Part shown: positions 1 through 64,000 of the stretch, piece by piece
Position numbering within the stretch: the first letter of the stretch is position 1
How the letters are laid out: the number at the start of each line of letters is the position of its first letter
Source of the DNA: Gammaproteobacteria bacterium
Lineage (GTDB): Bacteria; Pseudomonadota; Gammaproteobacteria; Natronospirales; REEB76
NCBI GenBank assembly: GCA_049591615.1
Contig: JBAWFD010000101.1
Span: forward strand, 22,882 to 86,881
Reading direction: 5' to 3'
Length of the DNA: 64,000 bases
The notes under the pieces: generated by a model
Databases searched by the model: none
The model's input: the letters and a program-made list of their open reading frames with translations, nothing else
Told to the model about the DNA's origin: nothing
Position numbers and translations under genes: made by a program

Positions 1-2
1 TA

Positions 3-341
3 CGTGAGGGGCATGCCACTGAAGGTACTGCCAGCAGTCTTTTTATAGTGCATCAGGATGTGCTTATCACGCCACCCAAAAGTTCCGAGTTATTGCCCAG
101 CATCACCCGCGACGTGATTGTGGAATTAGCTGCTCAGCACCAAATAGCATGCCGGGAAGCCCACGTTCCCATCGTACAATTACGCGCCGCACAGGAAATC
201 TGGTTCGCGAGCTCCACGCGCGAGGCCTACCCGGTGACAGAATTGGATGGGCACAAGGTCGGTGAAGGCCGGCCCGGTGATCAATGGCGACGGATGTATG
301 CTCTGTTTCAACATCACAAGGCGGAGCAAATAGGCAGTTGA
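3..341 (+). CDS. Fold-type IV (D-amino-acid / branched-chain) aminotransferase, C-terminal fragment cut by the window edge
   Basis: The frame is open from base 3. The translation ...EGTASSLFIVHQDVLITPP...SITRDVIVELA... resembles class IV aminotransferase C-termini. It lies upstream of ybeD-lipB-lipA. Confidence 0.6.
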   Translation, partial: REGHATEGTASSLFIVHQDVLITPPKSSELLPSITRDVIVELAAQHQIACREAHVPIVQLRAAQEIWFASSTREAYPVTELDGHKVGEGRPGDQWRRMYALFQHHKAEQIGS

Positions 342-368
342 TGTACTTGAATTTCCACATCCAACTCT

Positions 369-686
369 ATGCCTGATTCTGCAATGAAGTCCCCTTCTGC
401 ACCACCTGAGTCAGCACAAACACTCAAAACAGCGTCGCCGCTGACGTATCCCACTGCATTCCCCATCAAGGTCATGGGCAGAGATACGCCGGAATTCCAC
501 CAGACGGTAGCGGCAGTATTTTCTCGACATGCAGCCCCATGGGAGACATTGCCGGTAAGCCGCCAGCCAAGCAGTGAGGGGCGCTTCATCTCGCTAACCG
601 TGACCATCGTTGCCGAGAGTCGCGCTCAACTGGATGCGCTCTACACCGAGCTTTCCGGCAGCGAACATGTGCTTGTGACATTGTGA
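369..686 (+). CDS. ybeD: YbeD-like DUF493 (UPF0250) protein
   Basis: [11 protein letters not shown]...FISLTVTI...QLDALY pattern typical of YbeD. GTGA overlap with lipB at 683-686. Conserved ybeD-lipB synteny. Confidence 0.75.
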
Positions 687-1312
687 CTCACAGATTGCCG
701 CTGCTGAAGGATATGGGGCGTGTCGAATACCTGCCCACCTGGCACGCCATGCAGCGCTTCACCGAGGACCGCGATGCCGGCACACCCGACGAGATCTGGT
801 TTCTGGAACATCCGCCGGTATTCACCCTCGGACTGGCGGGCAAGATGGAACATGTACTGGCACCCGGAATTATTCCGGTGATCCATATTGATCGCGGTGG
901 CCAAGTCACCTATCACGGGCCTGGCCAGTTGGTGGTGTATCCACTGATAGACCTCAAGCGCCTAGGACTGGGTGTGCGTGCCCTGGTCGAAGCCATTGAG
1001 AACAGCGTCATCGCTACGCTGAATGATTTTGGCATTGCAGCAGTCTCGAAACGCGAGGCGCCTGGGGTGTACACCCACGATGGCCGCAAGCTTGCGTCGC
1101 TGGGCCTGAGGGTGCGCCATGGGTGCAGTTATCACGGCCTGGCGTTCAATATCGCCATGGACCTGGAACCTTTCTCACGTATCAATCCCTGCGGTTACAC
1201 CGGTCTGCAGATGTCTCAGGTGAGCGCACTGGGTGGGCCCAAGGACATGTACGCAGTTTCGGCACGGCTCAAACCGCACTTACTCGAATATCTGGGTTAC
1301 AATAAAAGCTGA
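683..1312 (+). CDS. lipB: Octanoyltransferase (lipoyl(octanoyl) transferase)
   Basis: [33 protein letters not shown] and the CSYHGLAFN motif. Adjacent to lipA. Confidence 0.9.
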
Positions 1313-1362
1313 ATCTTCAGATTCCAAGCGGTGTCAGTGCCGCACCCCACATAGGATTTCTT

Positions 1363-2334
1363 GTGAGCGACATCCCTGCCGCGCGTCCGCGGTTACAGCC
1401 CGGCAAGAAGCTCAGTGCCGCTGAGAAGATGGCGCGCATCCCGGTCAGGATCGAACCCACGATCACGCCCCTGCGCAAACCCGCATGGATCCGTGTGCGT
1501 TCCTGGGCAACGCCGGAAGTGGCACGGCTCAAGCGGATACTGCGTGATAACCATCTGCACACCGTGTGTGAAGAAGCTTCCTGCCCCAACATCGGCGAGT
1601 GCTTCGGCAAAGGTACCGCCACCTTCATGATCATGGGCGATATCTGTACGCGCCGCTGCACTTTTTGCGACGTAGCCCATGGCCGTCCTCGCGAACTGGA
1701 TACGGAAGAACCGCTCAACCTCGCCAGGACCATCAGGGACATGGGTTTGCGCTACGTGGTGGTCACCTCCGTGGATCGGGATGACCTGCGTGACGGAGGT
1801 GCCGGTCATTTTGTTGCCTGTATCCAAGCTATACGTGAGCTCAGTCCATTGACGAAAATCGAGGTGCTGGTGCCGGATTTCCGTGGCCGCATGGATATGG
1901 CGCTGGCGCTCATGCATGACGCGCCACCGGATATCTTCAATCATAATCTGGAGACCGTGCCGCGTATTTACCGGGAAGTACGCCCCGGTTCCGATTACCA
2001 ACACTCACTGATGCTGCTCAAACGCTTCAAGAAAGCGCATCCTGAGATACCGACGAAATCCGGAATCATGCTGGGGCTTGGCGAACAGATTTCCGAAGCA
2101 TTAAACGTGATGAAGGATCTGCGGACCTGTGAAGTAGACATGCTCACAGTGGGCCAATATTTGCAACCCAGCCGATTTCACCACCCGGTTATCCGCTATG
2201 TAACGCCCGAGGAATTCAAACAGATCGAAACTGAAGGCTATGCGCTTGGTTTCCAGCACGTGGCCAGTGGGGCGCTGGTGCGTTCGTCCTACCATGCTGA
2301 CCACCAGGCTCAAGGCTTGATGCGTTCTGCCTAA
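1363..2334 (+). CDS. lipA: Lipoyl synthase (radical SAM)
   Basis: [12 protein letters not shown] and [10 protein letters not shown] cysteine clusters. GTG start at 1363; the N-terminal extent is uncertain. Confidence 0.95.
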
Positions 2335-2452
2335 TGCCATAATGAGTTTCATTGCACGCATGATAATCTGATTTAGATTTCAACTGCATAGTGTGTATAG
2401 AAGCTGTTATATAGCTTTAAGCTAGCGTGAATATCAGGAGCATAAAACCAGC

Positions 2453-4171
2453 ATGATTCCGATTTTTAAAAAACTGCCGATACCTTTCATACTCCTGATA
2501 GTCTCGAGCTGCGGCGGTAACAGTTCGGCGATAAACAACCCTACAATTACATTGGTTACCCCGGTGTCGACTGTGATCGCTGCCGGTTCAACCTTGCAGC
2601 TGCAAGCCACGGTCGGCGGCAGCAACAACACCACCGTGCTCTGGTATGTGAACAATGTCCCCGGCGGCAATAGCACTGTGGGGACCATCACTCCGCAAGG
2701 GCTCTATACAGCACCTTATATTCCCACCTCGAATGGCTCGATTCTCATCAGTGCATCTCCCCAGGTCTACCCGGTGATTAGCACCTCAATACAAATCGGT
2801 ATCACCTTTGCCAATGTTTCACTGAGTGGAAATTATGTTTTCAGCATGAGCGGTACCGAATCCGGGAGCCCCTGGATAGCCGCAGGCAGCTTTACGGCTA
2901 ACGGCAACGGCACCATCAGCAATGGCACCGAGGACATCAATGGGCCGGCCGGTGTTTCGACAGCATTGCCATTCAATGGCAGCTATCTTATTAATGCCAA
3001 CGGGCAGGGAGTCGCTACTTTTACCAGTGCACAGGGAAGTGTCACGATGGAATTTACCTTGAATACCCAGGGACAATCGGTGGTGATGCGCACTGATTCC
3101 GGTGACATCGCTACCGGCACATTTTATCCACAGCTATCTACGGCTTTGACGCTTACCAGCCTGAACTCTGCGTATGTCTTCAGTTTCGCAGGCACTAACC
3201 CATCCAGGTCTCTCCTGAATGTCGTTGGTTATTTCAATACCAATGGCTCTTCCAATCTAACAAATGCGCAAGAAGATCTGAATGATGGCGGTACGACGAC
3301 CAATCAGGCGTTTAGCGGCTCGTATACGATAGTCAACAATGGCCGTGGCACGGCCACGTTTACCGATTCGACCGGCACCCGCAGCTATGCTTTCTACATC
3401 GTCGCGCCTACCCAACTCCAATTCGTCGAGATTGATAATTTGGGTTATCTGAACGGTACAGTGTTTCAGCAGCAATCAATCACGCCTACTACTGCGCTCG
3501 CGGGAGGCTATGTGTTTTATGCCTCAGGGATCAATGGCACTGCGGCCTACGGTACTGCGGGTGGTTTCTTCACCAATACGACTACTTACGGGAACATCAG
3601 TTCAGGAACCGATGACATTAATAATGCTGGGACTAATCCGACTAATCCTACACTGACCGGCAGCTTCACCACCGGCACAAGCGGGCGGGGTACCATCACC
3701 CTAACAGGCGGCAGCGGCACGACCAACTACGTCTATTATTTCATATCACCTGATGCCGCTGTTCTGTTAACCACCGATAGCGGTATCAATGCGAGTGGGG
3801 AATTATTCTTGCAATCTGGCGGATATTCCACCTCCGCCATATATGGAAGTTATACATTCACGCAATTAAGCCCCGTGAGCTTCCTCCCGCCCTCGGCAGC
3901 AGTCGGCATACTCAATTTTAACGGCGATGGCGCGATAGCCGGTTTTCAAGATACAAATATTAATGGTGTCAGCTCTGGACAACAGTCCGTCACCGGTACC
4001 GACACGGTGACAGGCGTAACAAACGGCGCGTCGACCCGCGGCTTAGCCATGCTCACCACCAGCGACGGAACAATTACAAATTATGCTTTTTACCCGATCT
4101 CAGGCGGCTCGGTGATCATGTTGGGTGCCAGCGCCTCACTGGTTGTGGCAACACTGGTTAGTCAATATTGA
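2453..4171 (+). CDS. Secreted lipoprotein with an N-terminal Ig-like (BIG2-like) segment and four ~105-aa tandem repeats; function unknown
   Basis: Signal peptide plus lipobox LIVSSC|GG and an AGGAG SD upstream. The N-terminal segment VTPVSTVIAAGSTLQLQATV...GLYTAP is Ig-like. The repeats cover aa ~123-571. GC is low (~45-47% in sampled lines). Confidence 0.6.
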   Translation: MIPIFKKLPIPFILLIVSSCGGNSSAINNPTITLVTPVSTVIAAGSTLQLQATVGGSNNTTVLWYVNNVPGGNSTVGTITPQGLYTAPYIPTSNGSILISASPQVYPVISTSIQIGITFANVSLSGNYVFSMSGTESGSPWIAAGSFTANGNGTISNGTEDINGPAGVSTALPFNGSYLINANGQGVATFTSAQGSVTMEFTLNTQGQSVVMRTDSGDIATGTFYPQLSTALTLTSLNSAYVFSFAGTNPSRSLLNVVGYFNTNGSSNLTNAQEDLNDGGTTTNQAFSGSYTIVNNGRGTATFTDSTGTRSYAFYIVAPTQLQFVEIDNLGYLNGTVFQQQSITPTTALAGGYVFYASGINGTAAYGTAGGFFTNTTTYGNISSGTDDINNAGTNPTNPTLTGSFTTGTSGRGTITLTGGSGTTNYVYYFISPDAAVLLTTDSGINASGELFLQSGGYSTSAIYGSYTFTQLSPVSFLPPSAAVGILNFNGDGAIAGFQDTNINGVSSGQQSVTGTDTVTGVTNGASTRGLAMLTTSDGTITNYAFYPISGGSVIMLGASASLVVATLVSQY

Positions 4172-4296
4172 CGGATACCAGCTGCAGGTATTGCAGTGTG
4201 CGAATGCAATATTTAGCAACAACACGATCCTCGTAAATGCAGAAGCATGCAAAGTGGCGGATAATATCCGTTCAAGTTAAGGAGCGCCGATTCCCA

Positions 4297-5127
4297 ATGT
4301 CGCTGAAAACAATTGCTATCTTTGTTGTCATGTGCATTAGCCTGCTGACTGAGGGCTGCGGCAGCAGCTCGAGCTCTTCCAGTTCCAGTAATACGACCGT
4401 GATCCTGCAAGTCGTGCCAGGGCCATGGAAGGGAACCTATAATCTCAACGGTAGCAGCAACATACCCGTGACCGGCACCGTGGCGGCCGGTGGTTTCGGC
4501 TATTTTGCCGACAACGACGGCAACGTGTTCCTGGTGGAGAATGTGCCCGAAGAATCACCTTTCTCCAGCATTGCTATTGCGACTGCCCCATCGGGACAGA
4601 CTTTTCCGGACGGTAACAGCGTCGATACATTCTCTGTCAATGGCAACTATGTTTCGACAGCCACCTCAACGAACATGACGGGCTCCCTTACGGGGATCGA
4701 TCCCAGCAGCTATGTATCCTATATTGGCTACGCAACTACCGGCGTGAATGGCAATTTCACTCTGGATTCCACTGTGCCCTATACGGGGACTCCGTCTATC
4801 GCCGGCTTGCAGGGCCAGTGGAATGGTTATTACACTGGCAAGACGTCTACCTCGGCAGATATCACAATCAACGCGGATGGCATTTTCAGCGGCAACGATG
4901 GCTACGGTTGCAGCATCAGCGGCAGCCTTGTGCAACAGGACCCCGGTACCAATACATACTTTGTGAACTATGTAAGCAGCGGCTCAGGTTGTCCTGGCGA
5001 CATGAATGGCTTGGCTTATGAAAGTACGATCGATGTATCAGGTGATTTTAGTGGCGCGGCCGGGACTTATTTCTATATGGGGCTATTCGGCCCGAACGTG
5101 GCGTACAGCGCGGAGTTCAAATTGTGA
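4297..5127 (+). CDS. Putative lipoprotein with a poly-Ser linker; function unknown
   Basis: MSLKTIAIFVVMCISLLTEGC followed by GSSSSSSSSSN. TAAGGAG lies upstream of the ATG at 4297, and the longer ORF from 4237 is judged an artefact. G/N/T/S/Y-rich composition like the preceding gene. Confidence 0.5.
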   Translation: MSLKTIAIFVVMCISLLTEGCGSSSSSSSSSNTTVILQVVPGPWKGTYNLNGSSNIPVTGTVAAGGFGYFADNDGNVFLVENVPEESPFSSIAIATAPSGQTFPDGNSVDTFSVNGNYVSTATSTNMTGSLTGIDPSSYVSYIGYATTGVNGNFTLDSTVPYTGTPSIAGLQGQWNGYYTGKTSTSADITINADGIFSGNDGYGCSISGSLVQQDPGTNTYFVNYVSSGSGCPGDMNGLAYESTIDVSGDFSGAAGTYFYMGLFGPNVAYSAEFKL

Positions 5128-5204
5128 GAATACCCAAGCTGCGTGGTGAGCAGAAGTGAACTTCAACTATTACTTAATACAAACGTCGTCCAAATATCAA
5201 GTCA

Positions 5205-5861
5205 TCACTCAACATTTTCAAGCGTTTCGATAGTTCCCACGTCACTCCACTTTCCAGAATAGAATTCACCGCTGACCTTTTTATCGCGCATGGCCTTTTG
5301 CCACAACGGCAACATCGGGAATTTCCCTGGGCTACAACCATTGAAAAACAGCGGATCGTGAATGCCGATTCCGCTATAAGTGAGACTTGGAATACCAGCA
5401 GCAAGCAAGCGTCCATCGGCTGAAAGATGAAAATCCCCCTGCGGATGATCTACAGGATTCCCGACTACGATCAGATGCGCAAGATCACCCGGTTTGAGTG
5501 CTGGCTCCAATCCTCCAAAGGGGAAATCTGTATAGATATCGCCATTCACAACCAGGAATGGCTCACTCCCAAGTAACGGCAGTGCGTTTAAGATCCCGCC
5601 GCCAGTATCCAATGCGCCGGGCGGTTCCTCGGAATAGCGTATTTGTACGCCATAACGTGAACCATCACCCAGATGACTTTTGATCTTGTCTCCCAACCAC
5701 GAAATGTTGATCACGATATCCGTGAAACCGACAGACTGCAGTCGTTCCAGATGATGGACAATCAACGGCTTGCCATGCACGACCAGCAACGGTTTTGGCG
5801 TTCTATCCGTAAGCGGTCGCAGGCGTTCACCACGACCGGCGGCCAGGATCATCACTTTCAT
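5205..5861 (-). CDS. murU: Nucleotidyltransferase, MurU-like (N-acetylmuramate-1-phosphate uridylyltransferase)
   Basis: MKVMILAAGRGERLRPLT...PKPLL motif. 4-nt overlap with the upstream kinase. Same amgK-murU pair next to lptD as in Pseudomonas. Confidence 0.75.
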   Translation of the reverse strand: MKVMILAAGRGERLRPLTDRTPKPLLVVHGKPLIVHHLERLQSVGFTDIVINISWLGDKIKSHLGDGSRYGVQIRYSEEPPGALDTGGGILNALPLLGSEPFLVVNGDIYTDFPFGGLEPALKPGDLAHLIVVGNPVDHPQGDFHLSADGRLLAAGIPSLTYSGIGIHDPLFFNGCSPGKFPMLPLWQKAMRDKKVSGEFYSGKWSDVGTIETLENVE

Positions 5862-6850
5862 GTCGCAGCCGTGGCTTTCTGGGCGCGGCTTTCTACTGAG
5901 TCTAGTAGCAATAACAAAGGTGTGAATTCCTTGTAAAGCTTGCCAGTCTCGCGCACATAGTTCAGGAATCGGGGTGTATCTTTCAGATAGCCGGACTTAC
6001 CATCCCGGTAGTATATGCGTGCAAAAATACCCAGTACCTTGAGGTGTCGTTGCAGACCGATCCAATCGAAGGCACGCTGGAACTCCGGTGATGCCTGCAC
6101 CGCCAGTCCCGCCTCTCGCGCCAGGTGCCAATAGTGGTTTCGCCAGGCATCCACTTGTTGCTGTTTCCAGGAAATGAAGGCATCCTTAAATAAGGACACA
6201 ACATCGTAAGTGATTGGGCCATACACGGCATCCTGGAAGTCCAACACACCGGGATTCGGTGTACTCAGCATCAGATTGCGTGGCATGTAATCGCGATGGA
6301 CATAGGCCCTGGGCTGGGCAAGGGCGCTGTCTTCCAATAATCTAAAAGTGGTATCCAGGAGTTCATGTTCCACATCGGTCAGTGTGATGTTCAGATGGCG
6401 CAGGACATACCACTCCCTGAACAACTCCAATTCCTTGTGCAGCAGAGCTCGATTATAAGCCGGCAATACTCCAGGCCGGCTGGCCCGCTGCCATCTAATC
6501 AATGTACTTATAGCATCTGTCATCAAGGCATCAGCATTGTCCGCCTTGAGCACATCCAGATATGTTTGCTGTCCCAGGTCGCTTAGCAGCAGAAATCCCC
6601 GCACCAGATCCTCCGCCAGTACCTCGGGTGCGTGCACGTTAGCGTCCTTCAACATGCGGGCGATGCGCACAAATGGCCGGCAATCTTCGTGCGGGGGTGG
6701 CGCATCCATCACGATATAGGACTGGGTCCCCGTCACGATGCGAAAATACCGCCGAAAACTGGCGTCGACAGAAATCGGTTCCAGACTCAGCGTTCGCAGG
6801 TGCAATGCTTCCGCCGCCCAGATACGCAGTTGCTCAAACCTTTCCGGCAT
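5858..6850 (-). CDS. amgK: Aminoglycoside-phosphotransferase-fold kinase, AmgK-like (anomeric MurNAc/GlcNAc kinase)
   Basis: VHRDYMPRNLML (HRD..N) and VLDFQDAV motifs. Start set at MPERFEQL (ATG at 6850), divergent from lptD. Confidence 0.7.
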   Translation of the reverse strand: MPERFEQLRIWAAEALHLRTLSLEPISVDASFRRYFRIVTGTQSYIVMDAPPPHEDCRPFVRIARMLKDANVHAPEVLAEDLVRGFLLLSDLGQQTYLDVLKADNADALMTDAISTLIRWQRASRPGVLPAYNRALLHKELELFREWYVLRHLNITLTDVEHELLDTTFRLLEDSALAQPRAYVHRDYMPRNLMLSTPNPGVLDFQDAVYGPITYDVVSLFKDAFISWKQQQVDAWRNHYWHLAREAGLAVQASPEFQRAFDWIGLQRHLKVLGIFARIYYRDGKSGYLKDTPRFLNYVRETGKLYKEFTPLLLLLDSVESRAQKATAAT

Positions 6851-6880
6851 CCCAGCGTACTCCCATGGTTTGAACAGGTT

Positions 6881-9193
6881 ATGAAAGTGTGCGATTGTAC
6901 CCCGCGTTGCATACGGTTCTGGAGTCTGTTGGTGAATGTGAGCCGCGCGCTTATCCTCTCTGTCGCACTGCTCGCCTCCGCGCCGCTGCTTGCCGATACT
7001 CCACCTGGGACCATTGGCTATAACCAATGGGCAACCTGCTCAGCCCTGCCGCCTTCCACGCTAATTACTGCCGCACCCGCCGCCAGCTCTATTAACCCAC
7101 CTACGCATGTGGCTGCCGATCAACTCACCGGCTACTTGCACGGCGAGTCATTGCTAACCGGCAATGTCCTGGCCATCCAGGGAGACAGGCAAATGCTCGC
7201 TGATAGCATGCGCTATAACAGCGTATCTGGCGACACCCACGCGCTAGGCGATGTACATTTCAGGTCGCCAAACATCGTGTTACGCGGTCCTTCCGCGGAT
7301 TACAACTTCAACAGCGAGAGTGGCTTGTTCAACGATGCCGAGTTCGTTCTGCCTCAGCGTCATGGCCGCGGTACGGCCAAGATTCTGAAAGTCCTGGACG
7401 AAAATCATGACCTACTCACAGACGTACATTACACCACCTGCCCCGTCGGTAGTCATGACTGGATGTTGAATGCCCCCGATCTGGAATTGGATCAGACCAC
7501 CAATACCGGCGTGGGACATAACGTCACCGTTGATTTCTTTGGCGTGCCCATATTCTGGACGCCCTATATAAACTTCCCATTGAATGATGAACGCAAATCC
7601 GGATTTCTGGCTCCGTCATTTGGATTTGACACTCTGTCAGGCTTTGACATCACAACCCCATACTATCTGAACCTGGCACCTAACTATGATGCCACATTGA
7701 GTCCACGCATCATCAGCAAGCGCGGCTTCGATATGGGCGGTGAATACCGTTATCTGACCGATAGCAGTAATGGATTACTCGATTTAAACTACCTGCCACA
7801 CGACCAGATCGCAGACCAGGAACGTGGACTGGTGAATTACTCTGATCTCACCAAACTGGGGCTCGGATGGAATTTCAATGGCGCTTACAATTGGGTATCG
7901 GATAACCTGTACTTCCAGGATCTGGGTGATAGCCTAGCTGTCATATCCACGACGACCCAGGAACGCCATGCTGCCATCAGTTATGGCTTGCCGGATTCGA
8001 ACTGGACGTTCATGACCCAAGTGCAGGAATGGCAGATTGTCGATCCCACTGTCCTGCCTTCCGAATATCCTTACAAACGTCTTCCACAGACGGTGCTCAG
8101 CTGGCAAAGCGACCCCAGCAGCAATGGACCGCAATATGCGTTCAACAGTGAGCTGGTGCAGTTCCAGCAGGACGAGGAGATCGGCGCCCTGCGTATGGAT
8201 ATCAAACCAGACGTCAGTTATACCTTTGGCAATGCTGGTTATTACTTCACGCCTACCGCGGCGATGCGACTAACCGAGTGGGATCTCAACCAGAATGTAC
8301 CGCCTGGCACCGAGTCACAACTTTCCCGCGCCACTCCCATCATCAGCCTCGATAGTGGGCTGTTTCTGCAACGGGATGTGGGTAACAGTGGCAACTATGT
8401 GCAGACTCTGGAACCGCGGCTTTTTTATCTGTACGTGCCCTATCGCGATCAATCACAGATTCCGATCTTTGACACTATACAACCACAGTTCAACTTCCTG
8501 GAATTATTTAGTGATAACAGTTTTGTCGGGGCTGACCGTCAGAGCGATGCCAACCAGTTAAGCTATGCCCTGACCAGTCGTCTATTGGATACCTCCGATG
8601 GCTCACAGTTGCTGGAGGCGGATATCGGTCAGATTCGCTACTTTAGCAACCGTGACGTGCAGTTGCCCGGAGTCGCGCCACAGACCTATCTGTTTTCCGA
8701 TGTGATTGGCGATCTGACGTTAAACATCAATGACAACTGGTCCGCCATGTATGATCAGCAATGGGACCCCACCACGCGCCAGACGGATGTGGCTTCGATC
8801 GGTGTCCAGTACCATCCAGCATTTCACCAGGTGATCAACCTGGCATACCGCTATAACCGGTCACTGGACCTGAAACAGACCGATCTGTCGTTCGCCTGGC
8901 CTCTCAGCACCCACTGGAGCATGGTAGGCCGCTGGAACTACGATGTGCAAAACAAAGTCACACTGGAGAGCTTTGAAGGGTTTGAGTACGATAGCTGCTG
9001 CTGGACCTTCCAGATAGTGCACCGCAACTACATCACCCAGTTGGGTACTCAATCCGGCACCCAGACAGGTCAAACGAACTCCATGTTTTTCTTCCAGTTG
9101 CAACTCAAGGGTCTTACCACTATCGGACGCCACCTCGAGGATTTCCTGCAAAATGGTATCCTAGGCTATTCCGGTTCCACCCAACCACAGTAA
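6881..9193 (+). CDS. lptD: LPS-assembly outer-membrane protein LptD
   Basis: Signal peptide ...ALILSVALLASAPLLA, a long beta-barrel-type sequence and lptD-surA-pdxA-rsmA synteny. Start is the ATG at 6881 or the GTG at 6932/6938. The 6632 ORF start overlaps amgK and is rejected. Confidence 0.9.
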   Translation: MKVCDCTPRCIRFWSLLVNVSRALILSVALLASAPLLADTPPGTIGYNQWATCSALPPSTLITAAPAASSINPPTHVAADQLTGYLHGESLLTGNVLAIQGDRQMLADSMRYNSVSGDTHALGDVHFRSPNIVLRGPSADYNFNSESGLFNDAEFVLPQRHGRGTAKILKVLDENHDLLTDVHYTTCPVGSHDWMLNAPDLELDQTTNTGVGHNVTVDFFGVPIFWTPYINFPLNDERKSGFLAPSFGFDTLSGFDITTPYYLNLAPNYDATLSPRIISKRGFDMGGEYRYLTDSSNGLLDLNYLPHDQIADQERGLVNYSDLTKLGLGWNFNGAYNWVSDNLYFQDLGDSLAVISTTTQERHAAISYGLPDSNWTFMTQVQEWQIVDPTVLPSEYPYKRLPQTVLSWQSDPSSNGPQYAFNSELVQFQQDEEIGALRMDIKPDVSYTFGNAGYYFTPTAAMRLTEWDLNQNVPPGTESQLSRATPIISLDSGLFLQRDVGNSGNYVQTLEPRLFYLYVPYRDQSQIPIFDTIQPQFNFLELFSDNSFVGADRQSDANQLSYALTSRLLDTSDGSQLLEADIGQIRYFSNRDVQLPGVAPQTYLFSDVIGDLTLNINDNWSAMYDQQWDPTTRQTDVASIGVQYHPAFHQVINLAYRYNRSLDLKQTDLSFAWPLSTHWSMVGRWNYDVQNKVTLESFEGFEYDSCCWTFQIVHRNYITQLGTQSGTQTGQTNSMFFFQLQLKGLTTIGRHLEDFLQNGILGYSGSTQPQ

Positions 9194-9209
9194 TCAAGGT
9201 TCCCACTGC

Positions 9210-10607
9210 ATGCAGATTTCCGCCCTCCGATTTACCGCGGTGCTGTCCGCCGCCCTGCTGCTATGTCAGGCCTGTGCTTCCACACCCAAGCCCAATCCAA
9301 ACATCAGCCCGACCGCGGTCATGAACCCAGCACCCGCAGCAGCTAGTGTCACTGCCGCGGCCATCGCCAAAGCCTCCTCAACCGGGGTTCTGCTGGACCG
9401 GGTGGTGGCAGTGGTAAACGACCAGGTCATCCTTCAGAGCGAGCTGGACGTGCGGGTGGCTGCCATCACGAGGCAAATCCAGGCAGAGGGCACAACATTA
9501 CCCCCCGAAAACATACTGCGCAAACAAGTATTGGATCAAACGATTATAACCAAGCTGGAATTGCAGCAGGCCGCCATCAAAGGGATTAGCGTGAGTGACG
9601 ATGCTCTCAATCAGACCGTCAATCGTATCGCAGAACGCAACGGCATCACCTTCAATCAGCTGCCGGAAAAACTGCAGCAGTCGGGGATTAACTACGCGGA
9701 TTTCCGCCAGGAGCTGCGCAACCAGCTCATCATCCATAACCTGCAGCAGCAACTGGTGAACGACCAAATGCACATCACGCCACGCGAGATCCAGGCCCAA
9801 ATTGCGATGGATGCGGCCAACGGCAATGCCAATAGCCAATATCATATCTCGCAGATTTTGGTCACCCTGCCATTGGATCCGAGTGCCGCACAAGTTGCTG
9901 AGGCCCGCAAGAAAGCCCAGGATATCTATCAGCAGATTAAGAAGGGAGCGGATTTCGCCGCCATGGCGGTAGAGTACTCACAAGGTCAACAGGCACTCAA
10001 GGGTGGTGATCTGGGCTGGCGTAAAGGCTCCGAGCTGCCAACAATTTTTGCAGATGTCATCCGCCAGATGAAACCGGGTGACGTCACCGAACCCCTATCT
10101 AGCCCCAGCGGCTTTCATATCTTGAAACTGGATGATGTGAAACGCGCCGATAATAAAGTGCTGGTTAACCAAACACATGCCCGCCACATCCTCCTCAGAC
10201 CCAGCGCCATCATGACGGATGCACAAGCGCAAGCGAAACTGGAGGACCTGCGCAAGGAAATTCTGAATGGCGCGGATTTTGCCAAGCTGGCCGAGAAATA
10301 TTCTGAGGACCCAGGCTCCGCCAGCAATGGCGGTGATTTGGGCTGGCTGGATCCGGGTGCCACAGTACCGGAATTCCAGTCGCAGATGGACAAACTCCAG
10401 GTAGGCGAGATCAGCGAGCCATTCAAGACCCAGTTCGGCTGGCACATCGTGCAGGTACTAGGCCGACGCCAAGTAGACCAGACTCAGGAATACACACGCA
10501 ACAAGGCCTATGAGGCCATCTATGCGCGTAAATCCGAGGAAATCATTCAGAATTGGACTACTGCGCTCAGGGGGTCGGCGTATATCGAAACCTTCCTGGA
10601 TAAATAG
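9210..10607 (+). CDS. surA: Periplasmic chaperone / peptidyl-prolyl isomerase SurA
   Basis: Signal peptide, two parvulin-like segments (HISQILV..., ARHILLR...GGDLGW) and synteny. Confidence 0.9.
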   Translation: MQISALRFTAVLSAALLLCQACASTPKPNPNISPTAVMNPAPAAASVTAAAIAKASSTGVLLDRVVAVVNDQVILQSELDVRVAAITRQIQAEGTTLPPENILRKQVLDQTIITKLELQQAAIKGISVSDDALNQTVNRIAERNGITFNQLPEKLQQSGINYADFRQELRNQLIIHNLQQQLVNDQMHITPREIQAQIAMDAANGNANSQYHISQILVTLPLDPSAAQVAEARKKAQDIYQQIKKGADFAAMAVEYSQGQQALKGGDLGWRKGSELPTIFADVIRQMKPGDVTEPLSSPSGFHILKLDDVKRADNKVLVNQTHARHILLRPSAIMTDAQAQAKLEDLRKEILNGADFAKLAEKYSEDPGSASNGGDLGWLDPGATVPEFQSQMDKLQVGEISEPFKTQFGWHIVQVLGRRQVDQTQEYTRNKAYEAIYARKSEEIIQNWTTALRGSAYIETFLDK

Positions 10608-10627
10608 CCAGGCCCTGCCAAATAAAA

Positions 10628-11614
10628 ATGTCAGCTCAGCGGCAACGCATTGCACTCACTACCGGTGAACCGGCTGGCATTGGTCCGGATATCTGCATTC
10701 AACTTGCGCAATCCGCGCATGCTGTCGACCTCATCGCCATCGGTGATGCAGAGTTGCTACTGGCGCGCGCGCGCGCCCTGCAGATGCCGCTGATAGTCAC
10801 GCCCTACAACCGGTCTGAAAGCAATCTACAACAGGCCGGCCAACTGCGGGTATTGTCGTTAAAAGCATCGGCGCCAGTAAGAACTGGCTCACCTGATCCC
10901 GCCAATAGCCGCTATGTTCTGGATAGCCTGGATCGCGCCGTGGATGGCTGCCTAAGTGGCGAATTTGATGCCATGGTCACTGCGCCGGTGCACAAGGGCG
11001 TTATCAATGAAGCCGGCATTCCATTCACTGGCCATACAGAATACTTGGCAGCACGCTGCAAATCCCGGGCCCCAGTCATGCTGCTTGCTACCAATAGCTT
11101 GCGCGTCGCACTGGCTACGACACACCTGCCTTTATCGCAAGTGCCAAGTGCGATAAGCCAAGCGATGCTGATGCGTACTCTGCGCACACTGCATGCCGAT
11201 CTGCAAAAACGCTTTGATATTCAACAGCCGCATATTCTGGTATTGGGGCTCAATCCGCATGCCGGTGAAGGCGGTCATCTGGGTCGCGAAGAAATCGAAA
11301 TTATCACGCCAGCCCTGGAGGCTCTGCGTACGCAAAATATGCATCTTACCGGTCCGGTGGCTGCTGATACTGCATTCAGTACCGAGCATCTGATGGGTGT
11401 GGATGCTGTGCTTGCTATGTACCACGACCAGGGATTGCCGGTACTGAAACAAGCCGGCTTTGGCCAGGCGGTGAACATCACCCTCGGCCTGCCCATCATC
11501 CGCACCTCGGTCGATCACGGTACAGCACTGGAGCTGGCAGGTACCGGTCGGGCGAAACACACCAGTCTCGAAGCCGCCCTCCGCATGGCCGTCGAATTGA
11601 GCCAGCGAAAGTGA
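10628..11614 (+). CDS. pdxA: 4-hydroxythreonine-4-phosphate dehydrogenase
   Basis: IALTTGEPAGIGPD, TGHTEYL, LNPHAGEGG and SVDHGTA motifs. Confidence 0.92.
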   Translation: MSAQRQRIALTTGEPAGIGPDICIQLAQSAHAVDLIAIGDAELLLARARALQMPLIVTPYNRSESNLQQAGQLRVLSLKASAPVRTGSPDPANSRYVLDSLDRAVDGCLSGEFDAMVTAPVHKGVINEAGIPFTGHTEYLAARCKSRAPVMLLATNSLRVALATTHLPLSQVPSAISQAMLMRTLRTLHADLQKRFDIQQPHILVLGLNPHAGEGGHLGREEIEIITPALEALRTQNMHLTGPVAADTAFSTEHLMGVDAVLAMYHDQGLPVLKQAGFGQAVNITLGLPIIRTSVDHGTALELAGTGRAKHTSLEAALRMAVELSQRK

Positions 11615-12405
11615 TACAACGCGACAGGTCAAGACCATTTCAAGCGCGCAAACGTTTCGGTCAGCATTTCCTGCATGATCGCAACGTCATCAACAAAATC
11701 CTGCTGGCCATCGATCCACAGCCGCACGATGTACTCGTGGAAATCGGCCCCGGCATGGGCGCCATTACCCTGCCGCTGCTGGAACGTTGCGGGGCATTGA
11801 CCGCCGTAGAACTGGATCGCGACGTGATCCCTGCGCTACAAGCAGCCGCCAAAGACAAGGGTGATTTGCGTCTCATTCAGGCCGACGCATTGAAAACCGA
11901 CTTTCATACTCTCACGCCAGAAGGATGCAAACTCCGGCTGGTGGGTAACCTGCCCTACAATATCTCCACGCCTCTGCTGTTTCACTGCCTAGACCAGATA
12001 GATGTGATTGCTGATATGCATTTCATGCTGCAGAAGGAGGTCGTGCAGCGCATGGCGGCACAGCCGGGCAGCAAGGATTATGGACGGCTCACGGTCATGC
12101 TGGCAGTGCGCTGCCGGGTGGAACCACTGCTCAACATTGGCGCGGGTGCATTTAAGCCGCCACCCAGGGTGGAATCCGCCTTCGTACGCCTGATACCCTA
12201 TGCACAAGCACCGTTCCCTTTGGGCGATACTGCACGCTTTAAAACCCTGGTCAATCAAGCTTTCAGCCGGCGGCGCAAGACCTTGCGCAATGCTCTCTTG
12301 GGTCTGGTGGACGAATCCGCCATCCGCCGAGCTGGCTTGGACCCTGCGGTACGACCCGAAACCTTGAGCGCCGCCGATTACGCGCATCTGGCTGATGGTA
12401 TATAA
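11611..12405 (+). CDS. rsmA: 16S rRNA (adenine1518/1519-N6) dimethyltransferase
   Basis: FGQHFLHD, VEIGPGMGAIT and GNLPYNISTP motifs. GTGA overlap with pdxA. Confidence 0.92.
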   Translation: MIQRDRSRPFQARKRFGQHFLHDRNVINKILLAIDPQPHDVLVEIGPGMGAITLPLLERCGALTAVELDRDVIPALQAAAKDKGDLRLIQADALKTDFHTLTPEGCKLRLVGNLPYNISTPLLFHCLDQIDVIADMHFMLQKEVVQRMAAQPGSKDYGRLTVMLAVRCRVEPLLNIGAGAFKPPPRVESAFVRLIPYAQAPFPLGDTARFKTLVNQAFSRRRKTLRNALLGLVDESAIRRAGLDPAVRPETLSAADYAHLADGI

Positions 12406-12481
12406 CTCCCGAGACTGAGATGCTTGCAATAGGCGCTGTCAGAGCTTAAAACGTCCTATCCAGAAAATCAGGAAGTGCCGT

Positions 12482-12916
12482 ATGAGCGTCTATAGCCAAG
12501 TCATGGTTGCCGTGGACCTGACCGAAGACAGTACTGCTGTGGCCCGCCGTGGGCACGCGTTGGCCACCCTTTGTGAAGCCAACCTGAGCTTTGTACATGT
12601 GGTGGAATTCATACCGGTGGATCCGGCCGGTGAAGCCCTGCTGCCGCCGCCCGTGGACTTGGAAGGTGAGCTGGTACAAGGCGCCCGCCAACGGTTGGAT
12701 GCCCTTTGCGACAACCTGGGCCTGCAAAAGACGCGCCGTCGGGTGGAAGTAGGCAACATCAAGGCCGAGATCCTGCGGGTTGCAACTGAGGAACGGGCCG
12801 ATTGTCTGGTGCTGGGCAGCCATGGGCGCCACGGTCTGGCACTACTGCTCGGCTCCACGGAGAAATCCCTGCTGCATAAGGCTCCTTGCGATGTACTGGC
12901 GGTGCGTTTGAGCTGA
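12482..12916 (+). CDS. Universal stress protein (UspA family)
   Basis: VMVAVDLTEDS...ADCLVLGSHGRHG...LLGSTEKSLLHKAPCDVLAV is the canonical Usp layout. Confidence 0.8.
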   Translation: MSVYSQVMVAVDLTEDSTAVARRGHALATLCEANLSFVHVVEFIPVDPAGEALLPPPVDLEGELVQGARQRLDALCDNLGLQKTRRRVEVGNIKAEILRVATEERADCLVLGSHGRHGLALLLGSTEKSLLHKAPCDVLAVRLS

Positions 12917-13014
12917 GCACACACCCATCTGTCATTAATTTACTGACAGCAAGCCGTTGGTTTTCGATAAAATAAGGCTTGCCAATCAAATCTCATGCCC
13001 TATCCATGATCGAG

Positions 13015-13389
13015 ATGTCCATCAATAATATCCATGTGGATGTAGAAACAGCTTTTGTGCCGGCCCAATCGGACCCTGGCCAGAACCGCTTTGTATTCGC
13101 CTATACCATCACTATCCGTAATCAGGGCTCATTACCGGCCAAACTCCTGACCCGCCACTGGCTAATCACCGATGCCAACGGCAAGGTGCAGGAGGTACGC
13201 GGTGAAGGTGTCGTGGGCGAACAACCGCATTTGAAGCCCGGAGAAGGTTTTCGTTATTCCAGTGGCGCGATACTGGAGACTCCGGTGGGAGCCATGCAGG
13301 GTGCCTACCAACTGGTGAACGACCAAGGCGAACATTTCGATGCCCCCATAGCACCCTTCCGGCTCGCGGTGCCAGGCTTACTGCACTGA
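13015..13389 (+). CDS. apaG: ApaG (DUF525) protein
   Basis: [13 protein letters not shown]...[28 protein letters not shown]. Start is the ATG at 13015 or 13006; the TTG at 12979 is unlikely. Confidence 0.85.
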
Positions 13390-14243
13390 TGGCAGTTTTC
13401 GCCGTCGGTGACGTCCAGGGCTGTTACGACGATCTGCAACGGTTGCTGGAGCGTCTTAACTTCAATCCGGAGGATGATACGCTGTGGTTAACCGGTGATC
13501 TGGTCAACCGCGGACCGCAATCTCTGGAGGTTTTGCGCTTCGTTAAGAGCCTGGGCAAAGGCGCCGTCTCGGTGCTCGGCAATCATGATCTGCACTTGCT
13601 GGCGCTTGCGGCCGGTATCGATAAACCCAAGCCCACCGACAGTCTGGATGCGGTGCTGACTGCTTCTGACCGAGATGAATTGCTGGACTGGCTGCGCCAC
13701 CGGCCATTGTTACACCAGGACCAAGCCTTGGGTTACACGCTGATCCATGCGGGACTGCCGCCCCAATGGGATTCTGCGATTGCGCAAGCCTGTGCGAACG
13801 AACTTGAGTACGTGCTGCGTGGCCATGATTACCTGGAATTCTTCAGGCACATGTATGGTAACCGTCCAAATCGCTGGTCTGATGCATTGCAAGGTATGGA
13901 ACGGTTGCGCTTCATCGTGAACTGCTTCACGCGCTTGCGTTACTGCACGCCGCAAGGCGCACTGGATCTGGCATCCAAAGGTGCCCCCGGAACACAACCT
14001 CAGGGCTACCTGCCCTGGTTCATGGTTCCGGAGCGCGCCAGTGCCGAATTGCACATCCTCTTCGGTCACTGGTCAGCCTTAGGCGAGATCAAGGGTCATA
14101 ATGTCTATCCGTTGGATACCGGCTGTGTCTGGGGTGGAAAACTATCCGCCCTGCGGCTCGATGGTGACGACAGTGGTAGCTGGTATTGCGTGGACTGTCC
14201 CGGCGCCCGGGAGCAGGCTGAAACGCAGTACTTTAGAATCTGA
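13389..14243 (+). CDS. apaH: Bis(5'-nucleosyl)-tetraphosphatase (symmetrical)
   Basis: AVGDVQGCYDDL, GDLVNRGP and GNHD metallophosphatase motifs. 1-nt overlap with apaG. Confidence 0.9.
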   Translation: MAVFAVGDVQGCYDDLQRLLERLNFNPEDDTLWLTGDLVNRGPQSLEVLRFVKSLGKGAVSVLGNHDLHLLALAAGIDKPKPTDSLDAVLTASDRDELLDWLRHRPLLHQDQALGYTLIHAGLPPQWDSAIAQACANELEYVLRGHDYLEFFRHMYGNRPNRWSDALQGMERLRFIVNCFTRLRYCTPQGALDLASKGAPGTQPQGYLPWFMVPERASAELHILFGHWSALGEIKGHNVYPLDTGCVWGGKLSALRLDGDDSGSWYCVDCPGAREQAETQYFRI

Positions 14244-14245
14244 TT

Positions 14246-15055
14246 ATGGCCAGCAGTACCTCCATCATGAATCTGCGCCTCGACGGCAAACAGGCACTGG
14301 TCTGCGGTGCGAGTCAGGGCATCGGTGCAGCTGCCGGTCGCGCCCTGGCGGAACTGGGCGTCAACGTCACACTGGTGGCGCGTTCGCGAGACAAGCTGGA
14401 AGCAATCCTGGCGCAACTCACCACCGGCAGCGGCCAGCGGCATGACTATTTCATTGCCGATTTCGACCAGCCGGAGACGCTCAAGACGGCGCTTGGCCTG
14501 TGGCTGAAGAATCACGCGCAGGCACATATCCTCATCAATAATTCCGGCGGCCCACCCGGCGGATCCGCCCATGCCGCGAGTATCGAAGAATATCAAAAAG
14601 CCTTCATGCGTTTCATGCTCTGCGGTCAGATGCTAGTGCAAGCGGTGCTGCCCGGTATGCAAAAATCAGGCTATGGTCGCATCATCAATGTGATTTCTAC
14701 ATCGGTGAAGGAACCTATCAAGGGACTGGGTGTGTCGAACACCATCCGCTGGGCAGTGGCAGGTTGGGCCAAGACCCTGGCCAGCGAGCTCGGACCTCAC
14801 GGCATCACGGTCAACAACATCCTGCCCGGCTTCACCCGTACACCCCGAATCGCCAGCTTGTTCAAGGCGCGTGCGGAAAAAGAACAACGCACCGTCTCTG
14901 ATATCGAAAAGGAAGCCATGTCACTGATCCCGCTGAGGCGGTTCGCAGAGCCTGAGGAGATCGCCGCCGCCATCGCCTTCCTGGCCTCACCTGCCGCGAG
15001 CTATATCAATGGCATCAACCTGCCGGTGGATGGTGGTCGTCTCCAAAGCCTCTAG
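14246..15055 (+). CDS. Short-chain dehydrogenase/reductase family protein with an atypical active-site region
   Basis: ALVCGASQGIGAA Rossmann motif, NNSGG and PG...T. By eye the YxxxK position reads S-N-T-I-R. Starts 2 nt after the apaH stop and ends 1 nt before the next gene. Confidence 0.7.
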   Translation: MASSTSIMNLRLDGKQALVCGASQGIGAAAGRALAELGVNVTLVARSRDKLEAILAQLTTGSGQRHDYFIADFDQPETLKTALGLWLKNHAQAHILINNSGGPPGGSAHAASIEEYQKAFMRFMLCGQMLVQAVLPGMQKSGYGRIINVISTSVKEPIKGLGVSNTIRWAVAGWAKTLASELGPHGITVNNILPGFTRTPRIASLFKARAEKEQRTVSDIEKEAMSLIPLRRFAEPEEIAAAIAFLASPAASYINGINLPVDGGRLQSL

Positions 15056-15056
15056 C

Positions 15057-16502
15057 ATGCAGAAACTTGCCAACTATATAGATGGTAAAACCCCCCCAGC
15101 GGCTTCGGGCGGCTGGCTTGAAGATTTTGAACCAGCCACCGGCCAGGTGTATGCGCATTGCCCTGATTCCGAAAAGGCCGATATAGACAATGCTGTCGCC
15201 GCTGCCCAGCATACCTTCCCGGCCTGGTCAGCCACGCCTGCGGCCGAGCGCGGCGAGAGGCTGCACAGACTCGCGGCGTTAATCGAACGCGATCTCGAAA
15301 AGCTGTCGCATGCTGAGAGCAAGGACTCTGGCAAACCCATCGCCCTCGCCCGCAGCCTGGATATCCCCCGGGCCGTAACCAACCTGCGTTTCTTTGCCGC
15401 CGCCGCCAGCCAGTTCGCCAGCGAATCGCATGCCATGGAATCCGGCGCCATCAACTATACGCTGCGCCCACCCCTGGGCGTGGTCGGCTGCATCTCGCCC
15501 TGGAACCTGCCGCTGTACCTGTTCACCTGGAAGATTGCTCCGGCACTCGCGGCCGGTAACTGCGTAGTGGCGAAACCTTCTGAACTTACGCCTATGACCG
15601 CCTATCTGTTCTCGGAACTCTGCATCGAAGCCGATCTGCCGCCCGGCGTGCTCAATGTTGTGCACGGCCTCGGGTCAAAAGCCGGTACGGCCCTGGTTGA
15701 ACATCCGCAGGTGAAGGCTATCTCCTTCACTGGTGGCACCCGGACCGGCGCCGACATCGCCGCTCGTGCGGGACCCAAGTTCAAGAAGTTGTCACTGGAA
15801 CTGGGCGGCAAGAACCCGACCCTGGTGTTCGCCGACTGTGATTTCGAAACCACGGTGTCGGAAACTGTGCGAGCAGCGTTCTCCAATCAGGGTGAGATCT
15901 GCCTGTGCGGCTCACGCATACTTATCGAACGCAGCCTGTATGCGCGCTTTCGCGACGCATTCGTGGCGCGCGCCCGTAGCTTGCGTCAGGGCGATCCAAA
16001 AGATGAGCGTACTGAACAAGGCGCGTTGATCTCCGCGGCACATCTGCAAAAAGTCATGGGATACGTCGAGCTCGCCCAGAAAGAGGGTGGAAAGATCCTG
16101 TGCGGAGGTCGGCGTGCAAAACTCGGCGGCCGCTGCGCCGACGGTTGGTTCGTGGAGCCGACAGTCATCGAAAACCTGGCGTCAGATTGCCGCACTAACC
16201 AGGAAGAAATCTTCGGCCCGGTGGTCACGCTGATTCCTTTCGACACCGAAGACCAAGCCGTTGCTTACGCCAATGGGACGCCTTACGGCCTCGCTGCCTC
16301 TCTCTGGAGCCGCGATATAGCGCGCTGCCACCGCGTAGCCGCGAGGCTGGAAGCTGGTCTCATCTGGATCAACTGCTGGATGCTGCGCGACCTGCGCGTG
16401 CCTATGGGCGGCGTGAAGCAGTCCGGTACCGGTCGTGAAGGCGGCTGGGAAGCCATGCGCTTCTTCACAGAAGCGCGCAACATCTGCATCAAGTATGAAT
16501 AA
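15057..16502 (+). CDS. NAD-dependent aldehyde dehydrogenase, probably 2-aminomuconate-6-semialdehyde dehydrogenase
   Basis: ALDH motifs ELGGKNP and EICLCGSR (catalytic Cys) and EEIFGPV. Context between the RidA, HAAO and ACMSD genes. Confidence 0.75.
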   Translation: MQKLANYIDGKTPPAASGGWLEDFEPATGQVYAHCPDSEKADIDNAVAAAQHTFPAWSATPAAERGERLHRLAALIERDLEKLSHAESKDSGKPIALARSLDIPRAVTNLRFFAAAASQFASESHAMESGAINYTLRPPLGVVGCISPWNLPLYLFTWKIAPALAAGNCVVAKPSELTPMTAYLFSELCIEADLPPGVLNVVHGLGSKAGTALVEHPQVKAISFTGGTRTGADIAARAGPKFKKLSLELGGKNPTLVFADCDFETTVSETVRAAFSNQGEICLCGSRILIERSLYARFRDAFVARARSLRQGDPKDERTEQGALISAAHLQKVMGYVELAQKEGGKILCGGRRAKLGGRCADGWFVEPTVIENLASDCRTNQEEIFGPVVTLIPFDTEDQAVAYANGTPYGLAASLWSRDIARCHRVAARLEAGLIWINCWMLRDLRVPMGGVKQSGTGREGGWEAMRFFTEARNICIKYE

Positions 16503-16917
16503 GCGCAGCAAGATAGCATCCACCAACGCACCAGAGCCGGTCGGGCTTTATCCGCATGCGCGGCGCGTCGGTGATCTGCTGTTCCTCTCCGGTGTAGGCC
16601 CGCGCAAGCGCGGCAGCAAAGATATCCCCGGTGTGAAGCTCGACGCCCATGGAAATGTCCTCAGTTATGAAATCGAGGCCCAGTGCCATTCGGTGTTCGA
16701 GAATGTGCGCCTGATACTGGAAGATGCCGGTTCTGGCTGGGACCGGCTGGTGGACGTGTGCGTATTCCTCACCGACATGCGGCGCGACTTCGTCACCTAC
16801 AACCGAATCTACGCCGAATACTTCAAAGATAACCAGCCCTGTCGCACCACGGTGGAAGTGACAGCGCTGCCGACGCCCATCGCCATCGAACTCAAATGCA
16901 TTGCCACGATTGACTGA
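16495..16917 (+). CDS. RidA/YjgF-family deaminase, putative 2-aminomuconate deaminase
   Basis: [25 protein letters not shown]...CRTTVEV RidA signature. 8-nt overlap with the ALDH gene. Confidence 0.7.
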
Positions 16918-16934
16918 GATTTGGGGAGGACGCC

Positions 16935-17456
16935 ATGAGCGCCATGAACGTACTCAATTTCCATAAATGGATCGACGACAACCGTCATCTGCTAAAGCCG
17001 CCAGTCGGCAACAAATGCGTCTATGACGGCGACTTCATCGTCATGGTGGTGGGTGGGCCCAATTCCCGCAAGGACTATCACTACGACGAAGGTCCGGAAT
17101 TCTTTCATCAGATCGAAGGTGAGATGCTGCTGAAGACCATGCAGGGTGGCAGGCCGGTCGATTACCCTATCCGCGCCGGCGAGATATTCCTGCTGCCGCC
17201 ACGCGTGCCGCATTCACCACAGCGTTTCGCCAACTCCGTTGGCCTCGTAATCGAGCGCAAGCGTCTGCCTGACGAACAGGATGGGCTGCTGTGGTTCTGC
17301 GAACGATGCCACAGCAAACTCTATGAGGAATACTTCAGACTGCTGAACATCGAGAAGGATTTCCCGCCGGTGTTTGACCGGTTCTTCGGCAACCTGGAGT
17401 ATCGCACCTGCAAAAAATGCGGTGCCGTGATGGATGCGCCGGACAAGAAAAAATAA
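16935..17456 (+). CDS. nbaC: 3-hydroxyanthranilate 3,4-dioxygenase
   Basis: Cupin core [18 protein letters not shown]...[16 protein letters not shown] and a C-terminal CERC...CKKC rubredoxin-like site. GGGGAGGA SD upstream. Confidence 0.9.
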
Positions 17457-17459
17457 CAC

Positions 17460-18470
17460 ATGCTGAAGATAGACATCCACACCCACATCCTGCCCAGCAA
17501 CTGGCCGGACCTGAAGGAAAAATACGGCTACGGCGGTTTCGTGCAGCTGCATCACCACGGTCCAGGTTGCGCACGCCTGCTGAAAGACGGTGAATTTTTC
17601 CGGGAGGTGCAAGCCAATTGCTGGGATGGCGAGGTCCGGCTGCGCGAATGCGCTGCCCATGGAGTGGGCGTGCAGGTATTGTCCACCGTACCGGTGATGT
17701 TCAGCTATTGGGCAAAGCCCAAAGATACCTTGGACCTGTCCCGCCTGTTGAACGATCACATCGCCGGCCTGGTGGCAGAACACCCGCGCCGCTTCGTCGG
17801 CCTCGGCACACTGCCACTGCAATCACCGGAGCTGGCCATCCGCGAACTGCAACGTTGCATCCAAGAGCTGGGATTTCCTGGTGTACAGATCGGCACGCAT
17901 GTGAACGGCATGAACCTGGACGATCCGCAGCTGTTTCCGGTGTTCGAAGCCGCCCAGGAACTGGGTGCTGCAGTCTTCGTGCATCCCTGGGACATGCTCG
18001 GCAAGGAGCGTATGCGCAAATACTGGACACCGTGGCTGGTGGCCATGCCGGCGGAGACCTCATTGGCCGTGTGCTCGATGATCTTCGGTGGCATATTCGA
18101 ACGTCTGCCCAAACTGCGTGTGTGTTTCGCCCATGGGGGTGGTGCATTTCCTGCCACCCTGGGGCGCATCGAGCATGGCTTCCAGGTGCGTCCCGATTTG
18201 TGCGCCGTGGACAACAGCATCAATCCCGCAAATTATCTCGGCAAGTTTTATGTGGATTCATTGGTGCATCACGCGGGCATGTTGAACTATATGATCGATC
18301 TCCTGGGTGCGAACAGCATCGCACTCGGCAGCGACTATCCATTTCCCCTGGGTGAACATATGCCGGGCCAGCTCATCGAATCCATGCCGCTTGACACCGA
18401 GACCAAACAGCGGCTTTTGCATGGTACCGCTCTGGAGTGGTTGCGGCTCGATAAGGCGCAGTACCTGTGA
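17460..18470 (+). CDS. nbaD: 2-amino-3-carboxymuconate-6-semialdehyde decarboxylase (amidohydrolase family)
   Basis: IDIHTHILP...FVHPWDM...FAHGGGAFP...[10 protein letters not shown]. Confidence 0.85.
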
Positions 18471-19243
18471 ATATCCTGCGTTTTGAAATCGGCAACCATC
18501 ATTGCAGCGTGGACACGGCGCGTGGTGTATCGCTGGCGATACCCCTGCAGTTCGACGGTCCACAGCCCAACTTTTTCGCGGCACCCACCGCCAGTGCCGA
18601 AGCGCTGCAGACGGATGACTTCATCGGCGATACCCATCAGGGTGGCAGCTGCAATGTCAGCCATTACCACCTGGTCCCCCACTGCAATGGCACGCACACG
18701 GAATGCATCGGTCACGTGGTGGACGATGCCGCCACCGTGACCGAGCAGCTGCGTCAATCACTGCTGCCGGCCACCCTGGTCACGCTTGCGCCGCGTCATA
18801 ACCTCATCGATGCGGCGCTGATCAAGATGAGCCTGCAGCATCATCCGATGCCCGAACTGCATACGGCCTTCATCATCCGCACCCTGCCCAACACCCGGGA
18901 AAAGCTCTCACACCGGTACGATGTTGTGCCGCCGGCGTATCTGGCTGAAGAAGCCGTAGGCTTGCTGGTGGCTGCCGGCGTCGAACACCTGCTGGTGGAT
19001 CTGCCATCCCTCGATCCCATGCACGACGAGGGACGGCTGGCGGCACACCGCGCTTTCTGGGGCTTGCCCGCCAGCAGCCGACGCCTAGCCGATGCCAAGC
19101 GGCCGCGCGCCACCATCACCGAGATGATCTATGTGCCCGATCAGGTCAAGGACGGCTACTACCTGCTGGACCTGCAGATCCCGGCGTTCATGAGTGACGC
19201 TGCACCCAGCCGACCTGTAATCTATCCGGTAGAAATGAAATGA
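18467..19243 (+). CDS. Cyclase-family protein, putative kynurenine formamidase with a variant metal motif
   Basis: [12 protein letters not shown] resembles the cyclase/KynB HxGTHxDxPxH motif with D->E and P->I. ATGA-type overlaps with both neighbours. Confidence 0.5.
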
Positions 19244-20520
19244 TCTTCCGCACCGATGCCAAGTTCGCCGCTGAGATGGACCGGTCTGACCCGTTGGCCG
19301 ATTATCGCTACAAATTTCACATTCCAACCTACGAGGATGGCGAAGAAATATATCTATGCGGCAACTCTCTCGGGTTACAGCCGAAAGCCACCGAACGTTA
19401 CCTACATGAGGAACTGGAGGACTGGGCGCGTCTGGGTGTGAAGGGCCATTTCGCCGGACGCCGCCCATGGATGCCTTATCACGAACTGTTCAGCGAGCGC
19501 AGCGCGCGCCTGGTGGGCGCCGAACCGCTGGAAGTCATCAACATGAATTCACTCACCGTCAACCTGCACCTGATGCTGGTGAGTTTCTACCGGCCTACGG
19601 CAGCACGCAACCGCATACTCATCGAGCGCAGCGCCTTTCCCTCCGATCGATACGCGGTGGCATCCCAGATCCGTTTCCACGGCTTCGACCCGGACACCAG
19701 CCTGGTGGAACTCGCATCTGCCGGAGCCCTGCGGACACTGGATATAGATGAGGTGGAGGCCCTCATCCGTGCCGAAGGTGAGCGTCTTGCGCTGGTGATG
19801 CTACCGGGGGTGCAGTACGCCAGCGGCCAGGTATTTGATATGGCACGCATCACGCGCGCGGCCCATGCGGTGGGCGCGGTAGCCGGTTTCGACCTGGCGC
19901 ATGCCGCCGGCAACTTGCCGCTGCAGCTCCACGATTGGGACGTGGATTTTGCCGTATGGTGCAACTACAAATATATGAATGCCGGTCCTGGTGCGGTAGC
20001 CGGCTGCTTCGTGCACGCGCGCCACGCCCGCGCGCTTGAGCTGCCGCGCTTTGCCGGCTGGTGGGGTCACGACAAGGCTACGCGCTTCCGTATGGGTCCG
20101 GAGTTCGTGCCCATGCCCGGCGCGGAAGGCTGGCAGATCAGCAACCCACCAATCCTGGCGCTGGCACCCTTGCTGGCGTCCTTGGAGATCTTCGATGACG
20201 TAGGCATGCCTAAACTGCGGGAGAAATCCCTGCAGCTCAGCGGTTATCTTGAATTCCTGCTGGACCAGCGACTGCCAGAAGCAGTTGAGATACTCACGCC
20301 GCGTAATCCTACCGAACGCGGTTGCCAGCTATCGCTGCGGATCTCAGGCAGCCACAGTCGTGCCAGGGAGATCTTTACGCGCCTGGAGCAGGCCGGCGTG
20401 ACCGCCGACTGGCGCGAACCGGATGTCCTGCGTATTGCTCCGGTGCCGCTCTACAACACTTATGCCGACGTGTACCGCTTCGTGGACATCCTTGATAAGG
20501 TGGTCAGTGACGCGTTATAA
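19240..20520 (+). CDS. kynU: Kynureninase
   Basis: IYLCGNSLGLQPK, DLAHAAGN and the WCNYKYMNAGPG PLP-lysine region. Confidence 0.9.
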   Translation: MIFRTDAKFAAEMDRSDPLADYRYKFHIPTYEDGEEIYLCGNSLGLQPKATERYLHEELEDWARLGVKGHFAGRRPWMPYHELFSERSARLVGAEPLEVINMNSLTVNLHLMLVSFYRPTAARNRILIERSAFPSDRYAVASQIRFHGFDPDTSLVELASAGALRTLDIDEVEALIRAEGERLALVMLPGVQYASGQVFDMARITRAAHAVGAVAGFDLAHAAGNLPLQLHDWDVDFAVWCNYKYMNAGPGAVAGCFVHARHARALELPRFAGWWGHDKATRFRMGPEFVPMPGAEGWQISNPPILALAPLLASLEIFDDVGMPKLREKSLQLSGYLEFLLDQRLPEAVEILTPRNPTERGCQLSLRISGSHSRAREIFTRLEQAGVTADWREPDVLRIAPVPLYNTYADVYRFVDILDKVVSDAL

Positions 20521-20572
20521 AACGCGTACATTAACCCCGCACAAAGATAATTAAAAAATCGCTTTTGTCATT

Positions 20573-21934
20573 ATGCATACTGATAAAGAGATTACATTGA
20601 TTGGCGCCGGCCTGGCCGGCAGCCTGCTGTCCATCTTCCTGGCGCGCCGTGGTCTCCAAGTGACGGTCTACGAACGCCAGCCCGACATGCGGCATCACGA
20701 CATCGCTGCCGGCCGATCCATCAATCTGGCCCTGGCCCAGCGTGGCATCCGGCCACTCAAAGAGGCTGGCATATTCGAACAGGTCTCGAAGCTCCTGATC
20801 CCCATGCGCGGACGCATGCTGCACGATGAGCAGGGCCACACGACACTGACACCTTACGGCCGTAAATCCACCGAAGTTATTCATTCGATCTCGCGGCCTG
20901 GTCTGAACAGATTGCTCATGAATGCCGCGCAGGCCGCGGGTGCCAACATACTGTTCCAGCAGCGTTGCGAGGACATGGATTTCGAAAATTCTACACTGAC
21001 ACTCAGTGATCAATCCGGCAAACAATATTCCATCAATGCCCACAGCGTGATCGCCACGGATGGCGGCGGATCGACGCTACGCCAGGCCCTGGTGAAACGG
21101 CTTGGCGTCAACGTGGTGGAAGATATCCTGCCCCACGGTTACAAGGAACTCGCCATCAACGCTGGTGCAGACGGCCACCATCGTTTGGATCGCGAAGCCT
21201 TGCACATCTGGCCACGCGGCGGTTACATGCTCATCGCCCTGCCGAACCTGGACGGCAGCTTCACGGTGACCTTGTTTTTGCCCATGCAAGGCGACCCCAG
21301 TTTTGCTTCCCTGGATAAGCCCAGGGCCGTGCTGAAATTCTTTGAGAAGAATTTCCCCGACGCTCTGCAGCTATTACCCAATCTGGAAAATGAATTCTTT
21401 GCACATCCCATCGGATTCATGGGCACGGTGCATTGCGCGCGCTGGCATGCGGATGGCAAGCTTCTGTTGCTGGGAGATGCCGCCCACGCCATCGTGCCTT
21501 TCCACGGTCAGGGCATGAACTGCGCCTTCGAGGATTGCCTGCTCCTGGACCGATGTCTGGATAAATACGGCGATGATTGGCAAAGCATATTCAGCGAGTT
21601 CGAGACCTTGCGTCGCCCGGATACCGAAGCCATCGCCGAGATGGCACTGGAAAACTACGTGGAGATGCGTGCTATGGTACGCAATTCCAGGTTCCAGCTG
21701 CAAAAGCAACTTGGCTTCCTGCTGGAAGAGCGTCACCCAGGCATATTCGTGCCACGCTACTCCATGGTGATGTTCCATCACTTACCTTATTCCGAGGCCA
21801 GGCGCCGCGGTGCGATTCAGCAACGGATACTTGACGATCTGACCGCTGATACTACGTCCCTCGAGCAGGTGGATTTTGAGCGCGCCGATGCGCTGATCGA
21901 TGAAACTCTCGGAACCAGCAGGATAGAGGCATGA
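20573..21934 (+). CDS. kmo: Kynurenine 3-monooxygenase (FAD)
   Basis: ITLIGAGLAGSLLSIFLARRG dinucleotide fold. LLGDAAHAIVPFHGQGMNCAFED FAD motif. Confidence 0.88.
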   Translation: MHTDKEITLIGAGLAGSLLSIFLARRGLQVTVYERQPDMRHHDIAAGRSINLALAQRGIRPLKEAGIFEQVSKLLIPMRGRMLHDEQGHTTLTPYGRKSTEVIHSISRPGLNRLLMNAAQAAGANILFQQRCEDMDFENSTLTLSDQSGKQYSINAHSVIATDGGGSTLRQALVKRLGVNVVEDILPHGYKELAINAGADGHHRLDREALHIWPRGGYMLIALPNLDGSFTVTLFLPMQGDPSFASLDKPRAVLKFFEKNFPDALQLLPNLENEFFAHPIGFMGTVHCARWHADGKLLLLGDAAHAIVPFHGQGMNCAFEDCLLLDRCLDKYGDDWQSIFSEFETLRRPDTEAIAEMALENYVEMRAMVRNSRFQLQKQLGFLLEERHPGIFVPRYSMVMFHHLPYSEARRRGAIQQRILDDLTADTTSLEQVDFERADALIDETLGTSRIEA

Positions 21935-22983
21935 ACACTCATCCTTTCCTTCAGGGCCTGGGCAGCAACCCCGATTTCCTACTGCAGAATTTTGACCTGG
22001 CAAATCGTCGTGCACTGGTGGTGCGGGTCAACGAGAGTGTTTACCGGGAAGCATCCTTCCTGGATGACCGCATATTAAATCCCCAGACGGAAGGATTCTG
22101 GCTGCCGCTGGAATCTGTGTTGCAGCAGACGGGCCAGCTTACACCCGCTAAGCCGCACTATATTTTCCATGTTGGGCATTGCGGTTCCACACTCATTTCG
22201 CGTCTGCTCGCGGAACTGCCTCATTGTCTACCGTTGCGGGAACCGATGTCGCTTTTAACTCTTGCAGTTGCCAGACGCGAACTGGGCCGTGTTTCTTCCT
22301 GGTTGACGACTGCGCAATGGAACCAGCTGCTACAGACTGCCATCAGCTCGCTCGCCAGGACTTACCGGAAATCTGATAAATCCCTGATTAAGGTCACCAG
22401 TAATGCAGGCAACCTGCTGGAATCCCTACTACCAGTATCGGAAGGGGACTCGCATATCTTGATGATGTATATCAGTCTGGAATCCTATCTGGCGGTTATG
22501 TTGCGGACTCAGGATCTTCGCGCCAGCATCCATGCTTTTTCACCTGTATGGATGACAGATTTCTGCCGTCTGACGGGAAGAACTGATCTGTGTTTAGCTG
22601 AACTCGGCGATGCACAACAAATCACTCTTAAATGGCTTGTTATCTTGATGCTGTTCGTGCGGGCGGGAACATCATCACAGTCTGAGTCACAATTGCTCAA
22701 CTTCGACAAATTCCTCATGAATCCTCTGGAGCGATTCATGCAGATAACCGGATTATTTAAACTTGAATGCGACATGGAAAAAGCTCGACAGCTGCTTGAT
22801 GGGCCTATGATGCAGAGATATTCCAAGATTCCAACGCAGAGCTTCAATCACACGCAACGCAATAGCGAACTGCGGGACGCGCGTCAGAAATTCCAGCCTG
22901 AGATTAATGCTGGCCTCAAGTGGGCAGAGACGCTATGTCGCGAAATACCCGCACTTGCGTCTGTGGCCGCTTATCTCGGTTAA
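21931..22983 (+). CDS. Hypothetical protein, sulfotransferase-fold-like
   Basis: HYIFHVGHCGSTLISRLLAELPHCLPLREP resembles the PAPS 5'-phosphosulfate-binding loop (G-x-x-R/x-S-G-S-T-L-L...EP). ATGA overlap with kmo. GC is visibly lower (~40-47% in sampled lines). Confidence 0.4.
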   Translation: MNTHPFLQGLGSNPDFLLQNFDLANRRALVVRVNESVYREASFLDDRILNPQTEGFWLPLESVLQQTGQLTPAKPHYIFHVGHCGSTLISRLLAELPHCLPLREPMSLLTLAVARRELGRVSSWLTTAQWNQLLQTAISSLARTYRKSDKSLIKVTSNAGNLLESLLPVSEGDSHILMMYISLESYLAVMLRTQDLRASIHAFSPVWMTDFCRLTGRTDLCLAELGDAQQITLKWLVILMLFVRAGTSSQSESQLLNFDKFLMNPLERFMQITGLFKLECDMEKARQLLDGPMMQRYSKIPTQSFNHTQRNSELRDARQKFQPEINAGLKWAETLCREIPALASVAAYLG

Positions 22984-23004
22984 ATACTGCTTGTATCGCC
23001 AAGC

Positions 23005-23505
23005 TTAGGCCACATTGCGAGGTAGCTTGCGCTCCAGCGTGATGAAGGAATACGGGTGGGCATTAAGCATGTCAGCTGCATGATCCTCGCGTGCTATCTC
23101 ACGCCAGCTTGAGGTATCAATCGCCGGGAAGAAGGTATCTGCATCGAAATGCGCGTGCACACGCGTCAGGTATATCCGCTGTGTCCGCGGCAAGGCCTCG
23201 TGGTAGATCTCGCCGCCGCCGATGACCATACTTTCTGCAGACCCAGCGGCCAGCACTAAAGCATCTGTGAATGACTGCGTGACTTCGCAGCCAGGAGGGC
23301 TGTAGCCAGGTCTACGGGAAACCACGATGTTGCGTCGCTCTGGCAAGGGCTTGCCGATGGCCTCGAACGTCTTGCGCCCCATGATGACCGGTTTGCCAAG
23401 TGTTATTGATTTGAAATGCTTGAGATCAGCCGGCAGATGCCATGGCATGCGGCCGGCCTTGCCGATCTCGTTGTTTTCACCAGCGGCAACAACCAGAGAA
23501 AGCAT
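23005..23505 (-). CDS. folA: Dihydrofolate reductase
   Basis: IGKAGRMPWHLPADLKHFKSITLGKPVIMGRKTFEAIG. Confidence 0.9.
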   Translation of the reverse strand: MLSLVVAAGENNEIGKAGRMPWHLPADLKHFKSITLGKPVIMGRKTFEAIGKPLPERRNIVVSRRPGYSPPGCEVTQSFTDALVLAAGSAESMVIGGGEIYHEALPRTQRIYLTRVHAHFDADTFFPAIDTSSWREIAREDHAADMLNAHPYSFITLERKLPRNVA

Positions 23506-23558
23506 TAATCCGACTTGGCACCGATCGGTGCTGTATTAATAGCGAACATGCAATGCGT

Positions 23559-24353
23559 TCAAACAGCGATCTGCGCTTTGATGGCGGAGTGGCTCTGGTA
23601 ACCGGTAATCTCGAAATCTTCATACTGATAATCGAACAGGCTCGGCGGTTTGCGCTTGATATGCAGGCTCGGTAATCGATGCGGTTCGCGTGATAATTGT
23701 TCATCCACCTGCTGCAGATGATTCAGATACAGATGGCAGTCGCCCCCGGTCCAGATGAACTCTCCCGGCTTGAGGCCAGTCTGTTGCGCGAGCATATGCG
23801 TGAGCAGTGCGTAGGAACAGATATTGAATGGCACGCCTAGGAAGATATCGGCGCTGCGTTGGTAGAGCTGGCAGGATAACCGGCCTTCGGCTACATAGAA
23901 CTGGAAGAACGCATGACAGGGTTGCAACGCCATCTCCTGCAGATCGGCCACGTTCCAGGCGCTGACGATGATGCGGCGCGAATCGGGGGTGTTACGCAGT
24001 TGCTCGAGCACCTTCTTTACCTGGTCGATATGGCGCCCATCCGGCGCCGGCCAGGAACGCCATTGATAACCGTACACCGGCCCGAGATCGCCATTCTCGT
24101 CTGCCCATTCATCCCAGATGCTGACGCCATGCTCATGCAGATATCGGGTATTGGTATCGCCACGCAAGAACCACAGGAGTTCATGGATGATGGAGCGGAA
24201 ATGCAGTTTCTTGGTGGTGACCGCCGGAAATCCTGCATTCAGGTCGAACCGCATCTGGTAACCGAATACCGAAAGCGTACCGGTGCCGGTACGGTCACTC
24301 TTGCGCGTACCATGGTCACGCACATGCCGCATGAGTTCCAGGTACTGTCGCAT
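23559..24353 (-). CDS. thyA: Thymidylate synthase
   Basis: [11 protein letters not shown]...DRTGTGT...[12 protein letters not shown]...[13 protein letters not shown]. Start at the internal ATG (24353), 264 aa. TGATG 1-nt overlap with lgt. Confidence 0.95.
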
Positions 24354-25240
24354 CAGGCGACTCCAGTAGGTTGTTTGTGGCGGTAGGCAAGAATCAGTAA
24401 CACGATGCCAAGGATAATCAGCGGTAGCGAGAGAACCTGTCCCATGGTGAGCCAGCCGAAAGCCAGATAACCGAACTGCGGATCCGGCAGGCGCACGAAC
24501 TCCACCAGGAAACGGAAGATGCCGTACAGCAGTGCGAACAAGGCGGAGACCGCCATGCGCGGTCGCGGTTTGAGTGAGAACACCCACAGCACCACAAACA
24601 GCACCACGCCTTCCAGCAGGAACTCGTAGAGTTGCGATGGTTGGCGCGGCTGGCTGTAGCCGTTCACCAGGTGTTGGCAGTATTCACCACCAGAGAAGCG
24701 TGTGTTGATACAGGGGATGCGCATAGCCCATGGAAGAGTCGAAGGCTTGCCCCACAATTCACCATTGATGAAATTACCGATGCGCCCGGCTGCCAGCCCA
24801 ATGGGCACCACCACCGCGGCGAAGTCCGCTACCTCGAAATAGCGTTTGTGGTATTTGCGCGCGAACAACCCGAAGGCCGCCATCACCCCCAATAGGCCTC
24901 CATGAAAGCTCATGCCGCCGTCCCAAACCTGAAAGATATACAGAGGGTTCTGCCATTCGAGCCAATGGCCCTGATTGTCGTAGGCATAGAACAGCGTGTA
25001 GCCGATGCGTCCACCCAGCACCACGCCCAGAGCCACATAGAACAGCAGATCTGCGAGTTGCTCCTTACTCCAGCCGCTGCCGGGCCTGCGCGCGCGCAGG
25101 TAGGCGGCCAGATAGCAGCCGAGGAACCCCAGCAGGTAGGTGATCCCGTACCAGTGGATGGCGGGCTGGAACACATGGCCGAAGAGATGCCAGGTTCCAA
25201 GACTGAGTGCTACAGGATCAAAATCTGGGTAAGTCAGCAT
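24353..25240 (-). CDS. lgt: Phosphatidylglycerol-prolipoprotein diacylglyceryl transferase
   Basis: [21 protein letters not shown] and [13 protein letters not shown]. Start set at MLTYPDFDP (25240). Confidence 0.9.
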
Positions 25241-25266
25241 GGGCTCGCAGTTTATCGGCTGGACCT

Positions 25267-26454
25267 TCAGGCGTCCACAACGCGCACGAAAAATGCCTTG
25301 AGATAACTGGTTTCGGGAATCGCCGGGTGTATAGGATGATCGGCCGACTGGCCGCCCTGCTCCAGCACCTGCACGTGACGGTCCAGGTGGCGGGCAGCCG
25401 ACTGAATGCCGGCGAGCAAGGCCTCGGCTGGCATATGGTAGGAACATGAGCAGGTGATCAGCAGACCGTCCCGCTCCAACACCTGCATACCGAGCTGGTT
25501 AAGTCGCTGGTAGGCTTCGCGGCCGGCCATGAGGTCTTTCTTGCGTTTCACGAACGCGGGCGGATCCAGGATCACCACGTCGAACTTTTCACCGACGGCG
25601 TGCAATTCCCGCAGCGCATCGAAGGCATCGGCTACGCGCACCTCGATCTGTACGTCGTTGAGCAGCGCATTACGCGTGGCTCGCGTCAGAGCCGCATTGG
25701 AGCTATCCACACATAGGGACTCGCGCGCCTGTTGGGCGACCGCCTGGATGCCCCAGGCACCCACATAGCTGAAGACATCCAGCACCCGCTTGCCGGGGAT
25801 GTAACGCAGCATGCGTCCGCGATTGTCATGCTGGTCGAAGAACCAGCCGGTCTTCTGGCCGCCTGTCAGCGGCACTTCGAATCGGCAGGCATGCTCTTCG
25901 ATACTCACCACATCGGGTACCTCGCCCTGCACTACTTCCGTATACAGCGGCAGGCCTTCCAGTTCACGGATACCCACATCATTACGCACCAGGATTCCGG
26001 AAGGTTTCATAACCTTCGTGAGCGCGGCCACGATGTCGGGCTTCATCGTCTCCATGCCGGCGGTGGTGATCTGCATCACCAGCACATCGCCATAACGGTC
26101 CACCACCAATCCGGGAAGATTGTCGGATTCGCCAAACACCAGGCGGTAAAACGGCTTGGCATACAGCCGGGCACGCAGCGACAAGGCGATATTCAGCCGA
26201 TGCACCAACAGGGAGCGATCCGGCACATGCTCCGCATCTCGCGACAGCAGGCGCGCGCAGATCAATGAGTTTGGATTGACATAGCCGCTGCCGATGGTGC
26301 GGCCGTTGGAAGCCTGGATCTCGATCAGCTCACCCGGCACAAAGGCTTTCAGGGGCGTGCGCGCGATATCCACCTCATTGCTGAAGACCCACAAGTGGCC
26401 GGCACGCAGGCGCCGATCTTCGTTCTTTTTCAAAATCAGCGGTGGCAATGACAT
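25267..26454 (-). CDS. rlmI: Class I SAM-dependent rRNA (cytosine-C5) methyltransferase, RlmI-like
   Basis: [26 protein letters not shown]-like N-terminus. [12 protein letters not shown]...ILDPPAF methyltransferase core. Start at MSLPP; the longer ORF runs into a REP element. Confidence 0.8.
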
Positions 26455-26462
26455 TGCATTAT

Positions 26463-26506
26463 CCCCCTCGCCCCGTTTGCGGGGAGAGGGATGGGGTGAG
26501 GGGTGG
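26463..26506 (-). repeat. REP-like intergenic hairpin repeat (copy a)
   Basis: The minus strand reads CCACCCCTCACCCCATCCCTCTCCCC-GCAAAC-GGGGCGAGGGGG. It lies between the rlmI start and the divergent DUF255 gene. Confidence 0.7.
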
Positions 26507-26554
26507 ATCATCAAAGGTCTATAGTGTGCTGCATTCTACCAATCTCATACTCCC

Positions 26555-28624
26555 ATGAGTGACCACTCACATACCAATAATCTATTCCACGAGACCAGTC
26601 CCTACCTGCTGCAACACGCCCATAATCCGGTGGACTGGCATGCATGGAATGACTCAGCACTGGCACTGGCGCGTGAACAGAATAAACCCATCCTGCTGTC
26701 CATCGGTTATTCCGCCTGCCATTGGTGCCACGTGATGGCCCACGAATCTTTCGAGGATCCGGATACCGCCGCGCTCATGAATAGTTCGTTTGTGAACATC
26801 AAGGTGGACCGGGAAGAGCGCCCGGACCTGGATCGGGTGTACCAGCTGGCGCATCAGATCCTGGCGCAGCGTGGCGGTGGCTGGCCCTTGACTGTATTTC
26901 TCACTCCGGACGACCTGACGCCGTTCTTCGCCGGCACCTATTTCCCTCTGGTACCGCGCTACGGCATGCCGTCCTTCAAGGAGGTGCTCACGCGCGTGAG
27001 CGCCTTCTACCGTGACCATCAGGAGCAGCTGCGGCAGCAAAACACAACGTTGCAGCAAATCTTTCTGCGTATGCAGGATGAAAACACCGGGCCGGCAAAC
27101 ACCTTGGACTCCACACCCATAGAAACTGCCCAGCACACGCTGGCACAGAGTTTCGATGCGCATTTCGGTGGCTTCGGCCGCGCTCCGAAATTCCCCCATA
27201 CGCCGGCCCTCGAATTCCTGCTGCGGCGTACTGGAGATGCCGCTCTGGATACGGAATCACGGAATCAGGCACGAAGCATGTTGACCACCACTCTCGTAGG
27301 CATGGCTAGGGGCGGCATTCATGATCAGTTGGGAGGCGGTTTTAGCCGCTATTCCGTAGACGCGGAATGGAACATCCCGCATTTCGAGAAAATGCTCTAC
27401 GACAACGGCCCCTTGCTGACGCTGTATGCGCAAGCCTGGGCGCTCACCGGCGACGTCTTATATAAGCGGGTGTCTGAAGGCATCGCCGACTGGGTGATGA
27501 ATGAGATGCAGTCGCCGGCCGGTGGTTACTACGCCAGCCTGGATGCGGACTCCGAGGGCCATGAAGGTCAGTACTACGTATGGGACCGGGAGGAGATCCG
27601 TGCTCTGCTCACGCAGCAGGAATATGCCGTATGCGCGCCGCATTACGCACTCGATAGCGCACCCAACTTCGAAGGCCACTGGCACCTGCGTGTGCGCCGA
27701 TCCCTGTCCGATGTGGCGCGTGCCGAGGGTCTGACCGATGCGCAGGCCGAGACCTTACTGCATTCCGCGCGTGCAAAACTGCTAGCGGTACGTGTTCAGC
27801 GTCTACGTCCGGCCCTCGATGACAAGGTGCTCACCGCCTGGAACGGCCTCATGATCGCCGGCATGGCCAGTGCCGGCCGCCTGCTTGACCGTCAAGACTG
27901 GATCGATTCGGCTAAACGTGCTGCGCAGTTTATCTATACGCGTCTGTGGCATGAACAACATTTGCGGGCTAGCTTCTGTGCGGAGCGCGCAGACCTGCCC
28001 GCCTACCTGGACGACTATGCCTTCCTGCTGGATGGGCTCTTGCAACTGCTGCAGGTTCGGTGGAATGCGGGATGGTTCGCTTGGATACAAGCTCTGGCAG
28101 ACACACTGCTCGCGCAGTTTGAAGACCCGACCCATGGCGGTTTCTGGTTCACGGCCCACGACCAGCCAACACCGCTGCAGCGTCCCAAAACCTTTGGTGA
28201 TGAGTCCATGCCGGCGGGAAATGCCATGGCCGCCCGCGCGTTGTTAAGTCTCGGCCACCTGTGTGCCGAACCCCGATATATCTATGCTGCTGAGCGCGCG
28301 CTCAAAGCGGCGCTGCCTTCCGCGAATCGATATCCCGACGGACATCTCTCAACCTTTATGGCCCTGTGTTCAGCGCTACAGCCACCTACGATGGTTATTC
28401 TGCGGGGACAAAAAGACAGGCTTCGCGAATGGCAGTCAGAATTAGACAAAAAGTACGATACACAGCGGGTGGCTCTGGCCATCCCGAATGATGTTTCAGG
28501 TTTGACCGGCCTGCTGGCCTATTGCGCGCCGCGGGGCAATATCTGCGCCTATGTTTGTCAGGGTACAAGCTGTTCCCTGCCGATAACTTCATTGGCTGAA
28601 CTGCTCAAGGCTCTGCCACCATGA
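26555..28624 (+). CDS. Thioredoxin-domain protein (DUF255 / YyaL, SPATA20-like) with an N-acylglucosamine-epimerase-like alpha-toroid
   Basis: [17 protein letters not shown]...[17 protein letters not shown] is the DUF255 signature. About 690 aa in length. Confidence 0.8.
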
Positions 28625-29121
28625 AACAGGTGTTGCTAATACGGCATGCTGAGGCGGAAGTACCAGCGGACGCCATGCTCGCCGGTCGCAGCGATGCACA
28701 ACGCCGGCTCACCAGTGCCGGCGTACATCAGATGCGCAATGGTGTTGCGGGTCTCGCCACCCTGGCGGATGACATACACGTGATCCTCTCCAGTCCCCTC
28801 GTGCGCGCAATCCAGACCGCCGAAATTCTCTCGACGGCATTCCCGAAAGCAGAGCGTCTGCAACATGCGCGCCTGGCGCCGGGTTTCGATGCCGGCAAAC
28901 TGCTGGCATGGGTCGCACGCCAAACCAGCGGGATCGCACTAGTGGGCCACGAACCTGATCTCAGCTTGTGGATCGGCTACATGACTATCGGCATTTCCCG
29001 CGGCTTGGTGCACATGAAAAAAGGTAGCGTCTGCCGCCTGGACATGCCTGATCATTGCCAGCCAGGCGAAGCTCGCATCGCCTGGTGCCTGACCCTAAAG
29101 CAACTGGTAAGACTTGGCTAA
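28621..29121 (+). CDS. sixA: Histidine phosphatase family protein, SixA-like
   Basis: LLIRHAEAE (RHG-type motif) ...VGHEPDL. ATGA overlap with the upstream gene. Confidence 0.7.
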
Positions 29122-29190
29122 TGCACAGGGAGTGCCTAATCGGAGTGATCTGCTGCAAGTACCTGATTCATCTGCACCAATTTATGCTTG

Positions 29191-29204
29191 AGCTTGTACA
29201 AGCT
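29191..29204. promoter_or_regulatory. Perfect 14-bp palindrome upstream of the ECF sigma gene
   Basis: AGCTTGTACAAGCT at 29191-29204, followed by GCTTTTAAGC and GCTTAAGC. It is about 90 nt upstream of the sigma start. Confidence 0.3.
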
Positions 29205-29293
29205 TTTAAGCGTGCTTAAGCAGAGATGGATGGTCTAAAACGTCAAATCAATATCAGCTATATTTCCTTCCCCAGTAAACCCTTTCTACCCCG

Positions 29294-29887
29294 ATGTCAT
29301 CTACTAAGGATATGGGAACCGCCCTTGTATCCATGACCCCTATAGAGGCCTGGAAGGAAAGCCCCGAGGAGGCGGCCGGGCTGGTGAGCCGCGCCCAGGC
29401 CGGCGATACGGCTGCATTCGAGCGGCTCTACCGGCAGCATGCAGGCCGCATGTATGCCGTGTGCCTGCGCATCATCGCCGATCGGCCCGCGGCCGAGGAA
29501 TGTACCCAGGATGCCTTCGTCCGTGCCTGGGGCGCGCTCGACAAATTCCGCGGTGATAGCAGTTTTGGCACTTGGCTGACGCGCATCGCCATCAACGTGG
29601 CACTGCAGCGACTGAAGCTCGACCGGCGGCACCTGCGCCTGATTCAACCCGACGGCGAAAAGATATTGGAGAGCTTGCCGGGGGCTTCAGATACACCCGA
29701 GGCAGATATGGATCTTGAACGTCTGATCGCGTCGTTGCCCCCTGCTGCGCGCATGGTATTCGTGCTGCACGCCATCGAGGGCTATAGCCATGAGGAAATT
29801 GCGGAGTTGACCGGCAGGTCTATCGGTACCTGCAAGGCGCACGTGCACCGAGCACGGCAAATATTGCAAGCGAGGATGCAGATATGA
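29294..29887 (+). CDS. ECF-type RNA polymerase sigma-70 factor
   Basis: Region 2 (FERLYRQHAGRMYAVCLRI...AEECTQDAFVRAW) and region 4 (EGYSHEEIAELTGRSIGTCKAHVHRAR). Confidence 0.85.
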   Translation: MSSTKDMGTALVSMTPIEAWKESPEEAAGLVSRAQAGDTAAFERLYRQHAGRMYAVCLRIIADRPAAEECTQDAFVRAWGALDKFRGDSSFGTWLTRIAINVALQRLKLDRRHLRLIQPDGEKILESLPGASDTPEADMDLERLIASLPPAARMVFVLHAIEGYSHEEIAELTGRSIGTCKAHVHRARQILQARMQI

Positions 29888-30411
29888 ATATACATGATGA
29901 AAAGCGACTGGACGCTGGCCTGGCAAAACTGCCGCGCAGCATCGAACCTCAACAGGACCTGTGGCCTGGAATCTATGCACGCATCACGCAACACCAGTCG
30001 CTGCGTTCGCGCCGTAGCGGGAGCTACGGTCTCGCAGCCGCAGCGCTGCTGGTGGTCGGTGTAGCCGCTGTCTGGATCAGCCTCAACCTACACGCACCTG
30101 CACCAGACAAAAATTTAGCTGAGGTTGTGCCGCACACAAAATCCACACAGGCCATGCCTAATGATCTAAATCTTCAATTTGCAGCACAACTTGCCAGCGA
30201 TAAAGGCCTGCCATCAGCGGCGCGCATGGCGCTGGTGGATAATTTGCGTATTATCCATGACGCTATCCTCCGCACTCAGGCAGCGGTGAAGAAATATCCC
30301 AGTGATGTAAACCTGCAATCACTGTTACTTGATTTATATCAGCAGGAGGCCCGGCTGATGGCCGAAGCCCAGCAGGCCCAGATCCAAACTACTATGAGGA
30401 CTACACTATGA
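29884..30411 (+). CDS. Putative membrane-anchored anti-sigma factor
   Basis: ATGA overlap with the sigma gene. Single TM segment (YGLAAAALLVVGVAAVWISL) between the cytoplasmic and periplasmic parts. Confidence 0.55.
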   Translation: MNIHDEKRLDAGLAKLPRSIEPQQDLWPGIYARITQHQSLRSRRSGSYGLAAAALLVVGVAAVWISLNLHAPAPDKNLAEVVPHTKSTQAMPNDLNLQFAAQLASDKGLPSAARMALVDNLRIIHDAILRTQAAVKKYPSDVNLQSLLLDLYQQEARLMAEAQQAQIQTTMRTTL

Positions 30412-31355
30412 AACGCGCACTCATCATCATTTCCTATTTGCTACTGTCACTGGTAGGGATCGGTATCCTGGCTTCAGCTGTGATGCTCACCGCCAATTCC
30501 GCCTATGCGCACCCGGTCAACGATGGCACACCCATCAATGAGACTCGCAGCGCCAAGGCCAATGGCAGCGTGGCGATCTCTAACGTGGCTGGCTCCGTGA
30601 AAGTCCAGGGCTGGAACAAGAACGAGATTCATGTGGGCGGGATGCTCGGCCGAGGTACAGAGCGTCTCGATATCACGACCTCCGGCGATGGCTACAGCAT
30701 CCGCGTGATTCTGCCCAGAGATTCCGATGATAATGTTGAGGGCTCGGACTTGGTGATCAATGTGCCCATTGCCAGCCGCTTGTCGGTGAATACAGTGAGT
30801 GCCGGCATCGATGCTGATGCTCTCAACGGAACCGCACAACTTGTAAGTGTGAGCGGCAACGTGACGCTTAAGTCCAATGACAGTGATATCTCCGCCAGAT
30901 CCGTGAGCGGTGCGGTGAATATCCTGGGTTCCACCAACGACGCCTATGTGCGCGCCCATAGCGTTAGCGGTGATGTCAAAATCGATGGAGTGGGTGGTGA
31001 CCTGCAGGCCGAGAGTGTCAGCGGTACTGCTAAAGTTATCCAGAGTCGCCTGAGCCGCGCACAATTGAGCTCCACTTCAGGCAACGTGGACTTCACCGGT
31101 GCACTGCAGAAGAATGGCAGCTATTCCTTCAACAGCATCAGCGGCAATCTGACGCTGGTATTGCTAGTCACCCCCGATGCGCGCTTCGATATTTCCAGCT
31201 TCAGTGGCGACATCAACAACGCGTTTGGCCCCAAGGCGCAACGCACCAGTGAATACTACGCACCGGGTGAAGAACTGCACTTCGTGAGCGGCAGCGGCAG
31301 CGCCCAAGTCAACGCCCGCACCCTGAGCGGTAATATCTCCCTGCGCACACCTTGA
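30408..31355 (+). CDS. DUF4097-like beta-helical repeat protein (LiaG/YvlB-type putative adhesin)
   Basis: N-terminal TM/signal segment. Reiterated SVSG-x-V/I motifs (SVSGNVTL, SVSGAVNI, SVSGDVKI, SVSGTAKV, SISGNLTL, LSGNISL). ATGA overlap with the anti-sigma gene. Confidence 0.65.
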   Translation: MKRALIIISYLLLSLVGIGILASAVMLTANSAYAHPVNDGTPINETRSAKANGSVAISNVAGSVKVQGWNKNEIHVGGMLGRGTERLDITTSGDGYSIRVILPRDSDDNVEGSDLVINVPIASRLSVNTVSAGIDADALNGTAQLVSVSGNVTLKSNDSDISARSVSGAVNILGSTNDAYVRAHSVSGDVKIDGVGGDLQAESVSGTAKVIQSRLSRAQLSSTSGNVDFTGALQKNGSYSFNSISGNLTLVLLVTPDARFDISSFSGDINNAFGPKAQRTSEYYAPGEELHFVSGSGSAQVNARTLSGNISLRTP

Positions 31356-31367
31356 AGATTCCGTGCT

Positions 31368-31408
31368 AACTCCCAGCCCCATACAATGAGGTTGGGAGTT
31401 ATATTTTG
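31368..31408. terminator. Putative bidirectional intrinsic terminator between the DUF4097 gene and the protease gene
   Basis: 11-bp stem AACTCCCAGCC / GGTTGGGAGTT (one G-U) with an 11-nt loop, followed by ATATTTTG. It sits in a convergent intergenic region. Confidence 0.6.
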
Positions 31409-31458
31409 CATCGTGTGATAGACGCTGGTATTCGCCGCATCTGACAGCTACTGGATAT

Positions 31459-34257
31459 CTACAGTACTATGCGCTGCCAGCCCTGCTGCGTATGCACGAC
31501 TTCGTAGGTCGGCCAGTAACGCAGATCAAGTTTCAGAGTGATGATCTGGCGGCCGCCATCCCAAGTGCGCACGCTCAGGCGCACAGTATCGCCGTCGTGC
31601 TTGTCTTTCACCGCGGCGATGAAGCTGCCCATGTCTGACGTACTGCGACCATCCACAGCCAGAATGCTCTGGCCCGGTGTCAGTCCGTAACGGCTAGCGG
31701 GTGATCCGAAATTGTAATAATCCACCAGCACGCCTGTGGTCGGCACATCGCTCTGTGCTGCAGTATGTTGTGGCTTCTGCAAGAGCGCGCCGGCCCACAT
31801 GAGGATGCGTTGGGTACCATCGCCATTCAGGCTCACGGTGGGCACCGTCACAGTCATGATATGGCCGTTGCGCAACAGTGTGAGCGCTACCTGTGGCCGT
31901 TGGCTGGCGGCTGCAACTTCCCGGTAGCCGATTGCGGGCTTGCCCTCCACCGTCAGCAGCAGATCGCCTGTCTGCAACAGCTTCGCGGCCGGCGTGCCGG
32001 CCGTCAGCCGCCAAACCGCCAATACCTGACGGCGTTGCGGTTCGGCGGCTTCCAGACGCTGGGCCCAATCCGCCGGCAGTCCCAGTTTGCGTGCCTGGGC
32101 AAGTGGTATCGGGTATAACTCCACATCCAATGTATGCACCAGACCGGTGCCTTCCACGGTGCGCAGCATATCCTGCAGTACTTCGGCGGGGATGCCGCGC
32201 TGCATCTCGCGTGTGTGGCCTCCATCATCGTAGGCGAAACTCGCCCACAACGCAGTGACGAGGCCGTCGCGATCCGTGAGCACCCCGGTGATATTCGCGG
32301 GTGGATTCACCAAGCTCAGCACTTCCAGGTTGGTATCGCGGAAGCGAAAGTCGCGTGAGGGCGGAAACATGACTGGATCAAGGGAAGCCACACGAGTTTC
32401 CTGACTGGCAAGCACCTGATTAGACTGCAATCCCACAACCCAGCCGGTATCGCCGACGCGCGCGGCCCGGTTACTGAAGCGGATAGCGCGCACCGGCGTT
32501 TTGCCGATAAGTGTGGTGTCATACCGAATCACTGCCAGATCATGCAAAGGATCGACGTAGATGACCTTGGCGGGAATTTCCAGAGAACCTGCAAACGTCA
32601 AGCGCACATCACCCATGGCCACCGGTACCGTATCCCGGTCCACCACCACCAGACCACGCGCCGCGTCCACGATGACACCAGTACCGATGTAATGGGTATC
32701 GCCAACGCCGTCGATGGGGTAAGGCATATCGAAATTCACGAATACCAGCGATGGCGCCAAGCGCTGCATGCGGACGTCATCGTAATGTGGAAAGCTGACT
32801 GTCGCCGGCAGCAATGGCGGCGGCGCGGGCGGCGGCAGTAAAACCGTACACGGCCAGTTGCCAGTCGCATCGTCGCGCGGGCAACGGTCCGCCGGGTACC
32901 AGCGCCGATCGATGCTGATGATGCCCAAAATGGAATGGCTGGGGTCCGTGAGGCTGAAATAACGCACGGTCACCTGCGCCAGGTCCGGTAGCGTTATCAG
33001 GACTTTCTGGAATTCATCCAGATCCCTTACCGCTACGCCGTTAAAGTCCATGATGACGCTGCCGCGCCCGATGCCAGCGGTGCTGAATACGTAACCGGGG
33101 TTGGCCACGTACACGCCGCTGACCGGTACGTTGAAACTATGGGCCTGCTGATAGGAAAGATCGTTCAATACCGCGCCGCCAAACTCCAGATAATCATCCG
33201 GCATGATGCTGTCCAGATTCTGTACCTTGACCTGCGCAGTCACCGGCACGCCGCCGCGGTTAAGTTCGAGCGTCAGGGTTTTACCAATGGAGCTGTCGAG
33301 GATCTCTTCCAATGGCATGAAACTGGTAATGGTTTGACCATTCACGCCCAGCAGAATATCGCCCGTTTGCAGAATGCCATCTGCCGGTCCGCCCGGCTGA
33401 ACCTGATACGCTACCAACAGGCCGCTGGCTTGCGGATCACGCTTGCGCAAGCGTGTCTCATCAGCGGCCGGAAGGCCCAGGCGTTCCAGTTCATCGTAAT
33501 ACTGGAAATCGAATACTGTTTGAATGGTGCCGCGGGTCACAGGTTTGCCGGCTTCGATGAGATTCAGTGCGCGTACCACCGGGCCCAGTGGCAGGAAATA
33601 ACTGGAAGCCGCATCGGCGCGCGCACCGGCATTGAGTGCGATCACATCCCCGTTGATATCGATGACTGGTGAGCCGGAGGAACCGCCGCTGGTACCGGAC
33701 ACTGCCTGCATATAGAAAGTATTGAAATCATTGTAGCCGCCCGGGCCATATTCAGGTGCCGCGCGGTCGGTGCGAGCCAGCGTGCCGCTGAGGATGGACA
33801 ACTGTTCGCCCGCATCATTGCCGATGACGCGGATCTCCTCGCCTACGCGCGCGGACCGTGGTGCGAGCACCAGCGCGCTTGGATGCATGTACTTGAGCGC
33901 CTTGGGATCGTAGCGGTAGAAGCCGAAATCATGCACTGGATCCCGGTAGATGGGTGTCAGCGGCACGACTTCATGATCCTGGAATACGGCCTCAGCCACC
34001 ACCGGCCCGGAGGTGACCACGTGACGGTTAGTTAGGATGATGCCGCGTGCTGCGTCCACCACGAAACCCGTGGCCTGGCCACTCAGATTCCATTCGGTGT
34101 CGAAGGCGCGGGTGGCATCCACGCGGATGGACACGATGCCGGGGGACACGCGTGCGATGGTATCAGTCCACTGCTGGTCGTTGCCGCTGTTGGCGGCAAA
34201 CGCCGAAGCACTGCATAACAGCAGCAACAGGACTGAGAAGCGGCGCGTAGATGGCAT
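31459..34257 (-). CDS. Secreted Nma111/Deg7-like tandem HtrA-type serine protease with PDZ domains
   Basis: Signal peptide LLLLLCSASAFA. The first half has TNRHVV (His), HDFGF (Asp) and GTSGGSSGSPV (Ser). The second half repeats the fold, but VDRDTV replaces the His motif. 932 aa. Confidence 0.75.
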   Translation of the reverse strand: MPSTRRFSVLLLLLCSASAFAANSGNDQQWTDTIARVSPGIVSIRVDATRAFDTEWNLSGQATGFVVDAARGIILTNRHVVTSGPVVAEAVFQDHEVVPLTPIYRDPVHDFGFYRYDPKALKYMHPSALVLAPRSARVGEEIRVIGNDAGEQLSILSGTLARTDRAAPEYGPGGYNDFNTFYMQAVSGTSGGSSGSPVIDINGDVIALNAGARADAASSYFLPLGPVVRALNLIEAGKPVTRGTIQTVFDFQYYDELERLGLPAADETRLRKRDPQASGLLVAYQVQPGGPADGILQTGDILLGVNGQTITSFMPLEEILDSSIGKTLTLELNRGGVPVTAQVKVQNLDSIMPDDYLEFGGAVLNDLSYQQAHSFNVPVSGVYVANPGYVFSTAGIGRGSVIMDFNGVAVRDLDEFQKVLITLPDLAQVTVRYFSLTDPSHSILGIISIDRRWYPADRCPRDDATGNWPCTVLLPPPAPPPLLPATVSFPHYDDVRMQRLAPSLVFVNFDMPYPIDGVGDTHYIGTGVIVDAARGLVVVDRDTVPVAMGDVRLTFAGSLEIPAKVIYVDPLHDLAVIRYDTTLIGKTPVRAIRFSNRAARVGDTGWVVGLQSNQVLASQETRVASLDPVMFPPSRDFRFRDTNLEVLSLVNPPANITGVLTDRDGLVTALWASFAYDDGGHTREMQRGIPAEVLQDMLRTVEGTGLVHTLDVELYPIPLAQARKLGLPADWAQRLEAAEPQRRQVLAVWRLTAGTPAAKLLQTGDLLLTVEGKPAIGYREVAAASQRPQVALTLLRNGHIMTVTVPTVSLNGDGTQRILMWAGALLQKPQHTAAQSDVPTTGVLVDYYNFGSPASRYGLTPGQSILAVDGRSTSDMGSFIAAVKDKHDGDTVRLSVRTWDGGRQIITLKLDLRYWPTYEVVHTQQGWQRIVL

Positions 34258-34314
34258 ATGGTGAATCCGTCAGTGAGTAATAACTGATATGTCCGGAGTG
34301 TTGCTCCAGGATAT

Positions 34315-35247
34315 CTACAATTTGTAACCGAAAACCTGTTCGAAGCGCTGTGCGAATTCCTCACGGCTGAAGTGATGGTTCTGGGTACCGCGAGACGCGA
34401 TCTTGATCGATCCCATGAGCGAGGCGATGTTACCGGTGGTCTCCAGGTCCTTGTCATGCATCAGGCCGTATATGAGACCTGCCCGATAAGCGTCCCCACA
34501 GCCGGTGGGATCGCGTACCTCTTTGGTAACTACTGCTGGTACGTCGATGCGGCGCTGTTTGCTATAGATCACCGAACCCTTGGCGCCCCAGGTAACAACC
34601 AATGCCGCCACCTGGTCGGCGATCGCGTAGGCGCTGAGACCGGTTTTCTGTTCCAGCATCTGGGATTCGTAATCGTTGAGCGCCACCCAGGTGGCCATCT
34701 CGATGAATTCCTTGAGTTCCTTGCCGGAGAACAGCGGCAGGCCTTGACCGGGGTCGAACAGGAATGGGATACCGGCATCATAGAACTGGTGCGCGTGTTG
34801 CAGCATACCGAACTTGCCGTCCGGCGCGATGACGCCGAAGTTCATGCCTTTGTCCGCGGGCACGCTTTGTTCATGGGCATGCTGCATGGCGCCCGGATGG
34901 AAAGCCGTGATCTGGTTGTTATCCGTATCGGTGGTGATAAAGGCCTGTGCGGTGTAGGTACCCGGGACTCCTTTGATGTATTCCCTGCTCACGCCATGCT
35001 TGTCCATCCAGTCGGCGTACGGTTTGAAATCCGTGCCGACAGTCGCCATGGGGTAGCCATTGCCGCCCAACAGTTTCAGGTTATAGGCGATATTGCCGGC
35101 GGTACCGCCGAATTCGCGGCGCAGCTCTGGCACCTCAAAACATACATTCAAGATATGGATCTTGTCCGGCAGGATGTGATTCTTGAACGGCTCCGTGTAC
35201 GCCATGATGGTGTCGTAGGCCATGGAGCCGCAAATGAGTGCTGACAT
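34315..35247 (-). CDS. PfkB-family carbohydrate/nucleoside kinase (adenosine-kinase-like)
   Basis: GGTAGNIAYNL...DPTGCGDAYRAG PfkB signatures. Confidence 0.8.
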   Translation of the reverse strand: MSALICGSMAYDTIMAYTEPFKNHILPDKIHILNVCFEVPELRREFGGTAGNIAYNLKLLGGNGYPMATVGTDFKPYADWMDKHGVSREYIKGVPGTYTAQAFITTDTDNNQITAFHPGAMQHAHEQSVPADKGMNFGVIAPDGKFGMLQHAHQFYDAGIPFLFDPGQGLPLFSGKELKEFIEMATWVALNDYESQMLEQKTGLSAYAIADQVAALVVTWGAKGSVIYSKQRRIDVPAVVTKEVRDPTGCGDAYRAGLIYGLMHDKDLETTGNIASLMGSIKIASRGTQNHHFSREEFAQRFEQVFGYKL

Positions 35248-35263
35248 GCAGGTGGACTCCGAT

Positions 35264-35635
35264 TCAGATCAGGACAAAACACCAGACCAGCACGGCGTTC
35301 AGCAACGCGATCATCACGGCTGCCGAGCCGATATCCTTGGCCAAGCCGGAGAGTTCATGCCGTTCCTTACCGATTCGGTCCACTGCGATCTCGATGCCGG
35401 TGTTGAGCAATTCGGTCACCAATACCAGCAAGAGGCTGCTGATAAGCAGCGCACGTGCTACACCTGAATTTCCAAGCCATATTGCCAGTGGTATACCGGG
35501 GATCAGGGCCAATAGCTCCAGCCGCAGCGCTTCCTCGTTCCGCATGCCCCAGCGCAGTGCACTCACACCCACACGCGTGGCACGCAGCAATCGCTGGATA
35601 CCAGTGATCCCATCCGTGCTGCGTACCACATTCAT
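35264..35635 (-). CDS. dgkA: Diacylglycerol kinase
   Basis: LLVLVTELLNTGIEIAVDRIG...LAKDIGSAAV. About 120 aa with three TM segments. Confidence 0.85.
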   Translation of the reverse strand: MNVVRSTDGITGIQRLLRATRVGVSALRWGMRNEEALRLELLALIPGIPLAIWLGNSGVARALLISSLLLVLVTELLNTGIEIAVDRIGKERHELSGLAKDIGSAAVMIALLNAVLVWCFVLI

Positions 35636-35644
35636 CGTGGGTGA

Positions 35645-36148
35645 TTATCCACCGAGGGCTTGTAGGGCGGCTTGGTAATCCGGTTCATTGGAGATGTCCG
35701 GGACCATCTGTGTATAGACAACCTTGTCGTTGGCATCCAGCACCACCACCGCACGCGCAGTGACGCCCGCCAATGGACCGTCCTGGATAAGCACGCCATA
35801 GTCTTGCGCGAATTTTTTATCGCGCATGAGCGACAGAGGTACCACGTTTTCCAGATGCTCCACGCCACAGAAACGACCCATGGCGAACGGCAGATCGGCG
35901 GACACGATCAGGATCACGGTGTCTTTGTGTGCCTTGGCATGATCATTGAATTTCTTGGTGGACAGGGCACATACCGGCGTATCCAGGCTTGGAACGATGT
36001 TGAGGAGCTTCTTCTTGCCCTTGTAATCAGCCAGCGACACGTCTTTCAGGTCCTTGGAAGTGAGCTTGAAATCCGGCGCTTGACTGCCGGTTTTCGGCAG
36101 CTCGCCACTGGTATGCACGGGATTTCCACGTAATGCGATCTTGGCCAT
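35645..36148 (-). CDS. tpx: Thiol peroxidase
   Basis: APDFKLT...[14 protein letters not shown]...CGVE. Confidence 0.92.
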
Positions 36149-36194
36149 GATGAATCTCCTTCAATTGCAAAAGTAAAGCAGTGCGGGGTACCCG

Positions 36195-36238
36195 CCCCTC
36201 ACTCTACCCTCTCGCCCACAGGGGCAGAGGTCAGAGTG
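36195..36238 (+). repeat. REP-like intergenic hairpin repeat (copy d)
   Basis: CCCCTCACTCTACCCTCTCGCCC-ACA-GGGGCAGAGGTCAGAGTG. It lies between the gcvP stop and the tpx start. Confidence 0.7.
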
Positions 36239-36259
36239 TGCGACCGAATGGCCACACGA

Positions 36260-39181
36260 TCATTCATATGCACTCACGGGTGGACAACCGCACATCAGGT
36301 TCTTATCGCCATAAACATTGTCGGCACGGCTCACCGGCGGCCAGTATTTCTGTCTACGCAGAGATACCAGCGGGTAAGCCGCCTGCTCACGTGAGTATGC
36401 ATGCGTCCACTTGTCGGCGGTGACCATCTCGGCGGTATGCGGGGCGTGCTTGAGCGGATTATCCTCCCGGTCCAGTTTGCCCTGCTCAACCGCACGGATT
36501 TCCTCGCGGATAGCAATCATGGCCTCTACGAAACGATCCAGCTCAGCCTTGGATTCCGATTCAGTGGGTTCCACCATGAGCGTGCCTGGCACCGGGAAAC
36601 TCATGGTAGGTGCGTGGAAGCCATAATCCATGAGGCGCTTGGCCACGTCCTCCACGCTGATGCCGCTGCTCTCCTTCAAAGGCCGCAGATCGAGGATGCA
36701 TTCATGCGCCACCAGACCCCCAGGCCCGGTGTACAGCACCGGGTAATGGGGCGCGAGCTTCTTCGCCAGATAATTGGCGTTCAGGATCGCCACTTCGCTG
36801 GCCGCCGTGAGCCCGGCTGCGCCCATCATGGCGATGTACATCCAGGAGATGGGCAATATGGAAGCGGATCCATAGGGCGCGCCGGTGATGCCGCCGATGC
36901 CGTCGCGGCCGCGCTCGTAACCCACGGCCCGTAGATTCGGCAGGAATTTCGCCAGGTGCGCGGCCACTGCCACCGGACCCACGCCGGGTCCGCCGCCGCC
37001 ATGCGGGATACAAAAGGTCTTGTGCAGATTCAGGTGTGAGACATCACCGCCGAATTGGCCGGGTGCCGCCAGACCCACCATGGCATTCAGGTTGGCGCCG
37101 TCCACGTACACCTGGCCGCCGTGCTGGTGCACGATCTCGCACACCTGGCGTACATCCGTTTCGAACACCCCATGGGTCGAAGGATAAGTGATCATGATGG
37201 CGGCCAGATCGCGCTTGTATTCCTCGGCCTTGGCCTTGAGGTCCCCGAGATCGATGTTGCCATACTCGTCACAGGCCACCACTACGACGCGCATGCCTGC
37301 CATCATGGCCGAGGCCGGATTGGTACCGTGAGCCGAAGAAGGAATCAAGCAAACCGTGCGCCGCGCATCACCATGCGATGCATGGTAGGCCTTGATGATC
37401 AGCAGGCCAGCATATTCGCCCTGGGAGCCGGCATTGGGCTGCAGGGAAACCGCCGCATAGCCGGTGATGGCTACCAGCATTTGTTCGAGTTGCGCGATCA
37501 TGACCCGGTAGCCGGCAGTCTGCTCCATGGGCGCGAACGGATGCATGGCACCGAACTCCGGCCAAGTGACCGGCAGCATCTCACTGGTGGCATTCAGTTT
37601 CATGGTGCAGGATCCCAGCGGGATCATGCTGCGGTCCAAGGCCAGGTCCTTGTCGGCCAGGCTGCGCAGATAGCGCAGCATCTCGTGCTCCGAGTGATGC
37701 TGGTTGAAGACCGGATGCGTGAGATAGGCGCTGGTGCGCAACAACTTGTTGGGAATGCCGCCTAGTGCAGGGTCCTCAGTCAGTGTCAGGGAGTACATAT
37801 CGGCATCATTACCCTGCGCTTCAGCGAATACCGATAGGAGTACCAGCACATCCTCACGCGACGTGGTCTCATCCAGTGAGATACCTACATGCCGTTCATC
37901 GACCACACGCAGATTCATGCGGTGGCCATGCACTAACGCATGCACGGCAGCCGTGTGCTTGCCGGTAGTGATGGTCAGGGTATCGAAGAAGGATGCATTC
38001 ACCACCTCCAAACCCAGCTGCTTCAGGCCAACCGCAAGCATCGCTGTCAGACGCTGCACTCGCTCAGCCATAGTGCGCAAACCTTTGGGGCCGTGATAGA
38101 CCGCATACATGCCCGCCATGATGGCCAGCAGTGCTTGGGCCGTGCAGATGTTGGAGGTGGCTTTCTCGCGGCGGATGTGTTGCTCGCGAGTTTGCAATGC
38201 GAGTCGATAGGCCTGCTTGCCTTGGGCGTCCACGGTCACACCCACCAGGCGCCCCGGCATCGATCGTTTGTAGGCATCGCGGGTAGCCAGATACGCGGCA
38301 TGCGGCCCGCCGAATCCCATGGGTACGCCGAAACGCTGGCTGTTGCCCACAGCTACATCCGCACCCCATTCACCCGGCGGCGTGAGCAGCGTGAGCGCCA
38401 AGAGGTCGGCGGCCACCACAACGCCCGCACCTTTAGCATGCATCTTCTCCGTGAGCGCGCGGTAATCGCGCACCTCACCATTCACGCCTGGATACTGCAA
38501 GAGCACGCCGAAGCAATCGGCGTTGGCAGCGTCACTGGCTTTGCCAGTCTTCACGATGATTCCAAGTGATCTGGCGCGGGTCTGTACCACCTCGATGGTC
38601 TGGGGCAGCACATCGTCTGCCACGAAAAATACATCGGAACTGGATTTGCCGGCCCGTTTCACCAGGGTCATGGCTTCGGCGGCAGCACTGGCCTCGTCCA
38701 GCAGGGAGGCATTGGCAATGTCGAGGGCCGTGAGATCGATGACCATCTGCTGGAAATTGACGAGCGCTTCGAGACGCCCCTGGGAGATTTCCGGTTGGTA
38801 GGGTGTGTAAGAGGTATACCAGGCGGGATTCTCGAACACGTTGCGCAAGATTACGCCGGGCGTATAGGTGCCGTAATAGCCCTGGCCGATGAATGATTTG
38901 TAAACCTGGTTCTTGTCGGCCAGAATCCTGAGCTCCACCAGCGCTTCCTGTTCAGATTTCGGCTGCGAGAAGCTGCCCAGTGGCATGGCGCTTGGCAGCC
39001 GGATGCTGGCCGGCACCACCGCTTCCATGAGTGCCTTGCGGGTGGCATAGCCCAATTCGTTCAGCATCCGCTGCTGTTCGGCGGCGTCCGATCCTATATG
39101 CCGGCCAATGAACGCACCATGCTGCTCCAGCTCGTTGAGGGAGCCGTGGGAAACCTTCGAAAGTTCAGTCACTGCATTCAT
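36260..39181 (-). CDS. gcvP: Glycine dehydrogenase (decarboxylating), single-chain P protein
   Basis: 973 aa. FIGRHIG..., [14 protein letters not shown] and [18 protein letters not shown]. Confidence 0.95.
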
Positions 39182-39261
39182 GCCTGGAAAATCTCACAAA
39201 ACCGCGACACATGCGATATATGCGTCCACACGCTTGGAAACCAAGACCTGATTCTAGGCTC

Positions 39262-39651
39262 TCAGTCCTCGTCCTTCAGTACCTGTTCGTAAGCCCTGGC
39301 ATCCAGCAGCGCTTTCAAATCTGCCGGGTTCGCGGGTTTGACGCGCAGTATCCAGTTGCCATAGGGATCCGCATTGATCTTCTCGGGCGCATCCGAGAGC
39401 CCGGAGTTGCCTTCGAGCACCTCACCCGCTATCGGGCTGTATATATCGGAGGCCGCCTTGACGGATTCCACCACCGCACAAGCTTCACCGGCCGCCAGCT
39501 TGCGACCGGATTGCGGCACCTCCACAAACACGATGTCGCCGAGCGCTTCCTGGGCATGGTCGGTGATGCCGATGGTGACGCTGCCGTCACTGGTGCTGTT
39601 CACCCATTCGTGGCTCTTGGTGTACTTAAGATCGGCTGGAACTTTGCTCAT
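39262..39651 (-). CDS. gcvH: Glycine cleavage system H protein
   Basis: LKYTKSHEW...[13 protein letters not shown] lipoyl-lysine motif. Confidence 0.95.
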
Positions 39652-39679
39652 GGGCTTCTCCGAGATACTTTGAATACAG

Positions 39680-40765
39680 TTACTTTATTAATGCCTTGCC
39701 ATTACGGGCGAATGGCGGCTTCACCACCCGTGCTCTACTGAGCTTGCCGCGTATATCCACCTGTACCGCATCGCCGGTGTTCACCGGCACGCGCGCCAAG
39801 GCGATGGAGCGCTCCAGCGTGGGCGAGAACGTGCCGCTGGTGATCTCACCTACACCGGCACCATCCACAATCACGGTCTGGTGGCTGCGCATGACGCCTT
39901 TATCTTCGAGCACTAATCCCACAAACTTACGTTTGATGCCGGCATCGCGCTGGGCTTCGAGGGCGTAGCGCCCGATAAAAACCCGCTCCACCGGTTCCCA
40001 GGCGACGGTCCAGTCAAGACCGGATTCCAAGGGCGTCACATTCTCGTCCATATCCTGGCCGTAGAGATTCATGGCGGCTTCCAGGCGCAGTGTGTCACGT
40101 GCGCCGAGCCCACAGGGCACTACACCTTGAGCGATCAGCGCCTGCCAAAATGCCACAGCCTGCCCAGGCGGCAGCATGATCTCGAAACCGTCCTCGCCGG
40201 TGTAGCCGGTGCGTGCGATAAAGAAACCGCCGAACTTGAGCGCCATAAACGGTTTGAGTGCCAGCGCCGGCTCGCGCGCAGCGTCGGGCAATGCCCGCAC
40301 GGCTTTCTCACGCGCCTTCGGTCCCTGGACCGCTATCATGACCAGATCCCGTTCGCTGATCTGCACGTCGAATGCCTGCGCTTGTTCGCCGATCCACGCC
40401 ATATCCTTGTCGTGAGTGGCGGCGTTCACCACCATGCGGAACCAGTCGTTGCGTAGGTAGTACACGATCAGGTCGTCGATGATGCCGCCTTGCTCGTTGA
40501 GCATGCAGCTGTACAGTGCCTTGCCCGGTACGCGCAGCTTGTCCACATCGTTGGCCAACAGCATGCGCAGAAACTCGCGCGTCTTCGGGCCTTCCAGATC
40601 CACCACCGTCATGTGCGAGACATCGAACATGCCGGCATCGCGCCGCACTGCATGATGCTCCTCGATCTGTGAACCGTAATTGACCGGCATGTCCCAGCCG
40701 CCAAAATCCACCATGCGAGCGCCGGCGGCTACGTGCGTTTCATACAAAACTGTGTGCTTGCCCAT
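39680..40765 (-). CDS. gcvT: Aminomethyltransferase (glycine cleavage T protein)
   Basis: [26 protein letters not shown]...FDVSHM. Start set at MGKHT (40765); the GTG at 40828 lies inside a terminator-like hairpin. Confidence 0.92.
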
Positions 40766-40788
40766 GTGGACGGAAACCCAAGTGGCTG

Positions 40789-40820
40789 AAAACAAAAGGC
40801 GGCGGGTAATCCCACCGCCC
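40789..40820 (-). terminator. Intrinsic-terminator-like hairpin 24 nt upstream of the gcvT start (terminator of the DUF885 gene and/or gcvT leader attenuator)
   Basis: The minus strand reads GGCGGTGGG-ATTA-CCCGCCGCC (9 bp, one G-U) followed by TTTTGTTTT. Confidence 0.6.
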
Positions 40821-40927
40821 ACGGACACTTATCCGGTGAAAGGGCTGTCCCGCAGGTTAAATAGAGCCTGCGGGAGCAGCAAAATGATACCGGAAAGCTC
40901 TGGCCTACACCACGCAGGCCGTCCGCT

Positions 40928-42736
40928 TCAGGTATGCGCCGGCTCAGGTTTGCCTGCCAGACTGTCCTGGATCCATTGATCCACCACTTTCTTCAGGACT
41001 GTGAGTGGCAGGTTGCCATGCTCCAGCACTGCTGCATGAAAAGCCTTGATGTCGAACTTGGCTCCCAGAGTTTTTTCCGCCTGTTTGCGCAGATTCTGGA
41101 TCTCGATCTCGCCGATCATGTAGGACAAGGCTTGTCCGGGCCAGGCGATGTAGCGGTCCACCTCGGTGTTGATGTTCTGCACACTCAGGGCGGTGTTGTC
41201 CTCGAAATACTTGACGGCCTGCGCGCGCGTCCAGCCCTCGGAATGTATACCAGTGTCTACCACCAGCCGCACCGCGCGCCACATCTGGTAATCCAAGTAG
41301 CCAAATTTCGAATATGGATTGTCGTAAAGCCCCATCTCGTTGCATAGGGTTTCGGTATACAACGCCCAGCCTTCCCCATAGGAGCTGTAATAATCGAAAC
41401 GTCGGAAGTCCGGGAGGTTTTTCAATCCCATGGCGATCGGAATCTGCAACTGATGGCCCGGTCGGCCTTCGTGGCAGGTGAGCACCTGGATATCGTATTT
41501 CGGGCGGCTTTCGGGTTTATATAAGTTCACCGCCATATAGCCCGCTACGCTGAAATCGCCGGCGGGCGGCACCGAGTAGGCCGGATAAGTATCCGGCGCG
41601 AGCGATGCTGGGATGGGATAGACGCCGTAAGGCACACGCGGCAGCAGCCATATGGGGAAATATTGCACCAGGTGCGGATCCACGGTCTTGGCCGCAGCAC
41701 GATAGGCTTCCAGGAGATCCTGCGGATTCTTGTAATAGAAGCGCGGATCGGTGCGCAGGTAATGCAGGAAGTCCTGGTAACTGCCCTTGAATCCCACCTG
41801 CTCGAATATCTTTTCCATCTCCGCATGAATCTGCGCCACCTTCTGCAATCCCAACTGGTGGATCTGCTCCGGCGTCATGTCGGTAGTGGTATAGCGCCGC
41901 ACCTGAAAGGCGTAATACGCCTTGCCATCAGGCAGCGCCTCAGCAGCAATGCTGGTACGGCAATGAGGCAGATAATCCGTGTCGTAGTATTTCTGGAGTT
42001 TTTGGTAGGCGGGAACTACGACATCCATGATGGCTGCCTTAGCGGCAGCACGCATCCGATCCTGTTCAGCTGCGGGGATGATCTCGGGCATCTTGTTAAA
42101 AGGCGCATAGAAAGCGCTGTCTACCGGGTTGGCCACGACGTTGGCGGCAATCTGGTGCGGGATGCGCTGCATCACTACCTTGGGCTCCGTCATGCCGCGT
42201 TTGACGCCTTCCTTTAGCAGGTCAATGGTTTGATCCATATAGACATTGATGGTCTGCAGGCGCTTGATGTAGTTCTCGTAATCCTTGGGGTTCTCGAAAC
42301 GCAAAGTTTGGGTCAGGGTGCTCAGGGTCTGGATGCCATCCAGCTGGTTCATGGGCATCAGGTAATCACCGAAACTGTAGCCCTCGGCCTGATCCTGGTA
42401 ACGGTATTTAAACAGGTCGTAAGTGACTTGGTCTTCACCGATCAGCTGGCTGCGATCAATGGCTGCCAGATCTTTGAGCGTTTGCAGATTCTCATCGTGT
42501 TCCCGGGCGATGGCCGCGAGGCTCACATTCGGCCACTCACCATCGTATTCATGAAAACCATCAGCTGAAGCCTCGAGCGGATGTTCACGCATCTCCCGTT
42601 GCCAGGCAGAATCGACGAGTGAGTGTAATGCAACGACCGCTTGATTGTCAGCAGACTGGCTATCGGCTGCCCAGCTTGGAATTGTTATAAAAAAAGAGAT
42701 CGTCAGCACAATTATAACAGGTAGGCATTTTTTCAT
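40928..42736 (-). CDS. DUF885-family secreted protein (metallopeptidase-like)
   Basis: Signal peptide MKKCLPVIIVLTISFFITIPSWA. HEGRPGHQLQ (HExxPGHxxQ, characteristic of DUF885). Confidence 0.7.
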   Translation of the reverse strand: MKKCLPVIIVLTISFFITIPSWAADSQSADNQAVVALHSLVDSAWQREMREHPLEASADGFHEYDGEWPNVSLAAIAREHDENLQTLKDLAAIDRSQLIGEDQVTYDLFKYRYQDQAEGYSFGDYLMPMNQLDGIQTLSTLTQTLRFENPKDYENYIKRLQTINVYMDQTIDLLKEGVKRGMTEPKVVMQRIPHQIAANVVANPVDSAFYAPFNKMPEIIPAAEQDRMRAAAKAAIMDVVVPAYQKLQKYYDTDYLPHCRTSIAAEALPDGKAYYAFQVRRYTTTDMTPEQIHQLGLQKVAQIHAEMEKIFEQVGFKGSYQDFLHYLRTDPRFYYKNPQDLLEAYRAAAKTVDPHLVQYFPIWLLPRVPYGVYPIPASLAPDTYPAYSVPPAGDFSVAGYMAVNLYKPESRPKYDIQVLTCHEGRPGHQLQIPIAMGLKNLPDFRRFDYYSSYGEGWALYTETLCNEMGLYDNPYSKFGYLDYQMWRAVRLVVDTGIHSEGWTRAQAVKYFEDNTALSVQNINTEVDRYIAWPGQALSYMIGEIEIQNLRKQAEKTLGAKFDIKAFHAAVLEHGNLPLTVLKKVVDQWIQDSLAGKPEPAHT

Positions 42737-42877
42737 TACATAATCTCCACGATACTGGTTACAGGTTTGATTTCTAACTCCATGTGTTTATTTAGGGCTG
42801 TGAGCTATTCTTATTTACTATCGGAATGAATTTCAAACTGGACAAGAATGCTATGCCCTCTTGAAATTCTGTTCCTG

Positions 42878-43294
42878 TTATAAAACCGGACTTTGAGCGT
42901 TCTGAATACTCCAGTTGTATGGCACGGTGTGGATCATCCGGATGGATGCAGGTGATACCAAATATTTCAATAATAAGCGTCTCGCCTGGGGCGACAGGAG
43001 AACCAGCAAAAAGTAAACCAGGTCTTTAGCTGGAGCAGCAAACGCGGAAAAGAATAACACTCCGATTGATGCCAGGCATACGATACAAACAAAGAAAATG
43101 GTTAACCCTAGACTCATCCAGCGCGCCCAGGGCTTGCCTGCGGCTAGTCCCAAGGCTCCCGTCACGAACAGTGCGCATAACAACCAGCCCAAAAGATCAA
43201 ATTTCGTATGCTGATGTGGATGCCAGGTGAAAACTACGGCTACATAGCCGGCCAGTGAAAGACTGGATATCACCACGAGTGTCCGACGATTCAC
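42878..43294 (-). CDS. Hypothetical small integral membrane protein
   Basis: Four hydrophobic segments, GTG start, lower GC (~48% in a sampled line). No motif recognised. Confidence 0.4.
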   Translation of the reverse strand: MNRRTLVVISSLSLAGYVAVVFTWHPHQHTKFDLLGWLLCALFVTGALGLAAGKPWARWMSLGLTIFFVCIVCLASIGVLFFSAFAAPAKDLVYFLLVLLSPQARRLLLKYLVSPASIRMIHTVPYNWSIQNAQSPVL

Positions 43295-43321
43295 CGGTTT
43301 AATTAGGTCGTTGTTGGGAAT

Positions 43322-44428
43322 TTAAGCAGTAATTGCAAGCATCCGCTCCAATGCGGTCTTTGCCAGTCTTGCATCGGTTTCCGGTACCTTGATCCGATTG
43401 ACTAGGTTGCCTTCGGCCAGATTCTCTAAGGTCCAGGCGAGATGCTGCGGATCGATACGGAACATAGTAGAGCACATGCATACCATGGGCGACATGAAAT
43501 GCACACTGACGCCCTTGTGCTTCACTTCCTCATGCAGGCGGTTGACCAGGTTGAGTTCCGTGCCCACCAGCCAGCGGGAACCGGCTTCGGCAGCATGCAC
43601 AGTCGTCTGGATGAATTCGGTGGAGCCTACATAATCGGACTTCAGACACACCTCGAAAGTGCATTCCGGGTGGCAGATGATTTTGGCAGCGGGATATTTC
43701 TGCTTAAAGTTGTCTATGTGTTCCGGACGGAACATCTGGTGTACTGAACAGTGTCCATTCCATAGCAGGATTTTTGCCTTGATAATTTGTTCTTTCGTGA
43801 GTCCGCCCATGGGCTGGTTGAAATCCCACACGTCCATCTCGTCCATCGGCACGCCCAGTTTGTAAGCGCTCCAGCGGCCCAGATGCTGGTCGGGGAAGAA
43901 CAGCACTTTGCCCCGCTGCTTGAGCGCCCACTCCAGAATCCCGCGGGCGTTGGTGCTGGTGCAGACGATGCCGCCATGTCGGCCGCAGAAAGCCTTCAGG
44001 TCCGCAGCCGAATTGATATAGGTGATGGGCGTGATCTCTTCATCCGGCTCCAGCGCAGTCGCTAGTTCACGCCAGGCCTTCTCCACCTTGGCGAGATTCG
44101 CCATGTCGGCCATGGAACAGCCGGCGGCCAGATCCGGCAACAACACCGTCTGTTCAGGGCGCGAGAGGATATCCGCCACCTCTGCCATGAAATGCACGCC
44201 GCAGAACACGATGGTCTCGGCATCCACCTGGGAAGCGAGGCGCGAGAGCTTAAGCGAATCGCCGGTGAGATCGGCGTGGCGATAGACTTCTTCGCGCTGG
44301 TAATGATGGCCGAGGATCACCGCGCGGCCCCTGAGTTTGGCTTTGGCCGCATGAATGCGTGCGTCGCAGGTTTCTTCTTCGAGCGACGTATACAGATCGA
44401 ATGCCAACGCAGGAACTGCCACGCTCAC
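43322..44428 (-). CDS. nadA: Quinolinate synthase
   Basis: AVILGHHYQ...FCGVHFMAE...CSMA...TSTNA...HPEC. GTG start at 44428 or 44422. Confidence 0.9.
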   Translation of the reverse strand: MSVAVPALAFDLYTSLEEETCDARIHAAKAKLRGRAVILGHHYQREEVYRHADLTGDSLKLSRLASQVDAETIVFCGVHFMAEVADILSRPEQTVLLPDLAAGCSMADMANLAKVEKAWRELATALEPDEEITPITYINSAADLKAFCGRHGGIVCTSTNARGILEWALKQRGKVLFFPDQHLGRWSAYKLGVPMDEMDVWDFNQPMGGLTKEQIIKAKILLWNGHCSVHQMFRPEHIDNFKQKYPAAKIICHPECTFEVCLKSDYVGSTEFIQTTVHAAEAGSRWLVGTELNLVNRLHEEVKHKGVSVHFMSPMVCMCSTMFRIDPQHLAWTLENLAEGNLVNRIKVPETDARLAKTALERMLAITA

Positions 44429-44514
44429 TTACCTCGGAAAGTACCAACTGTAGCCAGATATTTTACTCCTGTGCAGACGATACGGTTTTTGATTACCGAG
44501 GTATTGAATTAGGC

Positions 44515-44550
44515 CTACCCTCTGCCCTTCGTGGGAGAGGGCAAGGGTTA
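44515..44550 (+). repeat. REP-like intergenic hairpin repeat (copy e1, divergent)
   Basis: CTACCCTCTGCCCTTCGTGGGAGAGGGCAAGGGTTA. It lies between nudB and nadA. Confidence 0.55.
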
Positions 44551-44575
44551 GCGGGATTAGGCAAATATAGAAATA

Positions 44576-44611
44576 CCCCTCATCCGACCTTTCTCCCGCA
44601 AGGTGAGAAGG
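44576..44611 (+). repeat. REP-like intergenic hairpin repeat (copy e2)
   Basis: CCCCTCATCCGACCTTTCTCCC-GCAA-GGTGAGAAGG, directly after the nudB stop. Confidence 0.65.
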
Positions 44612-44613
44612 AA

Positions 44614-45051
44614 TTAAGAATTAGGGACGAGCTTCAATATGGCCTCTCTGTCAGTACGGGAACTGGCTTGCCTCGCGGCTTCGTCATGTAGCAGCCAGCA
44701 GTATTCCTTATGTTCCTCGGGATCAAGTTGGACAGCGATGACTGACGGCAAGCATAATGAAAATATGTGCTCGATATTTTCCATCACGTCTGGCGCGAAC
44801 CTGGCGCGCCAGGCAGGATGGATGGGATAGCGATTAACTATGCCGCTGTCGGTAAGGCCTTCATCAACGTCTAATCCAGTTTCTTCACGCACTTCCCGAA
44901 TAGCCGCCTGCCGAGGTGTTTCACCTTGCTCCAGGCTGCCGGTAACTGACTGCCAGAAATCAAGCGGGTCACAGCGACGCAAGCGCAATACTTCTCCATG
45001 ATCGGTGAAAATGACGACCAATACGGAATCGGGGCGCTTGAATTCACTCAT
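44614..45051 (-). CDS. nudB: NUDIX hydrolase, NudB-like (dihydroneopterin triphosphate pyrophosphatase)
   Basis: WQSVTGSLEQGETPRQAAIREVREETGL Nudix box. Normally adjacent to aspS. Confidence 0.75.
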   Translation of the reverse strand: MSEFKRPDSVLVVIFTDHGEVLRLRRCDPLDFWQSVTGSLEQGETPRQAAIREVREETGLDVDEGLTDSGIVNRYPIHPAWRARFAPDVMENIEHIFSLCLPSVIAVQLDPEEHKEYCWLLHDEAARQASSRTDREAILKLVPNS

Positions 45052-45305
45052 AAGCGATTATTAATATGCGCGAATCTTGCCTATTTAATTATAGGCTGAA
45101 TAACCGCATCTGTTGGAAGCAACCTTTTCCCAATCCTTGAATTTTATTCTCAACAGTTTGTTTCCGACAATTGGTATCCGTTAAGCTGACCGCTTGCCAT
45201 GGTAAATAATCCGAAAGTGCAACCGCCATACGAATCAACACAACAAAAAGTTAGGAAACTTGGGGTTATACTCAGTCGTTGCGAGATGCATTCAGGAATA
45301 TTTAA

Positions 45306-46640
45306 ATGAAAGCCATATTTGCGATCATTAGATCACATTCTTTTCTGGTGATCGTATTCCTGTTGCTGGCGCATGCAGTCAATGCCACTCAGGCACATAA
45401 GCACATAATCCTTATGACATACTGGTCTAACGATACAACAAAATATGCGTCTTATCCCATCCCTGGCAGTTTAAATCAAAGTGGAACCCTTCAGCACAAT
45501 GAAGCGCTATTGCAACAATTGAATGCAGTTAATGTCCTTGGCTATGCCTTTTTGCAGGTCGACGGGTCCGGTCATGTATATTTTAGTCGTCCATCTGTTG
45601 ACCTGTCTGAGAGCGACATCACAGGCTTTTGCGTTAAACAGCCTTCAAGTTGTCCACACGTGGTTAACGCATGGTCAGGCAACTTTTCCGCCTTTGCAAG
45701 GCTAGACAACAGGGATCATTCGCTACAAAAGGTAATCTCCATAGGAGGCGCTGGGAGTCAGAAAACCTTTGAAAATGCGATTCACAATCCAGAAACATTC
45801 ATTCAGTCTGCAACCTATCTTATTCATGCATACCACTTGAATGGGATTGATCTCGACTTCGAACCAGATGCGTTTTTTTATTTGCATGAAGGTCAATCAT
45901 ATGCGCAGCTAGTCCTGGACTTAAGGAGAGCGCTTGGCAAGGAAGCATTCATCAGTATTGAGGTGCCCGGCGACTGGGAAACGTTGCGCAGTGTCAATTG
46001 TCCAACCAATAATTCATGTAGTAACAACCTCGGCATTATTGCCGATAATGCTTATGTCTCGCTCATGGGCTTTGACTTTCATGGTCCATATTACCCAGGG
46101 ATGGTTACCAGCAATGACTCGAACCTTTATTGTGATCCAGATGAACCCTTACTTTCAAATTATTATCATGCCAGTGTCAATCAAGCGATCGGATATCTGA
46201 CTTTTAACAAAGTACCAGCCAAAAAGATTATTTTGGGTTTCCCGGCTTATTTCAGGGCCTATGGTGGTGTCGAGGTTGCGCCAGGCAGTTATGGTCTGTA
46301 TCAGCCATTCGATAAATCAAAAACACCAGCTTATGATCTAGGCACGAAGGGAAAAGGCTCTTATCGGGTTGCGAGAAGACTTTTGAAATCGGGATTCACA
46401 CAACATTACCTCCTAGTTAACGACAAGATCAGTGCCGTCTACGCGTATAACGAATCGACTCAGCAATGGATAAGTTACGATGATCAGGTGTCGATTACCT
46501 CTAAAGCTAAGTACGTACTTTCCAGGCGTCTTGCGGGGATGATGATGTGGGAAATTGGGGAAGACATGCCAATTAACAGCCCCACGTCACTTTTACGGAG
46601 CGCACATACCGCTTTATTCAATACGAAGACGGGGCAATAA
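45306..46640 (+). CDS. Secreted glycoside hydrolase family 18 (chitinase-like) protein
   Basis: Signal peptide ...LLLAHAVNA. SIGGAGS and LNGIDLDFE (the DxxDxDxE catalytic motif is retained). GC is low (~45-47% in sampled lines). Confidence 0.75.
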   Translation: MKAIFAIIRSHSFLVIVFLLLAHAVNATQAHKHIILMTYWSNDTTKYASYPIPGSLNQSGTLQHNEALLQQLNAVNVLGYAFLQVDGSGHVYFSRPSVDLSESDITGFCVKQPSSCPHVVNAWSGNFSAFARLDNRDHSLQKVISIGGAGSQKTFENAIHNPETFIQSATYLIHAYHLNGIDLDFEPDAFFYLHEGQSYAQLVLDLRRALGKEAFISIEVPGDWETLRSVNCPTNNSCSNNLGIIADNAYVSLMGFDFHGPYYPGMVTSNDSNLYCDPDEPLLSNYYHASVNQAIGYLTFNKVPAKKIILGFPAYFRAYGGVEVAPGSYGLYQPFDKSKTPAYDLGTKGKGSYRVARRLLKSGFTQHYLLVNDKISAVYAYNESTQQWISYDDQVSITSKAKYVLSRRLAGMMMWEIGEDMPINSPTSLLRSAHTALFNTKTGQ

Positions 46641-46690
46641 TTCTACGTCTTCTATGCCTTTAAACACCTGTGCATCGCTGTTAATTTATT

Positions 46691-47245
46691 TTATGCTAAC
46701 TCCTGCCAATCAAGGATATTGTCTAACGGATGATTCATCACCTTATGCTCAAGAAGCGATTCGCTGATGGCATCTTTTTTGGTTCCAGTCCCGCGCACTG
46801 CTTCGAGGTATACGTTCAGGCTTTTAGTACTGCGTAACACAGTCGCGATCTTCAGATATTCAGGCAATTCAACAGAGCCTTTGAGTTTCAGGATAGCCAC
46901 GCCTTTATTGGAGCTCTTCGCAAAGCCGATCGCATAGGGAATCCACCAGGATTTGCAAGTCTCTTTGCTCACCAAACTCAAGATATGGGTCGAAAGCAGT
47001 ATCCCACGTTCTATGCATTTGGTGACGCGCGCTGGCTCTTTCAGCAATGCATCCATCTCGATGTCGGCATCGGTCTCATCGAAATAAACATCCAGGCCTC
47101 CATGCTCCATGATGTAATTTGCGATCGCATGCACCACGTTCCTGTCGATCTGGAAATGGGATATGTAGATGCAGGATCCGGCATTACCTGCTTTGGCGGC
47201 GAGTGCATGTTGCTCTGTCAGTAATGCTCTATTGCGTCCAGCCAC
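46691..47245 (-). CDS. TIR-like domain protein (orphan)
   Basis: CIYISHFQIDRNVVHAIANYIMEHGGLDVYFDE...ILSLVSKETCKSWWIPYAIGFA follows the bacterial TIR / DUF1863 pattern (FISH..D...L...G..V..D ... S.W...E.G). GTG start preceded by a TAAGGAG SD. Low GC. Confidence 0.45.
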   Translation of the reverse strand: MAGRNRALLTEQHALAAKAGNAGSCIYISHFQIDRNVVHAIANYIMEHGGLDVYFDETDADIEMDALLKEPARVTKCIERGILLSTHILSLVSKETCKSWWIPYAIGFAKSSNKGVAILKLKGSVELPEYLKIATVLRSTKSLNVYLEAVRGTGTKKDAISESLLEHKVMNHPLDNILDWQELA

Positions 47246-47266
47246 ACATCGCTCCTTATGAAATGT

Positions 47267-49051
47267 TTACGGTTCTTTGTGTGCCGGCGGCAAATGCAAG
47301 CAGATATGCAATTCCTTGAGCTCCGCATCATTGACATCCGCGGGCGCGTCAGTGAGCGGATCCCAGGCCGTCTGGGTCTTGGGGAAGGCGATGACCTCGC
47401 GGATGTTGGGGGCGCCGGCCATGTGCATCACCAGCCGGTCCATCCCCAGGGCGATGCCGCCGTGGGGTGGACAACCGGACTTGAGTGCGTCCAGCAGGAA
47501 GCCAAACTTCCTACGCGCCTGCTCATCGCTGATGCCGAGCATGCGGAACACGGCCGACTGCATGTCCTGGTTGTGGATGCGGATGGAGCCGCCACCCAGC
47601 TCGGTGCCGTTCAGCACCAGGTCGTAGGCGCGCGAGCGGATGCCACCCGGGTCCTTCTCCATCGCGGAGACATCATCCACTTTGGGTGAAGTGAACGGAT
47701 GGTGCAGGAAGATCCAGCGCTTGTCCTTCTCGTCCCACTCGAACATGGGGAATTCCACTACCCACAGCGGCGCCCACTCGCCTTGCATCAGGCCTCGGTC
47801 CTGGCCGAGCTTCAGACGCAACGCACCCATCGAGTCGTTCACGATGCGGGCCTTATCGGCACCGAAAAAGATCACGTCGTTGTTGGCAGCGCCGCAGCGC
47901 TTGAGGATGCCTTGCAGGGCGGCATCCGACAGGAACTTGATGATGGGCGACTGCAGACCCTCGCGCCCCTTAGCGAGGTCGTTCACCTTTATATAGGCGA
48001 GACCTTTGGCGCCATAGCGCGCCACAAACGCGGTGCAGTCGTCAATCTCGCTGCGCGGCAGTTCGCCGCCCTTGGGCAGGCGCAGGGCGGCGACCCGGCC
48101 ATCTTTGGCGTTCGCCGGTCCGGCAAACACCTTGAACTCACAATCCTTCACCAGGTCGGCCACGTCCACCAGTTCCAGCCGGATGCGCAGGTCCGGCTTG
48201 TCGGAGCCGTAACGGCGCATGGCTTCGTCGTACGGCATGCGCAAAAACGGATCGGTCAGCTCGACGCCCAGCACTTCCTTGAAGGTGTGCCGGATCATGC
48301 CCTCGGTGATGTCCATGACCTGGCTCTCGTTCAGGAACGAGGTCTCGATGTCGAGCTGGGTAAATTCCGGCTGGCGGTCGGCACGCAGGTCCTCATCGCG
48401 GAAACAGCGCGCGATCTGGTAGTAGCGGTCGAAACCCGACATCATCAGCAACTGTTTGAACAGCTGCGGCGACTGCGGCAGTGCGAAGAACTTGCCGGGA
48501 TGGGTACGGCTCGGCACCAGATAATCGCGCGCGCCTTCCGGCGTGGGCTTGGTGAGGATCGGGGTCTCCACATCGATGAAACCCTGCTGGTCCAGATGGC
48601 GGCGCAGTGCGTTGATGATGCGGTGGCGCAGCCGCAGTCGCTGCTGCATCACCGGCCGGCGCAGATCGATATAACGATACTGGAGCCGGCGCTCTTCGTT
48701 CACATCGTCTTCATCGAGCATGAAGGGCGGGGTTTCGGCACGATTGAGCAATTGCATCTCCTGCGCCAGCACTTCCACCTTACCGCTGGGCAGGTTCGGG
48801 TTTTCCGTGCCCTGGGGGCGGTGGCGGACCTTGCCTTTCACGCTCACCACGAATTCGCTGCGCAGGCGCTCCGCATCGACGAACAGCTCCGCACGCTCCG
48901 GATCGAAAACCACTTGCACCAGGCCTTCCCGGTCGCGCAGATCGACGAAGATCACGCCACCGTGGTCGCGACGCCGGTGTACCCAGCCAGCGATGCGGAT
49001 CTCCTTTTCCAGTAGGGTTTCGTTGACCTGGCCGCAATAGTGAGTACGCAT
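47267..49051 (-). CDS. aspS: Aspartate--tRNA ligase
   Basis: MRTHYCGQV...[19 protein letters not shown]...[18 protein letters not shown]...GGIALGMDR. Start at the second ATG (49051). Confidence 0.95.
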
Positions 49052-49117
49052 GAAAAATTCCTGAGATGACGTTGTCATAAAATCGGGAGAAACTGGGGTC
49101 GAGGCAGGCGCGCGATG

Positions 49118-49801
49118 TTACGGTTCATGCTTCCTGTGTGCAATACCGGGCGTGGTCTTACCGTATGCGGTGCGCGGATAGGTTGGCACGATCACGCCCA
49201 GGGAGATGATCATCCTCAAGGCCTCGTCCACGCTCATTTCCAATTCGATTACGTCTTCCGGCGGCACCATGATCAGGAACCCGGACGTCGGGTTGGGGGT
49301 GGTGGGGATAAAGACACTGATGAGCTTGCTGGGGGCTTTCACGTCCAGCTCACCCAGAGAATCGTTGGTGACGAACGCCAGGCTCCAGGTATCCTTGTGC
49401 GGGTAGCGGATCAAAACCACTTTACGGAACGACTTGCCCTTATTGGAAAACATGGTGTCGGAGATCTGCTTGGCGGTCGAATACACTGAGCGCACCAGCG
49501 GGATATGCTCGAGGATCTCCTCGCCCAGTTGCACTAGTTGCTTGCCGAGGAAATTGCTGGCGATGAAACCGGTGATGAACAGGATCAGGAACGCCATGAT
49601 GACGCCGAGCCCGGGGATGTGAAAACCGATGAGATGGATGGGCTGCCACTTTTCAGGCAGCAGCAGCACCAGGTTGTCCAGGTAACCAACGAAGATACTC
49701 AGGACAAAAAGCGTCGCCACGATCGGCAGCCAGATGACGATACCGGTAATCAGATAGCGCCGGATACGGCTCTGGACAGGTTTGGCTGTAGTAGTGGCCA
49801 T
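49118..49801 (-). CDS. DUF502-family membrane protein
   Basis: RRYLITGIVIWLPIVATLFV... and IPLVRSVYSTAKQI are typical of DUF502. 1-nt TAATG overlap with the upstream gene. Confidence 0.7.
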   Translation of the reverse strand: MATTTAKPVQSRIRRYLITGIVIWLPIVATLFVLSIFVGYLDNLVLLLPEKWQPIHLIGFHIPGLGVIMAFLILFITGFIASNFLGKQLVQLGEEILEHIPLVRSVYSTAKQISDTMFSNKGKSFRKVVLIRYPHKDTWSLAFVTNDSLGELDVKAPSKLISVFIPTTPNPTSGFLIMVPPEDVIELEMSVDEALRMIISLGVIVPTYPRTAYGKTTPGIAHRKHEP

Positions 49802-50154
49802 TACTCGGCTTTTGCGGCTTTAGCCGGTTTGGGTTTGCTCTCGGACTTGCTCTCGCTCTTTTTAGCCGTGGTCTCCTTGGCCGGTTCCGCGGCTTTCTTA
49901 TCCTTGCTCTCCTTCTTGTCCTTGGTTTCTGCGGCGGGCTTATCGCCTTCACCGAGCACGTTGCGTTTATTGCCAGATTTGAAATCAGTCTCGTACCAGC
50001 CGCCGCCCTTGAGCCGGAAACCGGCCGCTGACATTAGCTTATGTAGTGCCGGTTTGCCGCACTCCGGGCACTTCTTCAGGGGTACGTCGCTGAGTTTCTG
50101 CAAAGCCTCCAGACGATGGCCACAGGCTTCACACTCGTATTCATAGATAGGCAT
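49801..50154 (-). CDS. FmdB-family zinc-ribbon protein with a Lys/Glu/Ser-rich tail
   Basis: MPIYEYECEACGH...CPECG CxxC pairs. Start at the ATG at 50154. Confidence 0.8.
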   Translation of the reverse strand: MPIYEYECEACGHRLEALQKLSDVPLKKCPECGKPALHKLMSAAGFRLKGGGWYETDFKSGNKRNVLGEGDKPAAETKDKKESKDKKAAEPAKETTAKKSESKSESKPKPAKAAKAE

Positions 50155-50287
50155 GCCGATCCGCCTCATTGAAAAACCCAGTTGATTGCCCCATGTATGG
50201 GGCCTGACAATCCGACCTCACGCTGTCTCCCCGTGGCAGCCGACGCGTGCCATTATAACCTTGCCGGTCGCTTCACCAGGAAACCCC

Positions 50288-52102
50288 ATGCCCCCAGCGC
50301 TAAATCGTAGTCACACACTCCGTTCACTATTGCCGTTTATCTGGGAATTCCGCGGCCGTGCCATGCTGGCGCTCGCTTTCCTGATAATCGCCAAGATCGC
50401 CACCGTGATGATCCCGGTGGCCCTCAAGCATCTGGTGGACGACCTCAACCCGGTGCATCACGCCGCGCTGGTGCTACCAGTCGCGCTGCTCATCGGCTAC
50501 GGCGTGCTGCGCTTTGCCAGCACCCTGTTCGGGGAATTACGCGACCTGGTGTTCGAATTCGCCGCCCTGCGCGCCGTGCGCCGTATCGCCCTACGCGTAT
50601 TCCGGCATCTGCACGACCTGGACCTGGCTTTCCACCTGGAACGCCAGACCGGCGGACTGTCCCGGGACATCGAGCGCGGCACCCGCGGCATCAGCTTCGT
50701 ACTGAGCTTCATGTTGTTCAACATCCTGCCGACGTTGCTGGAAATCGGACTGGTGCTGGGCATCTTCCTGTGGAATTTTTCCGCCTGGTTCGCGCTCATC
50801 ATCGTACTGTCGGTCGTACTTTATATCGCCTTCTCAATCCTGGTGACTGAGTGGCGCATCCAGCACATGCGGCGCATGAACGAGCTGGATTCGAAAGCCA
50901 ACACGCGCGCCGTCGACAGTCTGCTGAATTACGAGACGGTGAAGTATTTCACCAATGAGGATTTCGAAGCCCAACGATACGACAAGGAGATGGCTTCTTG
51001 GGAGCGGGAAGCCCTCAAGACCCAGTATTCCCTGTCCACCCTGAACAGTGGCCAAGCGCTGATCATCTCCGTGGGCGTCATTGCCATGATGCTACTGGCC
51101 GGTTACGAAGTGGTGCATGGCCGCATGACGCTGGGCGATTTCGTCATGGTCAACGCCTACATCGTGCAACTGTTCATGCCGCTGAATTTTCTGGGGTTCG
51201 TATACCGTGAGATGAAGCGCTCGGTTGTCGACATGGAACGCATGTTCGCGCTGCTGGACCGCAATACCCAGGTGGCGGATAAACCTGGCGCGACGGCACT
51301 CAAGGTTAGCCAGGGTGAAATCCGTTTCGAGAACATACGCTTCGGCTATAACAAGGACCGTGAGATATTGCACGGCGTGAGTTTTGCGGTGCCGGCCGGC
51401 TCGAAAGTGGCGGTGGTGGGGCCGAGCGGCGCAGGCAAATCTACGCTCGCGCGTCTGCTGTTCCGTTTCTACGACGCCACCGGTGGACGCATCCTGGTCG
51501 ATGGCCAGGACATCCGCGATGTGACCCGCGACAGTCTGCGGCGCAACATTGGCATCGTCCCCCAGGACACGGTGCTGTTCAATGACACCATCTATTACAA
51601 CATCATCTATGGCCGGCCGGATGCAAACCGATCGGAAGTTGAACAGGCCGCGGCCATGGCGAATCTCAAACAATTCATTGAGGTGCTGCCACAAGGTTAT
51701 GAAACACTCGTGGGTGAGCGCGGCCTAAAATTATCCGGCGGCGAAAAGCAGCGCGTGGCCATCGCTCGCGCGATTCTCAAAAATCCGCCAATCCTGGTAT
51801 TCGACGAAGCCACGTCCAGTCTTGACTCCAACGCCGAGCAGGCGATCCTGGTGGCTATGCGCGAACTGGCGGAACACCGCACCAGCCTGGTGATTGCGCA
51901 CCGCCTCTCAACCATCGTGGATGCGGACGAGATCGTGGTGCTGGATCAGGGCGCGGTGGTGGAACGCGGCACCCATCATGAACTACTGCGCGTCGGCGGA
52001 TTGTATGCGCAGATGTGGGCCCTGCAGCAGCGTGAAGCGGAAGAGAAACAGAAGAAAGCCGCCGAACAACCCATCCCACCCGCGTTCGCCCTGAATGGCT
52101 AA
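50288..52102 (+). CDS. ABC transporter, fused permease/ATPase (ATM1/ABCB7-type exporter)
   Basis: Six-TM N-terminus. GPSGAGKST Walker A, LSGGEKQRVAIARA signature and ILVFDEATS Walker B. Start at the ATG at 50288. Confidence 0.85.
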   Translation: MPPALNRSHTLRSLLPFIWEFRGRAMLALAFLIIAKIATVMIPVALKHLVDDLNPVHHAALVLPVALLIGYGVLRFASTLFGELRDLVFEFAALRAVRRIALRVFRHLHDLDLAFHLERQTGGLSRDIERGTRGISFVLSFMLFNILPTLLEIGLVLGIFLWNFSAWFALIIVLSVVLYIAFSILVTEWRIQHMRRMNELDSKANTRAVDSLLNYETVKYFTNEDFEAQRYDKEMASWEREALKTQYSLSTLNSGQALIISVGVIAMMLLAGYEVVHGRMTLGDFVMVNAYIVQLFMPLNFLGFVYREMKRSVVDMERMFALLDRNTQVADKPGATALKVSQGEIRFENIRFGYNKDREILHGVSFAVPAGSKVAVVGPSGAGKSTLARLLFRFYDATGGRILVDGQDIRDVTRDSLRRNIGIVPQDTVLFNDTIYYNIIYGRPDANRSEVEQAAAMANLKQFIEVLPQGYETLVGERGLKLSGGEKQRVAIARAILKNPPILVFDEATSSLDSNAEQAILVAMRELAEHRTSLVIAHRLSTIVDADEIVVLDQGAVVERGTHHELLRVGGLYAQMWALQQREAEEKQKKAAEQPIPPAFALNG

Positions 52103-52115
52103 TGCGTCATCTGTT

Positions 52116-52146
52116 CTCACTCCCTCTCCCACAAGGGGGAGAGGGA
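52116..52146 (+). repeat. REP-like intergenic hairpin repeat (copy c)
   Basis: CTCACTCCCTCTCCC-ACAA-GGGGGAGAGGGA, just after the ABC transporter stop. Confidence 0.7.
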
Positions 52147-52195
52147 ATAATGAGTGGTCGGCAAGGCGTGAACGCGTATTTCACGGTAACAAGTG

Positions 52196-53035
52196 ATGGA
52201 AAAAATTAAAATCAGCCATTCTGTCCTTATAACGGGTTGCTCCAGCGGCATCGGTCTGGCCACCGCGCAAGTGCTTAAGGCACGCGGTTGGGATGTCATC
52301 GCCAGTGCCCGCAAGACCGAGGATATCCAGCGCCTCAAGCAGATGGGCTTGCAGGCCATCCGCCTCAATATCGCCGACCCGGTTTCCATCGAAGACGCGC
52401 TGAACGAAACCCTGACCCTGACGGGCGGCCGACTGGACGCGCTGGTGAACAACGCCGGCATCGCCATCCCCGGCGCAGTCGAGGATCTGTCCAGCGAGAT
52501 ATTACAGCGCCAGTTTGACACCAATTTCTTCGGCACCCTGGAACTTACGAATGCGGTGCTGCCCATCATGCGCCGGCAAGGCCATGGCCGCATCGTGATG
52601 CTCAGCTCCATTCTCGGTCGCGTGGCCATGCCCTGGCGGGGTGCCTACAACGCCAGCAAATTCGCGCTGGAGGGCATCACCGACAGCCTGCGGCTGGAAT
52701 TGCGCAGCACGGCTATAAGAATTTCGCTCATCTGTCCCGGCCCGGTGAAAAGCCGTTTCCGGGACAACACCCTCGCCAACTTCGATGCATACTTGGATGC
52801 GGCCTCGAGCCCGTACCGTGACCGTTACGCGCGCCTCAAAGCCCAGACCGGAGTGGAGAAGGACAATACGCCGTTTACGGTACCGCCAGAGAACGTGGCC
52901 AGGAAAATCGCCAGCGCACTGGAAAGCGCGCATCCAAAAGCTCGCTATTACGTTACCGTCCCGGCCTACGCCCTCGCCCTCCTGCGCTGTGTGCTGCCAA
53001 CACGCTGGATGGATGCATTACTCGCCAGAATTTAG
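52196..53035 (+). CDS. Classical SDR-family NAD(P)-dependent oxidoreductase
   Basis: VLITGCSSGIGLA, NNAG and YNASKFAL (YxxxK). Confidence 0.8.
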   Translation: MEKIKISHSVLITGCSSGIGLATAQVLKARGWDVIASARKTEDIQRLKQMGLQAIRLNIADPVSIEDALNETLTLTGGRLDALVNNAGIAIPGAVEDLSSEILQRQFDTNFFGTLELTNAVLPIMRRQGHGRIVMLSSILGRVAMPWRGAYNASKFALEGITDSLRLELRSTAIRISLICPGPVKSRFRDNTLANFDAYLDAASSPYRDRYARLKAQTGVEKDNTPFTVPPENVARKIASALESAHPKARYYVTVPAYALALLRCVLPTRWMDALLARI

Positions 53036-53073
53036 ATTCCTGCATCACCAATTTAGCTTTTGGTTGCACAGAT

Positions 53074-54150
53074 TTACACCGGGTAAGCTCCGACACTGTT
53101 TAATAATCCAACCGCTTCATCAAACCCTTGCGCGATATTCATATTCTGCACTGCCTGTCCCGCCATGCCCTTCACCAGATTATCCAGCGCAGCCATGAGC
53201 ACCACGTTTCCGTCTTTCTCATGTACGGCGAGGTCGCAGAAATTGCTGCCCACAACAGCAGCGACACGCGGTGTGTCTTCCACCAGCCGCACGAACGGCG
53301 CATCCCGGTAGAAGTCCATACATTTTTTCCTGAGTGACTTCGCGTTCAATCCGATAGCGGTCGGTGGGTGTAGTTGTACAGTGGCAAATATTCCTCGCAC
53401 CAGCGGCGCTGAGTGCGGTACGAAGGCCAAGCTATAACCATTGGTTTTTTCTGCATCCAGCAGGCGTGTAACTTCCGCTTCGTGTTGATGATTCAGCACT
53501 TTATAAGCACGAAAGTCATTGGCACGCGTCGGGTGGTGCGTAGTCTCGGTGGGCGTGGCGCCGGCGCCGGATGAACCGGTGGTCGCGCTCACCGCGATGA
53601 ATCCCAGGTCTTTCAGTCCTGCCAGCGGCAGCAGGGCGAGCTGGATGGCGGTGGCGAAACAGCCGGGGCTGGCGATGCGCCTGGCGCCTTTGATCTTTTC
53701 TGTTTGCCATTCCGGCAGACCATAAACAAAACTGCCAAGCGCCTGTGGGTACGGATGTGGTTTTCCGTAGGCACGCTCGAAGGCTTCCGCATCATCCAGC
53801 CGGAAATCACCGGATAGATCGATGAGCGTGAGTCTGTCCGATAGTTTGTGCTTCGACCAATCCGCTTCCAGACCAGCCAACTGTTGCGCCAGTTCGAAAT
53901 GCGGCATGGCGGAAAACACTATGGGATTGTCCGATTCCGCGAACGCAGACCAGTCGGGCTGTGCCTCGAAGTTGCCGTCCACCAGGCTGCGAAGGTTTGG
54001 ATGTACTTTCCAGAACGGTTGGTCCGCGTATTTGCGCGAGACGGCGCGGATACTCTCCACCTGCGGATGCTGCGACAGCAGCCGCAGTAGTTCGCCGCCG
54101 CCGTAACCAGAGCCACCCAAAATATAAACACTGATTGTTGTCGTTGTCAT
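53074..54150 (-). CDS. argC: N-acyl-gamma-glutamyl-phosphate reductase
   Basis: VYILGGSGYGGGELLRLL...ASPGCFATA (active-site Cys). Confidence 0.9.
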   Translation of the reverse strand: MTTTTISVYILGGSGYGGGELLRLLSQHPQVESIRAVSRKYADQPFWKVHPNLRSLVDGNFEAQPDWSAFAESDNPIVFSAMPHFELAQQLAGLEADWSKHKLSDRLTLIDLSGDFRLDDAEAFERAYGKPHPYPQALGSFVYGLPEWQTEKIKGARRIASPGCFATAIQLALLPLAGLKDLGFIAVSATTGSSGAGATPTETTHHPTRANDFRAYKVLNHQHEAEVTRLLDAEKTNGYSLAFVPHSAPLVRGIFATVQLHPPTAIGLNAKSLRKKCMDFYRDAPFVRLVEDTPRVAAVVGSNFCDLAVHEKDGNVVLMAALDNLVKGMAGQAVQNMNIAQGFDEAVGLLNSVGAYPV

Positions 54151-54162
54151 GCTTGTGTTGCT

Positions 54163-54197
54163 CCTTCTCCCTGCGGAAGAAGGTTAAGATGAGGGGG
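54163..54197 (-). repeat. REP-like intergenic hairpin repeat (copy b0)
   Basis: The minus strand reads CCCCCTCATCTTAACCTTCTTCC-GCAG-GGAGAAGG. It is head-to-head with copy b. Confidence 0.65.
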
Positions 54198-54199
54198 AA

Positions 54200-55312
54200 T
54201 TATTCACCCCTCACCCTACCCTCTCCCACAAGGGGAGAGGGTGAAAGAGAGACTTTCGTAGTGTTCACAACCCCACGCTTGGCAATTACATCCAGCAGAT
54301 GATTGCCGAGCGCCTTTGCATGGGTAAGCGCATTGATCGCAGGCTTGTCTACAGCACGTTCTACAAAACGTACGCCCACATTATTGTCGGTACACGGACC
54401 GGTGACCAAATCCACATCGATGTCGTACTCACTCCGCAGATGCTCCACGCCACCGGCCACGCCCACCGGATCATTGGCGCAGAACACGAAGGCCGCGGTC
54501 AGCGCGCGCAGTTCCGCATCCGCAAGTATCGCCTGCACGCCATATTCGCCCATGATGCCGTCGCCGGTCTCCGCTACGATGACATCGAAACGGCGTGTGG
54601 AGAGTTCCGCGAAGATGGTCTTGGCCACCTGCGCCGCGCTCTCCGGTCCGGTGCATGCAATGCCCGCGTCGGTGAAATCCAGCGTCACTTCGGCACCATA
54701 GTCGCGCATGCTCAGTGTATCGCGCATCAGGGAGACGCCGGTGAGCTTGGCACCGCCCACGCGGTAACCCGCCTGACTGAGCCTGCGCACGATTGCGCAA
54801 GCGGCGGCTGTCTTACCGGCGTTCATGCAGGTGCCGGCCACGTAGATGACTTTGCAGTTAGGCACCTTGCCATCCGCTTTGAGCGCGCCCATGCGGATAT
54901 TCGCGGGTTCCCCGAGCCGCGACTGGAACTCCGGGTACACCAGCACCTGGCCCAGCACCTCGAACTCGAAAGGTTGGCCCACATCCGGGTTGTGGGATAT
55001 GCATTCGCCGATGACGCCGCCCATATTCAGGATGTGCAGCTTCTGGCCGGGCGCAACGCTTTTCGGCAGCACACCTTCGTAACCATGCAGGGCGTTGCGA
55101 TGACCCAAAGCGCCCACCACGATGTCGTCGCCGTGCAGCACGTTCAGGCGGCCGTGTACATCCTCCAGCTGGTTATAGCCGGACTTGTCGCCAAGGATGC
55201 GGCCCGCCAGCACCGCGCCGTGTTCCGCGCGCACCTCGGCTGACAGGGTGAGCATGCGATCCAGCTTCAGGTTGCGCGTAACTGATGCGATCTTGTCCGC
55301 GCTGATCCTCAT
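54200..55312 (-). CDS. Uncharacterised protein with an unassigned N-terminal domain and a C-terminal dethiobiotin-synthetase/CobQ/DUF1611-like P-loop domain
   Basis: ATGA overlap with the argG stop (55309-55312). Walker-A-like VAGTCMNAGKT (aa 158-167) and DVIVAETGDG (aa 243-252). The last ~15 aa (SLSPSPLVGEGRVRGE) are encoded by a REP-like repeat. Start set at MRISADK. Confidence 0.6.
   Translation of the reverse strand: MRISADKIASVTRNLKLDRMLTLSAEVRAEHGAVLAGRILGDKSGYNQLEDVHGRLNVLHGDDIVVGALGHRNALHGYEGVLPKSVAPGQKLHILNMGGVIGECISHNPDVGQPFEFEVLGQVLVYPEFQSRLGEPANIRMGALKADGKVPNCKVIYVAGTCMNAGKTAAACAIVRRLSQAGYRVGGAKLTGVSLMRDTLSMRDYGAEVTLDFTDAGIACTGPESAAQVAKTIFAELSTRRFDVIVAETGDGIMGEYGVQAILADAELRALTAAFVFCANDPVGVAGGVEHLRSEYDIDVDLVTGPCTDNNVGVRFVERAVDKPAINALTHAKALGNHLLDVIAKRGVVNTTKVSLSPSPLVGEGRVRGE
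54205..54243 (+). repeat. REP-like intergenic hairpin repeat (copy b)
   Basis: CACCCCTCACCCTACCCTCTCCC-ACAA-GGGGAGAGGGTG. It overlaps the 3' end of the unknown arg-operon CDS. Confidence 0.7.
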
Positions 55313-56505
55313 TTGTTTTCTCCTGCACGTAACGCAAGTATCTGCTGCACGCCATAGAGTTTGGCGAAACCCGCGGCCTCCGCGCCGCTCCACAGACGGT
55401 TGGCTTCACCATAACTTGCAACTTTGGCATCCATAAGTGAACGCGGCGAGCGCACGCCATCCACAGCAAACGTGCGCGGATACAGCGTGAGTTTCACCTC
55501 GCCCGTCACCGGTTTTTGGCTGGACTTCAGGAAGGCTTCCAGATCCCGCGCCAGAGGATCAAAGAAATGGCCTTCATGCAGCAATTGACCGTAGAGATTG
55601 CCCAGGTTGTCCTTCCAGAATTGCTGCTTGCCGGTGAGGGTAAGTTTTTCCAGCTCACGATGTGCACCGATCAGCAGATGCGCCGCCGGCGCCTCGAAGC
55701 CGACGCGTCCCTTGATGCCCAGGATGGTGTCGCCCAGATGCACGCCGCGGCCGATTCCGTATGGGCGGCCGATAGAATTCAGTTCTGCGATGAGCGCTAC
55801 CGGATCCAACGATTGACCATCTACAGCAGCAGGCACGCCCTGCTTGTAGCCCAATGTCATGGGCCTGGATGTGAGTTTCGCGGCATCGATCTCACCGCCG
55901 GGAAACACCGCTTCCGGTAGCACACTCCAGGAATCCAGCGTCTCGCGTCCACCCACGGAGGTGCCCCACATGCCTTCGTTCACGGAATAATGTTCGGTCT
56001 TTTCAGGAAGCTCGAAGCCGTGCTTCTTCAGATAGGCACGCTCCTCGGCACGGCTCAATGCCAGCGTGCGGATCGGGGTGATGAGTTCCAGTTCGGGAGC
56101 CAGGGCGCGGAATGCCACGTCGAAACGCACCTGGTCGTTGCCGGCGCCGGTGGAGCCGTGCGCCAGTGCGGTGGCGCCGAGTCTCTTTGCAAGCGCCACC
56201 ACTTCCGCCGCCTGGGCCACGCGCTCCGCCGATACACTCAGTGGATACAGATTGCCGCGCAGCACGTTGCCATAGATGAGATAGCGAAGATAACGGTCGA
56301 AGAGATCCGCGCGCGCGTCGATGGTGTGATGGGCTTGCGCGCCCAGTTTCGGAGACAGGTCTTCGATGCGCCGCAGTTCCCCGGTACTGAAGCCACCAGT
56401 ATTCACCGTGACGGTGGTGACCTGGTAACCCTGCTCCCGAAGATGGATGACGCAGAAGGAGGTATCCAGTCCGCCGGAGAAAGCCAGCACTACATGTTTA
56501 GTCAT
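55309..56505 (-). CDS. argG: Argininosuccinate synthase
   Basis: VVLAFSGGLDTS...AHGSTGAGNDQVRF. Start at MTKHVV (56505), an 8-nt overlap with argH. Confidence 0.93.
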   Translation of the reverse strand: MTKHVVLAFSGGLDTSFCVIHLREQGYQVTTVTVNTGGFSTGELRRIEDLSPKLGAQAHHTIDARADLFDRYLRYLIYGNVLRGNLYPLSVSAERVAQAAEVVALAKRLGATALAHGSTGAGNDQVRFDVAFRALAPELELITPIRTLALSRAEERAYLKKHGFELPEKTEHYSVNEGMWGTSVGGRETLDSWSVLPEAVFPGGEIDAAKLTSRPMTLGYKQGVPAAVDGQSLDPVALIAELNSIGRPYGIGRGVHLGDTILGIKGRVGFEAPAAHLLIGAHRELEKLTLTGKQQFWKDNLGNLYGQLLHEGHFFDPLARDLEAFLKSSQKPVTGEVKLTLYPRTFAVDGVRSPRSLMDAKVASYGEANRLWSGAEAAGFAKLYGVQQILALRAGENK

Positions 56506-57886
56506 GCCACTCACCACCGATCTTCTTATGCCAGATGTCTTTTTCACATTTTTCAATACGGCTTCGAGTCGCCGAGATCCAGCGTTCTGCGTGTTTGCAT
56601 TCTTCCGCGATGGAGCCCAGCCCCAGGTTGTCTAGGCCACCAATATGGATAGACTTCAATGCTTGGCGATCCGGCTTGAACGTTCCATCCTGCAGCTGCT
56701 GCGCGACTCGCTGGTATGCATCGCGGAACGGGACACCCTGCTGAGCCAAACGGGTGGCTTCATGGGCGGCATACAGCTCATCGCCACAGGCAGCGCGTGC
56801 GCGCTCGGCATTTACTTTAAGACCCGGCACCAGTTGCACGAGCGTGGCCAACAACGCGTGCGCCGTATCCAGGGCTTCGAACAGCGGTTTTTTCAACAAC
56901 TGGAAGTCGCGGTGGTAATTGGATGGCAGGCCGCCGGCCAGCTCCTGCAGCATCGCCACATGCCCGCGCAGTTCGCGGCAGCGGGCACGCGCCAGCTCCA
57001 CCACGTCCGGGTTGCGTTTCTGGGGCATGATGGACGAGCCGGTGGTGAAGGCCTCTGGTAACTCCAGGTATCCGAATTCAGGCATCGAATACAGCGCCAC
57101 ATCCCAGAGAAACTTCTCCAATACCAAGCCGATGGATGCCATCCCATTCACCAGAGCCAGTTCATGGCGGCCGCGGGAATTCATCACATCGGCGGGGCTG
57201 ATCTGAACGCCGGAGAATCCCAGTAGCCCGGCGAGATACTCCCGATCAAGCGGTAGGGGCACACCGAAACCGGCGGCAGCGCCCAGAGGGCAGCGGTCCA
57301 GGCGTGCGTATACTGCCTGCATCGCCTGCAGTTCTTCCCCGAGTCCCGCAGCGAACGCACCCGCCCACAATCCAAAACTCGAAGGCATGGCGCGGCGCAG
57401 ATGCGTGTAACCCGGCAGGCTCTCATCTGCATGTGCATGCGCGAATTGGATGAATGCATCCGCTAGCTGTGCAGTCTGTTTTGCGATACTGAGCAAAGCC
57501 TCGCGCATGTACAGGCGCAGCGCCAAGATTACCTGGTCGTTGCGCGAGCGGCCCAGATGGATGCGTTTGCCCGCATCACCCAGTTGTTGCGTGAGCAACT
57601 GCTCGATGGCGGTGTGGCAGTCTTCCTGAGCCGGGTCGATACCGAGTTCGCCAAGGCGCGCGTGTAACGCGATCTTGGCCAAGGCATCCACCAGCACCTG
57701 AGCATCTTTCAACGCTATCAGACCCGCGTGCGCCAGCATGCGTGCATGCGCGGCGCTGCCGAGCGCATCGAAACTCAACAGGCGCTTATCCAGTTCCGGA
57801 TCATCGCCCACGCTGAGGCGATGCATGGCTGCGTCCAGCGGTAGACCCTTTTCCCAGAGACGCGATGGACCTTTTGCGTCGTTCAT
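56498..57886 (-). CDS. argH: Argininosuccinate lyase
   Basis: GRSRNDQV and GSSIMPQKRNPDV signatures. ATGA overlap with argB. Confidence 0.93.
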   Translation of the reverse strand: MNDAKGPSRLWEKGLPLDAAMHRLSVGDDPELDKRLLSFDALGSAAHARMLAHAGLIALKDAQVLVDALAKIALHARLGELGIDPAQEDCHTAIEQLLTQQLGDAGKRIHLGRSRNDQVILALRLYMREALLSIAKQTAQLADAFIQFAHAHADESLPGYTHLRRAMPSSFGLWAGAFAAGLGEELQAMQAVYARLDRCPLGAAAGFGVPLPLDREYLAGLLGFSGVQISPADVMNSRGRHELALVNGMASIGLVLEKFLWDVALYSMPEFGYLELPEAFTTGSSIMPQKRNPDVVELARARCRELRGHVAMLQELAGGLPSNYHRDFQLLKKPLFEALDTAHALLATLVQLVPGLKVNAERARAACGDELYAAHEATRLAQQGVPFRDAYQRVAQQLQDGTFKPDRQALKSIHIGGLDNLGLGSIAEECKHAERWISATRSRIEKCEKDIWHKKIGGEWHD

Positions 57887-58803
57887 GCGGCCTGCACTTT
57901 GCTGCCGGTCTCGCGCGCCACGATCATGGTGCCGCTACCCTGGTTGGTGAAGACTTCCGTGAGCACCGCGTCCGGCTGGATGCCGCTCACCAGATGCGCG
58001 CTGTGCACGCCGCCACTGAGGGCGCGGCGCGCCGCTGCCAGTTTGGGGCGCATGCCGCCGCTGACCTTGCCGCTCTTCTCCAGCTGCTCCGTCCCTGACA
58101 GCGTCGTATACGGCACCAGGCTCGAGGGCCTTGCCAAATCCTCCAGCAGTCCCGGCACCTTCAGCAGAAAGAACAGTTTCTCCGCTTTGAGTGCCACTGC
58201 GATCTCGGCGGCTACCGTATCGGCGTTGGTGTTGAACACCTCGCCCTTGTCGTTCGCCGACAGCGGTGTGATCACCGGCACATAGCCGCCGTCCAGTAGA
58301 TGCGTGAGCAGCGCCGGATTCACCCGGTCGATGTCCCCGACCAAGCCAAAATCCACGAACTCGATCTGGCCGGCGTCATTCTTGATCTGCACCGGCTGGC
58401 GCTTGTGGGCGGAGAGGATATCGCCGTCCACGCCGCTGACGCCGCTCACCGGCAGGCCGGCCGCGCGCAGGTCCGCCAGCAGATCGGTATGCACCGAACC
58501 AGCCAGCACCATCTTGGCGGCTTCCAATACCTGCTTGGTGGTCACGCGCCGGCCCGCGATCTTCTCCACCGGCAGATCCAGGGATTCACACAGGGCGTCC
58601 AGTCCGCTGCCGCCACCGTGCACGATCACCAGCTTGATGGAGAAGCTCCACAACACGTTGAGTTCTTCGCACACGGCGCGGCGCGTGGCGGCGTTCTCCA
58701 GCACCTCGCCGCCTAGCTTAAAGACGAAGATCTTGCCGCGGAAGGCGCGCACGTACTGGGCCGCGGAGCGTAGCGACGCATAACTGTCAGGTGACATGGA
58801 CAT
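57883..58803 (-). CDS. argB: N-acyl-glutamate kinase (stand-alone, no fused NAGS domain)
   Basis: IFVFKLGGEVL...VIVHGGG...NTNADTVAAEIA. 306 aa. Confidence 0.9.
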   Translation of the reverse strand: MSMSPDSYASLRSAAQYVRAFRGKIFVFKLGGEVLENAATRRAVCEELNVLWSFSIKLVIVHGGGSGLDALCESLDLPVEKIAGRRVTTKQVLEAAKMVLAGSVHTDLLADLRAAGLPVSGVSGVDGDILSAHKRQPVQIKNDAGQIEFVDFGLVGDIDRVNPALLTHLLDGGYVPVITPLSANDKGEVFNTNADTVAAEIAVALKAEKLFFLLKVPGLLEDLARPSSLVPYTTLSGTEQLEKSGKVSGGMRPKLAAARRALSGGVHSAHLVSGIQPDAVLTEVFTNQGSGTMIVARETGSKVQAA

Positions 58804-58818
58804 GGTTAATCTCCCTCA

Positions 58819-59817
58819 TCAGTTCAACAGCCGGTGCAGCAGCACCCGCTGTACATGGAAACGGTTCTCGGCCTCGTCGATGACGCGGCTGTGGGTGCCG
58901 TCCAGCACTTCATCGGCCACTTCCACATTGCGCCGCACCGGTAGGCAATGCAGGAAGATCGCATCGCTGCTCGCACGGGATAATGTTTTATCGGTGATCA
59001 GCCAGTCTTTGTGGGCGGCGATGCGCGCCGTCGCGCCATCCGCTGCCACCGGTTTGGTCGCCGGACCCCAGGCCTTTGCATAGATGACCTGGCTACCGCT
59101 CACAGCATGCTGTTGATCCGTAGTGACCGTCACCAAACCACCGCTTTGCCGTGCATAGGTCTGCGCCTCAGCCAGCACCGCAGGATGCAGATCGAAACCC
59201 GGTGGATGCGCGACCCGCACTTCGCAGCCAGCAGCCGCAGCCGTGAGTAAAAACGAATGCGGTACGGCTTTCGGCAGCGATTTGATATGCGGCGCCCAAG
59301 TAAGCGTCACCGGCAGTTTCTTCGTTGTCCCGAAACTTTCACGCACTGTCAACAGATCCGCCAACCCCTGGCAGGGATGTTCGCGTGCTGACTCCATGCT
59401 GATGACCGGCACGCCCGCCAGCTCACAGAAAGCGTTCATCACCGGATCAGCTGCGTCCGCATCATCGTCCTGGAGCGCGCCGAACGTGCGCACCGCCAAC
59501 GCGTCCACATAACGGCCCAGTACCGGGATGGCTTCGCGGATATGCTCCGGCCGGTCGCCGTCCATGACCACACCTGTGCGGTCTTCCAGTTTCCAAATGC
59601 CGCTGCCCACCTCCAGCACGATGGCATGGCCGCCGCCGCGCAACATGGCGGCTTCGAATGAAGCACGTGTGCGCAGCGAGGGATTGAAGAACACCATGCC
59701 GAGAATCTTGTGGGCCAGATGCGCACCGGGCGTTTGGTTTTTCCAGGCCAGTGCTTCGGCGAAAACATTTGCGACGCCGGCCACACCCAGATCGGCGATG
59801 CGGGTGAAATGCTTCAT
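58819..59817 (-). CDS. argF': N-acyl-L-ornithine carbamoyltransferase (AOTCase/SOTCase family, Pro at the specificity position)
   Basis: FFNPSLRTR, VVMDGDRPEHIRE, HPCQGLADL, YAKAWG, HCLPVRRN and DEAENRFHVQ closely track my recollection of Xanthomonas AOTCase. Classical OTCase would have HPTQ. Confidence 0.85.
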   Translation of the reverse strand: MKHFTRIADLGVAGVANVFAEALAWKNQTPGAHLAHKILGMVFFNPSLRTRASFEAAMLRGGGHAIVLEVGSGIWKLEDRTGVVMDGDRPEHIREAIPVLGRYVDALAVRTFGALQDDDADAADPVMNAFCELAGVPVISMESAREHPCQGLADLLTVRESFGTTKKLPVTLTWAPHIKSLPKAVPHSFLLTAAAAGCEVRVAHPPGFDLHPAVLAEAQTYARQSGGLVTVTTDQQHAVSGSQVIYAKAWGPATKPVAADGATARIAAHKDWLITDKTLSRASSDAIFLHCLPVRRNVEVADEVLDGTHSRVIDEAENRFHVQRVLLHRLLN

Positions 59818-60971
59818 GCCGCCATGCCTTCAGTCTGAAAAGCTGCAATGCTCGCCAGTAATTTTTCCACGGCTTGATCAGTGACAGTCAGCGGCGGCAT
59901 GAGTCGTAATATCCCTGGGTCGTCGGAACCGCCCACCAGAATTTGGTGTTTCAATAAATGGGTTTTGAGTGCCTTGGCTTGTGTGGCCGCATCCAGCCCC
60001 AGCAACAGACCTTCGCCGCGTACTTTGAGTACGACCCCATTGCTCAGGCCGCTGCGAATAGTTTTCGCCAGATTATTGGCACGCTCCATCAGATTCTCGT
60101 CGACGATCACCTTGAGTGTCGCGATCAGCGCTGCACAAGCCAAGGGACCGCCACCAAAAGTGCTACCGAGATCGCCGGGTTTGAGGGCTGAGGCCACCCC
60201 ATCGTTCATAAGCAGGCCGCCCATGGGCACGCCCGAGGCCATACCTTTCGCGCAGGTAATCATGTCGGGCGTAACGCCATAGAAATTCGCCGCAAACGGC
60301 ATGCCCAATCGGCCTATGCCGGTTTGCACCTCATCAAAAATCAGCAGTGCGCCGGCTTGCGTGCATTTCTGCCGCAGCGCAGAAAACCATTTCGCGTTCG
60401 CAGTTTTCACGCCGGCCATGGACTGGATCGGTTCCACGATCACCGCCGCTACCTGCGAGAAATCAGCGGATTCGAGTGCCGCAGGGTCCGCGAACGGCAG
60501 GAATTGGGTCGGCGCCAATAACGTCTGGTAATCCTTTCTCAAGGCCGACGAATCGGTGACCGACAGCGCCAGTAACGAGCGCCCGTGGAACGCGCCCTGA
60601 AACGCGACCAAGTGGCTGCGTCTGGTGAGCTTGATGGCGACCTTGAGAGCGCTCTCATTGGCTTCGGCGCCGGAGTTGCAGAAGAACACCGCTGCCATGC
60701 CAGCGCCACCGAATTCCACCAACGCTTGCGCAGCCCGGTCACGCACCGGCAACTGTGCGGCCGCCGAATAGAAGATCAGCTTGCGGGCCTGCTCGGTGAT
60801 GGCCGCGGCTACCGCCGGATGGCAATGGCCGGTGCTGGCCACGCAATGGCCACCGTAGAAATCCAGGTAGGCCATACCCTGGTCATCGAAAACCCGCTCG
60901 CCTTGTCCTGAGACCAGCGGAAATGGGTATGGCGCATAGGTGGGGAGTAACGGTGAAACAGCGGTTTTCAC
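59814..60971 (-). CDS. argD: N-acyl-ornithine aminotransferase (class III PLP)
   Basis: YLDFYGGHCVASTGHCHP...LIFDEVQTGIGRLG...TFGG. GTG start at 60971 preceded by GGGGGG. ATGA overlap with argF'. Confidence 0.88.
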   Translation of the reverse strand: MKTAVSPLLPTYAPYPFPLVSGQGERVFDDQGMAYLDFYGGHCVASTGHCHPAVAAAITEQARKLIFYSAAAQLPVRDRAAQALVEFGGAGMAAVFFCNSGAEANESALKVAIKLTRRSHLVAFQGAFHGRSLLALSVTDSSALRKDYQTLLAPTQFLPFADPAALESADFSQVAAVIVEPIQSMAGVKTANAKWFSALRQKCTQAGALLIFDEVQTGIGRLGMPFAANFYGVTPDMITCAKGMASGVPMGGLLMNDGVASALKPGDLGSTFGGGPLACAALIATLKVIVDENLMERANNLAKTIRSGLSNGVVLKVRGEGLLLGLDAATQAKALKTHLLKHQILVGGSDDPGILRLMPPLTVTDQAVEKLLASIAAFQTEGMAA

Positions 60972-61030
60972 CGGGTCCCCCCAAATAAATATGCATGCAT
61001 GGATGAATAAAATGGTGGCAGTTCGTATAT

Positions 61031-61068
61031 AATGCGACTTTATACAAACTAATGCGAAATAATGCAAG
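61031..61068. promoter_or_regulatory. Two tandem ARG-box-like sites in the argD/argR divergent region
   Basis: AATGCGACTTTATACAAA (61031-61048) and AATGCGAAATAATGCAAG (61051-61068) compared with the E. coli consensus wnTGAATwwwwATTCAnw. They are spaced 20 bp start to start. A further ATGCAT/ATGAAT half-site cluster lies at 60990-61008. Confidence 0.4.
61039..61067 (-). promoter_or_regulatory. Candidate sigma70 promoter of the arg operon overlapped by the ARG-box-like sites
   Basis: Minus strand TTGCAT (61067-61062), 17 nt, then TATAAA (61044-61039). This is about 70 nt upstream of the argD GTG. Confidence 0.3.
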
Positions 61069-61137
61069 GGTTCGCGTTTATTTATTCAGTCAGAGGCCCA
61101 GGTCTTTACAGCACACAAATGCCGGGTTCGGGAAAAA

Positions 61138-61554
61138 ATGACACTCGATGAAGCCATCCTACAGTTGGTGGAACAGCGTGAAATCACCGATCAATCGGTT
61201 TTTTTGGGCCTGTTGAAACACATCGGCCATGCGGTCACCCAGCCGACCCTGTCACGACACATGAAGAAATTGGGCGTCCATAAGGTGACCGGCCGTTACC
61301 AGCAGGTCGAACCGTTGCCGGAGAAACTGCCAGTCTTCTCCCTCACCCAGGTGCCGCCCAATCTGGTGATCATCCGTACGCGCCCCGGTTATGCCCAGCC
61401 ATTGGCGGTCAAACTTGATCAGCAGAAGATCGAAGGTGTCGGGGGCACGCTAGCAGGTGATGACACGGTGTTCATCGCCGTGGCTTCGCCGGCCAGGTTC
61501 AGGGCAGTGGCCGATGCCGTAGAGGTGTTGCTATCCGGCGGAGCGGCTGCCTGA
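61138..61554 (+). CDS. argR: Arginine repressor
   Basis: N-terminal wHTH (ITDQSVFLGLLKHIGHAVTQPTLSRHMKKLG) and a C-terminal GTLAGDDTVFI oligomerisation/arginine-binding motif. Divergent from the arg operon. Confidence 0.85.
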   Translation: MTLDEAILQLVEQREITDQSVFLGLLKHIGHAVTQPTLSRHMKKLGVHKVTGRYQQVEPLPEKLPVFSLTQVPPNLVIIRTRPGYAQPLAVKLDQQKIEGVGGTLAGDDTVFIAVASPARFRAVADAVEVLLSGGAAA

Positions 61555-61561
61555 CTCTGGA

Positions 61562-62290
61562 TCACTTGTCCAATTCTGGATAGTGACGGAATAATCCATC
61601 TTCATTGAATGATATGCGCTGCCCGGATGCGAGATACGCCGCGATTCGCGGACGCTTCAACACGCGATCATGCAAGCCGATGACTTTGGGATATTTCACT
61701 TCGATGCGGGATTGGTTGCGGGGGAACGCATAGCGCAATCCTTCAATGATCTGGAACAGCGACAGATCCGGATAAGTAAGTGCAGATCCAACCAGAAACT
61801 GGTCGCCAGATGGATTCTGTTTAAGCACTCTCTCGAAATAACCCAGATACTTGGGCAATCTTTGCTTAAGAAACGAGACCGTGCGTTTACGCGCCTCCAG
61901 CTTCTGGTCCTGGTAGTACTCGGTGGGTCCGAGTGGATGATGGGTATCGTGGATCTCTACAATCCAATCGGTCATCGTGAGTTGCAGCTGATTTGTCCAT
62001 ATACGACCCGCTTCATTTGCCGGCGCAAGCCCATGATGTGTGCCCAAGTACATGAGAATGTTGGCAGTATGCGAGATAAACAAATCGCCGGCTTTCAGTA
62101 CTGGGACTGCGAAGGATGGATGTGCTGCTTTGGTATCGCCGAGTAGGGCCTGCAGTTTGCTGACAGCCTGCTCCTCACCTGCGGGATCTTTAGCAATATC
62201 CAGATAAGGGACGCCAGCCTCCTCGAGAGCCAGCCGGATGAATTCACCACGCCCCTGGATGCCGGGCCAGTAATACAATTCATAAGTCAT
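61562..62290 (-). CDS. Glutathione S-transferase family protein
   Basis: YELYYWPGIQGRGEFIRLALEEAGVPY N-terminal thioredoxin-like GST domain. C-terminal helical domain. Confidence 0.75.
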   Translation of the reverse strand: MTYELYYWPGIQGRGEFIRLALEEAGVPYLDIAKDPAGEEQAVSKLQALLGDTKAAHPSFAVPVLKAGDLFISHTANILMYLGTHHGLAPANEAGRIWTNQLQLTMTDWIVEIHDTHHPLGPTEYYQDQKLEARKRTVSFLKQRLPKYLGYFERVLKQNPSGDQFLVGSALTYPDLSLFQIIEGLRYAFPRNQSRIEVKYPKVIGLHDRVLKRPRIAAYLASGQRISFNEDGLFRHYPELDK

Positions 62291-62293
62291 GAG

Positions 62294-62524
62294 TCACCTC
62301 CGGAGAAATGGCCAGAGCAGTTCACCGGATTGCAGGCGACGACCCTTGACTGCGACATTCACCCAGACTGATCCCCACCAGATCGATGCCAATCCAATCA
62401 ACACCCACAGCCATTGATATCTTGCCATTCCCACGAGCATGCTGATTATCCCGGCTGCGATGAAGATCACTGCCAAGCCAACCGCGAGGCCGCGATCGAA
62501 TCTCGAAAGTTTAGCCTTAGTCAC
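62294..62524 (-). CDS. Hypothetical small membrane protein
   Basis: Two hydrophobic segments in 76 aa. Only 3 nt from the GST start. No motif recognised. Confidence 0.35.
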   Translation of the reverse strand: MTKAKLSRFDRGLAVGLAVIFIAAGIISMLVGMARYQWLWVLIGLASIWWGSVWVNVAVKGRRLQSGELLWPFLRR

Positions 62525-62588
62525 AGATATTGCGGCCTCCCCAATCGCATGGGTTTCAGCTATGGTCTCGGATATTTGACAGATAGAT

Positions 62589-62945
62589 TTAAATAATCAG
62601 AAGCATCAGCACGGCCACGATGGCCGGGAGCGCCTGTACCAGCAGGATCTTGCGACTCACACTCAATCCACCATATAGCCCCGCCGCTACCACGCACAAC
62701 AGGAAAAACAGTTTTACATCCTGGCCGGCGGCGCCCAACCACAATCCCCAAATCAAGCCTGCGGCGAGGAATCCATTATATAAGCCCTGATTTGCCGCCA
62801 GAGATTTTGATGCTTTGGCGAATTCGGGCGTCAGCCGAAAAATCTTGAGGCCGTAGGGTTTGTCCCAGAGAAACATCTCAAGCACCAGGAAATAGATATG
62901 CAGAACGGCGACCAGCCCGATCAGGATGTCGGTAGCATGAGTCAT
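62589..62945 (-). CDS. DUF1304-family membrane protein
   Basis: ILIGLVAVLHIYFLVLEMFLW...ANQGLYNGFLAAGLIWGL is typical of DUF1304. Confidence 0.7.
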   Translation of the reverse strand: MTHATDILIGLVAVLHIYFLVLEMFLWDKPYGLKIFRLTPEFAKASKSLAANQGLYNGFLAAGLIWGLWLGAAGQDVKLFFLLCVVAAGLYGGLSVSRKILLVQALPAIVAVLMLLII

Positions 62946-63022
62946 GGTTTTGCTCCTCGATTGCGACCCTAGCTTACCTTTTTCTGACGCCTGCTGTTGA
63001 CGGCTCTCGACAGAAGGGAGCT

Positions 63023-64000
63023 TCAGGCGTTTGCAGCTTTGGCTTTCCTGGGTTTCGCCTTGCTGAACTCGAAGCCGATATCCCGGGCATCCACCTTGAT
63101 GGTATCGCCGGGTCCGAACTCTCCAGCGAGTATCTTCTGGGCCAGTGGATTCTCCAGTTGCTGCTGGATGGCGCGCTTCAGTGGACGTGCGCCATAGACC
63201 GGGTCGTAGCCAGCGCGTCCTAACTTATCGAGCGCCGACTCACTGATTTCGAGACCGATATCGCGATCGGCCAGCCGTTTCTGCAGCTGCTCCACCTGGA
63301 TGCGGGCGATGGCGCGGATCTGGTCCTTGCCGAGCGGATGGAATACCACAGTCTCGTCCACCCGGTTGATGAACTCGGGACGGAAGTGCTGGGCCACGAT
63401 CTCCATCACTGCATCTTTCATCTTCTGGTAATTCTCCTCGCCAGCCATCTCCATGATGACCTGCGAGCCCAGATTGGAGGTCATCACCACCACCGTGTTC
63501 TTGAAGTTCACGCTGCGTCCCTGGCCGTCCGTGAGACGGCCATCGTCCAGCACCTGCAACAACACGTTGAATACATCCGGGTGGGCCTTTTCGATCTCAT
63601 CCAGCAGGATTACGGAATAGGGCTTGCGGCGCACCGCTTCCGTAAGATAACCGCCCTCCTCGTAACCCACGTAGCCAGGCGGTGCACCGATGAGTCGCGC
63701 TACGGAATGCTTCTCCATAAATTCCGACATGTCGATGCGCACCATGGCGTCTTCGGTATCGAACAGGAACCAGGCGAGTGCCTTGGTGAGTTCGGTCTTG
63801 CCGACGCCGGTGGGCCCTAGGAACAGGAATGAACCGGACGGCCGGTTGGGGTCAGAGAGTCCCGCGCGCGAACGGCGGATGGCATTGGAGACGGCGCGCA
63901 CCGCTTCATCCTGGCCGACCACGCGGGTCATGAGCGCATCTTCCATGCGCAGCAGTTTTTCCTTCTCGCCCTCCAGCATCTTGGAGACCGGGATGCCGGT
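63023..64000 (-). CDS. clpB: ATP-dependent chaperone ClpB, C-terminal part (second AAA+ domain), truncated by the window edge
   Basis: [22 protein letters not shown]...[19 protein letters not shown]...[15 protein letters not shown]...[10 protein letters not shown]. The frame is open to base 64000. Confidence 0.93.

Follow-up and report, generated by a model that had tools for sequence, protein, structure and literature searches.

Small foreign genes between core genes are common, and an islet as such is ordinary. The described systems closest to the locus presented here are the Thoeris systems with their TIR protein ThsB and the stand-alone bacterial TIR NADases, of which AbTir is one example (10.1101/2022.05.07.491051). 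For both, exchanges of the catalytic glutamate have been reported: AbTir E208A is completely inactive (10.1101/2022.05.07.491051), and E85Q in ThsB abolishes defence (10.1101/2021.01.06.425286). In nature, Thoeris loci with several divergent ThsB genes are frequent (10.1101/2021.01.06.425286). Furthermore, multiple TIR proteins together with a SLOG effector are described as "type III Thoeris" (van den Berg et al., 2024, as summarized in bioRxiv 10.64898/2025.12.03.692087).

The window, by which we mean the whole stretch of 64 kb that was analysed, contains a ThsB-like TIR gene and a gene of the glycoside hydrolase family GH18 between the core genes aspS and nudB. With a probability of about 70%, this low-GC block as a whole is best explained as a nested islet at the aspS-nudB site, which has received insertions repeatedly, with a TIR protein that has retained a non-catalytic role. 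The locus comprises the following features:

47267-49078, minus strand: aspS (aspartyl-tRNA synthetase), the upstream anchor (Pfam tRNA-synt_2 7.6e-125, GAD, anticodon-binding OB fold)
47246-47266, minus strand: aspS-TIR spacer of 21 nt, read from the sequence
46691-47245, minus strand: ThsB-like orphan TIR-domain gene, 184 aa (PADLOC ThsB, PDB BcThsB 8btn, AF2/Foldseek)
46931-46933, minus strand: TIR codon 105, read as GCG (Ala) in place of the catalytic Glu (GAG/GAA) that is invariant in the family, from codon comparison
46641-46690, no strand: convergent spacer of 50 bp from the GH18 stop to the TIR stop, read from the sequence
45306-46640, plus strand: GH18 chitinase-like gene, 444 aa, lineage-specific cargo (Pfam PF00704 5e-42)
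45052-45305, no strand: divergent AT-rich nudB/GH18 intergenic region of 254 bp, from GC content and comparison with relatives
44614-45051, minus strand: nudB (dihydroneopterin triphosphate diphosphatase), the downstream anchor (NCBIfam equivalog NF006961, 171.5 bits at a cut-off of 103; Pfam NUDIX)

The block 45052-47266 has a GC content of 44.6%, compared to a mean of 56.8% in the window, and ranks lowest among all sliding 2.2-kb stretches of the window (z = -3.6), with the runner-up at 50.7%. The GH18 gene has 44.5% GC (GC3 44.9%), the TIR gene 48.5% (GC3 55.7%) and the 254-bp leader 39.0%, versus 62.0% (GC3 80.5%) in aspS and 52.1% (GC3 53%) in nudB. Windowed GC, gene content, coordinates and strands thus bear out the original prediction of a low-GC stretch that splits nudB and aspS and carries a GH18 and a TIR-like gene in convergent orientation, the order being nudB (minus), GH18 (plus), TIR (minus) and aspS (minus). 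The GC values given there, 45-47% against about 65% in aspS, were near but slightly off.

The adjacency of aspS and nudB is found in about a dozen related genomes (L017, L018, L020-24, L026, L028, L029, L066, L072, L076, L086, L088) and is, as had been assumed, the ancestral state in the clade and beyond. The TIR gene lies directly 3' of aspS in five lineages, namely the window, L001-3, L006-8/L100, L012 and L101, whose AspS proteins are 93-96% identical and which form a single aspS clade (bootstrap 188/200). The sister group, consisting of L029, L017 and L013, has no TIR gene there; L029 and L017 show the direct aspS-nudB adjacency, and the gap of L013 is filled by an IS5-like transposase (DUF772 1.6e-23, DDE_Tnp_1 2.2e-5). 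Other TIR-less relatives harbor a 147-aa low-GC lipoprotein (L015), a 276-aa protein (L016) or a 132-aa membrane protein (L014) in the same gap. The slot that follows the TIR gene is occupied by the GH18 gene in the window, by a multicopper oxidase in L001-3, by Amt and kdp genes in L006-8 and by kdp in L012. On the 2.6-kb metagenomic contig L101 the order is aspS-TIR-nudB, with an 86-bp TIR-nudB spacer and nothing else in between. At the aspS locus the GH18 gene is present in the window alone and missing from all 90 other aspS loci.

Both genes are therefore foreign to the aspS-nudB arrangement, as proposed, and low in GC. That the low GC content is instead native to weakly expressed genes which were never acquired would fit the low GC3 of nudB, and also the TIR family, whose GC content is lower than that of its surroundings by 3-9 points in every host. 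However, both genes are missing from the locus in the sister lineages, and with the GH18 gene confined to the window this explanation is extremely improbable. The original prediction had named both genes at this locus with native composition across the whole clade as the observation that would speak against an insertion; what was found is a TIR gene that is spread through the sub-clade yet remains at 46-50% GC, and a GH18 gene that is not shared at all.

The insertion itself stood, but not as a single event. A horizontally acquired 2.2-kb block of GH18 and TIR gene that split aspS from nudB in one step, as originally read, would account for the adjacency of two low-GC genes which jointly make up the lowest-GC stretch of the window. 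It is nevertheless highly improbable, as the TIR gene occurs at the same site without the GH18 gene in L001-3, L006-8, L012 and L101, where in the last case it stands alone, as the nearest GH18 relatives are located elsewhere without a TIR gene, and as homology stops at the TIR stop codon. In detail, the homology between the window and L001 breaks off precisely at 46683, the TIR stop, and at 45054, the nudB start. Since several lineages have the TIR gene at the site, whereas the GH18 gene is restricted to the window, and since homology breaks at the TIR stop, the block is a nested islet with an older TIR gene and a younger GH18 gene.

The aspS-nudB spacer of this uncultured gammaproteobacterial clade would accordingly have served as a recurrent insertion site in two steps. 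In the older one, a single ThsB-type TIR gene would have inserted immediately behind the 3' end of aspS in an ancestor of the sub-clade and been inherited since, its source presumably being a family that is normally found in multi-TIR operons with a TIR-SLOG protein, similar to "type III Thoeris". In the younger step, restricted to the window lineage, a stand-alone secreted GH18 gene would have inserted between the TIR gene and nudB in the opposite orientation, by which nudB would have been cut off from aspS transcription. A further TIR orphan (66% identical) in L004, whose MAG is the same as that of L016, is located at a different locus, and therefore the TIR gene may at some point have been relocated or been acquired a second time.

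The block shows no trace of a mechanism of insertion for either the TIR or the GH18 step. In agreement with the original prediction, which saw no integrase, transposase, tRNA or direct repeats at the borders, the tRNA scan found no tRNA gene in 38-54 kb of the window, the search for direct and inverted border repeats gave nothing beyond chance 10-12-mers, and neither an integrase nor a transposase is among the neighbouring ORFs. The block thus lacks the classical features of a genomic island or integrative element, i.e. integrase or transposase, tRNA/att target and direct repeats. An origin of the cargo as integron cassettes was ruled out by the lack of an integrase, the opposite orientation and the lack of a conserved junction. 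A scan of the borders for terminators and promoters as insertion signatures gave chance-level short matches only. The plasmid collection holds no close relative of either gene (best TIR 34%, best GH18 about 29%), and the viral contigs gave two distant TIR-family matches only (32-37%), with no sign of phage carriage.

The GH18 protein matches Pfam PF00704 with 145 bits (cut-off 29.6) over aa 62-420, and PDB chitinases down to 1.5e-28, but does not reach any of the NCBIfam equivalog cut-offs (for ChiD, 47.7 bits versus 750). The DLDFE motif had been called intact, and the DxDxE core is indeed complete in NGIDLDFE at aa 179-186 (nt 45840-45863), with D182, D184 and E186 present. Asn stands in place of the first Asp of the canonical motif DxxDxDxE, as in 26 of 100 homologues, all 100 of which keep DxDxE. 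By inspection the N-terminus resembles a signal peptide, with a K/R region, the hydrophobic core FLVIVFLLLA and AVNA-T, and the protein is putatively secreted. The nearest relatives (78%) are found at unrelated places, in L009 beside TniQ/TniB-like (Tn7/Tn5053-like) genes and in L011 beside Mrr/PIN genes; DNA similarity to these is confined to 45259/45296-46652, and the gene has about 45% GC in every host. In the distant relative P0080 (L181/182) it stands alone among unrelated genes, with no chitin-utilisation cluster in this context. A functional link between GH18 and TIR was ruled out because the pair never occurs together elsewhere. The GH18 gene is best explained as coding for an ordinary, competent-looking predicted secreted glycosidase that would have been acquired as mobile cargo.

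Regarding the TIR protein, Pfam TIR_2 reaches 25.3 bits (E = 2.3e-5), which is below the gathering score of 28, and NCBIfam has no model for it. Eight PADLOC ThsB models match (best PDLC00436, 4.5e-10), as does BcThsB (8btn) in the PDB profile search (3.9e-10), so that sequence similarity of the ThsB type is evident. The AF2 model (pLDDT 82, pTM 0.82) consists of alternating strands and helices, and its best Foldseek matches in the PDB are a B. cereus TIR (8fz9), BcThsB (8btn) and EcThsB (8wcf), with a probability of 1.0 and TM values of 0.44-0.69. Model and matches together give the flavodoxin-like, alternating beta-alpha fold of the TIR superfamily. The earlier designation "TIR-like" was hence correct according to PADLOC, PDB and fold, but it missed that the protein is a ThsB-type orphan from a multi-TIR/SLOG operon and that its catalytic Glu is missing.

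The family usually occurs in company. Among 31 informative loci, which were taken from metagenomes without redundancy and are each flanked by 2.5 kb or more on either side, another TIR gene is present in 28 and a TIR-SLOG gene within 6 kb in 25; the TIR-SLOG protein of the family matches LD_cluster2 with 3.9e-66, and an Aureispira plasmid bears the same kind of multi-TIR cluster. This multi-TIR/SLOG arrangement is thus a feature of distant family members and not of the window locus, where the TIR gene is adjoined by aspS, GH18 and nudB rather than by an effector gene for sensing the TIR product, which in Thoeris systems can be of the SIR2-SLOG, Macro, SLOG, caspase-like or another type. Using the partner proteins in tblastn, neither TIR-SLOG nor other cluster partners were found in the 64 kb of the MAG contig covered by the window, and no partner genes within 7-10 kb in L001, L006, L012 and L004.

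The window TIR contains W101-I-P-Y-A105 where the catalytic WxxxE motif is expected in helix alpha-C, and it lacks the catalytic Glu of enzymatic TIR proteins. The family motif SWW[VI]PYE aligns to SLWMPWE of BcThsB and to WTEYE of the Tir-type TIR 7uxr. At the equivalents of codon 105, the window and L001 have GCG, L012 has CAG, L006 and L101 have GAG, and L004 has GAA. The seven orphan lineages show A, A, Q, Q, E, E and E at the Glu position, with Gln in L012 and P0004, whereas Glu is retained in every clustered copy with a readable motif. Loss of Glu is associated with orphan status (Fisher p = 7e-4, ignoring phylogeny and based on seven orphan lineages). On the tree, the states A, A, Q, E and E could have arisen through three separate losses or through a single loss with a reversal. 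Since Ala replaces the catalytic Glu in the window lineage, it is most likely that this protein, judged from homology, cannot cleave NAD+ or generate a cADPR-type signal. That the protein remains active as a stand-alone NADase or toxin by means of another catalytic residue is very unlikely: stand-alone TIR NADases do exist, as AbTir demonstrates, and the remaining pocket residues including W101 are conserved, but the E-to-A exchange in AbTir and the E-to-Q exchange in ThsB at the same position abolish activity, and no compensating acidic residue lies beside position 105 (Y104, I106).

Nevertheless, the gene is under strong purifying selection. Its dN/dS of 0.045-0.076 is as low as that of aspS (0.056-0.070), and this includes a pair in which both copies lack the Glu; dS in these comparisons is about 0.8-1.8. 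As dN/dS is around 0.05, the gene is functional, albeit probably not as an NAD-cleaving enzyme. The orphan status, the lost catalytic residue and three different states at codon 105 among close relatives could also mark a functionless, decaying remnant of a broken defence system on its way to a pseudogene. We give little credence to such decay, as the ORFs are intact and of full length in at least six lineages, selection is as strict as for aspS at the dS given above, and the conserved start, the Shine-Dalgarno sequence and all other invariant residues have been preserved. In particular, the window TIR retains all 23 invariant residues and the family-invariant termini MAGRNRAL, which fixes its start, and NHPLDNILDW, and AAGGAG (47252-47257, minus strand) lies 6 nt ahead of its GTG start.

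Strong purifying selection together with the full conservation of the remaining motifs argues for a retained non-catalytic role, which may be the binding of a ligand or a partner, possibly along with TIR proteins encoded elsewhere. A further-reaching and tentative reading is that the orphaned ThsB-type TIR has been domesticated into a non-enzymatic protein, wired behind an aminoacyl-tRNA synthetase gene, with repeated loss of the Glu and selection on all other invariants as strong as that on aspS; the implied function would be the binding of a ligand or a protein, e.g. as a binder or sponge for NAD+/ADPR signals, or as a scaffold. Overlapping with the best explanation but doubtful is that the protein works in trans as a sensor or adaptor of a Thoeris-like system elsewhere in the genome, in which case Ala105 would characterize a non-catalytic member of a hetero-oligomeric TIR assembly. 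The purifying selection, the invariant termini and the 23 kept residues are compatible with this, and so are the several TIR paralogues among which the family normally works and the multiple ThsB genes of natural Thoeris loci mentioned above. On the other hand, the partner searches described above were negative, and clustered copies never lose the Glu, from which it follows that the family member is normally catalytic.

The 21-nt spacer between aspS and the TIR gene is too short for a terminator, and the TIR gene is therefore probably co-transcribed with aspS. A 7-bp hairpin at 46625-46652 overlaps the GH18 stop, and its stability does not exceed that of shuffled sequence (z = 0.19). The 254-bp leader is dissimilar to relatives apart from the final 47 bp or so before the GH18 ATG, and contains a promoter-like site on the minus strand (45170-45141), which is predicted from sequence and could now drive nudB.

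Taken together, one site displays a natural series from empty to TIR only to TIR plus differing cargo. The TIR gene is a natural experiment, in which a Thoeris-type signal synthase was parted from its effector and kept under strong purifying selection, and the E-to-A and E-to-Q exchanges that occurred naturally are the same by which TIR enzymes are inactivated experimentally. If true, a non-catalytic function would add to the range of roles known for TIR domains in bacteria.

Compared to the known systems, the GH18 protein shares the TIM barrel (aa 62-420) with GH18 chitinases of the subfamily A type, such as the catalytic domains of Paenibacillus ChiW (5gzu) and Serratia ChiB/ChiD, and its DxDxE core aligns with their "DGIDLDWE". 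It is about 25-30% identical to them, has no carbohydrate-binding module, and differs in the first Asp (Asn) and in the Trp before the Glu (Phe). Like integration hotspots between core genes, the aspS-nudB site carries varied cargo of deviant GC at one intergenic position in relatives, but it has no integrase, tRNA, att-like repeat or conserved junction sequence. Unlike known hotspots, it is a spacer of 30-170 bp inside a former, probably single operon, and as a recurrent insertion point with no visible recombinase it informs the origin of recombinase-less islets. Regarding "type III Thoeris", the wider TIR family (35-50% identical) is found in operons with two to four small TIR genes and a 640-680-aa TIR-SLOG protein (LD_cluster2), of which the window gene is one component alone; the equivalence of these operons is one of architecture, by the description given in the citing preprint. 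With stand-alone TIR NADases (AbTir, BtTir, TcpB/BtpA) the window TIR has in common that it stands alone, often a matter of variable regions in their case, and that WxxxE is alignable, whereas those enzymes need the Glu and have coiled-coil N-terminal parts, both of which it lacks. ThsB of Thoeris (BcThsB 8btn, EcThsB 8wcf) provides the best PADLOC, PDB-sequence and fold matches and shares the TIR/flavodoxin-like fold, the small single-domain size of about 180 aa and, at the level of the family, the WxxxE motif. In contrast to ThsB, the window TIR has Ala in place of the catalytic Glu, no adjacent ThsA-type effector, and a position in a housekeeping operon behind aspS instead of a defence island. 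If it has indeed been domesticated, it would represent a bacterial counterpart of the adaptor TIRs of animals, which are likewise non-catalytic.

On its minus strand the locus reads Zn-ribbon gene, DUF502 gene, aspS, TIR-like gene, nudB, nadA, a gene for a 138-aa membrane protein and DUF885 gene, and a GH18 gene on the plus strand lies between the TIR-like gene and nudB:

44614-45051, minus strand: nudB, GC 52.1%, GC3 53.4%
45052-45305: 254-bp leader between nudB and the GH18 gene, GC 39.0%
45306-46640, plus strand: GH18 gene, convergent with the TIR-like gene, GC 44.5%, GC3 44.9%
46691-47245, minus strand: TIR-like gene, GC 48.5%, GC3 55.7%
47267-49078, minus strand: aspS, GC 62.0%, GC3 80.5%

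As the original prediction had it, nudB and aspS are separated by a low-GC stretch with a GH18 and a TIR-like gene: 45052-47266 has 44.6% GC against a mean of 56.8% for the 64-kb window, less than any other sliding 2.2-kb stretch (z = -3.6; second lowest 50.7%). NudB scores above the NCBIfam equivalog cut-off for dihydroneopterin triphosphate diphosphatase (171.5 bits, cut-off 103). The TIR ORF starts 21 nt past the aspS stop codon with a GTG that follows an AAGGAG and is confirmed by the family-conserved N-terminus, and given this 21-nt spacer the TIR gene is probably co-transcribed with aspS. nudB, which the GH18 gene in its reverse orientation separates from aspS, would now rely on a promoter in the leader, which is indeed AT-rich and contains a candidate on the minus strand at 45170-45141. 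Between nadA and DUF885 (region 42737-43321) lies the ORF of the 138-aa predicted membrane protein (42878-43294, minus strand, 49% GC), with a flank (42550-43000) of 41-42% GC. It has no NCBIfam match and in Pfam only a weak YbjO-like one, tblastn finds it in none of 91 loci checked, and nadA and DUF885 lie about 50 bp apart in the related loci L001-3; 2 kb away from the islet, the gene thus has the look of another small insertion specific to this lineage.

For comparison, GTDB species representatives were scanned with AspS, and the resulting 80 loci were typed by tblastn with the window proteins. The common order is Zn-ribbon, DUF502, aspS, nudB, nadA, DUF885, with an aspS-nudB gap of 30-170 bp; it is kept in the nearest relatives (L017, L018, L020-24, L026, L028, L029, L066; AspS 73-93%) as well as in more distant Gammaproteobacteria (L072, L076, L086, L088). 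A TIR gene directly after aspS is found only in the window, L001-3, L006-8/L100, L012 and L101 (AspS 93-96%). Since these lineages form a single clade in the aspS NJ tree (188/200 bootstraps) and their sister group (L029, L017, L013) has no TIR gene, aspS lying next to nudB in two of its members (L029, L017) and being separated from it by an IS5-like transposase in L013, a single TIR insertion in their common ancestor is the parsimonious reading. The slot after the TIR gene is occupied by GH18 in the window, by an ammonium transporter and kdp genes in L006-8 and by kdp genes in L012, and in L101 it holds no gene, only an 86-bp AT-rich spacer before nudB. In L001-3 it holds a 640-aa multicopper oxidase, which unlike GH18 has a native-like composition (L001 10812-12734; 62% GC, GC3 77%), so that the slot also takes genes whose former hosts had a similar GC, or genes moved within the genome. 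The DNA of the window resembles that of L001 as far as 46683, 8 bp beyond the TIR stop, and again from 45054, 3 bp ahead of the start of nudB. The window block is thus nested, with TIR inserted earlier and GH18 later: the predicted splitting of an ancestral aspS-nudB pair stands, but the single 2.2-kb insertion has to be replaced by two events, as TIR occurs without GH18 in other lineages. Some loci without TIR carry other fillers in the aspS-nudB gap, namely the transposase of L013 (9985-11064; DUF772 1.6e-23), a 147-aa lipoprotein in L015 (9969-10412; 43% GC vs 57% for the locus), a 276-aa protein in L016 (7130-7960) and a 132-aa membrane protein in L014 (7366-7764). Insertions have thus recurred at this spacer throughout the clade, and the islet as such is ordinary. 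The MAGs of L013, L023 and L027, labelled 'Natronospirales bacterium' or 'Bacillota bacterium', share the synteny and 76-91% AspS identity with the clade and are probably mislabelled or contaminated bins, and two different aspS contigs (L025, L029) suggest that REEB234 is a mixed bin.

The GH18 domain spans aa 62-420 (5e-42), following what looks by inspection like a Sec signal peptide, and the closest proteins of solved structure are bacterial chitinases (5gzu, 1.5e-28), where YHLNGIDLDFE aligns to YNLDGIDLDWE. The catalytic motif predicted to be intact is so, and DxDxE is kept in 100/100 homologues retrieved; the first Asp of the GH18 motif is Asn in 26/100, the window protein included. Homologues with 58-66% identity come mainly from Steroidobacteraceae MAGs, in which the gene has host-like GC (57.9% in L181). 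The three nearest (77-78%) are metagenomic, and the two looked up, of about 45% GC, lie at unrelated sites. In L009/L010 (L009 727-7527) the closest relative (78%) lies just downstream of a Tn7/Tn5053-like module of TniQ, TniB/AAA_22 and 804-aa genes, as if GH18 were transposon cargo; the 804-aa protein, a putative transposase, has no Pfam match. In L011, GH18 is flanked by Mrr-type nuclease and PIN_4 genes. What they share with the window is confined to the ORF and its immediate flanks (10-47 bp on the upstream side, 12 bp on the downstream side; L009/L011), and dN/dS is 0.14-0.17. GH18 appears to be a functional, mobile, stand-alone cargo gene, and we found no functional link to TIR.

The borders are free of integrase, transposase, tRNA and direct repeats, as anticipated: no tRNA lies between positions 38 and 54 kb in the window, border repeats are no better than chance 10-12-mers, and the islet has no recombinase ORF. 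No conserved junction sequence is visible either, and the route of TIR or GH18 is as little evident as first stated; our default guess would be illegitimate recombination, after which homologous recombination across the conserved flanks could spread the insert.

The earlier assignment as TIR-like is borne out, and the protein is of the ThsB type. Pfam TIR_2 by itself is marginal (25.3 bits vs a gathering score of 28), but the remaining lines of evidence are clear: eight PADLOC ThsB models match (best 4.5e-10), and the profile of 22 family members has BcThsB (8btn) as top match (3.9e-10), followed by a B. cereus TIR, BtTir/AbTir-type proteins and TLR TIR domains. With the AF2 model (pLDDT 82, pTM 0.82), the first structures retrieved are TIR/ThsB. 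The family has the motif SWW[VI]PYE[IL]GY and invariant termini, MAGRNRAL (N5 and R6 invariant in alignment A1) and NHPLDNILDW, shared by all members with the orphans included, which suggests a possible interaction or processing site. Members that share 35-50% identity with the window protein are encoded in multi-TIR operons, e.g., TIR (278 aa), family TIR, ThsB_TIR (193 aa) and a 159-aa protein in L092, or family TIR, TIR (177 aa), TIR-SLOG (642 aa; LD_cluster2 3.9e-66) and ThsB_TIR (207 aa) with AbiH adjoining in L096; L099 is similar with a TIR-SLOG of 677 aa, and an Aureispira plasmid has the same kind of cluster. By description this architecture resembles 'type III Thoeris', reported to combine several TIR proteins with a SLOG effector (bioRxiv 10.64898/2025.12.03.692087). 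The conserved 159-aa protein (8160-8639 in both L092 and L099; L113, L127, L139) has no Pfam or PADLOC match, lies directly downstream of the family TIR or its ThsB-like neighbour in multi-TIR clusters, and is the only partner seen in some loci. A metagenome scan gave 80 loci; among the 31 non-redundant loci flanked on each side by 2.5 kb or more, a TIR-SLOG gene lies within 6 kb in 25 and another TIR gene is present in 28, the sole partnerless locus being the aspS-linked L100. Since tblastn finds no such partner in the window (nor in L001, L006, L012 or L004), its TIR gene is, locally at least, an orphan. Another orphan, 66% identical and still with Glu, is flanked by HlyIII and DUF4124 genes (L004/L005, 10001-10558) in the MAG (JBOIBD01) whose aspS-nudB gap has the L016 filler; within the clade, the orphan subfamily is therefore found at two loci or more.

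In profile alignments, the family W...E lines up with SLWMPWE in BcThsB and with WTEYE in a Tir-type TIR domain (7uxr), i.e., with the WxxxE motif (W204/E208 in AbTir). The window protein reads W101-I-P-Y-A105 (Ala codon GCG, 46931-46933), a natural E105A substitution. GCG is shared by L001-3, three independent assemblies; L012 has CAG (Gln), P0004, another orphan lineage, also Gln, and L006/L100, L101 and L004 have GAG/GAA (Glu), which is present in every clustered copy with a readable motif. A single step leads from Glu to either Ala or Gln, but two are needed between Ala and Gln, which makes Glu the ancestral state; the tree needs three changes, either all of them losses or a loss, a reversal and another loss, and P0004 adds one more. 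Glu is missing in 4/7 orphan lineages vs 0/28 clustered loci (crude Fisher p = 7e-4, phylogeny ignored). Despite this loss the protein is constrained: pairwise Nei-Gojobori dN/dS among aspS-linked copies (dS ~0.8-1.8) is 0.045-0.076, and 0.045 for the window-L001 pair, both without Glu, compared with 0.056-0.070 for aspS, 0.084 for nadA and 0.098 for nudB in the same genomes. These values, together with all 23 family-invariant residues being kept, indicate that the gene is not decaying.

A non-catalytic role would fit, such as ligand or partner binding, possibly with TIR proteins from other loci of the genome. AbTir loses all activity through E208A (10.1101/2022.05.07.491051), and ThsB E85Q abolishes phage defence (10.1101/2021.01.06.425286); the window TIR is likewise presumably unable to cleave NAD+, and an orphan ThsB-type TIR that is naturally catalytic-dead yet strongly conserved is modestly novel and directly testable.

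Follow-up and report, generated by a model that had tools for sequence, protein, structure and literature searches.

TIR domains act as enzymes in the immunity of bacteria and plants and mostly as adaptors in animals. The animal TLR and MyD88 adaptor TIRs, and the TIR of plant RRS1, which is paired with RPS4, keep the fold without a working catalytic glutamate. The closest described bacterial proteins are the ThsB subunits of type I and type II Thoeris (B. cereus 6LHY, EcThsB 8WCF, 8BTN), small single-domain TIR proteins whose genes neighbour that of a ThsA effector (SIR2-SLOG or Macro-TM). Type III Thoeris, in which several TIR genes and the gene of a SLOG protein share one operon, reportedly goes back to van den Berg et al. 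2024; our account of it follows Yirmiya et al. 2025. The one sentence on this type in the preprint, a secondary description, gives it multiple TIR proteins and a SLOG effector, with signalling uncharacterised (Yirmiya et al. 2025 preprint). E208 is the catalytic glutamate of AbTir, E85 is its equivalent in ThsB, and E-to-A and E85Q substitutions kill the NADase and signalling activity of TIR/ThsB proteins (PMC10022894).

We analysed a 64-kb stretch of DNA (the window, by which we mean the whole stretch) that carries a solitary copy of a gene for a 184-residue TIR protein (46691..47245, minus strand, GTG start). With a probability of roughly 0.55, we read this protein as a stranded ThsB-type sensor TIR that is kept as a non-catalytic protein with a binding or assembly function. 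Like ThsB, it is a small single-domain TIR with a recognisable SxWxxxE-type active-site helix; its best PADLOC matches are the ThsB models, and 8btn is the closest solved structure by sequence. Unlike the ThsB proteins of Thoeris I/II, it has Ala in place of the catalytic Glu and no gene for a ThsA effector (SIR2-SLOG or Macro) nearby, carries the subfamily motifs GRNRA and HPLDxxLDW, and is encoded among housekeeping genes rather than in a defence island. Its Glu-bearing relatives (35-47% identity) resemble type III Thoeris in that they occur among two to five TIR genes together with a TIR-SLOG fusion or a split pair, an equivalence that is set by the one-sentence secondary description of Yirmiya et al. 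2025. Unlike type III Thoeris, the window gene and its closest relatives stand without any partner, and their catalytic Glu is no longer under constraint. With the TIRs of TLRs, MyD88 and RRS1 the protein shares a TIR fold without the catalytic Glu and presumed protein-protein contacts, which is a functional analogy and not close homology; those TIRs form part of larger receptors or adaptors whose partners are known, whereas the window protein is free-standing, bacterial and 184 residues long. A flavodoxin-like fold is also common to the window protein and the NDT/MilB-BcmB enzymes, among which NDT and MilB have a Glu at the equivalent position; unlike these, the window protein has sequence evidence and gene neighbourhoods that all point to TIR.

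The translation of the gene contains all three peptides cited in the preliminary description of this DNA (IYISHFQIDRN, GGLDVYFDE and ILSLVSKETCKSWWIPYAIGFA), and the Shine-Dalgarno sequence reported there, TAAGGAG, can be read directly at 47252..47258 (minus strand), 6 nt upstream of the GTG. Since the N-terminus M-A-G-R-N-R-A-L is common to the aligned homologues, GTG is the correct start. The N-terminal motif M-A-G-R-N-R-A-L-L (47219..47245, minus strand) is conserved family-wide, with G3 and N5 99% conserved in the TIR subfamily. According to the secondary structure of an AlphaFold2 model and to profile alignment, the TIR domain proper spans residues ~25-152 (46790..47173, minus strand), with strands at 25-29, 52-54, 87-92, 115-120 and 135-137 and the last helix at 140-151. 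The domain ends near residue 152-155, and the profile alignment to AbTir/7uxr reaches profile position ~156. The C-terminal ~70 residues, which had been left unassigned, are mostly the end of the TIR domain; only the last ~30 form a family-specific tail. It carries the NHPLDxxLDW motif, present here as N-H-P-L-D-N-I-L-D-W (residues 171-180; 46706..46735, minus strand), which is specific to the subfamily. Within the tail, H172, L174 and L178 are conserved family-wide, and the block is modelled with a pLDDT of ~84.

The protein is a ThsB-type TIR, an assignment that is weak from the single sequence and firm at the family level. Alone, it matched Pfam TIR_2 (PF13676) with E=2.3e-5 and 25.3 bits, below the 28-bit cutoff, and ThsB_TIR (PF08937) with 18.8 bits against a cutoff of 21.2; precomputed matches to PF13676 or PF08937 are present in most of its homologues. 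The ThsB models of PADLOC matched it with a best E of 4.5e-10, a search of NCBIfam gave nothing useful, and PHROGs returned a single weak family of unknown function. A family profile built from 23 homologues and compared with solved structures matched the TIRs 8btn (2.2e-10), 8fz9 of B. cereus (3.6e-5) and 7uxr (1.9e-4), as well as the AbTir structures 7uwg (1.6e-3) and 8g83 (2.6e-3). With the AlphaFold2 model (pLDDT 80.8, pTM 0.81) as the query, Foldseek matched the ThsB structures 8fz9, 9b7d, 8wcf and 6lhy and the SPARTA and SpbK TIRs with a probability of ~1.0 and moderate TM-scores (TMq 0.44-0.53, TMt up to 0.6-0.7); the RPS4/RRS1 TIR heterodimer was also among the matches. These results bear out the earlier view of the protein as TIR-like. 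The NDT/MilB glycosidase fold scored as well as the TIRs in Foldseek: the top match was MilB CMP N-glycosidase (4ohb, E=1.4e-4), followed by several nucleoside 2'-deoxyribosyltransferases, and 7o62, of the NDT/MilB-BcmB fold, gave a TMt of 0.69-0.72. Membership in the NDT/MilB N-glycosidases was rejected: the Pfam NDT families gave no match to the protein at E<=1, the equivalent Glu is absent, and the likeness is at the level of the fold only.

In the alignments, that of the family profile among them, residue 105 of the protein aligns with the catalytic Glu of AbTir ('NYEL') and of 8btn ('PWELGY'). Codon 105 is GCG (46931..46933, minus strand), so that the WxxxE motif reads W101-I-P-Y-A105 and the conserved catalytic glutamate of TIR NADases and cyclases is missing, as the preliminary description had suspected by eye. 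By analogy with the mutants of other TIRs, the window protein (in effect E105A) is very probably NADase-dead and would be unable to make a cADPR-type signal. We collected 29 relatives from a search of 5.8 billion proteins and 151 cluster representatives at E<=1e-30 from an exhaustive profile search. The catalytic column held Glu in 173 of 178 proteins, and in 224 of the 225 distinct subfamily sequences outside one gammaproteobacterial clade. This clade comprises nine close relatives of 66-92% identity, several of them from one sampling site, in which the residues of this column are A,E,E,A,A,Q,Q,E,A. Ala is encoded by GCG in the window, L004, L101 and L016, Gln by CAG in L020 and L019, and Glu by GAG or GAA in L001, L103 and L007. 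As four independent lineages and assemblies carry the identical GCG codon, A105 is not an assembly error.

The neighbours of the gene in the window are aspS, a GH18 gene and nudB. The aspS gene (aspartyl-tRNA synthetase; 47267..49078, minus strand) shares its strand with the TIR gene, which starts 21 nt past the aspS stop codon. A consensus scan of the minus strand found no promoter or terminator in this 21-nt gap, and the TIR gene is thus probably co-transcribed with aspS. On the other side lie a GH18 chitinase-like gene of low GC content, convergent with the TIR gene (45306..46640, plus strand; Pfam Glyco_hydro_18, E=5e-42), and nudB, the conserved downstream flank, which encodes dihydroneopterin triphosphate diphosphatase (44614..45051, minus strand; NCBIfam NF006961, E=7.6e-51). 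The GC content drops from ~0.62 in aspS to 0.41-0.50 over roughly 45000-47250, and GC3 is 0.45 in the GH18 gene and 0.56 in the TIR gene versus 0.80 in aspS. The latter difference is clade-wide (0.53-0.59 in the TIR gene, 0.79-0.80 in aspS); with so low a GC3 the TIR gene is unlike highly expressed core genes in composition, which counts against our main reading. No inverted repeats, tRNAs or Rfam families that could mark an integration site were found. The repeat scan returned short two-copy direct repeats, which are probably chance matches.

None of the 57 ORFs in the window matched models of ThsA, SIR2, Macro or SLOG. PADLOC matched a few non-Thoeris families among them, and its ThsB models matched only the TIR gene. 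A tblastn search of the 64-kb window with all of the cassette partners described below gave nothing better than E=0.04 besides matches to the TIR gene itself. Neither the adjacent ThsA effector of Thoeris type I/II nor the several TIR genes and SLOG protein in one operon of type III are present in the window, and the earlier statement that no Thoeris or CBASS effector is adjacent holds.

To place the gene in its subfamily, we combined the loci obtained by looking up individual relatives with 80 further loci from a genome scan, called ORFs in all of them and searched these with HMMs seeded from the cassette neighbours. Among the resulting 64 distinct family loci, 31 had a SLOG protein and other TIR genes nearby, 17 had a partner that we call p159 without SLOG, 8 had extra TIR genes only, and 8 had no partner, six of the last being members of the gammaproteobacterial clade. 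Multi-TIR cassettes thus account for 56 of the 64 loci. They are compact; partner genes lie within ~5 kb. The SLOG protein occurs either as a ~650-residue TIR-SLOG fusion (Pfam LD_cluster2, E=4e-66) or as a split pair of a TIR protein (~395 aa) and a SLOG protein (~320 aa); the p159 partner is ~160-230 residues long and gave no match in Pfam, PADLOC or PDB. One annotated cassette is plasmid-borne, in Aureispira, with IS4 and Cas6 as neighbours. The layout of multiple TIR genes and SLOG is consistent with type III Thoeris as it has been described. The window protein aligns with cassette members over its full length at 35-47% identity, shares their N- and C-terminal motifs, and is homologous to a subunit of the type III Thoeris-like cassettes. 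The claim that the protein is an orphan therefore stands for the window, where it is solitary, but not for the subfamily, which is a regular component of multi-TIR and SLOG cassettes and, outside the clade, almost always retains the Glu. Only 2 relatives were found among 2.9 million viral contigs, and the origin of the gene as a phage-borne decoy is accordingly not supported.

Given this ancestry, the protein could still serve as a Thoeris sensor acting in trans, paired with an effector (ThsA-like, TIR-SLOG or p159) whose gene lies at another place in the genome; we regard this as rather unlikely, and the same holds for its extension in which the Glu alleles are active and the Ala and Gln alleles represent an off-state or dominant-negative regulatory forms. 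An architecture with multiple ThsB proteins is the norm for the subfamily, the N- and C-terminal motifs, possible mediators of assembly, are conserved in the partnerless clade, and the metagenome Ga0307372 contains both Glu and Ala populations, all of which would suit a sensor acting in trans. However, the window allele lacks the Glu and so would produce no signal of its own, and the characterised cassettes are all compact, yet nothing related to their partners was found in the 64 kb of the window or in the 20 kb covered for L004, L007 and L020.

We compared the gene order around the TIR gene across the clade. It lies directly 3' of aspS in the window and in L001, L004, L016, L020, L101 and L103, and aspS and nudB flank it in every lineage in which nudB could be located. 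The interval between the TIR gene and nudB differs by lineage: it is empty in L103, where nudB follows the TIR gene directly, and is occupied by the GH18 gene in the window, a multicopper oxidase gene in L004, the kdp operon in L020 and L101, Amt and kdp in L001, and other genes in L016. The GH18 gene is thus lineage-specific cargo in a variable gap and not a partner, and with the cargo differing in this way we rejected a functional link of the TIR gene to aspS, nudB or GH18. In L007 the genomic context is different and also partnerless. L019, one of the six clade loci counted above as having no partner, is on a 1.5-kb contig that is uninformative in this respect. The preliminary description had stated that homologues uniformly embedded in housekeeping contexts would refute its reading; the close relatives do share such a context (aspS-TIR-nudB), whereas the distant ones are found in defence cassettes.

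The TIR gene is under strong purifying selection in the clade. Eight of the nine copies are intact full-length ORFs, and the Shine-Dalgarno sequence is conserved. In the tight cluster, pairwise dN/dS was 0.03-0.08 at dS of 0.6-1.8 whichever of the E, A and Q states the pair carried (A-A, L004/L101, 0.060; A-Q 0.047; E-E 0.032), values that mix time before and after the loss of Glu. Comparison of the window gene with the other clade members gave 0.045-0.083 at dS of ~1-1.8, and aspS of the same genomes gave a comparable 0.05-0.07.

These values bear on a second alternative, namely that the gene is a functionless relic, the last piece of a degraded Thoeris-like cassette that is being lost, with the Glu substitutions as its first lesions. 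Every cassette partner is gone, the catalytic residue has been lost repeatedly in the clade, and in one syntenic lineage (L016-L018) the gene is split by a frameshift, with dN/dS at ~0.15. As the frameshift was recovered in three samples and is real, the gene is dispensable at least in that lineage. Slow decay is nevertheless hard to reconcile with the low dN/dS over such distances in pairs without Glu, with the full-length reading frames and conserved ribosome-binding site, with the preservation of sixteen near-invariant residues (see below), and with the retention of the position between aspS and nudB despite turnover of the adjacent cargo. We therefore consider a relic unlikely. Should the gene prove to be one, the finding would be an ordinary one.

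The catalytic position stands apart from the rest of the protein. On a neighbour-joining tree built without the catalytic column, this site required 4 parsimony steps, tied for the highest among the 184 sites (mean 0.84); the deep nodes of the tree are weakly supported, and the steps are a minimum number of changes. It ranks among the clade's three most variable sites. In contrast to this site, all 16 other near-invariant positions of the subfamily are kept there: G3, N5, C25, S29, H30, D56, D59, G81, S85, W101, P103, G107, P128, H172, L174 and L178. Ala may be ancestral to the aspS-linked group, which would imply a long-lived dead enzyme and a return to Glu; otherwise Glu was lost several times in parallel. 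Since three clade members keep Glu, catalysis may still matter in some lineages.

That the protein is still an enzyme, a standalone NADase or nucleotide glycosidase using another residue or chemistry like its NDT/MilB-fold relatives, is very improbable: the Foldseek ranking and the retention of W101, D56, D59, S29 and H30 would allow it, but NDT and MilB also use the equivalent Glu (the top Foldseek entry being an E103A mutant), sequence profiles place the protein in TIR/ThsB and not NDT, E-to-A and E-to-Q changes kill TIR activity (PMC10022894), the site shifts between A, Q and E among ~92% identical proteins, unlike a catalytic residue, and no compensating acidic substitution stands out at the most variable sites of the clade. 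The earlier suggestion of a standalone effector that relies on a different residue is disfavoured by this variation at one site of an otherwise conserved protein. A decoy, a sensor or a non-catalytic TIR remains the live class of explanation.

Our main reading, a stranded sensor TIR retained without catalysis, would run as follows. The ancestor was probably the sensor or signal-producing subunit of a multi-TIR and SLOG antiviral cassette. In one gammaproteobacterial lineage, a single copy would have been stranded between aspS and nudB and inherited from then on with the backbone of the chromosome; the window copy is probably carried on the aspS transcript but has a ribosome-binding site of its own. 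In the stranded clade catalysis would no longer be required, and Glu would have been replaced repeatedly, by Ala in four lineages including that of the window and by Gln in two. Because the fold, GRNRA, HPLDxxLDW and the other pocket residues stay under purifying selection, the retained role is most likely non-enzymatic. The protein would bind another protein or a ligand, and would probably do so by TIR-TIR or tail-mediated assembly.

The analysis delineates a ThsB subfamily with distinctive terminal motifs that pairs with SLOG effectors or with a ~160-residue uncharacterised protein. How enzymatic immune TIRs become non-catalytic is an open evolutionary question, and the clade bears on it as a natural series: the active site holds Glu, Ala or Gln, the rest of the protein is conserved, the ancestral context is known, and one lineage is pseudogenised. 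It allows testing whether a Thoeris sensor deprived of its partners and its chemistry keeps a selectable function. A more far-reaching possibility, which we put forward only tentatively, is that the core genome has taken in a bacterial immune TIR, domesticated as an aspS-co-expressed pseudoenzyme selected for binding, or else that E/A/Q is an on/off polymorphism. If the former is true, the candidate targets would be NAD+, a signal made by TIRs, or a protein of phage or host; if the latter, recurrent E/A/Q changes would be maintained in co-existing populations. In either case, the clade would offer a bacterial parallel to the transition of animal TIRs from enzyme to adaptor.

The TIR gene and nudB are separated by a short interval (positions 45052-46690 of the window), which was compared with the corresponding intervals at six loci of homologues on other contigs (L001, L004, L016, L020, L101 and L103). 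This comparison showed that the interval is a hot spot of cargo turnover across closely related genomes. It is devoid of cargo in L103. L004 has a multicopper oxidase there, L020 and L101 share the kdp operon, L001 has Amt together with kdp, and the window carries a low-GC GH18 chitinase-like gene, whose product is secreted. No tRNA, inverted repeat or integrase was seen in the interval of the window, where the only repeats are direct ones, short and present in two copies.

The TIR gene is separated from its other flanking gene, aspS, by a spacer that differs in length and content. In some lineages it contains a palindrome rich in GC that resembles a REP element, CCCCTCTCCCCTTGTAGGAGAGGG...GGTGAGGGG (L020:9880-10000 and L103:1270-1372), whereas in the window it comprises only 21 nt; therefore, the transcriptional coupling of the TIR gene to aspS may vary among lineages.

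The TIR gene itself is disrupted in some of these genomes. The syntenic gene at L016:4827-5383, and likewise those of L017 and L018, has a frameshift near codons 138-143, after which, in L016, the C-terminal 47 residues run on in a different frame and are 87% identical to the window protein. The identical frameshift was found in three metagenome samples, which rules out a sequencing error and indicates that this is a real pseudogene allele. Outside the stranded clade, a group of nine close relatives that includes the window gene, the only family member that lacks the catalytic Glu is P0123, a cluster representative from the profile search. In this protein Val replaces the Glu (SKWANFVMGY), and the divergence extends to the motif around the catalytic position.

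Elsewhere in the window, nadA and a DUF885 gene are separated by a minus-strand gene (42878-43294) of lower GC3 (0.53), which encodes a 138-aa predicted membrane protein whose only Pfam match is a weak YbjO-like one (E=0.005). With this product as query, tblastn gave no hit in the syntenic region of L004, in which nadA stands directly beside DUF885.

On a plasmid of Aureispira sp. CCB-E (L107; NZ_CP133672, 49.5-54.8 kb), the ancestral system is found in a mobile, defence-island setting. This cassette encodes four TIR proteins, which include a family member and a protein of 687 aa, along with a product whose annotation is nucleoside 2-deoxyribosyltransferase domain; it adjoins an IS4 transposase, and Cas6 is near.

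Among the 64 family cassettes compared, 23 have p159, a protein of ~160-230 aa, encoded directly next to the TIR genes (L009:9160-9639, L015:9160-9639, L027:709-1188 and 20 or more further loci), and 17 of these 23 are without a SLOG protein. Residues T45, R46, S65, F70, R74, L95, N96, R100, P101 and Q132 are invariant in the p159 alignment (A3), and no match was found in Pfam, PADLOC, PHROG or PDB. A possible role for p159 is that of a Thoeris-like effector or signal receptor that has so far escaped recognition.

Follow-up and report, generated by a model that had tools for sequence, protein, structure and literature searches.

A conserved hypothetical protein of bacterial arginine operons is predicted to form N-succinyl-L-glutamate in place of ArgA

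Introduction

Protection of the glutamate amino group is the textbook opening step of arginine synthesis. In the gammaproteobacterial DNA analysed here, a stretch of 64 kb referred to as the window, an arginine operon includes one gene without an assigned function, called X below, and a scan of about 55 ORFs across the window revealed no GNAT, ArgJ or M20 deacylase gene. Which enzyme then performs the opening step, and could it be X? The operon anatomy, a conserved gene context, the succinyl signature of the neighbouring carbamoyltransferase ArgF', a natural X-ArgB fusion and a two-domain fold with an intact P-loop are directly supported, and from these we infer that X is probably an N-succinyl-L-glutamate-forming enzyme replacing ArgA/ArgJ.

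The same role has been predicted, without experiments, for the Steroidobacter protein ACG33_RS14135 by Price et al. (bioRxiv 10.1101/2024.10.14.618325), according to whom its homologues are never found together with ArgA homologues. Both X and ACG33_RS14135 are hypothetical proteins of a gammaproteobacterial host, encoded in an argR/argD/argF'/argB/argH/argG/argC cluster, and X was matched to ACG33_RS14135 (A0A127FCT3) by this description and by being the sole conserved extra gene, not by alignment. The Steroidobacter host has neither ArgA nor ArgE, the homologues lie almost always in arg operons, the adjoining ArgF' is of the succinyl type and the protein remotely resembles DgcN in its P-loop. 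The link from gene to role is already present in that preprint, which is silent on the acyl donor, the N-terminal domain, BioD-type residues and the X-ArgB fusion. New here are the failed DUF1611 membership, an N-terminal domain without a solved counterpart and motifs that match BioD.

Operon anatomy and the setting of X

A minus-strand block of seven close-packed genes runs argD-argF'-argB-argH-argG-X-argC, divergent from argR. The block begins with argD (59814-60971, GTG start), the acyl-ornithine aminotransferase gene, whose product falls under the subfamily cut-off yet is a clear class-III aminotransferase in Pfam and NCBIfam searches. It is followed by argF' (58819-59817; NF003384, 408 bits), encoding a knotted acyl-ornithine carbamoyltransferase, and by argB (57883-58803; TIGR00761, 306 aa), which encodes the kinase domain alone, without an acetyltransferase domain. 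Next come argH (56498-57886; TIGR00838), argG (55309-56505; TIGR00032), X (54200-55312; 370 aa) and argC (53074-54150; TIGR01850, 345 bits). The stop codon of argG overlaps the start codon of X in an ATGA at 55309-55312; the same 4-nt overlap occurs at 59814-59817 and 57883-57886, and argH and argG share 8 nt at 56498-56505. A first-pass annotation had listed these seven ORFs and four overlaps, and the ORF list bears out every one of them.

The divergent arginine repressor gene argR (61138-61554, plus strand; Pfam/NCBIfam) was missing from that first gene list. The AT-rich region between argR and argD (60972-61137) carries three GCATTA repeats and presumably houses divergent promoters and an ArgR operator; a promoter scan of it returned no consensus promoter above chance, and promoter and terminator signals sought in the operon interior did not exceed chance either. 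The start codon of X has an AGGAG 9 nt upstream, and its position is backed by the aligned N-termini of homologues. X is recorded at NCBI as 'hypothetical protein' MGA9855517.1, and its exact sequence is present in a Gammaproteobacteria MAG.

Conserved context in related loci

A 17-sequence alignment was used to find 82 related loci from other organisms, covering at least 10 phyla. X lies directly upstream of argC in all 74 loci with room downstream, and argG precedes it in 74 of 79. X-bearing arg loci occur in Gammaproteobacteria, Acidobacteriota, Myxococcota, Bdellovibrionota, Verrucomicrobiota, Planctomycetota, Gemmatimonadota and Elusimicrobia, and the argG-X-argC adjacency is kept across two different operon layouts, with argR adjoining the cluster in 40/49 long loci. 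Across the 82 loci, X is the sole conserved non-canonical gene of these arg clusters. This arrangement is far from chance. Loss of the arg-operon context in relatives had been named at the outset as something that would count against a role for X in arginine synthesis; the counts for argC and argG show that the context is kept.

The family is large, with more than 6000 homologues (1366 representatives at 50% clusters) and at least about 600 matches among species-representative genomes of ten or more phyla. Some members, at about 30% identity, lie away from arg operons, for example beside RimK-type ligases on an archaeal-looking contig, and the X family is therefore not monofunctional.

The missing acyl-handling enzymes

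No ArgA, ArgJ or GNAT gene was found within +/-10 kb of X in the 82 loci. The ArgB next to X is always short and kinase-only, and gene spacing in the related loci is too tight for a fused GNAT. X itself shows no GNAT or ArgJ (Ntn) domain by Pfam, NCBIfam or fold, and no Peptidase_M20 match in Pfam or NCBIfam.

An M20 argE accompanies X in 36 of the 49 long loci, which therefore leaves ArgA as the one remaining gap there. In the window clade, in Woeseiaceae and at a small number of further loci, the cluster has no M20 argE. The earlier statement that the cluster has no argA, argJ or argE thus describes the 64-kb window and its clade correctly, and fails as a family property with regard to ArgE.

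Succinyl signature of the neighbouring carbamoyltransferase

Specificity for N-succinylornithine was read from the positions equivalent to 92/185/302 of the Xc-AOTCase, where A/S/P/V/Q, P and V/I/E, rather than E, N and K, mark the succinyl type. The window ArgF' carries P90, P182 and E299 at the positions of Xc E92, N185 and K302, which agrees with the first-pass remark that this is a 'Pro-type' carbamoyltransferase, and its best PDB match is 3L04, the E92P specificity-swapped mutant. The co-occurrence of X with succinyl-type enzymes, which that annotation had wished to see examined, was checked across the related loci: the three positions of the adjoining ArgF' are occupied by A/V/P/S/T, P and E/V/I in 66/67 loci, and none of the 67 has Glu at position 92. 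The expected product of X is therefore N-succinyl-glutamate, not N-acetyl-glutamate.

Gene fusions

A natural X-ArgB fusion (P0198) is present on 4 contigs from 3 metagenomes, which ties X to the step directly before the kinase. A second candidate, P0213 (687 aa), which looks like a fusion of X with ArgC, was discarded because the gene call is frameshifted and of low complexity. In one distant cluster (L086), an AstE-family desuccinylase domain is fused to ArgH; this AstE-like domain was sought as the missing desuccinylase in the window and all loci, and was found nowhere else.

Domain architecture and conserved residues

The AF2 model of X has a pLDDT of 95.7 and, by DSSP of the models, an N-terminal all-beta domain (aa 1-~148; 54869-55312, minus strand). 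Near-invariant residues in this domain are S10, G32, E50, R72, G80, P83, G99, G102 and G121. No solved counterpart was found in the PDB by Foldseek (best E 0.37, TM <= 0.33). The domain had earlier been called unassignable, and with no Pfam match and no Foldseek counterpart it is so still.

The C-terminal domain (aa ~150-345; 54278-54865, minus strand) has an alpha/beta P-loop fold of the SIMIBI, dethiobiotin-synthetase-like kind by Foldseek and hhalign. Its top Foldseek matches are Ffh/FtsY, BioD and HypB, i.e. genuine NTPases, in line with the nucleotide-binding fold read from the sequence at first. The Walker A motif GTCMNAGKT spans aa 160-168 (54809-54835, minus strand). The longer VAGTCMNAGKT is present as first noticed, with a span of aa 158-168 in place of the aa 158-167 given then. 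Residue conservation was counted in a 74-sequence family alignment, in which G166 and K167 are invariant (74/74 each) and T168 is found in 73/74, with one Ser. K189 (codon 54746-54748, minus strand), 22 residues past the P-loop Lys, is likewise invariant (74/74), and E248 of the Walker-B-like strand DVIVAETGDG (aa 243-252; 54557-54586, minus strand) is kept in 73/74. C162 of the P-loop occurs in 37/74 sequences, i.e. it is not conserved; a catalytic-cysteine (thioester) mechanism, prompted by the GTCM motif, was rejected on this count.

Relation to DUF1611 and DgcN

DgcN is an acetyl-CoA-dependent D-glutamate N-acetyltransferase (EC 2.3.1.312, PDB 7XRJ). Like X it has two domains (~340-350 aa in DgcN) with a C-terminal BioD-like P-loop fold, and the predicted role of X resembles its reaction in N-acylating the glutamate amino group, but would involve the other enantiomer and a different acyl group. 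X was at first suggested to be of the DUF1611 type, to which DgcN belongs, and this suggestion fails. No Pfam family reaches threshold in X and nothing in NCBIfam comes near the cut-offs; the DUF1611 match (PF07755) reaches 16.7 bits where 25 are required, and it aligns aa 148-186 with profile positions 5-45 of 201, which is the P-loop part only. Within the X family, any DUF1611 match is seen in 23/74 sequences, and the best members reach 25.7 and 26.4 bits with the P-loop part alone. The Rossmann-like DUF1611_N domain (PF17396) has no Pfam match in X, where the model shows the all-beta domain instead.

Structural and profile comparisons point the same way. The N-terminal domain has no Foldseek match in the PDB, which contains 7XRJ, 2G0T and 2OBN, and these three entries are not among the top 50 Foldseek matches of X; PDB profile and sequence searches with family alignments and a C-domain fragment also returned no DgcN, 2G0T or 2OBN. 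Their sequences were reached through a DUF1611-like consensus query, and the real cores were then used in hhalign, which gave a probability of 47% over 30 columns for X against the DgcN/DUF1611 core in a handicapped comparison using 112 aa of each core. The motifs differ as well: GTCMNAGKT, AKLTG and ETGDG of X stand in place of GTDxxxGK[M/R]xT, ATGQTG and EGQGS of the DUF1611 structures 7XRJ/2G0T/2OBN, and those structures have no Lys at the position of K189. Judged by these comparisons, X is no closer to DgcN than to dethiobiotin synthetase, and DUF1611/DgcN membership was rejected. NCBI labels for the X family read 'hypothetical protein' or, misleadingly, 'DUF1611 domain-containing'. In the literature, searches for DUF1611, PF07755 and DgcN turned up either no relevant paper or mentions in passing.

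Likeness to dethiobiotin synthetase

BioD is the best sequence-level match to X among solved structures, with an hhalign probability of 84% over 101 columns for the E. coli protein and a Foldseek match to 1dts at E 1.4e-6 (TMt 0.56, 221 columns). Both proteins have a Walker A GTxxxxGKT. In hhalign and phmmer alignments, K189 of X corresponds to BioD K37, at the same 22-residue spacing from the P-loop Lys (BioD K15), and E248 corresponds to BioD E115, the Walker-B Glu. As aligned, the C-terminal domain retains all Mg-NTP and phosphoryl-transfer residues of dethiobiotin synthetase, namely the GKT of the P-loop, a second Lys that follows strand 2 and the Glu of Walker B. Matches of the AAA_26, CbiA and BioD family models to X all stay under the gathering scores. 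Compared with BioD-like ligases (CobB/CobQ amidases, the synthetase domain of CTP synthase), X has an additional 148-aa beta domain, and its predicted substrate differs from those of the BioD group.

Discussion

Proposed pathway

In the succinylated arginine pathway proposed here, X would form N-succinyl-glutamate as the amino-protecting step. Phosphorylation by ArgB, reduction by ArgC and transamination by ArgD would follow, and the product would be carbamoylated by the succinyl-type ArgF'. A desuccinylase would then act, which in most relatives could be the in-cluster M20 ArgE and in the window clade is perhaps encoded outside the cluster, and ArgG and ArgH would complete the pathway. The first-pass annotation had proposed that X fills a missing acyl step, favouring N-acylation of glutamate. 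This idea has gained ground, since X is the conserved sole extra gene, occurs alongside ArgE, has no conserved C162 and is fused to ArgB. The window clade has a desuccinylase gap too, i.e. two gaps and one extra gene, which counts against X being the ArgA replacement.

Alternative roles for X

That second gap invites the reading of X as the missing deacylase, an N-succinyl- or N-acetyl-citrulline hydrolase in place of ArgE. The window clade, Woeseiaceae and the few other loci without an in-cluster M20 argE would fit this, as would Steroidobacter, which also lacks ArgE according to the preprint (bioRxiv 10.1101/2024.10.14.618325). Such a role is nonetheless extremely unlikely, given that X orthologues of 63-69% identity (Myxococcota, Holophagaceae, Chthoniobacterales) share clusters with M20 ArgE, as do most long loci, that neither the fold nor any motif of X is that of a hydrolase or metallopeptidase, and that the fusion with ArgB indicates the start of the pathway. 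Coexistence with ArgE also weighs against an ArgJ-like recycler, which would move succinyl from N-succinylcitrulline or N-succinylornithine onto glutamate and so close both gaps in ArgE-less genomes. One extra gene would then suffice where the cluster has neither ArgA nor ArgE, but X is unlike ArgJ with its Ntn fold, its P-loop region has no conserved nucleophile (C162 being found in half of the sequences), and an energy-neutral transfer has no use for an intact Mg-NTP site; we consider this highly improbable.

It is very unlikely that X fills the same pathway position by making N-acetyl-glutamate from acetyl-CoA in the manner of DgcN. DgcN does acetylate D-glutamate, and NCBIfam calls the neighbouring carbamoyltransferase an 'N-acetylornithine' enzyme; against this stand the specificity residues of ArgF', which are of the succinyl type in 66/67 loci and never include a Glu at 92, the best match of the window ArgF' to the E92P mutant, and the position of X outside DUF1611 by score and motifs. 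An accessory P-loop NTPase, such as a HypB/UreG/MeaB-style metallochaperone, an assembly factor or a regulator, is brought to mind by fold matches that include SRP GTPases, HypB and MeaB/ArgK-like proteins, and SIMIBI NTPases are frequently chaperones. Some clusters with X, however, have no gene for ArgE, which is the metalloenzyme, and X lacks a guanine motif of the NKxD type. It also has a second domain under strong conservation, whose invariant Arg, Glu and Ser residues are typical of small-molecule binding. Moreover, the fusion partner of X is the kinase ArgB, and an accessory role would leave the ArgA gap unfilled in organisms reported in the preprint to grow without arginine, so that this reading is distinctly unlikely.

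Acyl-donor chemistry

In the BioD group, an oxygen is phosphorylated and an amine then attacks, which is the chemistry that ligation of succinate and glutamate would require. With motifs of the BioD rather than the DgcN type, X may realistically be an ATP-dependent succinate-glutamate ligase instead of a succinyl-CoA transferase, and because the BioD-type residues are kept we lean slightly and tentatively towards X being a Mg-ATP-dependent succinate:L-glutamate ligase. The P-loop domain would convert succinate and ATP to succinyl-phosphate, which the glutamate amino group would then attack, and the N-terminal beta domain may bind substrate and present the glutamate. P-loops are also able to bind the diphosphate of CoA, so that motif conservation is no proof of ATP use. 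A succinyl-CoA-dependent, DgcN-like transferase would be nearly as likely. To our knowledge, DgcN is the sole SIMIBI-fold enzyme that N-acylates glutamate, and it uses acetyl-CoA, which favours CoA chemistry; so does the Foldseek match to DgcN 7XRJ (E 1.4e-7) given in the preprint (bioRxiv 10.1101/2024.10.14.618325).

Comparison with known systems and implications

The proposed role is shared by the GNAT N-succinylglutamate synthase BT3761 of Bacteroidetes, a homologue of Cabys_1732, which likewise acts in a succinylated pathway with a succinyl-type ArgF'. Its GNAT fold is unrelated to a beta domain plus P-loop, and its role has genetic support whereas that of X is predicted. ArgX, of the ArgX/LysX-LysW systems, sets a precedent in arginine synthesis for N-protecting glutamate at the expense of ATP, although it belongs to the ATP-grasp enzymes and works with a carrier protein. 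Similarly, the ArgA-ArgB fusion NAGS/K of Xanthomonadales is a precedent for joining an N-acylating enzyme to the kinase, mirrored by the X-ArgB fusion P0198, and for co-evolution with a knotted ArgF'; NAGS/K differs from X in using a GNAT domain and acetyl-CoA.

A glutamate-succinylating enzyme has, according to a review, never been identified outside Bacteroidetes. If the proposed role is correct, the X family would fill this gap, including in soil Acidobacteriota, Myxococcota, Gemmatimonadota and Planctomycetota, and systematic false calls of arginine auxotrophy would vanish from metabolic reconstructions. Should X prove to be an ATP-dependent ligase, it would represent a CoA- and carrier-independent third way of protecting glutamate, after GNAT/ArgJ and ArgX-LysW, and the succinate freed by the desuccinylase could be directly re-used. 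In that case, the relatives beside RimK-type ligases would hint at a broader group of amide ligases directed at glutamate.

A minor feature of the window copy of X concerns its 3' end, where a REP-like, GC-rich hairpin (54218-54242; RNA fold -36.6 kcal/mol, z -3.8) lies ahead of the stop codon and encodes the non-conserved tail ...SLSPSPLVGEGRVRGE. The final ~19 codons of X derive from this hairpin; they are missing in 351-aa relatives of the same 90% cluster, and the tail has low pLDDT in the model.

A conserved gene of arginine operons

Gene X (54200-55312, minus strand, 370 aa) quite probably encodes the enzyme that makes N-succinyl-L-glutamate, the substrate of ArgB. This pairing of gene and role has already been published as a prediction, so X adds one more member to a recently proposed type and is not a discovery. 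Price and colleagues ('GapMind 2026'; bioRxiv 10.1101/2024.10.14.618325) described ACG33_RS14135, a hypothetical protein of Steroidobacter denitrificans that is encoded in an arg cluster and whose host grows without arginine and without ArgA and ArgE. Its homologues are found virtually always in arg operons and never together with ArgA homologues, the neighbouring acyl-ornithine carbamoyltransferases (ArgF') have A, P, S or V at position 92 in 90% of cases, and a Foldseek search returned a remote match to DgcN (7XRJ) (bioRxiv 10.1101/2024.10.14.618325). Because every descriptor fits and X is the sole extra conserved gene of its clusters, we infer from this match by description that X belongs to the ACG33_RS14135 family.

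The seven minus-strand ORFs of the operon (53074-60971) lie exactly where the first-pass annotation had placed them, and the overlaps it claimed are genuine, comprising 4-nt ATGA junctions and 8 nt shared by argH and argG. Six were identified with Pfam and NCBIfam, namely ArgC, ArgG, ArgH (56498-57886), a short, kinase-only ArgB, a knotted acyl-ornithine carbamoyltransferase (ArgF'; NF003384, 408 bits) and a class-III aminotransferase (ArgD), while neither collection assigned X to a family. The argG stop codon and the start codon of X overlap in AAATGAGG, preceded at 9 nt by AGGAG. That X starts with the ATG at 55312 follows from its homologues, which align from their own first residues. The absence of an N-acyl-glutamate synthase and an M20 deacylase, noted for the cluster, extends to the 64-kb window, as none of the approximately 55 ORFs scanned across it encodes a GNAT, ArgJ or M20 deacylase. 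TIGR00838 spans only aa 31-396 of the 462 residues of ArgH, the C-terminus of which is atypical because its last ~65 residues (ending in CEKDIWHKKIGGEWHD) match ASL_C2 weakly. An arginine repressor gene (61138-61554) diverges from the operon, and the AT-rich argR-argD intergenic region (60972-61137) contains three GCATTA repeats (ttGCATTAtttcGCATTAgtttgtataaagtcGCATTAtata) and may be an ArgR operator, but no match to a sigma-70 consensus within it scored above chance.

Relatives of X number more than 6000 in a 90%-clustered collection and 1366 representatives at 50% clustering, and a one-genome-per-species scan gave at least 596 matches. The arg genes were placed by tblastn in 82 fetched loci from uncultured Gammaproteobacteria, Woeseiaceae and Lysobacterales, as well as Holophagaceae/Geothrix and further Acidobacteriota, Myxococcota, Bdellovibrionales, Chthoniobacterales, Phycisphaerae/Planctomycetota, Gemmatimonadota and Elusimicrobia. 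Directly after X comes argC in all 74 loci with downstream room, argG precedes X in 74 of 79, and the 49 loci of at least 15 kb include argF' (48), argB (48), argH (47) and an M20 argE (36). Two layouts, argR< argD argF' argB [argE] argH argG X argC and argR argG X argC argD argF' argB argE argH, both keep X adjacent to argC. When the remaining ORFs of these operons and their surroundings were clustered, no other conserved family emerged (the largest was present in 6 loci), nor did any GNAT or ArgJ. The clusters are therefore complete from N-acyl-glutamate onward, plus exactly one unexplained gene, and the one enzyme missing is the N-acyl-glutamate synthase.

The usual presence of an M20 ArgE in the same cluster rules out X as the deacylase. 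Lack of argE, as in the window, is a trait of its own clade (L003-L010), Woeseiaceae (loci L065, L068, L076 and L082) and a few others (L031 and L049), and leaves these clusters with a second pathway gap at the N-succinylcitrulline desuccinylase. In four acidobacterial loci (L014, L019, L035 and L037), a 458-aa gene after argC looks by eye like an M20-type dipeptidase/deacylase, which would be additional to, or replace, the in-cluster argE.

Identity of the acyl group

A PDB search with the window ArgF' ranked 3L04 first, a Xanthomonas N-acetylornithine carbamoyltransferase carrying the E92P mutation, and window P90 aligns to the mutated position. According to a review of transcarbamylases, E92, N185 and K302 mark acetyl enzymes, whereas A/S/P/V/Q, P and V/I/E at these positions mark succinyl enzymes. 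The window enzyme has P90, P182 and E299. Of the 67 ArgF' proteins encoded beside X, none has Glu at position 92 and 66 have A, V, P, S or T there; P occupies position 185 in 66, and all 67 have E, V or I at position 302. The ArgF' of the more distant L086 cluster likewise reads P/P/E. These succinyl-type residues indicate a pathway that operates on N-succinylated intermediates, as in Bacteroides.

Structure and family membership

An AlphaFold2 model of X, built from a 74-sequence alignment (pLDDT 95.7, pTM 0.91), shows two domains, of which the N-terminal one (aa 1-~148) is all-beta and the C-terminal one (aa ~150-345) has an alpha/beta P-loop fold. The P-loop string noted earlier is present, with its extent corrected to aa 158-168. 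In Foldseek searches of the PDB only the C-terminal domain was matched, by SRP GTPases, HypB, MeaB-like proteins and dethiobiotin synthetase (1dts, E 1.4e-6, TMt 0.56), and the DUF1611 structures 7XRJ (DgcN), 2G0T and 2OBN were not among the best 50. Modelled by itself, the N-terminal domain (pLDDT 96.4) had no PDB counterpart (best Foldseek E 0.37, TM <= 0.33), and its identification as a Rossmann-like DUF1611_N domain was rejected.

The proposed membership of DUF1611/DgcN did not hold, given a sub-threshold P-loop match, other motifs and another N-terminal domain. X scores 16.7 bits against Pfam DUF1611 (cut-off 25) over 39 residues, family members match the P-loop part of that profile only, and only two of them, both myxobacterial, reach the cut-off (25.7 and 26.4 bits). 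MobB and CbiA matches are as frequent in the family, X itself has only weak MobB/CobB-like P-loop matches in NCBIfam, and its sole phmmer match in the PDB is the dethiobiotin synthetase P-loop; profile searches of the PDB with the family returned FtsY, BioD and MobB and never DgcN. The DUF1611 sequences of 7XRJ, 2G0T and 2OBN have the core motifs GK[M/R]xT, ATGQTG and EGQGS. The P-loop of X is a canonical GKT (K167 in 74/74, T168 in 73/74), K189 (74/74) follows the P-loop Lys by 22 residues, the spacing of K15 to K37 in BioD, and the Walker-B Glu, E248, is kept in 73/74. With hhalign, the C-domain profile aligned to E. coli BioD at 84% probability over 101 columns, from P-loop to Walker B, and to DUF1611 cores at 47% over 30 columns, a comparison limited to 112 residues of each DUF1611 chain. 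The likeness of X to DgcN is at superfamily level.

An identical protein is deposited as MGA9855517.1 ('hypothetical protein', Gammaproteobacteria MAG). The final 19 residues of X have low confidence in the model, are missing from 351-aa members of the same 90% cluster and are encoded by a GC-rich, REP-like hairpin (core CCCTCTCCCC(C)TTGTGGGAGAGGG), which supplies the last ~19 codons and lies ahead of the stop (54218-54242). The window has a second copy (52117-52145) in the gap that separates an ABC transporter gene from an SDR gene. The copy in X may serve to stabilise the mRNA, or as an attenuator, between X and argC.

Proposed chemistry

Genomic context supports glutamate N-acylation, the option favoured by the first-pass annotation, and sharpens it to succinylation. 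The present analysis raises the question of whether X would use ATP or CoA. We lean slightly towards an ATP-dependent ligase, which would convert succinate, ATP and Glu to N-succinyl-Glu, ADP and Pi, because X keeps the full set of Mg-NTP and phosphoryl-transfer residues of the BioD group, two of which are missing in DgcN. Members of this group typically phosphorylate an oxygen, and the phosphate is then displaced by an amine; ArgX/LysW is a precedent for ATP-dependent protection of the glutamate nitrogen. A succinyl-CoA-dependent transferase is nearly as likely, since P-loops can hold the diphosphate of CoA and DgcN, the only characterised SIMIBI-fold glutamate N-acylase, uses acetyl-CoA. A Cys-thioester or ArgJ-like shuttle is unlikely because C162 is not conserved. 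In the N-terminal domain, S10, E50 and R72 are near-invariant and are candidate binders of the dicarboxylate substrates. X remains of interest for its predicted activity, for the choice between ATP and CoA, for a domain without structural relatives and for the missing desuccinylase of the window clade.

Fusions and distant relatives

In P0198, a complete X that shares 39% identity with the window protein is fused to an acetylglutamate-kinase-like domain, which matches the window ArgB from end to end at 31% identity. Its ORF runs further upstream than the gene caller's truncated N-terminus and covers the whole X N-terminus. Four contigs, drawn from three JGI metagenomes, carry the fusion (X part 37-39% identity), for example at L083 7884-9881, L084 5960-7957 and L085 285-2282, where it adjoins an arginase-family gene outside any arg operon. 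It resembles the known ArgA-ArgB (NAGS/K) fusion and ties X to the step feeding the kinase.

The low-GC L086 cluster (carA carB argG argF' X argC argB ... argD; X 29% identical to the window protein) encodes an ArgH (10869-13076) with an N-terminal AstE/AspA-family domain fused on, found neither in the window nor in any other fetched locus. Since this family includes succinylglutamate desuccinylase as well as aspartoacylase, the domain is a plausible N-succinylcitrulline desuccinylase. In L088 (8001-10878) and L089 (1234-4111), the gene of a member of ~31% identity overlaps the beginning of an ATP-grasp gene of the RimK/glutathione-synthetase type, and a second gene of this type is convergent. 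The contig looks archaeal (aS21, LAGLIDADG) and its nearby genes include none for arginine synthesis. The wider family thus has more than one function and may include other glutamate-directed enzymes.

Other genes in the window

Pfam searches (E <= 1e-3 to 1e-5) gave no match for three sizeable ORFs, 2453-4171 (572 aa), 4237-5127 (296 aa) and 21931-22983 (350 aa). A kynurenine-pathway block (3-hydroxyanthranilate dioxygenase, ACMSD-like amidohydrolase, cyclase/formamidase, kynureninase and FAD monooxygenase) and nadA, for quinolinate synthase, occupy 16935-21934 and 43322-44428, so the organism may possess both routes to quinolinate. The region 42000-48000, with nadA, a NUDIX gene and a GH18 chitinase, has a GC content of 0.49-0.52 compared to ~0.58 elsewhere, and a 184-aa ORF within it (46691-47245) matches a TIR domain below threshold (25.3 bits, cut-off 28).

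Follow-up and report, generated by a model that had tools for sequence, protein, structure and literature searches.

The argF' gene of the 64-kb stretch of DNA analysed here (the window) is likely to encode a carbamoyltransferase acting on N-succinyl-L-ornithine, as part of a succinylated arginine pathway that would be started by the product of another gene of the same operon, here called X. A sequence-only reading of the window had predicted this substrate preference from a single proline placed by eye at a known specificity switch, and the prediction is supported within the limits of what sequence can show. The gene is the second of seven that run on the minus strand in the order argD-argF'-argB-argH-argG-X-argC, with argR divergent from them [Table 1], an arrangement of argR that is kept in related loci. 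Three of the junctions are ATGA start/stop overlaps, among them that of the argD stop with the argF' start, while argH shares 8 nt with argG; the arg genes form a tightly coupled operon. The repeated TAATGCGA-like motifs found between argD and argR may be putative ARG boxes. A promoter scan of the same intergenic region returned nothing above chance.

Table 1. Genes, control region and specificity codons of the arginine cluster, in window coordinates
Feature	Position	Strand	Remarks
argC	53074..54150	-	TIGR01850, 345 bits
X	54200..55312	-	370 aa; ATG overlaps argG stop (ATGA)
argG, argininosuccinate synthase	55309..56505	-	start probably ATG at 56505, overlapping argH end
argH, argininosuccinate lyase	56498..57886	-	ATG overlaps argB stop (ATGA)
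argB, acyl-glutamate kinase	57883..58803	-	306 aa; TIGR00761, 205 bits
argF', predicted SOTCase	58819..59817	-	332 aa; ATG start, TGA stop; NF003384 and PDB matches
Glu299 codon (RRNVE)	58921..58923	-	= X. campestris Lys302; SOTCase-type V/I/E (rule: PMC4581275)
Pro182 codon, in proline-rich loop WAPHIKSLPKAVPHS	59272..59274	-	= X. campestris Asn185; SOTCase-type Pro (rule: PMC4581275)
Pro90 codon CCG, specificity switch	59548..59550	-	= X. campestris AOTCase Glu92 = B. fragilis SOTCase Pro90; HMMER, MAFFT
argD-like class-III aminotransferase (acyl-ornithine aminotransferase)	59814..60971	-	start probably GTG at 60971
Divergent control region argD/argR	60972..61137		AT-rich; repeated TAATGCGA-like motifs
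argR, arginine repressor	61138..61554	+	TIGR01529, E=5.8e-22, below its cut-off

The evidence includes three residues that discriminate between the acetyl-type (AOTCase) and succinyl-type (SOTCase) enzymes of the family. According to a 2015 family review, AOTCases carry Glu92, Asn185 and Lys302, whereas SOTCases carry Ala, Ser, Pro, Val or Gln at the first of these positions, Pro at the second and Val, Ile or Glu at the third (PMC4581275). The rule of Shi et al. (2007) for the first position, as relayed in PMC7311316 and bioRxiv 10.1101/2024.10.14.618325, equates Glu with acetyl and Ala, Pro, Ser or Val with succinyl, and an AOTCase is described in the same two sources and in PMC4581275 as becoming a SOTCase when Pro, Ala, Ser or Val takes the place of Glu92. 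The argF' product has Pro90, Pro182 and Glu299 at the three positions, and is thus SOTCase-type at three of three and AOTCase-type at none. HMMER sets residues 1-103 of the protein opposite residues 23-125 of the Xanthomonas campestris AOTCase chain with no gap, so that, given the 20-residue tag of that chain, Pro90 falls opposite native residue 92. In a three-way MAFFT alignment that also includes the Bacteroides fragilis SOTCase (a sequence identical to PDB 1JS1 across 318 residues), Pro90 is in register with B. fragilis Pro90 and X. campestris Glu92, within the gap-free block VMDGD-x-[P/E]-EH. The sequence-only reading had made the same assignment by eye, against an X. campestris stretch (DGDTEEH) that proves to be right, and had located the Pro90 codon accurately; with the characterised enzymes properly aligned, a Pro and not a Glu occupies the switch. 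The top PDB match of the protein is 3L04, the E92P mutant of the X. campestris AOTCase.

The comparison with the two characterised enzymes extends beyond these positions. The B. fragilis SOTCase (ArgF'; PDB 1JS1, 2FG6 and 2FG7, with the P90E mutant as 2G7M) belongs to the same knotted family, is 42% identical to the argF' product and is likewise encoded within an arginine biosynthesis cluster. Both proteins have Pro90, the Pro of the proline-rich loop, a WAPH motif and an extra residue (indel) before HPxQ, and the substrate-binding residues W75, E142, H177, K248 and R295 of the argF' product are the conserved equivalents of B. fragilis W75, E142, H176, K236 and R278. The residues that anchor the succinyl carboxylate in B. 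fragilis (H176, R178 and R278) correspond to H177, K179 and R295, H177 and R295 being identical and K179 a conservative Arg-to-Lys replacement; in the three-way alignment, Lys is found opposite B. fragilis R178 in the argF' product and in the acetyl-specific X. campestris enzyme alike. The X. campestris AOTCase (3KZC and others) shares the family, the fold and a proteobacterial host, and aligns with the argF' product without gaps over most of its length at 38% identity, but the argF' product departs from it at each of the specificity positions, with Pro for E92, Pro for N185 and Glu for K302. Xanthomonas ArgB carries a fused acetyltransferase domain; there is none in the argB product of the window, where AA_kinase is the sole Pfam domain. 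The residues at the three discriminating positions support a specificity switch of the succinyl type, and the succinyl nature of the acyl group would follow, by analogy, from mutagenesis published for two other enzymes.

X is probably the candidate N-succinylglutamate synthase of the operon. Its homologues, 63-93% identical (63-85% across phyla), come from Gammaproteobacteria MAGs, Holophagaceae and Myxococcota, and their conserved N-terminus, MRIxxDKIASVTRNL, places the start of X at the ATGA overlap with argG. The AlphaFold model of X (pLDDT 79.5) consists of an N-terminal all-beta domain and a C-terminal P-loop domain. The latter resembles those of dethiobiotin synthetase and DUF1611_C; its GTCMNAGKT and VAETGDG motifs are invariant, and the spacing of the former is that of GTDTEVGKT in dethiobiotin synthetase. 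Family matches are weak and limited to the DUF1611_C P-loop domain and MobB: X itself matches Pfam DUF1611_C at E=0.005 and 16.7 bits (cut-off 25) in the surroundings of the P-loop only, and 23 of 32 members of the X family match this domain at E<=0.01, the best at 5.5e-6. A profile search of X against PDB sequences matched only the P-loop of dethiobiotin synthetase. In Foldseek, the best 50 PDB matches of the model are SIMIBI P-loop NTPases (SRP GTPases, dethiobiotin synthetase, MeaB), and the DgcN structure 7XRJ is absent from these 50; the N-terminal domain, modelled alone (pLDDT 87), gave no PDB match at E<=0.001.

The assignment of this function to X-like proteins has been made before. 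Price et al. (GapMind 2026; bioRxiv 10.1101/2024.10.14.618325) predicted an alternative N-succinylglutamate synthase in the Steroidobacter homologue of X; they report a Foldseek match to 7XRJ (E=1.4e-7), the structure of the D-glutamate acetyltransferase DgcN, which is the only characterised, and a very distant, relative of X. In the same preprint (Appendix 2), Steroidobacter denitrificans is described as missing ArgA and as having an arg cluster with a very distant DgcN homologue. The preprint further states that Steroidobacter has no recognisable ArgA or ArgE, that X homologues of this type never co-occur with ArgA homologues, and that 90% of 70 neighbouring ArgF' proteins have Ala, Pro, Ser or Val at position 92 (bioRxiv 10.1101/2024.10.14.618325). 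Compared by description only, the Steroidobacter cluster is like that of the window, with argB, C, D, F', G, H and R and a DgcN/DUF1611-like protein. The sequence-only reading had asked which enzyme would make N-succinylglutamate here; a candidate had already been proposed, and it is encoded in the operon itself.

Scanning a single genome for each species revealed X relatives in at least 522 species, and arg clusters with X are present in Gammaproteobacteria, Myxococcota, Acidobacteriota and Verrucomicrobiota. X lies inside the arg cluster in all 82 loci fetched, the usual order being argR / argD-argF'-argB-(argE)-argH-argG-X-argC. None of the 64 ArgF' proteins adjoining X has Glu at the switch (Ala in 41, Pro in 15, Thr in 4, Ser in 1, Gln in 1, plus others), all 64 have Pro at 185 and 62 have Glu at 302. 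Most of the myxococcotal, acidobacteriotal and verrucomicrobial loci fetched have, between argB and argH, a gene of the M20 ArgE/DapE family that is missing from every gammaproteobacterial locus fetched, window included; the gammaproteobacterial operon appears to have lost an ArgE-type deacylase that the other three phyla have kept. Since X occurs together with the M20 deacylase, it is not itself the deacylase, and the step left for it is the first one, the acylation of glutamate. Against NCBIfam, the M20 deacylase of the relatives' clusters gave sub-cut-off matches only, DapE-like (succinyl) and ArgE-like (acetyl) ones being interleaved.

No ArgA, ArgJ or ArgE-type gene was found within the window. 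A tblastn search of its 64 kb for an ArgE/DapE-type M20 gene, with the cluster M20 proteins of Myxococcus and Holophagaceae, gave nothing at E<=1e-3, and Pfam scans of its other large ORFs (>=180 aa) revealed no M20, GNAT or ArgJ domain. Nor did clustering the flanking ORFs of 14 gammaproteobacterial loci bring out a hydrolase conserved beside the argE-less operons, the recurring flanks being arg genes, shadow ORFs and local synteny genes (SDR, ABC transporter, GST, DUF502) only. The desuccinylase would then be encoded elsewhere in the genome. The partners differ in this respect from those of Bacteroides, where a BT3761-like synthase of the GNAT type and the M20 desuccinylase BT3549 are at work (PMC7311316), whereas the operon described here has X and no deacylase.

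By analogy with DgcN, X may be a succinyl-CoA transferase, and by analogy with its dethiobiotin-synthetase-like P-loop it may ligate succinate to glutamate at the expense of ATP. ArgJ recycles an acetyl group onto glutamate. We give a slim chance to the proposal that X is something other than a simple succinyl-CoA transferase, namely an ATP-dependent succinate-glutamate ligase or, in the manner of ArgJ, a protein moving the succinyl group of N-succinylcitrulline onto glutamate, in which last case a separate desuccinylase would be unnecessary.

To our knowledge, the only characterised SOTCase triplet is the P/P/I of B. fragilis, from which the P/P/E of the argF' product differs, Glu299 bringing a negative charge where B. 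fragilis has Ile, and Lys179 replacing its Arg178. These differences leave room for ArgF' to use some other N-acyl-ornithine, neither acetyl nor succinyl, whose acyl group would be set by X, or to be promiscuous. X is, in addition, unrelated to the GNAT-type ArgA, it is matched best in structure by ATP-using enzymes and not by acyl-CoA transferases, and its N-terminal domain lacks a solved structural counterpart. We nevertheless consider a different acyl group or a promiscuous enzyme unlikely, as Glu at 302 is among the SOTCase-type residues of the family review (PMC4581275), the basic residues H177, K179 and R295 are all present and could hold a terminal carboxylate, and no positive evidence points to another acyl donor.

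Databases favour a different substrate, N-acetyl-L-ornithine, which would imply a pathway running on acetylated intermediates, like that of Xanthomonas. The NCBIfam equivalog for N-acetylornithine carbamoyltransferase, NF003384, accepts the argF' product (408 bits, E=2.8e-122, against a cut-off of 288) and narrowly rejects the B. fragilis SOTCase (280 bits), and every named argF' homologue bears the acetyl name. The model, however, ranks overall similarity and is blind to the specificity residues; the true X. campestris enzyme reaches 649 bits, and the three scores indicate that the database name mirrors overall similarity and not specificity. The names of the homologues, for their part, are automatic annotations tracing to NF003384. 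Acetylated intermediates would also fit the acetylation of glutamate by the one distant relative of X to have been characterised (bioRxiv 10.1101/2024.10.14.618325). With none of the E92/N185/K302 signature present, and with the conversion of an AOTCase by change of Glu92 reported in the sources cited above, we hold an acetyl-specific ArgF' to be unlikely, and the name "N-acetylornithine carbamoyltransferase" is probably wrong for this protein.

The succinyl-type signature extends well beyond the window. All 120 homologues listed (68-100% identity) have Pro or Ala at the first position and Glu or Val at the third, and 119 have Pro at the second. Those with a name are called (N-)acetylornithine carbamoyltransferase and come from uncultured Gammaproteobacteria of soil and freshwater. 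The labels of the 120 include a few exceptions, among them one Vicinamibacterales and one "Deltaproteobacteria". Representatives at 50% identity were searched exhaustively, and 47 clusters retain the substrate-binding residues; of these, 46 have a residue other than Glu at 92 together with Pro at 185, E/N/K being found only in the Xanthomonas-like cluster. Judged by these residues, most of the acyl-ornithine transcarbamylase family carries the succinyl-type signature. A quick NJ tree nests the Xanthomonas-like cluster among succinyl-type clusters. The association of such a pathway with Bacteroidetes, assumed in the sequence-only reading, is too narrow in view of these 46 of 47 clusters and of the number of species with X relatives. 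Recent horizontal transfer of argF' from Bacteroidetes was also considered and rejected, the clade of the window's protein being separate from the Bacteroides clade in the same tree.

The argF' product has the Pfam domains OTCace_N and OTCace, and the motifs on which the sequence-only reading had based its family assignment are all present in the translation (FFNPSLRTR from residue 43, HPCQGLADL from 147 and HCLPVRRN from 290), enclosing the transcarbamylase core motifs SLRTR (47-51), HPCQ (147-150) and HCLP (290-293). Its PDB matches are led by the X. campestris AOTCase (E ~1e-66) and the B. fragilis SOTCase (E ~1.5e-65). Knotted acyl-ornithine transcarbamylases are characterised by a proline-rich loop and by extended 80's and 120's loops, the former of which holds a substrate-binding Trp (PMC4581275); the proline-rich loop WAPHIKSLPKAVPHS and W75 are both present here, and in MAFFT the regions of the 80's and 120's loops show no gaps against either reference enzyme. 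A classical ornithine carbamoyltransferase acting on free L-ornithine, to which the general motifs SxRT, HPxQ and HxLP and sub-threshold matches to OTCase models might point, is very improbable, as those models score well below their cut-offs (TIGR00658, 192.8 against 280.85; NF001986, 209.5 against 306), OTCase structures match at best with E 4.5e-46, which is poorer than the AOTCase and SOTCase matches by at least 20 orders of magnitude, and the SMG motif (DxxxSMG, the ornithine-binding 240's loop) is absent from the 332-aa product. From the NF003384 and PDB scores, the sub-cut-off OTCase models and the missing SMG motif, we conclude that the argF' product is one of the knotted acyl-ornithine transcarbamylases and no OTCase, as the sequence-only reading had held.

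In the succinylated pathway that we favour, glutamate would be N-succinylated, probably by the P-loop protein X, and the resulting N-succinylglutamate would be phosphorylated by ArgB and then reduced by ArgC. Transamination by ArgD would yield N-succinyl-L-ornithine, and ArgF' would transfer the carbamoyl group of carbamoyl phosphate to its delta-amino group to give N-succinyl-L-citrulline. A deacylase encoded outside the window would release citrulline from this intermediate, and ArgG and ArgH would convert citrulline to arginine.

The finding on argF' holds up but was anticipated: the idea is not new, the specificity rule dating from 2007, and a recent preprint predicts the same for Steroidobacter and its relatives and infers it for such clusters (bioRxiv 10.1101/2024.10.14.618325). 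Its residual value lies in a probable systematic misannotation, in the candidate synthase X, whose N-terminal domain is unmatched, and in the missing desuccinylase. The operon offers a compact, testable set in which to study both X, as a candidate synthase outside the GNAT type, and the gammaproteobacterial desuccinylase. If the succinyl assignment is true, the argF' product and its 120 listed homologues (68-100% identity) bear the wrong substrate wherever they are named N-acetylornithine carbamoyltransferase, and succinylated arginine biosynthesis would be the common state of the family and not a peculiarity of Bacteroidetes.

The junction between argB and argH was compared in two sets of loci carrying relatives of gene X, the conserved P-loop protein of the arg operon, inside arg clusters: the window together with L003-L012, L062, L066, L067, L073 and L080 versus L001, L002 and L014-L061. 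Most clusters from Myxococcota, Acidobacteriota and Verrucomicrobiota were found to place an M20 gene of the ArgE/DapE family between argB and argH, whereas this gene is missing from all of the gammaproteobacterial clusters compared, where argB and argH adjoin or overlap. Clustering of the flanking ORFs of 14 loci revealed no conserved substitute hydrolase in the neighborhood of the gammaproteobacterial clusters. We note that three public records with this cluster bear labels that are implausible and likely reflect mislabeling or bin contamination. The operons of L011 and L013, labeled as Bacillota and Natronospirales MAGs, respectively, each share ~80% identity with the gammaproteobacterial operon. 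In L040, labeled Comamonas sp. KCTC 72670, the cluster is of the Myxococcus type, and its argE shares 85% identity with the M. stipitatus gene.

Gene X fuses a dethiobiotin-synthetase-like P-loop domain to an N-terminal all-beta domain of ~125 residues, modeled with high confidence (pLDDT 87), for which Foldseek returned no PDB match at E<=0.001. Pfam describes typical DUF1611 proteins as having a Rossmann-like domain at the N-terminus; gene X would differ from them in this respect. The divergent region separating argD from argR is strongly AT-rich in an otherwise GC-rich genome, and contains repeated TAATGCGA/TAATGCAA motifs as well as ATGCATGCATGGATGAATAAAATGG, which are possible ArgR operators.

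The gammaproteobacterial synteny remarked upon in the sequence-only reading is supported by LptD, SurA, PdxA and KsgA (RsmA), which stand in the order classical for Gammaproteobacteria, followed by an ApaH-like metallophosphatase. An apparent kynurenine/2-amino-3-carboxymuconate-semialdehyde cluster and the quinolinate synthase NadA occur in the same window. Four sizeable ORFs had no Pfam match at E<=1e-8, some of which may not be genes.

Features of the window
Feature	Position	Strand	Remarks
ORF	2453..4171		572 aa, no Pfam match
ORF	4237..5127		296 aa, no Pfam match
LptD, SurA, PdxA, KsgA (RsmA)	6632..12405		
ApaH-like metallophosphatase	13389..14243		
Apparent kynurenine cluster and NadA	15009..22983 and 43322..44428		Cluster: aldehyde dehydrogenase; Amidohydro_2 (ACMSD-like); cyclase-family (kynurenine formamidase-like); kynureninase; FAD monooxygenase; 350-aa ORF
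ORF	21931..22983		350 aa, no Pfam match
ORF	46691..47245		184 aa, no Pfam match
Gene X	54200..55312	-	
argB/argH junction	57883..57886		
ArgF'	58819..59817	-	
argD/argR divergent region	60972..61137		166 bp

All 120 listed homologues of ArgF', the predicted N-succinylornithine carbamoyltransferase (SOTCase), carry the succinyl-type signature (P0001-P0120); P0001, identical to ArgF', comes from a MAG labeled Gammaproteobacteria bacterium. Wherever their source records provide a name, it is (N-)acetylornithine carbamoyltransferase. The 288-bit cut-off of NCBIfam NF003384 admits all of these proteins and narrowly leaves out the genuine SOTCase of B. fragilis (280 bits). The acetylornithine name borne by these homologues is probably a systematic misannotation.
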